From an uncultured Myxococcales bacterium (GTDB lineage: Bacteria > Myxococcota_A > Bradymonadia > UBA7976 > UBA1532): a stretch of 16,019 bases of DNA. Positions within the stretch are counted from its first letter, which is position 1. Each line of letters begins with the position of its first letter. Of the stretch, positions 1 through 16,019 are shown one piece after another. The translations under genes and the position numbers were made by a program. The DNA lies in NCBI GenBank assembly GCA_937896275.1, contig CALBMW010000727.1, positions 1 through 16,019 on the forward strand, read 5' to 3'. The notes below the pieces were generated by a model. That model saw nothing but the letters and a program-made list of their open reading frames with translations. It made no database searches and was not told where the DNA came from.

Positions 1-127
1 GGCCTCGACCGGCAGCCCGGCACTGCACTCGGTCCGGATTTTGTGGGGAGGCTCTTGGGGCCACGGGCCTCCTCGGGGTCGACTCAACGGGCCAATAGCA
101 CCGCGCCCCGACGCTGACAACCGGCCG

Positions 128-1165
128 TCAGTGGATCGTCGGTGGGCGGCCGTCATAGGGGTCGTGCAGGCGCCGGGGCGCCTCGAGCTCATGGGCGACC
201 TCGATGTCGTCGGCCATGTCCACCGCCTCGTGGGATCGCATCACGTCGAGCCGCTGAGCCTTCTGGCGGCGCCGACGACGCCAGGCCAGCACCAACACCA
301 GCGCGCCCAGGCTCCACAGCGTGGTGGATCCGAAGATGACCGGGAGCCAGCCCCACCGCACCTTCAGCGCCGCCTGCCAGTCGGCCTCGATCGCCCCCAG
401 CGGACGTCCGAACGCGCTCTCGGTGGCGGTGGCGAAGTCCTCGTCACCGTCGCGCAGCCGCCCGAGCAGATCGCGAAAGCGCGCCGCGCCGAACTCGCCC
501 TCGAGGTAACCCACGAAGTGCACCGCCTCGGCGTAGGCCACGCCAGCCCGTGCCCCGGACGCGGGGAAGCCGGCCGACAGGTCCCGCAGCGGCAGCAGGG
601 CGTTCATCGTGGCCGCCTCGGTCAGCAGCCAGGCGCGCTGGAGCGAGAGACCCTCGGACTGCCGGATGGCGACCCCCTCGGAGAACCAGCGCGGGACGCG
701 GTCGGCGGACAGATCGCCCAGCGCGACGTGGCTGAGTTCATGGCGGAAGGTGGTCTCGAGCTGGTCAGGTCCCACCCCCACGTGGAGCAGGATGGCGCGC
801 TGAGCGGGGTAGGCCAGCCCTGCCGCCCACTCCGGCGGTCGGCCGCCATAGTGCGATCGCGCGAAGGCCAGCATCGCCTGCTCATCGCGCAGGATCGTCA
901 CGCGCGTCCGCCCGGCCGGCGCCTCGGCACCCAACTGCGCATAGATGCGCGCGTGCTGCGCCTCGGCGTCATCGACCAGCGTCCGCGCGAAGCCCTCGAG
1001 GCCGGGAGACCAGGCGAAGGCATAGTGTGCGGTCTGCGTGGCCTCGAGCTCCGGCGAGTCGTCCGCCGCGCGGACCGGGCGCGGGGCGGCCATCAGCAGC
1101 ACCGCGAGCACCGGCCAGGCGAGCGAGCACCTCGCGAGGGCGCGCAGCAGGCGGCCCATCCTCAC
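128..1165 (-). CDS. Membrane-anchored zinc metalloprotease, peptidase MA-like (HExxH gluzincin type)
   Basis: 345-aa ORF. The N-terminal signal peptide is MRMGRLLRALARCSLAWPVLAVLLMAAPRPVRA/AD. The HELSH (HExxH) motif is followed 17 residues later by WFSEG (third-ligand Glu), the pattern of Peptidase_MA_2-like domains. A C-terminal TM helix (WLPVIFGSTTLWSLGALVLVLAW) is followed by an RRRRRQK stop-transfer and a cytoplasmic tail. The start is either GTG at 1165 (GTGA overlap with the yggU stop) or ATG at 1159. Confidence 0.75.
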   Translation of the reverse strand: MRMGRLLRALARCSLAWPVLAVLLMAAPRPVRAADDSPELEATQTAHYAFAWSPGLEGFARTLVDDAEAQHARIYAQLGAEAPAGRTRVTILRDEQAMLAFARSHYGGRPPEWAAGLAYPAQRAILLHVGVGPDQLETTFRHELSHVALGDLSADRVPRWFSEGVAIRQSEGLSLQRAWLLTEAATMNALLPLRDLSAGFPASGARAGVAYAEAVHFVGYLEGEFGAARFRDLLGRLRDGDEDFATATESAFGRPLGAIEADWQAALKVRWGWLPVIFGSTTLWSLGALVLVLAWRRRRRQKAQRLDVMRSHEAVDMADDIEVAHELEAPRRLHDPYDGRPPTIH

Positions 1166-1470
1166 GACGGCTCCAATGCCCGCTCGAGGCGGGCCCGCAG
1201 CGTCTCCGGATCCAGGGTCTCGAAGGCCACCCGCTTGCTGCGCCCGGTCGCGCCCTGAACGATCAGCACCGACCGCGCCGGCACATCCATCAGCTTGGCG
1301 AAGAAGCGCGTCAGGGCCGCGTTGGCTGCCCCGTCGACTGGCGGCGCCCGCAGGGCGACCTTGAGCGCACCGTCGTGCAAACCGACGAGCCCCTCGCGCC
1401 GAGCCCGAGGTTGCACGCGGACGGCCACGACCGCCCCCGCGCCCCGCGCCTCGACGCGCGGCGCGCTCAC
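1162..1470 (-). CDS. yggU: DUF167 / YggU family protein
   Basis: This is the C-terminal part of the 1162..2277 track ORF. The sequence VRVQPRARREGLVGLHDGALKVALRAPPVDGAANAALTRFFAKLMDVPARSVLIVQGATGRSKRV matches the DUF167 signature (V.PrA....v......L.v...ApP.dG.AN.al..f.a). The GTG start at 1470 overlaps the divIVA TGA (GTGA). Confidence 0.85.
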   Translation of the reverse strand: MSAPRVEARGAGAVVAVRVQPRARREGLVGLHDGALKVALRAPPVDGAANAALTRFFAKLMDVPARSVLIVQGATGRSKRVAFETLDPETLRARLERALEPS

Positions 1471-1952
1471 CGGCGCGCCTCCCGCGCCGGCTCCGCCTCG
1501 CGATCCATCTCTTCTTGGGTCTCGATGAGCCGCCGGTGACCCTCGATGATGCCGCGGACCTCGGCCATCAGGCGCGCCTTCTGCCGCCGCAGCCCCTGCG
1601 TCTCGTCGGCCAGCCGCACGACCTGCTCTTGAGCGTGCGACAGGATCTTGTCGGCCCGCAGCTCGGCCTCGGCCCGAATCAGCTCGGCCTCCTTGCGCGC
1701 GCTCTCCTTGATCTCGTCGGTCATCCGCCCAGCCTGCACCAGCGCCTCGCGCAGCTGCGCCTCGTTGCCGCGGAACTCCGCGAGCTGCTGCTCTCGCTTG
1801 CGAATCTCCTCTTTGAAGTGGTTGTTCTCGCGGATCATCTCCTCCATCTCGCGCGATACGAGATCGAGGAAGGTGTGCACCTGCTCCGGATCGCACCCGC
1901 GGAACACCCGCTGGAACTGCTGCTGATCGACCTCGAGCGGCGTGATCTTCAC
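1467..1952 (-). CDS. divIVA: DivIVA-domain cell-division/polarity protein
   Basis: 161 aa. The N-terminus MKITPLEVDQQQFQRVFRGCDPEQVHTFLDLV is the canonical DivIVA lipid-binding N-domain (TPLdi..k.F....RGYd..eVd.FLd.v). The remainder is heptad-like, E/R/K/Q-rich coiled coil. The GTG start at 1952 overlaps the proC TGA (GTGA). Confidence 0.9.
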   Translation of the reverse strand: MKITPLEVDQQQFQRVFRGCDPEQVHTFLDLVSREMEEMIRENNHFKEEIRKREQQLAEFRGNEAQLREALVQAGRMTDEIKESARKEAELIRAEAELRADKILSHAQEQVVRLADETQGLRRQKARLMAEVRGIIEGHRRLIETQEEMDREAEPAREARR

Positions 1953-2740
1953 GTCGTCTCCAACTCCTCGGACCGCTTGGTCGCGGCGCCCACCGCCTCG
2001 ATGAGCGCCGCGCGCAGTGCGTGGCGCTCGAGCACCGCGAGCCCCGCGATCGTGGTGCCCCCGGGCGAGGCCACCGCGTCCTTGAGGGCGGCCGGGTGCT
2101 CCCCCGTCTCGAAGGCCATCGCGCCCGCCCCACGCACCGCGGCCGCAGCGAGGCGCAGCGCGGTCGCTCGTGGCATCCCTGCCGCCACCGCGCCATCGGC
2201 CATCGCCTCGATGGCCACGAACAAGAAGGCCGGGCCGCTGCCGACCAGCGCCGTGCCGGCATGAAAGAGCCGCTCATCGGCGACCCTCTCCGCGATGCCG
2301 ACGGCCCCGAAGAGGGTGCAGACGCGCTCCACGTCCTCGACGCGATCGGCCGGCCCCGACAGCACGAGGGTCGCCCCCTGCCCCACGCGGCAGGCGATGT
2401 TCGGCATGGTCCGCACCACGCGGGCGGGTGACGCGGCCAGCTCGAGCCGGCGCCGCGAGACGCCGGCCGCCACCGAGATGACCAGCTGTTCGGGTGTGAA
2501 GGTCAGATCAGCGAGCGCCGCGTCCACTTGCGTCGGCTTGACCGCCAGGACGATCAGCTCCGCCGAGGCCGCCACCTGTTCCCGCGTCGAAGCGGTCACG
2601 CCCAGCCGGGCGGCGGTCTGCGCGCCGCTCTGACGGGCAGCGACCAGCACCTCGTCAGGGCGCATCAGGCCGCGGTCCAGCCACCCCGCGAGCAGCGCCT
2701 GCCCCAGCTTGCCGCAGCCCAGGAAACCGATCCGCCGCAT
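1949..2740 (-). CDS. proC: Pyrroline-5-carboxylate reductase
   Basis: 263 aa from the ATG at 2740 (cat at 2738-2740). It has the Rossmann motif IGFLGCGKLGQAL and the ProC C-terminal signature ALKDAVASPGGTTIAGL. GGGAG lies 6 nt upstream of the ATG. The longer 490-aa track ORF is an out-of-frame upstream extension. Confidence 0.93.
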   Translation of the reverse strand: MRRIGFLGCGKLGQALLAGWLDRGLMRPDEVLVAARQSGAQTAARLGVTASTREQVAASAELIVLAVKPTQVDAALADLTFTPEQLVISVAAGVSRRRLELAASPARVVRTMPNIACRVGQGATLVLSGPADRVEDVERVCTLFGAVGIAERVADERLFHAGTALVGSGPAFLFVAIEAMADGAVAAGMPRATALRLAAAAVRGAGAMAFETGEHPAALKDAVASPGGTTIAGLAVLERHALRAALIEAVGAATKRSEELETT

Positions 2741-2764
2741 CCCACGCTCCCATCCAGGCGCCCC

Positions 2765-2793
2765 AGCGTAGGAGCTTGATTCCCGCGAAGCAA
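2765..2793 (-). promoter_or_regulatory. Candidate sigma70-like promoter for proC-divIVA-yggU
   Basis: On the minus strand: TTGCTT (2793..2788), a 17-nt spacer, then TACGCT (2770..2765), about 25 nt upstream of the proC ATG. The match to consensus is weak and it lies in a 175-nt intergenic gap. Confidence 0.25.
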
Positions 2794-2915
2794 CCGAGCG
2801 CGGGGCGGCCGCGGACGGCGCGCCAGGGCGCGAAGCCGCGGCGGCGCGGGGAAACACCGGCCGGCAGAACGGTGCTGCGCGACGCGGCGCGATCTTTCTC
2901 TTGGGGCGGAGGCGC

Positions 2916-4175
2916 TCAGCGCTGCCCGAACAGGGCCGTGCCCACGCGCACGTGCGTCGCGCCTTCCGCGATCGCTGCCGGAAAGTCGTCGGACATGCCG
3001 ATCGACAGGGACGCCAAGGGTCGATCGGGGCGGGCGTGGGCGTCGCGCAGCATCCGGAGCGCCGCGAAACGTCGCCGCGTGGCGGCCAGGCCATCGGGGG
3101 GAGGCACCGCCATGAGGCCGTCGACCTGCAGGCCATCGATGTCAGCGAGCGCCGCCAGCAGCGCCCCGAGCGCAGCCGGCTCGACCCCGCTCTTGGTGTC
3201 CTCGGCGCCGATATTGACCTGCACGAGCGCGCGGACGGGCAGGCCCGACGCCCGGCGCGCCAACTCGGCCCCGAGCGCCACGTTGTCCAGGCCGTGCACC
3301 AGGTGCACCCGCCCCGCGACGTGCTTCGCCTTGTTGCGTTGAAGGTGGCCGATGAAGTGCCAGCGCGGCCGTTCACCGAGCTGCGCCGCCTTGTCGCGCC
3401 ACTCCTGGACGTAGTTCTCACCCAGATCGACCAGCCCGGCGTCGAGGGCCGCGGTCAGCCGCTCCACGGGCTGCGCCTTGCTCGCGCCCACCAGCGTCAC
3501 CGACGCGGCCGGCCGCCCCGCCGCCTGCGCGGCCGCCGCAATCCGCCCACGGATCACCGCCAGGCGGGCGGCGACGGGGCTACCGAAGGGCGGCAGGGCG
3601 CCCACCTCGACCAGGGCCTCGAGCACCTCGGCCAGCGGCAGCCCCACGACCCCGTCATAGCTGCCCTCCACGGCGTCCACCAACGCGCCCCCGCCGCCCT
3701 GCACCCCATAGGCGCCGGCCTTGTCGAGCGGATCGCCGGTGGCCACGTAGGCACAGAGGGCCTCCTCCGAGAGCGGCGCGAAGGTCACCTCGCTCACCGT
3801 CTCGCCCAGCCGGGGCGCCGCCGCGCCGCTCGCCAGCGCGAAGGCCGTCACCACCTGGTGACGTCGGCCCGCCAGGCGGCGCAGCATCGCGCGCGCCTCG
3901 TCCGGGTCCGCCGGCTTGCCGAGGATGTCGCCCTCCACGGTGACCACGGTGTCGCTCGCCAGCACCCAGCGTGGATCCTCGGCACGCCGGGCCCCGACCC
4001 CGGCCGCGGCTTTCTCGACCGCCATGCGCCGGGCGAAGTCCACCGGCGCCTCGCCCGCCGCAGGCACCTCGGCGACATCGACCGGGCGCACGACCGAGCG
4101 CACCCCGGCCGCCTCGAGCATCACGCGCCGTCGCGGCGACCCCGACGCCAACACCAAGTCAAACGGCACGCTCAT
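2916..4175 (-). CDS. maf-yggS: Fusion protein: N-terminal Maf (nucleoside-triphosphate pyrophosphatase / septum-formation-associated) plus C-terminal YggS/YlmE (PLP-homeostasis protein)
   Basis: A single uninterrupted frame. The Maf part has LVLASGSPRRR and DPLDKAGAYGVQGGGGALV..EGSYDGVVGLPL. It is followed directly by the YggS part, with the PLP-lysine context LVGASKAQP, plus DLGENYVQE, WHFIGHLQRNKAK, SIGMSDDF and VRVGTALFG. The preferred start is the ATG at 4175, with GAGGAGG 7 nt upstream. The track start at 4235 adds 20 non-homologous residues. Confidence 0.85.
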   Translation of the reverse strand: MSVPFDLVLASGSPRRRVMLEAAGVRSVVRPVDVAEVPAAGEAPVDFARRMAVEKAAAGVGARRAEDPRWVLASDTVVTVEGDILGKPADPDEARAMLRRLAGRRHQVVTAFALASGAAAPRLGETVSEVTFAPLSEEALCAYVATGDPLDKAGAYGVQGGGGALVDAVEGSYDGVVGLPLAEVLEALVEVGALPPFGSPVAARLAVIRGRIAAAAQAAGRPAASVTLVGASKAQPVERLTAALDAGLVDLGENYVQEWRDKAAQLGERPRWHFIGHLQRNKAKHVAGRVHLVHGLDNVALGAELARRASGLPVRALVQVNIGAEDTKSGVEPAALGALLAALADIDGLQVDGLMAVPPPDGLAATRRRFAALRMLRDAHARPDRPLASLSIGMSDDFPAAIAEGATHVRVGTALFGQR

Positions 4176-4240
4176 GTCCCCTCCTCGCCCGGTACGCCTC
4201 TGCGCCGATGAAAAACCCAGCAAAACAGCAACCACCGCCG

Positions 4241-4270
4241 TTGACAGTCTGCTCTTTCGTTCAGTAAGGT
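4241..4270 (+). promoter_or_regulatory. Candidate sigma70-type lexA promoter
   Basis: A perfect TTGACA at 4241-4246, an 18-nt spacer, then TAAGGT at 4265-4270. An A-rich tract (4208-4230, gaaaaacccagcaaaacagcaa) lies upstream in the UP-element position. The promoter sits about 100 nt upstream of the lexA ATG. Confidence 0.5.
4249..4264. promoter_or_regulatory. Candidate LexA operator (SOS box 1), GTTCAG type
   Basis: CTGCTC-TTTC-GTTCAG is an imperfect palindrome of the form CTGAAC-N4-GTTCAG. With the following T it matches 14 of 17 positions of the Myxococcus-type LexA motif CTRHAMRYBYGTTCAGS (as I recall it). It overlaps the promoter spacer and abuts the -10. Confidence 0.5.
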
Positions 4271-4280
4271 CTCAACGCAC

Positions 4281-4296
4281 ATGAAAAAACGTTCAG
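4281..4296. promoter_or_regulatory. Candidate LexA operator (SOS box 2), GTTCAG type
   Basis: ATGAAA-AAAC-GTTCAG has a perfect right half-site GTTCAG and a left half matching CTGAAC at 4 of 6 positions. It is the second copy of CGTTCAGT, 32 nt downstream of the first, within the predicted leader. Confidence 0.4.
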
Positions 4297-4369
4297 TGAC
4301 ACTCGCGCGGCGTCACCCGCGCGTGGCGCTCACCGAACGATCCCGACCGAACGATCAAGGACGGTGCTC

Positions 4370-5008
4370 ATGAAGGGCCTCACAGAGCGACAGCAGCAGA
4401 TCCTCGACTTCATCACCGCCTCGATCGCCGGGCGCGGCTACCCGCCGACCATCCGCGAGATCGGCAAGCACATGGGCATCAAGTCCACCAACGGGGTCAA
4501 CGATCATCTCAAGGCGCTCGAGCGCAAGGGCGCGCTGCGGCGGGACGACCTCAAGAGCCGCGCGATGCGCCCGATGAACGTCGACGAAGAAGTGATCGAC
4601 ATCGTCGAGATCCCCATCCTGGGCCGCGTCGCCGCTGGCCAGCCCATCCTCGCCAACGGCGCCGAGATGCACGACGCCGAAGACACCGTCCGCATCGACC
4701 GCATGCTCGTCGGACGGGGCGAAGGCCTCTTCGGGCTGCGCATCGTGGGCGACTCGATGATCGAGGATGGCATCCTCGACGGAGACTACGTCTTCGTTCG
4801 CAAGGCGCCCACCGCGTCCAAGGGCGCGATCGTCGTGGTGCTCATCGACGGCGAGGCCACCTGCAAGCGCTACTTCCCCGAGGGCGACAGCATCCGGTTT
4901 CAACCCGCCAACGCCGCGATGGCCCCGATCTACGTGCACCAGCGGGACTTCCGTCAGACGATGATCCTCGGCGAGGTGGTCGGGGTGTACCGACGCCTGG
5001 CGCACTGA
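4370..5008 (+). CDS. lexA: LexA SOS repressor
   Basis: 212 aa from the ATG at 4370 (AAGGA 8 nt upstream). N-terminal winged HTH: [12 protein letters not shown]....[30 protein letters not shown]. Ala-Gly autocleavage site: VAAGQP. Catalytic Ser in GDSM and Lys in ATCKRY. Confidence 0.94.
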
Positions 5009-5150
5009 GAGGCGTCCGACCCGCCCGACCGTGGCCGGGCTCCTAGACGCGGCGCCGTGCGTGCCGACCCACCATCGCGCGCCCGCTGCGCAACCCACCC
5101 CGCGACGAGGTCGCCTCGGCGACGCAGCTGCACGCCCGCGTGCACGTTCT

Positions 5151-5177
5151 CCAGCACTCGCCGGCCGCGAGTGCTGG
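5151..5177 (+). promoter_or_regulatory. CIRCE-like HrcA operator (inverted repeat)
   Basis: CCAGCACTC-N9-GAGTGCTGG is a perfect 9-bp inverted repeat with a 9-nt spacer. It matches the CIRCE consensus TTAGCACTC-N9-GAGTGCTAA at 7 of 9 positions per arm. It is located 233 nt upstream of the groES ATG. Confidence 0.7.
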
Positions 5178-5266
5178 CACTCTCCCCGCGAGACTGCCAG
5201 ACGCACCTGCATTTCCTTTGATATTTCAGCAACTTCTCGACGCAGAAAAAAAACGTCCCCGGGTGG

Positions 5267-5294
5267 TTGACAGCCCGGCGCGAGCGCTTACATT
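5267..5294 (+). promoter_or_regulatory. Candidate sigma70-type groESL promoter
   Basis: A perfect TTGACA at 5267-5272, a 16-nt spacer, then TACATT at 5289-5294. It is preceded by the most AT-rich stretch of the window (5205-5256, including GAAAAAAAAC), in the UP-element position. This gives a leader of about 110 nt to groES. Confidence 0.45.
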
Positions 5295-5409
5295 CACTGC
5301 CGCTCGCGGTTGGCCGCGAAACGGATTCATCCATGCCGCCTGGTGGCGGCGCCCCGGAATCGTGGGCGGCACCTCAGAACGGCGACACCCTTTGCAGCGG
5401 GAGCACACC

Positions 5410-5700
5410 ATGAAGATCAGGCCCTTGTACGATCGCATCATCGTCAAGCGGATCGAAGCGGAGACCACCAGCAAGGGTGGCATCATCATCCCCGACAACG
5501 CCAAGGAGAAGCCCATCGAGGGCGAGGTCATCGCCGTCGGCAATGGCAAGATCCTCGACGACGGGTCCGTGCGCGCGCTCGAGGTGAAGGCCGGCGACCG
5601 CATCCTGTTCGGCAAGTACAGCGGGACCGAGATCAAGGTCAGCGGCGAAGAGCACCTCATCCTGCGCGAGGACGAAGTCCTTGCGATCGTCGAACGCTAA
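5410..5700 (+). CDS. groES: Co-chaperonin GroES
   Basis: 96 aa, [46 protein letters not shown]..., full-length GroES. GGGAG lies 6 nt upstream of the ATG. The 186-aa track ORF is an upstream extension. Confidence 0.97.
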
Positions 5701-5709
5701 AGGACTTAG

Positions 5710-7356
<1,647 letters not shown>

Positions 7357-7373
7357 TCGGCGCGCCCTGAAGC

Positions 7374-7437
7374 GATGACCCCTCTGCGGGGTCGTCGCCG
7401 CGAAAGCCTCGGCTCCGGCCGGGGCTTTCGTCGTTTC
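7374..7437 (+). terminator. Tandem hairpins / likely intrinsic terminator of groESL
   Basis: Hairpin 1 is 7374-7396: a 9-bp stem (GATGACCCC / GGGGTCGTC, one G-U pair) with loop TCTGC. Hairpin 2 is 7401-7430: a 13-bp stem (CGAAAGCCTCGGC / GCCGGGGCTTTCG, one G-U pair) with loop TCCG. Hairpin 2 is followed by TCGTTTC. The structure begins 18 nt after the groEL stop. Confidence 0.6.
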
Positions 7438-7501
7438 AGGACCCTCCCCACAAGGTCGCTCGGCTCGATCCGACCCGTGTGGGAATGATCTCGGGCGACC
7501 G

Positions 7502-8173
7502 TCAATCGACGAAGAGCGCGCCGAGCGGATCGGCCTGACCGTGCAGCGGGCTGTCGACCAATCCACCGAGGAGCAGGTGCAGCCACAGCAGAAGATCGGC
7601 GTCGCTGGCGGGCCGGCAGCGGACAGCCGCGCCCGTGCCACGGCGCGCGACGACATGACCGTCGAGCTGCACCTGGGCGCCGTCCTCGAGCGCGACCCGG
7701 ACCGCGACCGAGGCGCCCTCCAGGAGCCCCTCCGGCATCGGATCGACCCACAGCCCGTAGAGCGAGACGTCGAGCGAGCGGCTCTGCGCGCCGTCGATGG
7801 TGACCGCCAGATCGGCCCGGACGCGCGGATGCCGACGCAGGTTCGACGGGTGGCTGAGCACCTCGCGGACGTGGTGCGCCATCACCTCAGGTTTGTCGGG
7901 CAGCAGCCGTAACACAGCGGGCGGCAAGGACAATTCGGCCGGCGCGACCGCCAGCACGGGCACCAGCGCGGTGTCGTGCGCCGCCAGCGCGGCCTGGCCC
8001 GGAGGCTTGCGCGCGTCGAGCACCAGCAGCCCCCGACCGTCGTAGACCGCGACCGCGACCGCCTGCAGATCCGCCGCCGGGGCACGGCGAACGGCCACCC
8101 CCGCCTGGAGCAACTCGCCCTCGAGCGTCGCCAGCTCGTCGGTCCTACCCAGAATCCAGACCGTCGGTGTCAT
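7502..8173 (-). CDS. Receiver-like domain / PilZ domain protein (putative c-di-GMP receptor)
   Basis: 223 aa. The C-terminal half carries both PilZ signatures: RRHPR (RxxxR, aa 113-117) and DVSLYG (DxSxxG, aa 135-140). The N-terminal ~100 aa are CheY-like in pattern: WILGRTDE, LLVLDARKP with candidate Asp53, and LPDKPE with the conserved Lys-Pro. The beta4 Thr/Ser is replaced (VLAVA). The ATG at 8173 overlaps the ATPase TGA (ATGA), and GGGGAG lies 6 nt upstream. Confidence 0.8.
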   Translation of the reverse strand: MTPTVWILGRTDELATLEGELLQAGVAVRRAPAADLQAVAVAVYDGRGLLVLDARKPPGQAALAAHDTALVPVLAVAPAELSLPPAVLRLLPDKPEVMAHHVREVLSHPSNLRRHPRVRADLAVTIDGAQSRSLDVSLYGLWVDPMPEGLLEGASVAVRVALEDGAQVQLDGHVVARRGTGAAVRCRPASDADLLLWLHLLLGGLVDSPLHGQADPLGALFVD

Positions 8174-11049
8174 CGGGCGCTCCCCGTGCTCAGACCCGCC
8201 ACCCCGGCCCGCCGGGTCGCGCTCACAGCCTGCCGATGCAGGGCCTCGACGCGCGCGGGCACGCGCTCCGGATCGAGAGCCACGCCCTCGGCGTCCAGCA
8301 GATCCTCGTAGGGGTGGTCGACCCGATGCACCAAGCGCTCGCTCGCGAAGACGCTCTGCCGGATCAACGCCTGCGCGGGCGCCAGATCCATGGTCTGCAC
8401 GTGCAAGGTGCCGTCCGGCGTCACCACGGGCTCGTCGAGGCCGACCGAGCGATGCGCGGGCGGATCGGGCAGCGGATCACCGGCGCGGCGCCCATGCGCG
8501 ACCCCGTCGTCCAGCGGCGCCCACGACGCCGGCGCCTCCTCGCGCAGGCTCGGCGCGGCCCCCAAGCGGGGGCGTCCGGCCGACGACGCGAGCTCCGCGT
8601 CGGCCCACGGATCGTAGTCGTCTTCGCCTTCGTCCTCGTCTTGTGGGTCGGCCCGATCCGCGTCCCGTCCGCCCACCGCCAAGGCCTGCCCAGCGATCGA
8701 CGCGACCTGCCCACCCGGAGGTGCAGCCGAGCGCGCGGGCGTCGGCGCGGGCGCGGGCGCGGGCCCAGGAGCGGGCGTGGGCGTGCTCGCGGGCTCCTCG
8801 AAGAAGATGTCGTCGAAGGCCTGCTCGACGTCCTCATCGACGGTTCGGGTCGCCGGCGGCGGAGGCGTGTGGGGCGTGGCCGTTGCGCGGGCGCCGGCCA
8901 CCGGTGGGGTCTCGAACCCCAACGAGGAGGGGTCGAAGTCGGGCAGCGAGTCCTCCGGCGTGAAGCCGGGCGCCGCGGCGCGGCGGACGGGGGCGTCGTC
9001 GGGCCAGTCCGGCGCCGGGTCGCTGTCGCCGCCCGTGAGCGCCGCCAGGGCTTGGCGACCGGGGTGCGGCCGGGCCGAGGTTGCTGGCCAGGCTGGGATG
9101 CCGTCGGGCAGCGCCGCCGCCTCGAGCGCGGCCACGATGTCAGCCACCGCGCGGGGATCTACCAAAGGCTGCGGCTGCGCAGCGCTCACGGGCGGGGACG
9201 GCGTCGGCTCGACCGGCGAGCGACCGGCGTCGGCGGGCAGGTCCCACGCCATCTCGTCGGCGTCCACGGTCGGCACCTCGGCCGTCGGCCGCTCCGCCCG
9301 ATCGAAGGCCTCGTCGAGCGCCGCACCAAAACCGCCCGCGCCAGGCACCTGCTCCCACTCACCCCAGGCCGCCGCGAGGTCGGGCGCCGCCGAATCGACC
9401 GGCGGCGCCGCCTCCTCGGGAAGGTCCAGGCTGATCGCGGCCTCTGGCTCCGCGGCGTCCCAAGCGCCTGCGAGCGGATCGTCACCGAGGGCCGCGCCGA
9501 CGCGGTCGACCGCCGCAATGGGGGCGCTCTCCGCCGGGACCACGGCGGTGACGGGCACGACGGCGACCTCGATCGGGGTCTCCTCCGGATCGCCGACCCA
9601 AGCCTGCAGCGCGTCGGCGGGGGCGGCCTCGGTGTGAGCCGGCCCCGCCTGCCCTTCGCGCCAAGCGAGCTCCGCCGCGTCCATCCGGTCGGCGGTCTCC
9701 GCGCCGGCCACGGCGGCGCGGTCGATCGAGCCGGTCACGACCGAGAGTGGCCCCAACTCGTCCATCTCTGGGAGCGGCAGCTCGCCCAGATCGTCCATCT
9801 CTGCCGCCGGAAGATCCCCCAGCGAGTCCCCCGGAGTGAGTAGGGGCTCTCCCTCGTCGAGGCCACCGTCGGACGCACCCGGGGACGAGGCGTCGTCGCA
9901 CTCCTCGCTCGCCTCGGGCGCGGGTGGCTCCACCCACGCGCCCTCCGGCGTGCCCGGCGGCTCGCCCTGATCCACGACATCGTTGGGCGGACCCTCGGCC
10001 GGGACGTCGCCGCCTCGATCGCTCGCGTCGGCAACCGGCAGGTGTGGAACATGCTCGCTCGAATCGGCGTCGGCCGGCGGCTGATCACCGTCGGCGACGA
10101 GGCTGGGCGGCAGATCGCGACGCAGGAGCAGGTCCGGGCGCGCCGCGCCGCTGAACTCGAGCAGCCGATCCACCATCGCGGCCGTCGCGTCGCCCAGCGC
10201 GCCATAGGGCACTGTGTGCGCCACCGACTTCATGCGCCGGATCGCCGTCCGCACCTCCAACTCGATCGGCAGGGTGCCGGCGTGGGGGAGCGCGACGTCG
10301 AGGTAGCGGTGACACACGAGCCGCAGCGCGCCGAGGACTCGCCTCTCCTCGCGCTCGTTCGCCTGATTGATCACGACCTGCGCGCGGAAGTCGGCGACCA
10401 GCGCGGCGACCGCGTCAGCGATCGCGGGATCGGCGGCCCGCACCGCCTCGATCAGCGGCCCGACGGCGTCGAGCCGCTCCGTCGCGTCCCGCGGCTGCAT
10501 CACGCGCGCGAGGGCCGCCCGCACCACGGCCTCGTGGCCACAGCCCAGCTCGATGCGCCGGAAGAGCGCCGACTTCAGGAAGGCATAGGCGTTCTGGATC
10601 GAGGTCGGCTCCGGCCCCGTCACCACCAGCCCCAGACCGGCCAGGTTGAAGAAGTCGAGCGTCGTGTAGTGCGTGCCGGCGCCGAGGTCGATCAACACCA
10701 CGTCGACGTCCAGGCCGAGCACCGCGTCGATCAGTCGCTCCTTCTCGGTCGGTCGTGGATGAGCCGCCCGAAGGATGCCGGCGGCGCCGCTGATCAGTCG
10801 AAGACCGGGCACCTCGGTGTCGAGGCAGACCTCATCGAGCGTGTGGGCCCGCCCCAAAACGAAGTCGCTCAGCGTCCGGGCGGGCTGCAGCAGGCCCAGC
10901 AGGGTGTGCAGGTTCGCGGCGCCCAGATCGGCGTCCAACGCCACGACGCGCAGGCCCCGCCTGGCGAGCTCAGCGCCGACGATCGCGCACACCAGCGACT
11001 TGCCGACGCCGCCCTTGCCCCCACCGAAGGCCCAGACCCGCTCCGCCAT
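8170..11049 (-). CDS. ParA/MinD(FlhG)-like P-loop ATPase fused to a very long acidic disordered region and a small C-terminal domain
   Basis: 959 aa. Within aa 1-300 there is a deviant Walker A (GGGKGGVGKS) with its signature Lys, switch I (VVALDADLGAANLHTLLGL, FlhG/MinD-like) and Walker B (DVVLIDLGAG). Roughly aa 305-865 are Pro/Ala/Asp/Glu-rich low complexity. Roughly aa 866-959 have ordinary composition (VVTPDGTLHVQTMDLAPAQALIRQSVFASERLVHRVDHPYEDLLD). The ATG at 11049 shares 1 nt with the upstream TGA (TGATG), and GGGGGA lies 8-9 nt upstream. Confidence 0.85.
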   Translation of the reverse strand: MAERVWAFGGGKGGVGKSLVCAIVGAELARRGLRVVALDADLGAANLHTLLGLLQPARTLSDFVLGRAHTLDEVCLDTEVPGLRLISGAAGILRAAHPRPTEKERLIDAVLGLDVDVVLIDLGAGTHYTTLDFFNLAGLGLVVTGPEPTSIQNAYAFLKSALFRRIELGCGHEAVVRAALARVMQPRDATERLDAVGPLIEAVRAADPAIADAVAALVADFRAQVVINQANEREERRVLGALRLVCHRYLDVALPHAGTLPIELEVRTAIRRMKSVAHTVPYGALGDATAAMVDRLLEFSGAARPDLLLRRDLPPSLVADGDQPPADADSSEHVPHLPVADASDRGGDVPAEGPPNDVVDQGEPPGTPEGAWVEPPAPEASEECDDASSPGASDGGLDEGEPLLTPGDSLGDLPAAEMDDLGELPLPEMDELGPLSVVTGSIDRAAVAGAETADRMDAAELAWREGQAGPAHTEAAPADALQAWVGDPEETPIEVAVVPVTAVVPAESAPIAAVDRVGAALGDDPLAGAWDAAEPEAAISLDLPEEAAPPVDSAAPDLAAAWGEWEQVPGAGGFGAALDEAFDRAERPTAEVPTVDADEMAWDLPADAGRSPVEPTPSPPVSAAQPQPLVDPRAVADIVAALEAAALPDGIPAWPATSARPHPGRQALAALTGGDSDPAPDWPDDAPVRRAAAPGFTPEDSLPDFDPSSLGFETPPVAGARATATPHTPPPPATRTVDEDVEQAFDDIFFEEPASTPTPAPGPAPAPAPTPARSAAPPGGQVASIAGQALAVGGRDADRADPQDEDEGEDDYDPWADAELASSAGRPRLGAAPSLREEAPASWAPLDDGVAHGRRAGDPLPDPPAHRSVGLDEPVVTPDGTLHVQTMDLAPAQALIRQSVFASERLVHRVDHPYEDLLDAEGVALDPERVPARVEALHRQAVSATRRAGVAGLSTGSAR
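9742..9825 (-). repeat. In-frame 33-nt (11-aa) tandem repeat inside the ATPase disordered region
   Basis: TCGTCCATCTCTG recurs on the plus strand at 9758-9770 and 9791-9803. The protein reads LGDLPAAEMDD / LGELPLPEMDE / LGPLS, about 2.5 units. Confidence 0.7.
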
Positions 11050-12473
11050 CAGCGCGTTCCCCCGTCGCGTGCGTCGTGCGCCGCTGAGCCCCCATCCGGG
11101 GGGGGCGCGCCAGCGTCTCCTGCCTGCAGTCGGCGCAACAGGAGGCGGCGCTTGAACCCATTGAGTTCACCGCGGGCGTCCTTGGCTCTCAGGCTGTCGT
11201 AGAGCTTCTCCATGAGCACGCCGGTGGCGTACTCCACCCCCACCTGGTGGTCGACGAGCCATCGGATCAGCGTCGGATCGTCGGTGGCGGCCAGGGCCCG
11301 GATGATGGCGAACTGGTAGTTGCGGTAGGGGACGAGCAGCTTCTTGCGCCCCCCCTCCTGCACCGGGACCGTGCGCTCGGGGCAGTTCTCGAGCGGATCG
11401 GTGGAGACTTCGAACGCAGCCCGCAGGGGGCCCGATGCGTCGAACTCCGCCAGCTTTTCGAGCGCCTGGATGGCCGCGCAGCGCATCGCGAGCGACGGAT
11501 CCTCGAGCCGCGCGGTCAGCAGGTCGAGCAGCGCGCGGTTACGCAGCTCGCCCAGGGCCCACAGCGCCGCGAGCTGGGTGTCCTCGTCTTGGTTGCTCGT
11601 CAAGATGCGCCGCAGCAGATCGACCGCCGGCACCTTCAGCATGCCCAGCATCAAGGCGAGCGCCCGCGGCTCGCGCTGCGCGACGGGGCTCTCGGCGACC
11701 GTGCGCGCCGCCGTTCTGGCCTGCTCACCCCCCACCTGGCCCAGCGCGATGAGCGCCGTGAAGGTGAGCGCGGGCTGCTCGATGGCGAGTCGCCCCAGGC
11801 GCTCGGCGGCCGCCTGCACGCCCAGCGATCCCACCACGAACGCCGCGCGCGCCGCGACGCCCTCGTCGGGATCGTCGAGGGCTCGGAGCACCACCTGCTC
11901 GACCGCCGGGGTGACCGCGAAGTCGAGGCGCGTCGCCAACATGCTCATGCCCTCGCGACGCACCGCCGGATCGGCGCTCCGCATGTGCACCACCGCGACA
12001 CCTGGGTGTGAGTAGCGCCCCAGGAAGTTGTGGGACAGGGCATTGGACGAGAGGATGAAGGCCGCCGAGAAGGCCAGGAAGTACAGGCCAAAGCGAACGG
12101 ACGAGTCCCCGCCGCGCAGGGCCTCACGGTCCTCCGCGTCGGTGGTCTCGTGCCCCATCCCGTCGATGCGGGCGTCGAGCTCGGCCATCTCGTCGCGCAG
12201 GAAGTGCTCGGTGAACCCGCGGTAGAAGAGCGCCTCGCCCAAGCTGATGACCGACACCAGCCCAGCGACGACGCCCACCGCCATCCACACCGCGACCAGT
12301 ACGAAGCTGAGCCCCGGCGAGTCAGCGCTGTGGTCGATGTAGCGATGGATCAGGTACGCCGCGCCGTAGAAGCCGGCGACGGCGATGAGCAGCATCCCGT
12401 AGCGACGAGCCGCCGTGCCGAAGAGCGCAGCGCGCAGACCGTGCACCGGCGGGCGGTGTGGACGTCCACTCAC
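11049..12473 (-). CDS. Polytopic membrane protein with HEAT (PBS-lyase-type) repeat domain
   Basis: 474 aa. There are three predicted TM helices: MLLIAVAGFYGAAYLIHRYI, LSFVLVAVWMAVGVVAGLVSVISLG and VRFGLYFLAFSAAFILSSNAL. After them come repeated HEAT-like units: SADPAVRREGMSMLATRL, LDDPDEGVAARAAFVVGSLG, NQDEDTQLAALWALGELR and LEDPSLAMRCAAIQALEKL. The start is uncertain. GTG at 12473 abuts the upstream TGA (TGAGTG); alternatives are GTG at 12446 or ATG at 12395, and none has a strong SD. Confidence 0.72.
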   Translation of the reverse strand: MSGRPHRPPVHGLRAALFGTAARRYGMLLIAVAGFYGAAYLIHRYIDHSADSPGLSFVLVAVWMAVGVVAGLVSVISLGEALFYRGFTEHFLRDEMAELDARIDGMGHETTDAEDREALRGGDSSVRFGLYFLAFSAAFILSSNALSHNFLGRYSHPGVAVVHMRSADPAVRREGMSMLATRLDFAVTPAVEQVVLRALDDPDEGVAARAAFVVGSLGVQAAAERLGRLAIEQPALTFTALIALGQVGGEQARTAARTVAESPVAQREPRALALMLGMLKVPAVDLLRRILTSNQDEDTQLAALWALGELRNRALLDLLTARLEDPSLAMRCAAIQALEKLAEFDASGPLRAAFEVSTDPLENCPERTVPVQEGGRKKLLVPYRNYQFAIIRALAATDDPTLIRWLVDHQVGVEYATGVLMEKLYDSLRAKDARGELNGFKRRLLLRRLQAGDAGAPPPDGGSAAHDARDGGTR

Positions 12474-13310
12474 TCAGTTGCCGATCTCAGGCTCCTGGGG
12501 GAAGTAGAAGCCGAAGCCGACCGTCACCGCGAAGTTGTTGCTGATATTGCTGTCGGTGCTCGTCGTCGTGGCGCCCTGTCCATCGCTCTCGACGACGGCG
12601 TTCAGGGAAGAAGAGTAGATGTAGTCGCGGAACTCGAGGTTGACCGCCATGCCGTCGGTCACGAAGGTGCGCAGGCCCACCCCGACGCTGCCCGTCGGTG
12701 TAGCCCCGTCGACGTCCGTCGAGCCGCTGACCAACGTGGCGCCGACCCCGGCGAGCACGTGCAGATCGTAGTTGAGGACCGAACGCCCAAAGAGCGCGAA
12801 CTTGCCGACGAGGGGCGTGTAGATCACCTCGAGCGTGCCCAGCAGGCCCACGTGGGAGAACGCGCCCGCGTCGCTCTTCTCGGGCCGCTCGTCCTCGATG
12901 CGGTCCGCGAGGCCCGAGTTGAAGGGCACCCCCCCCAGCACCGTGGCGCCGATGGCCCAGGCATCCGTGAGGTGATAGGCCAGCTGTGCCCCCAACAGCA
13001 GGTTGCGCTGGAAGGCGTCGTTGAGCGTGAACCCGAAGGTCGGCGTGACCTCGAAGCGACCGCCCCGCAGCATCAGCCGCTTGCGGATCGCCTCGCCCTC
13101 TTCGAGACGGTCGAGCGCCGACCGACGGGGGCCCTGAATGCTGGCCGCCCCGGCTTCGCCGATCGGCATGATCCCACCGAAGACGCCCGCGAGGGCGACG
13201 GCGAGGACCGCGGCCCCCACAGATCCCCCCACCCCGAGCGTTCCGGGCCGCCCCAGCGGGGCGACATGCCCTACGGCATCGTGCTGCTGCGTGGTCAAAG
13301 GCCCCCTCAC
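12474..13310 (-). CDS. Outer-membrane beta-barrel protein (paralogue 2 of tandem pair)
   Basis: These are the last 278 codons of the 12474..14129 track ORF. A hydrophobic signal-like segment (GAAVLAVALAGVFGG) is followed by alternating-hydrophobic beta-strand sequence ending NNFAVTVGFGFYF, which resembles an OMP beta-signal. It is colinear with the upstream gene product: RFEVTPTFGFTLNDA vs RVEVAPFLGTNINDA, YTPLVGKFALFG vs YVPIYGKFALFN, and LEFRDYIY vs IELRDNIY. The start is either GTG at 13310 (GTGA overlap) or TTG at 13298 (GAGG upstream). Confidence 0.7.
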   Translation of the reverse strand: MRGPLTTQQHDAVGHVAPLGRPGTLGVGGSVGAAVLAVALAGVFGGIMPIGEAGAASIQGPRRSALDRLEEGEAIRKRLMLRGGRFEVTPTFGFTLNDAFQRNLLLGAQLAYHLTDAWAIGATVLGGVPFNSGLADRIEDERPEKSDAGAFSHVGLLGTLEVIYTPLVGKFALFGRSVLNYDLHVLAGVGATLVSGSTDVDGATPTGSVGVGLRTFVTDGMAVNLEFRDYIYSSSLNAVVESDGQGATTTSTDSNISNNFAVTVGFGFYFPQEPEIGN

Positions 13311-14086
13311 TTCAGCGTCCGGTACTCGAAGTCGGGCGGCAGAAAGAAGCTGACGCCGGCGGTGAAGATCAAGTTGTTCACCAGCTGGCTGTTGCCCGGA
13401 TAGTCCTCGTTGTAGATGTTGTCCCGCAGCTCGATGTCGAGCGTGAACCAGTGGTTCATGAAGTACCGCTGACCCGCGCCGATCGACAGCGTCGGGTGAC
13501 CGGCGAGCTCGGTCTTCGTCCAGCCGGCGCCCAGCAGCGCGTAGGTGTCCCACGGGATGATCCAGGTGTTGAACAGCGCGAACTTGCCGTAGATGGGCAC
13601 ATACTGGAAGTCGAGCAGCGCCCACCACTGCACCTTCGACACCTGCGGGAACAGCTCGTAATCCTCGATCACGCTGTTGAACAGGTCGCTCTCCGAGCCC
13701 AGGCTGTAGCCGCCGTTTACGCCGACCGCCATGACCTCGGTCAAGTGGTAGTTCAGGTTGCCGCCGGCGACGAACATGCTCGCGAGAGCGTCGTTGATGT
13801 TGGTGCCCAGGAAGGGCGCCACCTCGACGCGGTTGCGGCGCAGGAAGGGGCGCCGTTGAATGACCCGGATGAGGTCGATCTCCTCCTGGCGGGAGCGCTC
13901 GACCTCCTTCGCCGCGGCCTGCGTGTCGACCACGTCGAAGGTCAGGTCCCCCCCCGCGTCGTCCCCACCGGTCGCGTCGTCCCCGACCTCGACCGGGTCG
14001 AACGTCATGTCCTGCGCCAGCGCAGCCGGCGCGGCGGTGAGAGCCGCCAGGAACACGACCGATGCCGCCCTCGTGCGCAGGTTCAT
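13307..14086 (-). CDS. Outer-membrane beta-barrel protein (paralogue 1 of tandem pair)
   Basis: 259 aa from the ATG at 14086, with GGAGG 2-7 nt upstream. The signal peptide is a clean Sec type, MNLRTRAASVVFLAALTAAPAALA/QD. An acidic Gly/Asp-rich linker is followed by beta-strand-pattern sequence rich in aromatic girdle residues, ending NLIFTAGVSFF plus an 11-aa tail. It resembles the myxobacterial outer-membrane beta-barrel domain family (TIGR04565-like, from memory). Confidence 0.8.
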   Translation of the reverse strand: MNLRTRAASVVFLAALTAAPAALAQDMTFDPVEVGDDATGGDDAGGDLTFDVVDTQAAAKEVERSRQEEIDLIRVIQRRPFLRRNRVEVAPFLGTNINDALASMFVAGGNLNYHLTEVMAVGVNGGYSLGSESDLFNSVIEDYELFPQVSKVQWWALLDFQYVPIYGKFALFNTWIIPWDTYALLGAGWTKTELAGHPTLSIGAGQRYFMNHWFTLDIELRDNIYNEDYPGNSQLVNNLIFTAGVSFFLPPDFEYRTLK

Positions 14087-14119
14087 GGCCTCCGTTCCAC
14101 CCAGGTTGGATTCCCGCCG

Positions 14120-14148
14120 TTCGTAGCACGGCGGTCTGGCGCCTTCAA
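14120..14148 (-). promoter_or_regulatory. Candidate promoter for the barrel-HEAT-ATPase-PilZ operon
   Basis: On the minus strand: TTGAAG (14148..14143), a 17-nt spacer, then TACGAA (14125..14120), about 35 nt upstream of the ATG at 14086. It is immediately preceded by a GC-rich palindromic stretch plus a T5 run (14150-14176 on the minus strand: GGCGGCCGCCGGGGCGGTGGTTTTTG) that could be a weak ftsY terminator. Confidence 0.3.
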
Positions 14149-14185
14149 CAAAAACCACCGCCCCGGCGGCCGCCTTCGAACCGGC

Positions 14186-15529
14186 TCAGGCCCCCGCGAA
14201 GAGCGCCTCCGCAAAGGCCTCGGCGTCGAAGGCCCGTAGATCCTCGACCTTCTCGCCGATGCCGATGTAGCGCACCGGCAGGCGCATCTCGTCGCAGATT
14301 CCGATGACCACCCCACCCTTGGCCGTTCCGTCCAGCTTGGTGAGCACCAGCCCGGTCACGTCGACCACCTGGGTGAACTCCTTGGCCTGACTGATGGCGT
14401 TCTGTCCATTGGTCGAGTCGAGCACCAGCCAGACCTCGTGCGGCGCGCCCGGCATCGCCTTGCCGATCACGCGGTGCACCTTGCCCAGCTCGTCCATCAA
14501 CTCCTTCTTGGCCTGGAGCCGCCCCGCGGTGTCGGCGATGACCACGTCAAAGCCCTCGTCGACGGCGCGCTTGACCGCTTCGAAGATCACGCTCGACGGA
14601 TCCTGCCGCTCCCCTCCGCGCACGACGGGCACCCCGGCGCGGCTGGCCCAGACCTCGAGCTGCTCCACCGCCGCGGCGCGAAAGGTGTCGCCGGCGGCCA
14701 GCAGCACTCTCTTGCCCTGGTCCGCATAAGTGCGAGCCAGCTTGCCGATGGTGGTCGTCTTGCCGGCCCCGTTCACCCCGACGACCATGATGACCAGCGG
14801 TTTGGCGCGCGCGAGATCGAAGCCCCGATCCTCCACCTTCAGCATGTCGGTGATCTGGCGCTTCATGGCGCCCCACACGCGCTGCGGGTCCTGCAACTCC
14901 TTCTTGCCGAGCGCCTCGTGCACCCGCTCGACCAGCTTCTGGCTGGTGCGCACGCCGATGTCGGCGCTGAAGAGCGCCTCCTCGAGTTCCCCGAGCAGCC
15001 CATCGTCGATGGTCTTGGCGCCACCAAAGATCAGCCCCAGCTTCTTGACGAAGCCGTCGTGCGTGCGCGCCAGACCCTCGCGCAGCGTCCGACCCGCGGC
15101 CTCGGGAGCGGCGGGACGCGGCGGCTCGGGGGGCGGCGTGGCGGGCTTCGCCTTGGCGGCGGGCGCCTTGGCCGGGGCCTTCGCCAACTGCGGCGGCTTC
15201 TTCACCTCGGCCGGCGCGGACGGCTCCGCGACCTCGGGCTTCTTGGGCTCCGGCTTCTTGGCGGGCGCGAGCGGGGCACGGAAGGCAGACCGAGCCCGAG
15301 CCCGCACCTCCCGCTCGGTGCGCGGGTCCGTCAGCGTCGGCTGGGGCACCTCACGGCGCGGCGCGAGGTCCGGCGACCTCTTGCGAAGCGCGCGCACCAC
15401 CACGAAGACCATGAGCGCCACGGCCACGCCATAGATCAGGTACTCGACCCACAGCGGCGCAGCCTCCGCCGAGACCTCGGTCTGGGCCAGCGCCACGTTC
15501 GTGAGCAGCGCCTCGATATCGATCCCCAT
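14186..15529 (-). CDS. ftsY: Signal-recognition-particle receptor FtsY (membrane-anchored form)
   Basis: 447 aa. The NG domain has the G1 P-loop VVGVNGAGKTTTIGKLA, plus DTAGR, TKLDGTAKGG and GIGEKVEDL. There is an N-terminal TM helix (LWVEYLIYGVAVALMVFVVV) and a basic Pro/Ala/Lys-rich linker. The ATG at 15529 lies 10 nt downstream of the smc stop. Confidence 0.95.
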   Translation of the reverse strand: MGIDIEALLTNVALAQTEVSAEAAPLWVEYLIYGVAVALMVFVVVRALRKRSPDLAPRREVPQPTLTDPRTEREVRARARSAFRAPLAPAKKPEPKKPEVAEPSAPAEVKKPPQLAKAPAKAPAAKAKPATPPPEPPRPAAPEAAGRTLREGLARTHDGFVKKLGLIFGGAKTIDDGLLGELEEALFSADIGVRTSQKLVERVHEALGKKELQDPQRVWGAMKRQITDMLKVEDRGFDLARAKPLVIMVVGVNGAGKTTTIGKLARTYADQGKRVLLAAGDTFRAAAVEQLEVWASRAGVPVVRGGERQDPSSVIFEAVKRAVDEGFDVVIADTAGRLQAKKELMDELGKVHRVIGKAMPGAPHEVWLVLDSTNGQNAISQAKEFTQVVDVTGLVLTKLDGTAKGGVVIGICDEMRLPVRYIGIGEKVEDLRAFDAEAFAEALFAGA

Positions 15530-15539
15530 GGTCGGTCCC

Positions 15540-16019
<480 letters not shown>

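What the first reader, a model, noticed from the sequence alone, without database searches (positions are those of the whole stretch)
7502..14148. Five translationally coupled genes (2 OM barrels, HEAT membrane protein, giant ParA/MinD-like ATPase, REC-like/PilZ) form a candidate undescribed envelope-spanning, c-di-GMP-linked module
Seen in sequence:
- Five same-strand genes have essentially no intergenic space: GTGA overlap at 13307-13310 (or a 9-nt gap if the TTG at 13298 is used), TGA abutting GTG at 12473/12474, a 1-nt TGATG overlap at 11049, and an ATGA overlap at 8170-8173.
- The cluster has its own possible promoter after ftsY, and it ends convergently against the groEL terminator.

The predicted locations span every compartment: two Sec-exported beta-barrels (outer membrane), a 3-TM HEAT-repeat protein (inner membrane plus a solenoid domain), a cytoplasmic deviant-Walker-A ATPase with a huge disordered scaffold-like tail, and a PilZ protein with intact RxxxR/DxSxxG motifs.

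Established knowledge:
- ParA/MinD ATPases position cargo or complexes.
- PilZ domains are c-di-GMP receivers.
- HEAT solenoids are protein-docking platforms.
- Paired small barrels followed by an alpha-solenoid protein is also the layout of the Myxococcus GltA/GltB/GltC and NfsA/NfsB/NfsC outer-membrane modules.

Inference: this is a dedicated machine that couples second-messenger state and ATPase-driven positioning to an outer-membrane complex. Possible roles are motility, adhesion or division-site related. I do not recognise this five-gene combination as a named system.
Basis: partly seen in the sequence, partly recalled or inferred. Interest (0 to 1): 0.85.

Follow-up and report, generated by a model that had tools for sequence, protein, structure and literature searches.

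The report
Mosaic operon with polarity-linked ATPase–PilZ pair
The five tightly packed genes are real, but they look like a mosaic rather than one machine, and its conserved core is an undescribed pair: a MinD/FlhG-type ATPase fused to a RomY-like domain (RomY regulates the MglA/MglB polarity switch), followed by a c-di-GMP-type PilZ protein.

Summary
All four gene junctions and all five domain calls hold: two TIGR04565 outer-membrane barrels, a 3-TM HEAT protein, a 959-aa MinD/FleN-like ATPase with a 550-aa acidic linker, and a receiver-like PilZ protein with intact RxxxR and DxSxxG motifs.

The "one five-part envelope machine" reading is only partly supported.
- The block occurs in about 11 lineages of one uncultured Myxococcota clade, always after ftsY.
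- HEAT is missing in 3 of those lineages and PilZ in 3.
- More distant lineages keep ftsY-barrel-barrel with no ATPase, HEAT or PilZ.
- Nitrospiraceae and two unplaced metagenome lineages keep the ATPase-PilZ pair with no barrels.

[quoted passage not shown] Sister ATPases in Desulfobacteraceae lie between PilZ genes and mglB-mglA.

Best reading: a c-di-GMP-responsive, ATP-driven spatial regulator of the MglA/MglB polarity GTPase. In this clade it is co-transcribed with an ftsY-linked barrel pair and a membrane HEAT protein. I found no description of this pair in the literature. Interest is moderate to high.

The parts
13307..14086 (-). G1: exported outer-membrane beta-barrel protein (259 aa). 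It has a signal peptide, a ~70-aa acidic N-terminal extension and a ~160-aa barrel.
   Evidence: TIGR04565 at 121 bits (cut-off 60) and OMP_b-brl at 25 bits. About 80 orthologue clusters at 56% identity or more. Always the first gene after ftsY.
12474..13310 (-). G2: paralogous outer-membrane beta-barrel protein (278 aa from the GTG at 13310; 274 aa from the TTG at 13298).
   Evidence: TIGR04565 at 103 bits. About 30% identical to G1. GTGA overlap with the G1 stop.
11049..12473 (-). G3: membrane HEAT-repeat protein (474 aa). Layout: K/R-rich N-terminus, three hydrophobic segments (about 25-43, 58-76 and 126-145), an acidic 50-aa loop carrying FLRDEMAELDARIDG, then a HEAT domain with two invariant Cys (C332, C364).
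   Evidence: HEAT_2 at 61 bits. Hydropathy and charge pattern conserved in 8 orthologues. Alignment A4 and the Cys counts. Absent from L004/15, L005/20 and L018.
10120..11049 (-). G4 N-domain (aa 1-310): MinD/FleN/FlhG-class deviant Walker A ATPase.
   Evidence: CbiA at 39.7 bits and ParA at 37.5 bits, both above cut-off. Nearest solved structures are FleN 5j1j (E 6e-29), then FlhG 4rz2, then MinD. K12, G13-G16, S18, D39, D41 and D121 are invariant in 27 homologues.
8467..10119 (-). G4 linker (aa 311-861): low-complexity acidic Ala/Pro-rich region with net charge -86 and 11 scattered Trp. Probably disordered; no disorder predictor was run. Its length varies widely between orthologues (whole proteins run 480-2168 aa).
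   Evidence: Composition. No conservation outside a DPW motif near its end. Protein lengths.
8173..8466 (-). G4 C-domain (aa 862-959): homologue of the RomY N-terminal domain, which in Myxococcus xanthus binds MglA-GTP and MglB and acts as the MglB co-GAP.
   Evidence: NF053858 RomY_Nterm matches 16 of 19 orthologue C-domains, best E 2e-10; the window's own copy scores 20.5 bits, E 4.9e-4. The A2 profile retrieves ~200-aa proteins; all six tested pass the RomY cut-off at 60-82 bits. hhalign against stand-alone RomY proteins gives 98.5%, E 1.7e-15.
7850..8173 (-). G5 N-domain (aa 1-108): receiver-like, probably a pseudo-receiver. The Asp at the end of beta-3 (D53) is invariant, but the conserved T/S and K of true receivers are not kept.
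   Evidence: AlphaFold2 model with mean pLDDT 78 and (beta-alpha)5 topology. The Foldseek hit list includes the KaiA pseudo-receiver and the PhoP, ArcA and CheY4 receivers; assigning these hits to the N-terminal half is my inference from their size and domain type. No Pfam Response_reg hit. Alignment A3.
7502..7849 (-). G5 PilZ domain plus a C-terminal helix (aa 109-223). RRHPR and DVSLYG motifs are intact.
   Evidence: PF07238 at 23.2 bits (cut-off 22.5). Both motifs are invariant in 8 homologues. Foldseek matches to the PilZ domains of Alg44, MotI, MapZ and BcsA.
14153..14171 (-). Terminator-like hairpin plus T-run between the ftsY stop (14186) and the G1 start (14086).
   Evidence: sequence.
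14186..15529 (-). ftsY: context gene that the barrel pair follows in every lineage examined.
   Evidence: TIGR00064 at 341.5 bits (cut-off 260.7); FlhF scores only 86 bits against a cut-off of 174. Synteny.

Best explanation
The five genes are most likely one transcription unit in an uncultured, largely marine Myxococcota clade. Evolutionarily and functionally the block is a mosaic of three parts.

(1) Barrel pair. A paralogous pair of small TIGR04565 outer-membrane barrels belongs with ftsY. It is found there in wider lineages that lack the rest of the block.

(2) HEAT protein. A clade-specific 3-TM HEAT protein is dispensable in a third of the species. It probably tethers or docks the ATPase at the inner membrane.

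(3) ATPase-PilZ core. The conserved core is a regulatory pair.
- One partner is a FleN/FlhG-like MinD-class ATPase. After a long acidic linker, its C-terminus is a RomY-type domain.
- The other partner is translationally coupled to it: a pseudo-receiver-PilZ protein with intact c-di-GMP-binding motifs.

Proposed mechanism (inferred):
- The ATPase cycles between an ATP-bound dimer and a monomer at a surface. In this clade that surface is the membrane, reached through G3.
- The PilZ partner reads c-di-GMP and tunes that cycle or the ATPase's location.
- The tethered RomY-like domain then concentrates MglB co-GAP activity, or MglA/MglB binding, at that site.
- Second-messenger level is thereby coupled to the front-rear polarity GTPase, and so to surface motility or pole identity.

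Shown here: the domain identities, the RomY homology, the gene couplings and the co-occurrence patterns.

Inferred: nucleotide and c-di-GMP binding, all protein-protein contacts, and the Mgl output.
For: RomY homology.
- NF053858 hits 16 of 19 C-domains.
- The reciprocal profile search finds proteins that pass the RomY cut-off.
- hhalign gives 98.5%.
- The fused domains in L052 (69.3 bits) and L095 (53.2 bits) pass the curated cut-off of 50.
- RomY's N-domain binds MglA-GTP and MglB and stimulates the GAP (PMC9481161).

The pair is conserved outside the clade.
- ATPase-RomY followed directly by a ~235-aa receiver-like PilZ occurs in L052 (Nitrospiraceae), L095/96 and L099.
- A PilZ-ATPase fusion, P0030, exists.

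Sister ATPases.
- In 6 Desulfobacteraceae loci they lie between PilZ genes and mglB-mglA.
- 17 of the 72 other species loci have a PilZ-motif gene directly adjacent; nine of these were confirmed with Pfam.

Tree. A neighbour-joining tree places the Myxococcota cluster clade next to the short RomY fusions.

Precedent. PilZ proteins PlpA and PixA act on MglA polarity in M. xanthus (PMC8316039).

Mosaic nature..
Against: - No mglA or mglB gene lies within the ±10 kb held for any locus of the Myxococcota clade. Whether these genomes encode them could not be checked.
- The window's own C-domain scores only 20.5 bits against the RomY model (cut-off 50).
- The domain is C-terminal here but N-terminal in RomY.
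- PilZ is missing in 3 lineages of the clade, and the RomY-like domain is missing in L019.
- P0108/L097 has a DUF5666 protein in place of PilZ.
- The tight coupling of barrels, HEAT and ATPase, kept in L008-10 despite a changed downstream context, leaves room for a physical link that this reading treats as secondary.
Confidence: 0.5

Rival explanations
1. One reading: all five proteins form one dedicated envelope-spanning complex. It would consist of the outer-membrane barrel pair, a periplasmic HEAT bridge anchored in the inner membrane, and a cytoplasmic ATPase and PilZ. The complex would be a new motility, adhesion or secretion device analogous to GltA/GltB/GltC.
For: - Four zero-gap junctions.
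- The order barrels-HEAT-ATPase is kept in 8 of 11 lineages, including L008-10 with a different downstream context.
- The 3-TM, N-in topology would put the HEAT domain in the periplasm. That domain has exactly two Cys, both invariant, which is compatible with a disulfide.
- A conserved acidic loop would then be cytoplasmic, facing the ATPase.
- GltB (275 aa) and GltA (256 aa) are likewise adjacent paralogous barrels followed by a helical-repeat protein (PMC4488436).
Against: - The barrel pair follows ftsY without any of the other genes in L093, L094 and L101-104.
- ATPase-PilZ occurs without barrels or HEAT in three other lineages.
- The proposed bridge (HEAT) is lost in 3 species that keep both barrels and the ATPase.
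- The G3 topology is not established; the single-sequence model had pLDDT 56.
- No lipoprotein or other Glt-like genes lie nearby.
Confidence: 0.2
2. The ATPase-PilZ pair is a c-di-GMP-controlled MinD/ParA-type positioning system for some other cargo, such as pili, flagella, a secretion or polysaccharide machine, or the division site. Under this reading the RomY-like domain is only a generic protein-binding module unrelated to MglA/MglB in this lineage.
For: - The nearest solved relatives are FleN/FlhG and MinD.
- L095/96 lies next to flgB-flgC-fliE and a sigma-54 activator.
- The window's region is rich in division and segregation genes: smc, ftsY, divIVA, maf.
- BcsQ-BcsE-BcsA(PilZ) shows that MinD-like ATPases can serve c-di-GMP-controlled secretion systems.
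- The RomY-like domain is fused to varied partners: TonB_C, and REC with DUF4388.
Against: - Fusion to RomY and neighbourhood with mglB-mglA are two independent lines pointing to the same partner system.
- There is no FlhF; the adjacent SRP-type GTPase is a true FtsY.
- There is no minC or minE, no N-terminal FlhG activator extension and no evident C-terminal membrane-targeting helix.
- Scores against the MinD and BcsQ equivalog models are far below cut-off.
Confidence: 0.2
3. The adjacency is inherited synteny with no functional link among most of the genes. On this view an ATPase-PilZ cassette once landed between the ftsY-barrel block and groESL in the clade's ancestor and has simply stayed there.
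For: - The whole region smc-ftsY-...-groESL-lexA-maf-proC-divIVA is collinear across the clade.
- The two sub-blocks occur separately elsewhere.
Against: - Start-stop overlaps at G2/G3, G3/G4 and G4/G5 argue for co-expression.
- The HEAT gene occurs only between the barrels and the ATPase.
- L008-10 keep barrels-HEAT-ATPase although the downstream genes have changed.
Confidence: 0.1

Closest known systems
RomY (MXAN_5749), co-GAP of MglB in the Myxococcus xanthus MglA/MglB/RomR-RomX polarity module
   Same: The ~85-aa globular domain is homologous (hhalign 98.5%, 32% consensus identity). In both proteins it is joined to a long low-complexity region.
   Different: RomY is a 188-aa stand-alone protein with the domain at its N-terminus. 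Here the domain is at the C-terminus of a 959-aa MinD-class ATPase. The window's copy scores below the NCBIfam cut-off. Co-GAP activity is untested.
FleN/FlhG (MinD-type ATPases that control flagellar number and placement; FleN also works with the c-di-GMP-binding regulator FleQ)
   Same: Best solved-structure matches to the ATPase domain are FleN 5j1j (E 6e-29) and FlhG 4rz2. It shares the deviant Walker A motif and, by family precedent, probably ATP-dependent dimerisation. Both have a link to c-di-GMP signalling.
   Different: - There is no FlhF partner; the neighbour is a true FtsY.
- There is no N-terminal activator extension.
- A C-terminal amphipathic helix, if present, is followed by a 650-aa extension.
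- Most loci, including this Myxococcota clade, have no flagellar genes nearby.
MinD / ParA positioning ATPases (including PomZ of M. xanthus)
   Same: The same P-loop class with the signature lysine. Each comes with small partner proteins encoded next to the ATPase.
   Different: The score against the MinD equivalog model is 53 bits against a cut-off of 213. There is no MinC/MinE or PomX/PomY. The partner is a PilZ protein.
BcsQ-BcsR-BcsE with the BcsA PilZ domain (E. coli-type cellulose secretion)
   Same: A MinD-family ATPase works with a c-di-GMP sensor that contains a degenerate receiver-like domain, and with a PilZ domain, in an envelope-spanning, polarly placed system (papers listed).
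   Different: The BcsQ model scores 14 bits against a cut-off of 158. There is no synthase, BcsB or BcsC. Here the PilZ domain is a separate soluble protein.
PlpA and PixA, PilZ proteins that regulate MglA polarity in M. xanthus
   Same: These are PilZ proteins acting on the MglA polarity switch. PixA also combines a PilZ domain with a receiver domain (PMC8316039).
   Different: PixA has the domain order PilZ then REC, with a functional receiver. PlpA is a PilZ domain alone. The paper never mentions a ParA-type ATPase (0 occurrences). No orthology to G5 was detected.
GltB-GltA-GltC / NfsB-NfsA-NfsC outer-membrane modules of gliding and sporulation machines
   Same: Two adjacent paralogous ~260-275-aa signal-peptide barrels with N-terminal extensions, followed by a helical-repeat protein (PMC4488436).
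   Different: - GltC is a soluble periplasmic TPR protein, and a lipoprotein gene (cglC) precedes the barrels.
- Here the repeat protein is a 3-TM HEAT protein.
- The barrels are tied to ftsY, not to glt or agl genes.
- Sequence orthology was not tested.

Membership tests
ParA/MinD superfamily (deviant Walker A P-loop ATPases) | KGGxxGK[ST] deviant Walker A with the signature lysine, plus Walker A' and Walker B aspartates | tested here: met
   GGGKGGVGKS at aa 9-18. K12, D39, D41 and D121 are invariant in 27 homologues. CbiA and ParA score above their Pfam cut-offs.
MinD proper | Passes the TIGR01968 equivalog cut-off; has a C-terminal membrane-targeting helix; has minC/minE partners | tested here: not met
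   53 bits against a cut-off of 212.9. The ATPase domain is followed by a 650-aa extension. No minC or minE in the window.
FlhG/FleN | Paired with the SRP-type GTPase FlhF and flagellar genes; N-terminal activator extension | tested here: not met
   The neighbour is FtsY (341.5 bits; FlhF 86 bits against a cut-off of 174). The P-loop starts at residue 9, so there is no extension. No FtsY/FlhF-like hit in the 72 other ATPase loci.
RomY N-terminal domain family (NF053858) | Score at or above the curated cut-off of 50 bits | tested here: not met
   The window domain scores 20.5 bits, E 4.9e-4. Related fused domains do pass: L052 at 69.3 bits and L095 at 53.2 bits.
RomY N-terminal domain family (NF053858) | Homology of the domain (profile-level, reciprocal) | tested here: met
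   16 of 19 orthologue domains hit the model. The A2 profile finds ~200-aa proteins; all six tested score 60-82 bits. hhalign 98.5%, E 1.7e-15 over 82 columns.
RomY N-terminal domain family (NF053858) | [quoted passage not shown] | not testable with these tools
   No whole-genome access to the MAGs. No mglA or mglB within the ±10 kb held. Needs biochemistry.
PilZ domain (PF07238), c-di-GMP-binding type | Pfam gathering score, RxxxR and [D/N]xSxxG motifs, PilZ beta-barrel fold | tested here: met
   23.2 bits against 22.5. RRHPR and DVSLYG are invariant. Foldseek matches to Alg44, MotI and MapZ at E about 3e-4. Actual c-di-GMP binding was not testable.
Response-regulator receiver domain | Pfam Response_reg match and the full phospho-acceptor pocket (acidic pair, Asp, Thr/Ser, Lys) | tested here: not met
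   No Pfam hit. The fold is receiver-like. Only the beta-3 Asp (D53) is invariant; the Thr/Ser and Lys positions are not conserved. This makes it a pseudo-receiver.
TIGR04565 OMP_myx_plus outer-membrane barrel domain | Score at or above the 60-bit cut-off | tested here: met
   G1 scores 121 bits and G2 scores 103.4 bits.
Glt/Nfs outer-membrane module (GltA/GltB/GltC) | Orthology to GltA/GltB; adjacent lipoprotein (CglC) and soluble periplasmic TPR protein (GltC); co-occurrence with the other glt and agl genes | not tested
   No GltA or GltB sequences were available for comparison. Layout and sizes resemble them. However, no lipoprotein or TPR gene is adjacent, and the barrels track ftsY in other lineages.
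HEAT-repeat proteins (PF13646 HEAT_2) | Pfam gathering score | tested here: met
   61 bits against 27.7, in three stretches. The helical-repeat core is modelled with pLDDT 80-95 for residues 160-310.
BcsQ (TIGR03371) | Equivalog cut-off of 157.85 bits | tested here: not met
   14.3 bits.

The most novel reading that the evidence does not exclude
All five products form one trans-envelope complex. In it, the inner-membrane HEAT protein's periplasmic solenoid (stabilised by a conserved disulfide) docks on the ftsY-linked barrel pair, while its acidic cytoplasmic loop engages the FlhG-like ATPase. A c-di-GMP- and MglA/MglB-controlled ATPase would then govern an outer-membrane device directly. That would be a previously unknown kind of polarity-coupled surface machine in non-model Myxococcota.
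Probability: 0.17. Interest if true: 0.85.

Novelty: new variant of a known kind. Interest (0 to 1): 0.62.

Why it matters
How c-di-GMP feeds into the MglA/MglB front-rear polarity switch is an open question. In Myxococcus, PilZ proteins (PlpA, PixA) affect MglA localisation by unknown routes, and RomY is known only as a small stand-alone co-GAP.

This locus offers a direct, testable wiring: c-di-GMP, then PilZ, then the ATPase cycle, then local MglB co-GAP activity. Three observations support it:
- A MinD/FlhG-class ATPase is physically fused to a RomY-type domain.
- It is translationally coupled to a PilZ protein.
- Sister ATPases sit in PilZ-ATPase-mglB-mglA operons in Desulfobacteraceae.

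The wiring may extend well beyond myxobacteria, to Nitrospirota and Desulfobacterota among others. It would also add a new class of partner to ParA/MinD positioning ATPases.

Separately, the conserved ftsY-barrel-barrel block flags an uncharacterised outer-membrane protein pair of unknown role.

Tried and rejected
- Structure of G3. The single-sequence model was too poor outside the HEAT core (mean pLDDT 56) to judge topology or the proximity of the two Cys.
- PDB sequence search for G5 found nothing useful.
- The homologue search for G5 returned only 8 close relatives because of the word index.
- Searches for G3, G4 or G5 relatives near the distant ftsY-barrel loci found none (tblastn, phmmer and a G3 profile).
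- Defence-system models (PADLOC) gave only generic HEAT and P-loop noise, so a defence role was rejected.
- Rfam gathering scan: no RNA family. No CIRCE operator upstream of groES.
- The sigma-70 promoter scan found none in 7200-14400. Myxobacterial promoters may not fit that model.
- Five literature searches combining PilZ, MinD/FlhG, MglA/MglB, RomY and HEAT terms found no description of this pair or cluster.
- My J-domain regular expression missed the DnaJ-like genes that are visible by eye after the Bdellovibrionota ATPases, so no counts are given for that association.
- FlhF-FlhG reading of the ftsY + ATPase adjacency: rejected, because the GTPase is a bona fide FtsY and smc-ftsY is ordinary synteny.
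The hits were therefore re-checked with NCBIfam: an MglB model hit at 52 bits, and the small_GTP domain.

Full report
**What is in the window.** The window is a 70% G+C metagenome contig, identical to ENA scaffold ALNE18-1...scaffold_1113. Five genes lie on the minus strand:
- G1, 13307-14086
- G2, 12474-13310
- G3, 11049-12473
- G4, 8170-11049
- G5, 7502-8173

They sit between a true ftsY (TIGR00064, 341.5 bits) and a convergent groEL-groES.

- GTGA at 13310-13307
- TGA|GTG at 12474/12473
- TGATG at 11051-11047
- ATGA at 8173-8170

The 99-nt gap after ftsY holds a terminator-like hairpin (14171-14153) and a GGAGG ribosome-binding site. It has no sigma-70-like promoter.

**Domain calls.**
- G1 and G2 are paralogous TIGR04565 outer-membrane barrels (121 and 103 bits, cut-off 60; about 30% identical to each other).
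- G3 has HEAT_2 repeats (61 bits) behind three hydrophobic segments. Those segments are conserved in eight orthologues, together with a K/R-rich N-terminus and an acidic 50-aa loop.
- G4 has a deviant Walker A ATPase domain (aa 1-310). Its nearest solved relatives are FleN, then FlhG, then MinD.
- After the ATPase domain comes a 551-aa Ala/Pro/Asp/Glu-rich linker with net charge -86, then a conserved ~95-aa C-terminal domain.
- G5 is a PilZ protein just above the Pfam threshold. Its RRHPR and DVSLYG motifs are invariant.
- An AlphaFold2 model of G5 (pLDDT 78) shows a (beta-alpha)5 N-domain, which matches receivers and the KaiA pseudo-receiver. It also shows a PilZ barrel matching Alg44, MotI and MapZ.
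- Only the beta-3 Asp of the phospho-acceptor pocket is kept, so the N-domain is probably a pseudo-receiver.

**The new lead: the ATPase ends in a RomY-like domain.**
- Scanning 19 orthologue C-termini against NCBIfam gave RomY_Nterm (NF053858) for 16 of them, best E 2e-10. The window's own copy gave E 4.9e-4 at 20.5 bits, below the 50-bit cut-off.
- A profile of these C-domains was searched against 1.84 billion representative proteins. It first found long MinD-like ATPases with the domain at their C-terminus.
- It then found many ~200-aa proteins with the domain at residues 4-84. All six that I tested pass the RomY cut-off at 60-82 bits.
- Profile-profile comparison with those stand-alone proteins gives 98.5% probability and E 1.7e-15 over 82 columns.
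- RomY's N-terminal domain is the part that binds MglA-GTP and MglB and stimulates MglB GAP activity in the Myxococcus polarity switch (PMC9481161).

**Is the five-gene block one unit?** A scan of one genome per species, together with contig look-ups, found ftsY-barrel-barrel-[HEAT]-ATPase-[PilZ] in about 11 lineages. All are uncultured Myxococcota, labelled variously Nannocystaceae, Myxococcales or Bradymonadia. Within the clade:

| Feature | Present | Absent | Contig ends before it |
|---|---|---|---|
| HEAT gene | 8 lineages | L004/15, L005/20, L018 | none |
| PilZ gene | 6 lineages | L017, L019, L008-10 | L007, L018 |
| RomY-like domain | 8 lineages | L019 | L007, L018 |

Outside the clade the block falls apart in both directions.
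- Barrel pairs 33-35% identical to G1 sit directly after ftsY in L093, L094 and L101-104. None of the other three genes is nearby.
- Short (404-462 aa) MinD-like ATPases with a C-terminal RomY domain are followed at once by ~235-aa receiver-like PilZ proteins in a Nitrospiraceae MAG (L052, 1-nt overlap). The same holds in L095/96 (14-nt overlap, next to flgB-flgC-fliE) and in L099. None has barrels or HEAT.
- One such ATPase, in L097, has a DUF5666 protein downstream instead.

**A second, independent link to Mgl and PilZ.**
- In six Desulfobacteraceae loci, an ATPase 35-36% identical to the G4 N-domain and lacking the RomY domain is preceded by a TPR/cNMP-binding/PilZ protein.
- That ATPase is followed within 0.3-1.5 kb by mglB and mglA homologues. 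Five of the six loci (L022, L024, L050, L051, L059) also carry an antisense PilZ gene in between.
- Altogether, 17 of the 72 non-cluster species loci have a PilZ-motif gene directly adjacent to the ATPase. Nine of these were confirmed with Pfam.
- A PilZ-ATPase fusion also exists (P0030).
- A rough neighbour-joining tree, with no support values, places the Myxococcota cluster clade beside the short RomY fusions. The PilZ/Mgl-linked group forms a separate branch. PilZ-free homologues, including all the Bdellovibrionota ones, make up most of the remainder.
- Two of the Bdellovibrionota ATPase genes that I inspected (L035, L062) are followed by a J-domain gene.

**Interpretation.** The best-supported reading is a mosaic.
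- The conserved functional core is the ATPase-RomY/PilZ pair.
- Fusion to RomY and neighbourhood with mglBA both tie this pair to the MglA/MglB polarity GTPase.
- The partner's intact PilZ motifs tie it to c-di-GMP.
- The proposed mechanism is an ATP-dependent dimer cycle at a surface, tuned by PilZ and c-di-GMP, that positions a tethered MglB co-GAP domain. This is inferred, not shown.
- G3 is a plausible membrane tether specific to this clade.
- The barrel pair belongs primarily with ftsY.

The single-machine model is not excluded.
- The overlaps run from G2 to G5.
- L008-10 keep barrels-HEAT-ATPase in a changed downstream context.
- The HEAT domain's two invariant cysteines, together with an N-in 3-TM topology, would fit a periplasmic bridge.

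**Comparison with known systems.**
- The ATPase is a ParA/MinD-superfamily member, but it fails the MinD, FlhG and BcsQ membership tests.
- Its C-domain is a RomY homologue in a new position and a new fusion.
- G5 is a PilZ protein with a pseudo-receiver.
- PlpA and PixA are functional precedents, not detected relatives.
- The GltB-GltA-GltC resemblance in sizes, paralogy and layout could not be tested by sequence. The ftsY linkage weakens it.
- BcsQ/BcsE/BcsA-PilZ is the nearest working analogy for a MinD-like ATPase combined with a c-di-GMP sensor.
- No paper in the library describes the pair or the cluster.

**Verdict.** The finding is best described as a new variant of known kinds: a MinD-class positioning ATPase, a PilZ receptor and an Mgl polarity regulator. 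Its real interest lies in the ATPase-RomY/PilZ module rather than in the five-gene "machine".

Noticed in passing
L093 7639-10834; L094 7413-10826; L101 4361-7901: An ftsY gene followed by two paralogous TIGR04565-type barrels is a conserved block in lineages that lack the ATPase, HEAT and PilZ genes. In L094 and L101 it is followed, convergently, by a soluble ~245-aa HEAT-like protein and a ~490-aa two-TM sensor-like protein.
   Followed up: partly
L050 6735-11786; L079 4-3938 (also L022, L024, L051, L059): Desulfobacteraceae operon: a TPR/cNMP-binding/PilZ protein, then a MinD/FlhG-like ATPase, then (in all but L079) an antisense PilZ gene, then MglB, MglA and a 213-aa coiled-coil protein.
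   Followed up: partly
P0092, P0134, P0077: The RomY-type domain also occurs at the N-terminus of proteins ending in a TonB_C domain. It also occurs in front of two receiver domains plus DUF4388 (a PATAN-type domain, by my recollection). This suggests a portable adaptor domain; the TonB_C ending recalls GltG/GltJ of the gliding machine, again from memory only.
   Followed up: partly
window 11049-12473 (G3 aa 332 and 364): The HEAT domain contains exactly two cysteines, and both are invariant in all eight orthologues. This is compatible with a periplasmic disulfide.
   Followed up: partly
window about 12165-12209 (G3 aa 89-103): The acidic loop motif FLRDEMAELDARIDG is conserved in 6 of 8 orthologues (EIDAR in L017). 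It resembles the FliM/FliY N-terminal EIDAL peptide that activates FlhG; that comparison is from memory and was not tested.
   Followed up: no
window about 8530-8560 (G4 linker, DDYDPWADAEL); L019 7920-9464: A DPW motif just upstream of the RomY-like domain is conserved across orthologues. The L019 ATPase ends exactly at ...IDPWAD and lacks the RomY-like domain.
   Followed up: no
L008 4921-5475 (also L009, L010): In this lineage the gene after the ATPase is not PilZ. It is a 184-aa protein with a signal-peptide-like N-terminus and a C-terminal ...GIRMRF, separated from the ATPase by a 218-nt gap. It has no Pfam hit.
   Followed up: partly
L035 7941-9645; L062 7974-9577; P0039-P0048: Bdellovibrionota homologues of the ATPase are followed by a J-domain protein. 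Fused DnaJ+HTH_25+ATPase proteins also exist, which points to a different partner set for that branch of the family.
   Followed up: no
L013 7953-12049: In this MAG the ATPase N-domain and the RomY-like domain lie in different reading frames. This is probably a frameshift or an assembly error within the repetitive linker.
   Followed up: no
window 1162-4175 (minus strand): A fused Maf + Ala_racemase_N (YggS-like) gene is followed by proC, divIVA and a PF1765-like gene. This is the usual yggS-proC-divIVA neighbourhood, here with a Maf fusion.
   Followed up: no
window 5009-5409: No CIRCE operator (up to 3 mismatches) lies upstream of groES. No Rfam family is found anywhere in the window.
   Followed up: yes
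window 12395-12473: The public gene call starts G3 at the ATG at 12395 (448 aa). The 26 upstream codons are conserved at the protein level in orthologues, which favours the GTG at 12473 abutting the G2 stop.
   Followed up: partly

What the first reader, a model, noticed from the sequence alone, without database searches (positions are those of the whole stretch)
8455..10137. A roughly 560-residue lysine-free, acidic, Trp-studded disordered region fused to a ParA/MinD-like ATPase
Seen in sequence:
- After the ATPase fold (aa 1-300), the protein becomes Pro/Ala/Asp/Glu/Gly-rich low complexity for about 560 aa.
- I count no lysine anywhere after aa 274. The only lysines are K12, K17, K103, K159 and K274.
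- The FtsY linker in the same window is lysine-rich (AKKPEPKKPE, AKAPAKAPAAKAKP). GC pressure alone therefore does not explain the absence.
- Despite being disordered-like, the region holds 11 Trp, against 1 in the ATPase domain. Seven are in an Ala-Trp context flanked by acidic or Pro residues: GAWVEPP, LAWREG, QAWVGDPEE, GAWDAAEPE, AAWGEWEQ, MAWDLPAD, PAWPAT. The others are DWPDD, DPWADAE and SWAPLDD.
- There are also Phe-acidic motifs: PDFDPSSLGFE and AFDDIFFEE.

Inference:
- These look like multivalent short linear motifs (stickers) for a repeated docking partner. The adjacent HEAT solenoid is the obvious candidate, because W-acidic motifs binding alpha-solenoids is an established principle in eukaryotic kinesin-light-chain/TPR systems.
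- The architecture also recalls acidic polar hub proteins (HubP/FimV) that recruit ParA-like ATPases, except that here the hub-like tail is fused to the ATPase itself.
- A condensate-forming or entropic-tether role is also possible.
Basis: partly seen in the sequence, partly recalled or inferred. Interest (0 to 1): 0.72.

Follow-up and report, generated by a model that had tools for sequence, protein, structure and literature searches.

The report
Acidic tryptophan-rich tether inside MinD-like ATPase
The region is a real, roughly 550-residue disordered acidic linker studded with tryptophans; it joins a FleN/FlhG-like MinD ATPase to a previously unnoticed RomY-like regulatory domain in uncultured Myxococcota, an undescribed architecture whose binding partners are still unknown.

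Summary
The ORF at 8170-11049 (-) is one 959-aa gene. Lysines occur only at 12, 17, 103, 159 and 274, and 11 of its 12 Trp lie in aa 372-843. Trp is about 3x the codon-composition expectation and about 6x that of disorder-like segments in neighbouring proteins.

The lack of lysine is weak evidence. Lineage-specific proteins here have K/(K+R) of 0.05-0.18, and orthologous linkers carry 0-10 Lys.

The region is a linker, not a tail. Aa 868-955 fold confidently into four strands plus a helix and are homologous to the RomY N-terminal domain (hhalign 99.1%). RomY is a Myxococcus co-GAP.

The ATPase plus RomY_N core also occurs in Acidobacteriota and Nitrospirota with linkers of 12-40 aa, next to c-di-GMP genes (HD-GYP or PilZ). 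The giant acidic linker is therefore a Myxococcota-specific expansion. It grows by tandem duplication of aromatic-acidic units and carries about 10 conserved islands.

Docking onto the HEAT protein is poorly supported. The HEAT gene is missing from the locus in the clade that includes the Trp-richest linker, and its solenoid may be periplasmic.

Best reading: an expandable polyanionic tether carrying multivalent aromatic short motifs. The partner is unresolved.

The parts
8170..11049 (-). Whole gene: 959-aa FleN/FlhG-like MinD ATPase, then acidic disordered linker, then RomY_N-like domain.
   Evidence: Single ORF with coding periodicity throughout. Identical protein on independent contigs. Same three-part architecture in about 25 homologues.
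10120..11049 (-). ParA/MinD-type ATPase domain (aa 1-310).
   Evidence: Pfam CbiA scores 39.7 bits and ParA 37.5 bits, both above their curated cut-offs. AF2 pLDDT is >90 over most of the domain. The closest solved relatives are FleN (5j1j, E 8e-29), FlhG (4rz2) and then MinD.
10996..11025 (-). Deviant Walker A, GGGKGGVGKS, with signature Lys12 and P-loop Lys17.
   Evidence: Read directly from the sequence. K12, G13, G14, G16, S18, D39, D41 and D121 are invariant in the 22-sequence family alignment.
8449..10119 (-). Intrinsically disordered acidic linker (aa 311-867): net charge about -87, no Lys, 11 Trp, 8 Phe.
   Evidence: (pLDDT < 50 for 479 residues). In relatives the equivalent linker ranges from 12 to about 1,094 aa.
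9742..9798 (-). Conserved island 1, MDDLGELPLPEMDELGPLS (aa 418-436); repeated LGELP units.
   Evidence: Aligned with P0002 and P0003. A 33-nt tandem repeat lies at 9751-9822.
9652..9714 (-). Conserved island 2, ...TADRMDAAELAWREG (aa 446-466); predicted transient helix containing W463.
   Evidence: Conserved in P0002 and P0003, where the Trp is replaced by Leu. AF2 helix 446-466 with pLDDT about 52-58.
9289..9330 (-). Conserved island 3, FGAALDEAFDRAER (aa 574-587); acidic amphipathic helix.
   Evidence: The pattern [FW]xxALDxAFxxxE is conserved in all six aligned orthologues. AF2 helix 575-585.
9082..9156 (-). Conserved island 4, AVADIVAALEAAALPDGIPAWPA (aa 632-656) with W654.
   Evidence: Conserved. 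AF2 helix 632-644; the highest linker confidence is in the aa 631-640 block (mean pLDDT 68).
8995..9057 (-). Conserved island 5, RQALAALTGGDSDPAPDWPDD (aa 665-685) with W682.
   Evidence: Conserved in P0002 and P0003. AF2 helix 665-672.
8920..8964 (-). Conserved island 6, FTPEDSLPDFDPSSL (aa 696-710); Phe-acidic motif.
   Evidence: DSLPDFDPSSL is identical in P0002 and P0003.
8800..8847 (-). Conserved island 7, RTVDEDVEQAFDDIFF (aa 735-750); acidic amphipathic helix.
   Evidence: The pattern [DE][IVLM][DE]xA[LFMI][DE] occurs 11 times in 16 long linkers against 0.3 expected. The pattern was defined after seeing the data. AF2 helix 737-750 with pLDDT about 57-63.
8674..8718 (-). Island 8, degenerate copy of the family motif LPGLSxxxxAAxA (aa 778-792).
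   Evidence: The motif is clear in P0004-P0006, P0010, P0012, P0022 and others, and weak in the query.
8575..8616 (-). Conserved island 9, YDPWADAELASSAG (aa 812-825) with W815; the best-conserved motif of the linker.
   Evidence: DP[WF] followed by L/V occurs in 12 of 16 long linkers against 1.8 expected. Also present in L014 and L017. AF2 helix 814-823.
8515..8529 (-). Conserved island 10, ASWAP (aa 841-845) with W843.
   Evidence: The Trp is conserved in all six aligned orthologues.
8185..8448 (-). Folded C-terminal RomY_N-like domain (aa 868-955): four beta-strands followed by a long helix.
   Evidence: AF2 with a 21-sequence alignment gives pLDDT 90.7 and pTM 0.83. hhalign against stand-alone RomY_Nterm proteins gives probability 99.1 %, E 1.8e-18. 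NCBIfam NF053858 scores 20 bits, below the cut-off of 50. No solved homologue was found.
7502..8173 (-). Downstream, translationally coupled (ATGA overlap) 223-aa PilZ protein with RRHPR (aa 113) and DVSLYG (aa 135).
   Evidence: Pfam PilZ scores 23.2 against a cut-off of 22.5. Both motifs are conserved in 9 orthologues. The overlap was read.
11049..12473 (-). Upstream, translationally coupled (TGATG overlap) membrane HEAT-repeat protein.
   Evidence: Pfam HEAT_2, E 1.3e-16. Overlap read. Three hydrophobic segments and a conserved loop FLRDEMAELDARIDG. The gene caller starts it at window 12395.
12474..14086 (-). Two paralogous outer-membrane beta-barrel genes (12474-13298 and 13307-14086) that precede the HEAT and ATPase genes in every related locus.
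   Evidence: NCBIfam TIGR04565 OMP_myx_plus scores 121 and 103.5 bits. Synteny.

Best explanation
**What it is**
- The region encodes an intrinsically disordered, strongly polyanionic linker of about 550 aa.
- The linker tethers a catalytically intact FleN/FlhG-like MinD/ParA ATPase domain to a folded RomY_N-like domain in the same polypeptide.
- The core of ATPase plus RomY_N-like domain is old. It is found in three phyla, and in each it sits next to a c-di-GMP gene.
- The giant linker is an expansion specific to uncultured Myxococcota. It arose by tandem duplication of short acidic units, each built around one aromatic residue (Trp or Phe).

**How it most likely works (inferred, not shown)**
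1. Self-repulsion keeps the chain expanded. This sets the reach and the effective concentration of the RomY_N-like module relative to the ATPase dimer. By analogy with RomY, which acts at the nucleotide pocket of MglA, that module is an NTPase-regulating or partner-recruiting domain.
2. The acidic context keeps the Trp/Phe residues, and about 10 conserved short helix-prone islands in the C-terminal half, solvent-exposed. They can then act as multivalent low-affinity docking motifs.

**Partner**
- The receptor for these motifs is unresolved.
- Candidates in decreasing order: a partner encoded elsewhere; the protein's own folded domains; the co-translated PilZ protein; the HEAT protein.
For: **Shown**
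- Single coding ORF.
- Disorder: AF2 pLDDT < 50 for 479 residues, with low-to-medium-confidence helices exactly at the conserved islands. The charge-hydropathy test agrees.
- Both flanking domains fold with high confidence.
- The ATPase catalytic residues are invariant and its closest solved relatives are FleN and FlhG.
- C-domain homology to RomY_Nterm. RomY's N-domain binds MglA-GTP near the nucleotide pocket plus one MglB monomer and stimulates GAP activity (PMC9481161).
- Linker length is 12-16 aa in Acidobacteriota, about 40 aa in a Thermodesulfovibrionales protein, and 112-1,094 aa in Myxococcota.
- c-di-GMP neighbours: REC plus HD-GYP-type HD_5 in three Acidobacteriota loci, and PilZ in Nitrospirota and Myxococcota.
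- Trp excess and Ala-Trp bias.
- Tandem aromatic-acidic arrays: six 32-aa units in P0003 and fifteen 15-aa units in P0008. Phe-based arrays occur in L017 and P0015.
- Conserved islands, including DPWxxEL.

**Precedent**
- An invariant Trp in the disordered adaptor McdB mediates cargo binding in a ParA/MinD system (PMC11321042).
Against: - No binding partner has been demonstrated.
- Six of the 11 Trp are not positionally conserved even in the nearest orthologues, which share 69-74 % identity in the ATPase domain.
- Aromatic spacing is indistinguishable from random.
- Recent tandem repeats could be neutral slippage products.
- Among Myxococcota, linker length tracks presence of the PilZ gene. 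However, a Nitrospirota relative has PilZ with a short linker. PilZ proteins are themselves net acidic. The correlation therefore does not identify PilZ as the receptor.
- The window's C-domain scores below NCBIfam's RomY_Nterm cut-off.
- Whether that domain acts on its own ATPase is pure inference. The AF2 inter-domain error map was not available to me.
Confidence: 0.55

Rival explanations
1. First reader's model. The Trp-acidic motifs are stickers that dock repeatedly onto the adjacent HEAT solenoid, by analogy with W-acidic motifs binding TPR or ARM solenoids.
For: - The HEAT gene is immediately upstream and translationally coupled.
- It is present in 19 of the 27 related Myxococcota loci examined, including distant ones (L006, L022, L026).
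- Trp motifs binding alpha-solenoids is an established principle from my own knowledge. PMC11321042 also discusses kinesin-1 recognition of tryptophan-acidic motifs as an analogy.
Against: - The HEAT gene is missing from the locus in one clade (L004/L012, L005, L016, L023, L089, and the truncated L020, L021, L025). That clade includes the Trp-richest linker (34 Trp, 3.1 %). HEAT is kept beside short linkers with 0-2 Trp.
- Three hydrophobic segments with a positive-inside pattern would place the HEAT domain in the periplasm. The pattern is 4 K/R at the N-terminus, 0-1 in loop 1 and 4-7 in loop 2.
- A conserved cytoplasmic loop, rather than the solenoid, is the more accessible contact.
Confidence: 0.1
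2. Neutral low-complexity expansion. The linker is only an entropic spacer produced by slippage in a 72-77 % GC gene. The Trp and the lack of Lys are compositional by-products without specific binding function.
For: - Length variation is extreme, from 12 to about 1,094 aa.
- Linker identity to the nearest orthologues is 32-39 %.
- Aromatic spacing is random.
- Lys poverty is general for lineage-specific proteins in this window.
- Acidic flanking of Trp is not significant within the query.
- Simple repeats are present at the DNA level.
Against: - Trp is 3x the codon-composition expectation (P = 9e-4) and 6x that of disorder-like segments of neighbouring proteins.
- Ala-Trp bias has P = 0.001.
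- Trp is the best-conserved residue type at the greater distance (0.30 identity against 0.16 overall).
- About 10 islands are conserved and coincide with AF2 helical propensity.
- Independent lineages amplify units that each retain one aromatic residue.
Confidence: 0.2
3. Polyanionic hub or condensate scaffold (HubP-, PopZ- or McdB-like). The linker drives phase separation or forms a polar matrix that concentrates clients of the ATPase.
For: - The sequence is acidic, repeat-rich and Pro/Ala-rich, and is attached to a ParA/MinD ATPase.
- McdB's Trp tunes condensate formation (PMC11321042).
- HubP and PopZ are acidic polar organisers that recruit ParA-like ATPases (my own knowledge).
Against: - NCPR is -0.15, with only 26 Arg and no Lys in 560 residues. 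Strong self-repulsion makes homotypic condensation unlikely without a polycationic partner.
- There is no even aromatic patterning.
- No oligomerisation, transmembrane, LysM or FimV domain was detected.
- The chain is bounded by two folded domains, as a tether would be.
Confidence: 0.1

Closest known systems
RomY of Myxococcus xanthus (co-GAP of the MglA/MglB polarity module; NCBIfam NF053858 RomY_Nterm)
   Same: The C-terminal domain (aa 868-955) is homologous to RomY's conserved N-terminal domain. hhalign gives probability 99.1 % over 84 columns, with a shared HVQT-D...Y...H motif pattern. In RomY this domain contacts a P-loop NTPase near its nucleotide pocket and tunes hydrolysis (PMC9481161).
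   Different: RomY is a 188-aa stand-alone protein. Here the domain is C-terminal, fused to a SIMIBI-class ATPase through a 550-aa acidic linker. It scores only 20 bits against the curated model (cut-off 50). No MglA or MglB gene lies in the window.
FleN / FlhG (MinD-like ATPases that control flagellar number and place; FleN antagonises the c-di-GMP-binding FleQ)
   Same: These are the closest solved relatives of the ATPase domain (5j1j, E 8e-29; 4rz2). They share the deviant Walker A and a genomic link to c-di-GMP signalling.
   Different: Only 5 residues precede strand 1, so there is no N-terminal activator helix. I did not see a C-terminal amphipathic membrane helix. There are no flagellar genes. 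The strict EIDAL-type FlhG-binding motif is absent from the query linker and not enriched in the family. No known FlhG or FleN carries a disordered linker plus a RomY_N-like domain.
McdA/McdB and other ParA/MinD-adaptor pairs (ParB, MinE, PomX/PomY)
   Same: A ParA/MinD ATPase works with a largely disordered partner segment. In McdB an invariant Trp in a disordered region mediates cargo binding (PMC11321042).
   Different: In those systems the adaptor is a separate protein and activates the ATPase through a basic N-terminal peptide. Here the disordered segment is in cis, is strongly acidic, and ends in a folded RomY_N-like domain.
Acidic polar organisers HubP/FimV and PopZ (own knowledge)
   Same: They also have acidic, Pro-rich, repeat-containing disordered regions that organise ParA-like ATPases.
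   Different: This protein has no LysM, transmembrane or FimV C-terminal domain, and no PopZ oligomerisation helices. The acidic region belongs to the ATPase polypeptide itself and is a linker between two folded domains.
Eukaryotic aromatic-in-acidic short motifs: kinesin light chain W-acidic motifs, GW182 Trp motifs, DPW/DPF appendage-binding motifs, acidic activation domains (own knowledge; the kinesin analogy is also in PMC11321042)
   Same: Trp or Phe is embedded in acidic, disordered sequence and repeated many times. The family-wide context is D-[DE]-x-D-[AP]-W-[AGST]-[DE]. The motif DPWxxEL is conserved.
   Different: This is only an analogy of principle. There is no homologous receptor, and only EMAWDL approximates the kinesin [LM]-[DE]-W-[DE] core.
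BcsQ-BcsE-BcsA(PilZ) of cellulose secretion (own knowledge)
   Same: A MinD/ParA-like ATPase is genetically coupled to c-di-GMP receptors and to envelope-spanning components. Here those components are two outer-membrane barrels and a membrane HEAT protein.
   Different: No glycosyltransferase or Bcs genes are present. The similarity is one of logic only.

Membership tests
ParA/MinD (deviant Walker A, SIMIBI) ATPases | Match to Pfam CbiA (PF01656) or ParA (PF10609) above the gathering score | tested here: met
   39.7 bits against 25.4, and 37.5 bits against 27.1.
ParA/MinD (deviant Walker A, SIMIBI) ATPases | Deviant Walker A, xKGGxxK[ST], with the signature lysine; switch-I and Walker-B aspartates | tested here: met
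   GGGKGGVGKS at aa 9-18. K12, D39, D41 and D121 are invariant in 22 family members.
ParA/MinD (deviant Walker A, SIMIBI) ATPases | ATP-dependent sandwich dimer and partner-stimulated hydrolysis | not testable with these tools
   Requires biochemistry.
MinD proper | NCBIfam equivalog TIGR01968 score above its cut-off; MinC/MinE genes nearby | tested here: not met
   53.1 bits against a cut-off of 212.9. No minC or minE among the neighbours.
FlhG / FleN | N-terminal activator helix for FlhF; flagellar gene context; binding to the EIDAL motif of FliM/FliY | tested here: not met
   Only 5 residues precede strand 1. No flagellar genes are present. A strict EIDAL-like motif is absent from the query and not enriched in the family (4 observed against 1.4 expected). 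FleN is nevertheless the closest solved structure.
RomY_Nterm (NCBIfam NF053858) | Score of at least 50 bits against the curated model | tested here: not met
   The window C-domain scores 20.4 bits, E 5e-4. The short-linker relative P0105 scores 48.7 bits.
RomY_Nterm (NCBIfam NF053858) | Homology of the domain at superfamily level | tested here: met
   A profile search with alignment A1 recovers proteins that score 76-132 bits on RomY_Nterm. hhalign of A1 against A3 gives probability 99.1 %, E 1.8e-18.
RomY_Nterm (NCBIfam NF053858) | Binding to MglA-GTP and MglB; co-GAP activity | not testable with these tools
   No MglA or MglB in the window. AF-Multimer was not available.
HubP / FimV polar hubs | Periplasmic LysM, a transmembrane segment, and a FimV C-terminal domain flanking the acidic repeats | tested here: not met
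   Pfam and NCBIfam find only the ATPase domain and the RomY_N-like domain.
Sticker-spacer condensate-forming low-complexity domains | Aromatic residues spaced more evenly than random; near-neutral or balanced charge | tested here: not met
   Gap CV is 0.91 against 0.92 in shuffles. NCPR is -0.15.
PilZ c-di-GMP receptors (the neighbouring gene) | Pfam PilZ above the gathering score, with the RxxxR and [DN]xSxxG motifs | tested here: met
   23.2 bits against 22.5. RRHPR and DVSLYG are conserved in 9 orthologues. Actual c-di-GMP binding was not tested.

The most novel reading that the evidence does not exclude
This would be a self-contained, c-di-GMP-linked positioning or polarity switch of a kind not yet described.
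- A MinD/ParA ATPase carries its own RomY-type NTPase-regulating domain in cis.
- The tether between them has evolved into an expandable polyanionic array of Trp/Phe short motifs.
- The array's length and valency tune the coupling, and it recruits further clients, possibly in competition with the similar DP[FL]GxLF tail of the PilZ protein.

The adaptor/activator and hub functions, which are separate proteins in all studied ParA/MinD systems, would then be merged into one polypeptide. It would also link MglA/RomY-type polarity logic to ParA/MinD logic.
Probability: 0.25. Interest if true: 0.8.

Novelty: new variant of a known kind. Interest (0 to 1): 0.55.

Why it matters
ParA/MinD ATPases position chromosomes, division sites, flagella, chemoreceptor arrays and microcompartments. 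In every studied case, specificity and ATPase activation come from a separate partner protein.

**What differs here**
- The ATPase is fused to a RomY-like domain. The only characterised relative of that domain regulates a small GTPase at its nucleotide pocket.
- The fusion recurs in three phyla next to c-di-GMP genes. This points to an unstudied c-di-GMP-controlled ATPase module.

**The Myxococcota linker as a natural experiment**
- The same two folded domains are separated by anything from 12 to about 1,100 residues.
- The linker has independently amplified Trp- or Phe-centred acidic units in several lineages.
- It could show how tether length and motif valency tune a bacterial NTPase switch.

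**Limits**
- All close relatives come from uncultured organisms.
- No partner is known, so the function remains inferred.

Tried and rejected
1. **Lysine exclusion as a selected feature: rejected.** Orthologous linkers have 0-10 Lys. Pooled K/(K+R) is 0.088 against 0.130 in their ATPase domains. Window proteins of the same class have 0.05-0.18.
2. **FlhG-EIDAL idea: rejected.** I asked whether the acidic helices D[VI][DE]xA[FL][DE] are built-in copies of the FliM EIDAL motif that FlhG binds. A strict EIDAL-like pattern is absent from the query and not enriched in the family (4 observed against 1.4 expected, P = 0.05). The register also differs.
3. **Even aromatic (sticker) spacing: not found**.
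4. **PilZ as electrostatic partner: rejected.** PilZ orthologues have net charge -3 to -17.
5. **PilZ as a partner specific to the long linker: weakened.** Within Myxococcota every locus with a linker of at least 298 aa has PilZ, and none with a linker of 208 aa or less has it. This needs at least two switches on an unsupported NJ tree. However, a Thermodesulfovibrionales relative pairs PilZ with a linker of about 40 aa.
6. **Rosetta-stone fusion P0030 (ATPase plus PilZ).** The link holds only at domain-family level. There is no specific similarity to this PilZ.
8. **Closer orthologues for a finer conservation test.** The metagenome scan found none. The protein database holds nothing between 74 % and 100 % identity.
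9. **Literature.** I found no paper describing a MinD-like ATPase fused to a RomY-like domain, or this operon.
10. **Split or mis-assembled ORF: rejected**.

Full report
**1. The observation**

The minus-strand ORF 8170-11049 translates to 959 aa.

- Lys occurs only at positions 12, 17, 103, 159 and 274.
- Trp occurs at position 6 and at 11 positions between 372 and 843.
- The seven Ala-Trp contexts and both Phe-acidic motifs are present as quoted.
- The middle region is A 19.8, P 15.9, D 11.8, E 8.2 %, with net charge -87.

The frame is genuine. GC3 > GC1 > GC2 holds in all nine 100-codon blocks. The identical protein is called on four contigs, read from at least three different assemblies. 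Orthologues keep one ORF across very different linker lengths. The start matches orthologues (MA.RVWAFGGGKGG).

**2. Is it more than chance?**

Trp:
- It makes up 1.96 % of the linker. Position-specific codon composition predicts 0.62 % (P = 9e-4).
- Disorder-like segments of 53 neighbouring proteins from four related loci have 0.33 % (P = 4e-6). All neighbouring protein sequence has 1.0 % (P = 0.03).
- Ala-Trp occurs 7 times against 2.2 expected (P = 0.001).
- Acidic flanking of Trp is not significant inside this one protein (P = 0.13). It is visible family-wide, with context D-[DE]-x-D-[AP]-W-[AGST]-[DE].

Lys:
- Zero Lys against about 5 expected gives P = 0.005.
- This genome writes lineage-specific proteins almost without Lys. 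K/(K+R) is 0.11 in PilZ, 0.15 in HEAT and 0.05 in the peptidase, against 0.49 in FtsY and 0.62 in GroEL.
- Orthologous linkers carry 0-10 Lys. Pooled K/(K+R) is 0.088 against 0.130 in their ATPase domains.
- The lysine-free state is therefore real here, but it is not a conserved or selected property. FtsY was not a fair control.

**3. Anatomy**

ATPase domain:
- Pfam recognises only a CbiA/ParA ATPase at aa 7-207.
- The closest solved relatives are FleN (E 8e-29), FlhG and then MinD.
- The deviant Walker A, GGGKGGVGKS, and the catalytic aspartates are invariant in the family.

Linker:
- AlphaFold2 on a 22-sequence alignment gives pLDDT > 90 over most of aa 1-310 and aa 860-955, and < 50 for 479 linker residues.
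- Short helices of pLDDT about 50-68 appear at 446-466, 575-585, 632-644, 665-672, 737-750 and 814-823.
- The charge-hydropathy rule also calls the linker disordered and both ends folded.

- Aa 868-955 form a conserved domain. Modelled alone it reaches pLDDT 90.7, with four strands and a long helix.
- It has no Pfam model and no solved homologue.
- A profile search of 1.8 billion representative proteins found 343 relatives. Many score 76-132 bits on NCBIfam RomY_Nterm.
- A profile-profile comparison with 20 stand-alone members gives 99.1 % probability, E 1.8e-18.
- The window domain alone scores 20 bits, below the curated cut-off of 50. I therefore call it RomY_N-like rather than a RomY.
- RomY is the M. 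xanthus co-GAP. Its N-domain binds MglA-GTP next to the nucleotide pocket, also binds one MglB monomer, and stimulates GTP hydrolysis (PMC9481161).

**4. Evolution of the linker**

About 25 homologues share the order ATPase, linker, RomY_N-like domain. Close relatives are all from uncultured Myxococcota MAGs, labelled Nannocystaceae, Bradymonadia or Myxococcales.

Linker length:

| Lineage | Linker length |
|---|---|
| Three Acidobacteriota genomes | 12-16 aa |
| A Thermodesulfovibrionales protein (P0122) and P0105 | about 30-40 aa |
| Myxococcota | 112-1,094 aa |

- Long linkers are uniformly acidic (18-28 % D+E) and hold 0.6-3.1 % Trp.
- Several contain recent tandem arrays, each unit built around one aromatic residue:
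  - six 32-aa units with DPWADE in P0003;
  - fifteen 15-aa units, AWTDEAAEAGAEDVA, in P0008;
  - Phe-based DEPF[DE]xP units in L017 and EPPFEP[VI]FEAEP units in P0015.

Conservation in an alignment with the five nearest orthologues:
- The query linker is 32-39 % identical to the two closest.
- W654, W682, W815 and W843 are conserved in both. W815 and W843 are conserved in all six proteins.
- The six Trp of the N-terminal half are not positionally conserved.
- About ten islands are conserved and coincide with the AF2 helical segments. The clearest are [FW]xxALDxAFxxxE, RTVDEDVEQAFDDI, DSLPDFDPSSL and [YF]DPWxDxELASS.

The pattern is motif turnover with maintained valency in the N-terminal half, and fixed short motifs in the C-terminal half.

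**5. Genomic context**

- The order FtsY, OMP_myx_plus, OMP_myx_plus, (HEAT membrane protein), ATPase, (PilZ) is conserved across about 20 species-level Myxococcota loci. GroEL lies downstream on the opposite strand where sequence extends that far.
- In the window, the HEAT, ATPase and PilZ genes overlap (TGATG and ATGA), which indicates translational coupling.

PilZ:
- It passes Pfam's threshold and keeps RRHPR and D[VI]S[LP][YF]G in all orthologues.
- Within Myxococcota, every locus with a linker of at least 298 aa has PilZ, and none with a linker of 208 aa or less has it. An unsupported NJ tree suggests more than one switch.
- The Thermodesulfovibrionales short-linker relative is also followed by a PilZ gene.
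- The three Acidobacteriota relatives are followed by a REC plus HD-GYP-type HD_5 protein.
- The c-di-GMP link therefore belongs to the ancient ATPase plus RomY_N core, not to the long linker.
- PilZ proteins are net acidic, so charge attraction is excluded.

HEAT:
- The gene is absent from the locus in one clade (L004, L005, L016, L023, L089) that includes the Trp-richest linker. It is present beside short, Trp-poor linkers.
- The protein has three hydrophobic segments. The K/R distribution places the N-terminus and a conserved 50-aa loop (FLRDEMAELDARIDG) in the cytoplasm. If the weak third segment spans the membrane, the HEAT domain is in the periplasm.

**6. Mechanism**

Shown:
- A disordered polyanionic chain connects a catalytically intact FleN/FlhG-like ATPase and a RomY_N-like domain.
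- The chain is lineage-specifically expanded by duplication of aromatic-acidic units and contains conserved helix-prone islands.

Inferred:
- It acts as an expandable tether. It sets the reach and effective concentration of the RomY_N-like module, which by analogy with RomY regulates or recruits an NTPase, possibly its own ATPase.
- It also displays exposed Trp/Phe motifs for multivalent, low-affinity docking.
- A precedent inside the ParA/MinD world is the invariant Trp of the disordered adaptor McdB (PMC11321042).
- I put this at 0.55. The rivals are a pure neutral spacer (0.2), HEAT docking (0.1) and a self-condensing hub (0.1).

**7. Comparison and novelty**

- The ATPase is a member of the ParA/MinD family. 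It is not MinD proper (53 bits against a cut-off of 213). It is not a canonical FlhG: it has no N-terminal activator helix, no flagellar context and no EIDAL motifs.
- The C-domain is a superfamily relative of RomY, not a RomY.
- HubP/FimV features are absent.
- My literature searches found no description of this fusion or operon.
- I classify it as a new variant of a known kind.
- Interest is 0.55. The architecture and the natural series of linker lengths are unusual and testable. Against that, all close relatives are uncultured and the function is inferred.

Noticed in passing
window 8185-8448 (-): A conserved, confidently folded RomY_N-like domain closes the ORF. The same domain family also occurs at the N-terminus of TonB_C proteins (P0074, P0087, P0094), in a REC plus DUF4388 protein (P0075), as triple repeats (P0109), and as small stand-alone proteins.
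   Followed up: yes
window 7502-8173 (-); loci L004, L005, L007, L008, L011, L013, L016, L023, L089: PilZ orthologues end in a conserved DP[FL]GxLF motif. It resembles the linker's best-conserved island, [YF]DPWxDxEL, which suggests a shared docking pocket. The first 100 aa or so have an alternating beta/alpha pattern with a VLLD-type strand, possibly a degenerate receiver domain.
   Followed up: partly
window 11049-12473 (-): The HEAT protein has three hydrophobic segments and a highly conserved 50-aa loop, FLRDEMAELDARIDG. The positive-inside pattern suggests the HEAT domain is periplasmic. The loop is then a candidate cytoplasmic contact for the ATPase.
   Followed up: partly
P0011, P0014, P0016-P0021, P0024, P0025 (short-linker clade): The Walker A is GGAKGGVGRS, with the P-loop Lys replaced by Arg (KGGVGR-type). 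Long-linker members keep GKS. This clade has its own conserved Trp motif, RDWK[SA]VAW, in its linker.
   Followed up: no
L028, L029, L031 (Acidobacteriota); L093 (Thermodesulfovibrionales): Short-linker fusions of ATPase plus RomY_N are immediately followed by a REC plus HD-GYP-type protein or a PilZ protein. The association with c-di-GMP genes thus spans several phyla.
   Followed up: yes
L024 9956-11467; L009 about 10001-14052: The L024 orthologue stops right after DPWAD. It lacks both the C-domain and PilZ, and GroEL follows directly, so this is either a deletion or a mis-assembly. The L009 orthologue is interrupted by a frameshift.
   Followed up: partly
L017 7159-8979; P0015: These linkers are made of Phe-acidic tandem units (DEPF[DE]xP, and EPPFEP[VI]FEAEP with 40 Phe) instead of Trp units. 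The general theme is therefore aromatic-in-acidic rather than Trp as such.
   Followed up: partly
window 128-4235 (-) and 4364-7356 (+): The flanks hold a Maf-YggS fusion, ProC, a 161-aa DivIVA-domain protein, YggU/DUF167 and a Peptidase_MA_2 protein. Together these resemble a ylm-like division-associated cluster. LexA and GroES/GroEL are also present. In relatives, smc-ftsY lies upstream.
   Followed up: no
window 12474-14086 (-): Two paralogous OMP_myx_plus (TIGR04565) beta-barrel genes always precede the HEAT and ATPase genes. This hints at an envelope-spanning assembly.
   Followed up: no
window 8167-9843 (+): A 558-aa Arg-rich antisense ORF overlaps the linker. It is the usual high-GC mirror-frame artefact and not a gene.
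   Followed up: partly
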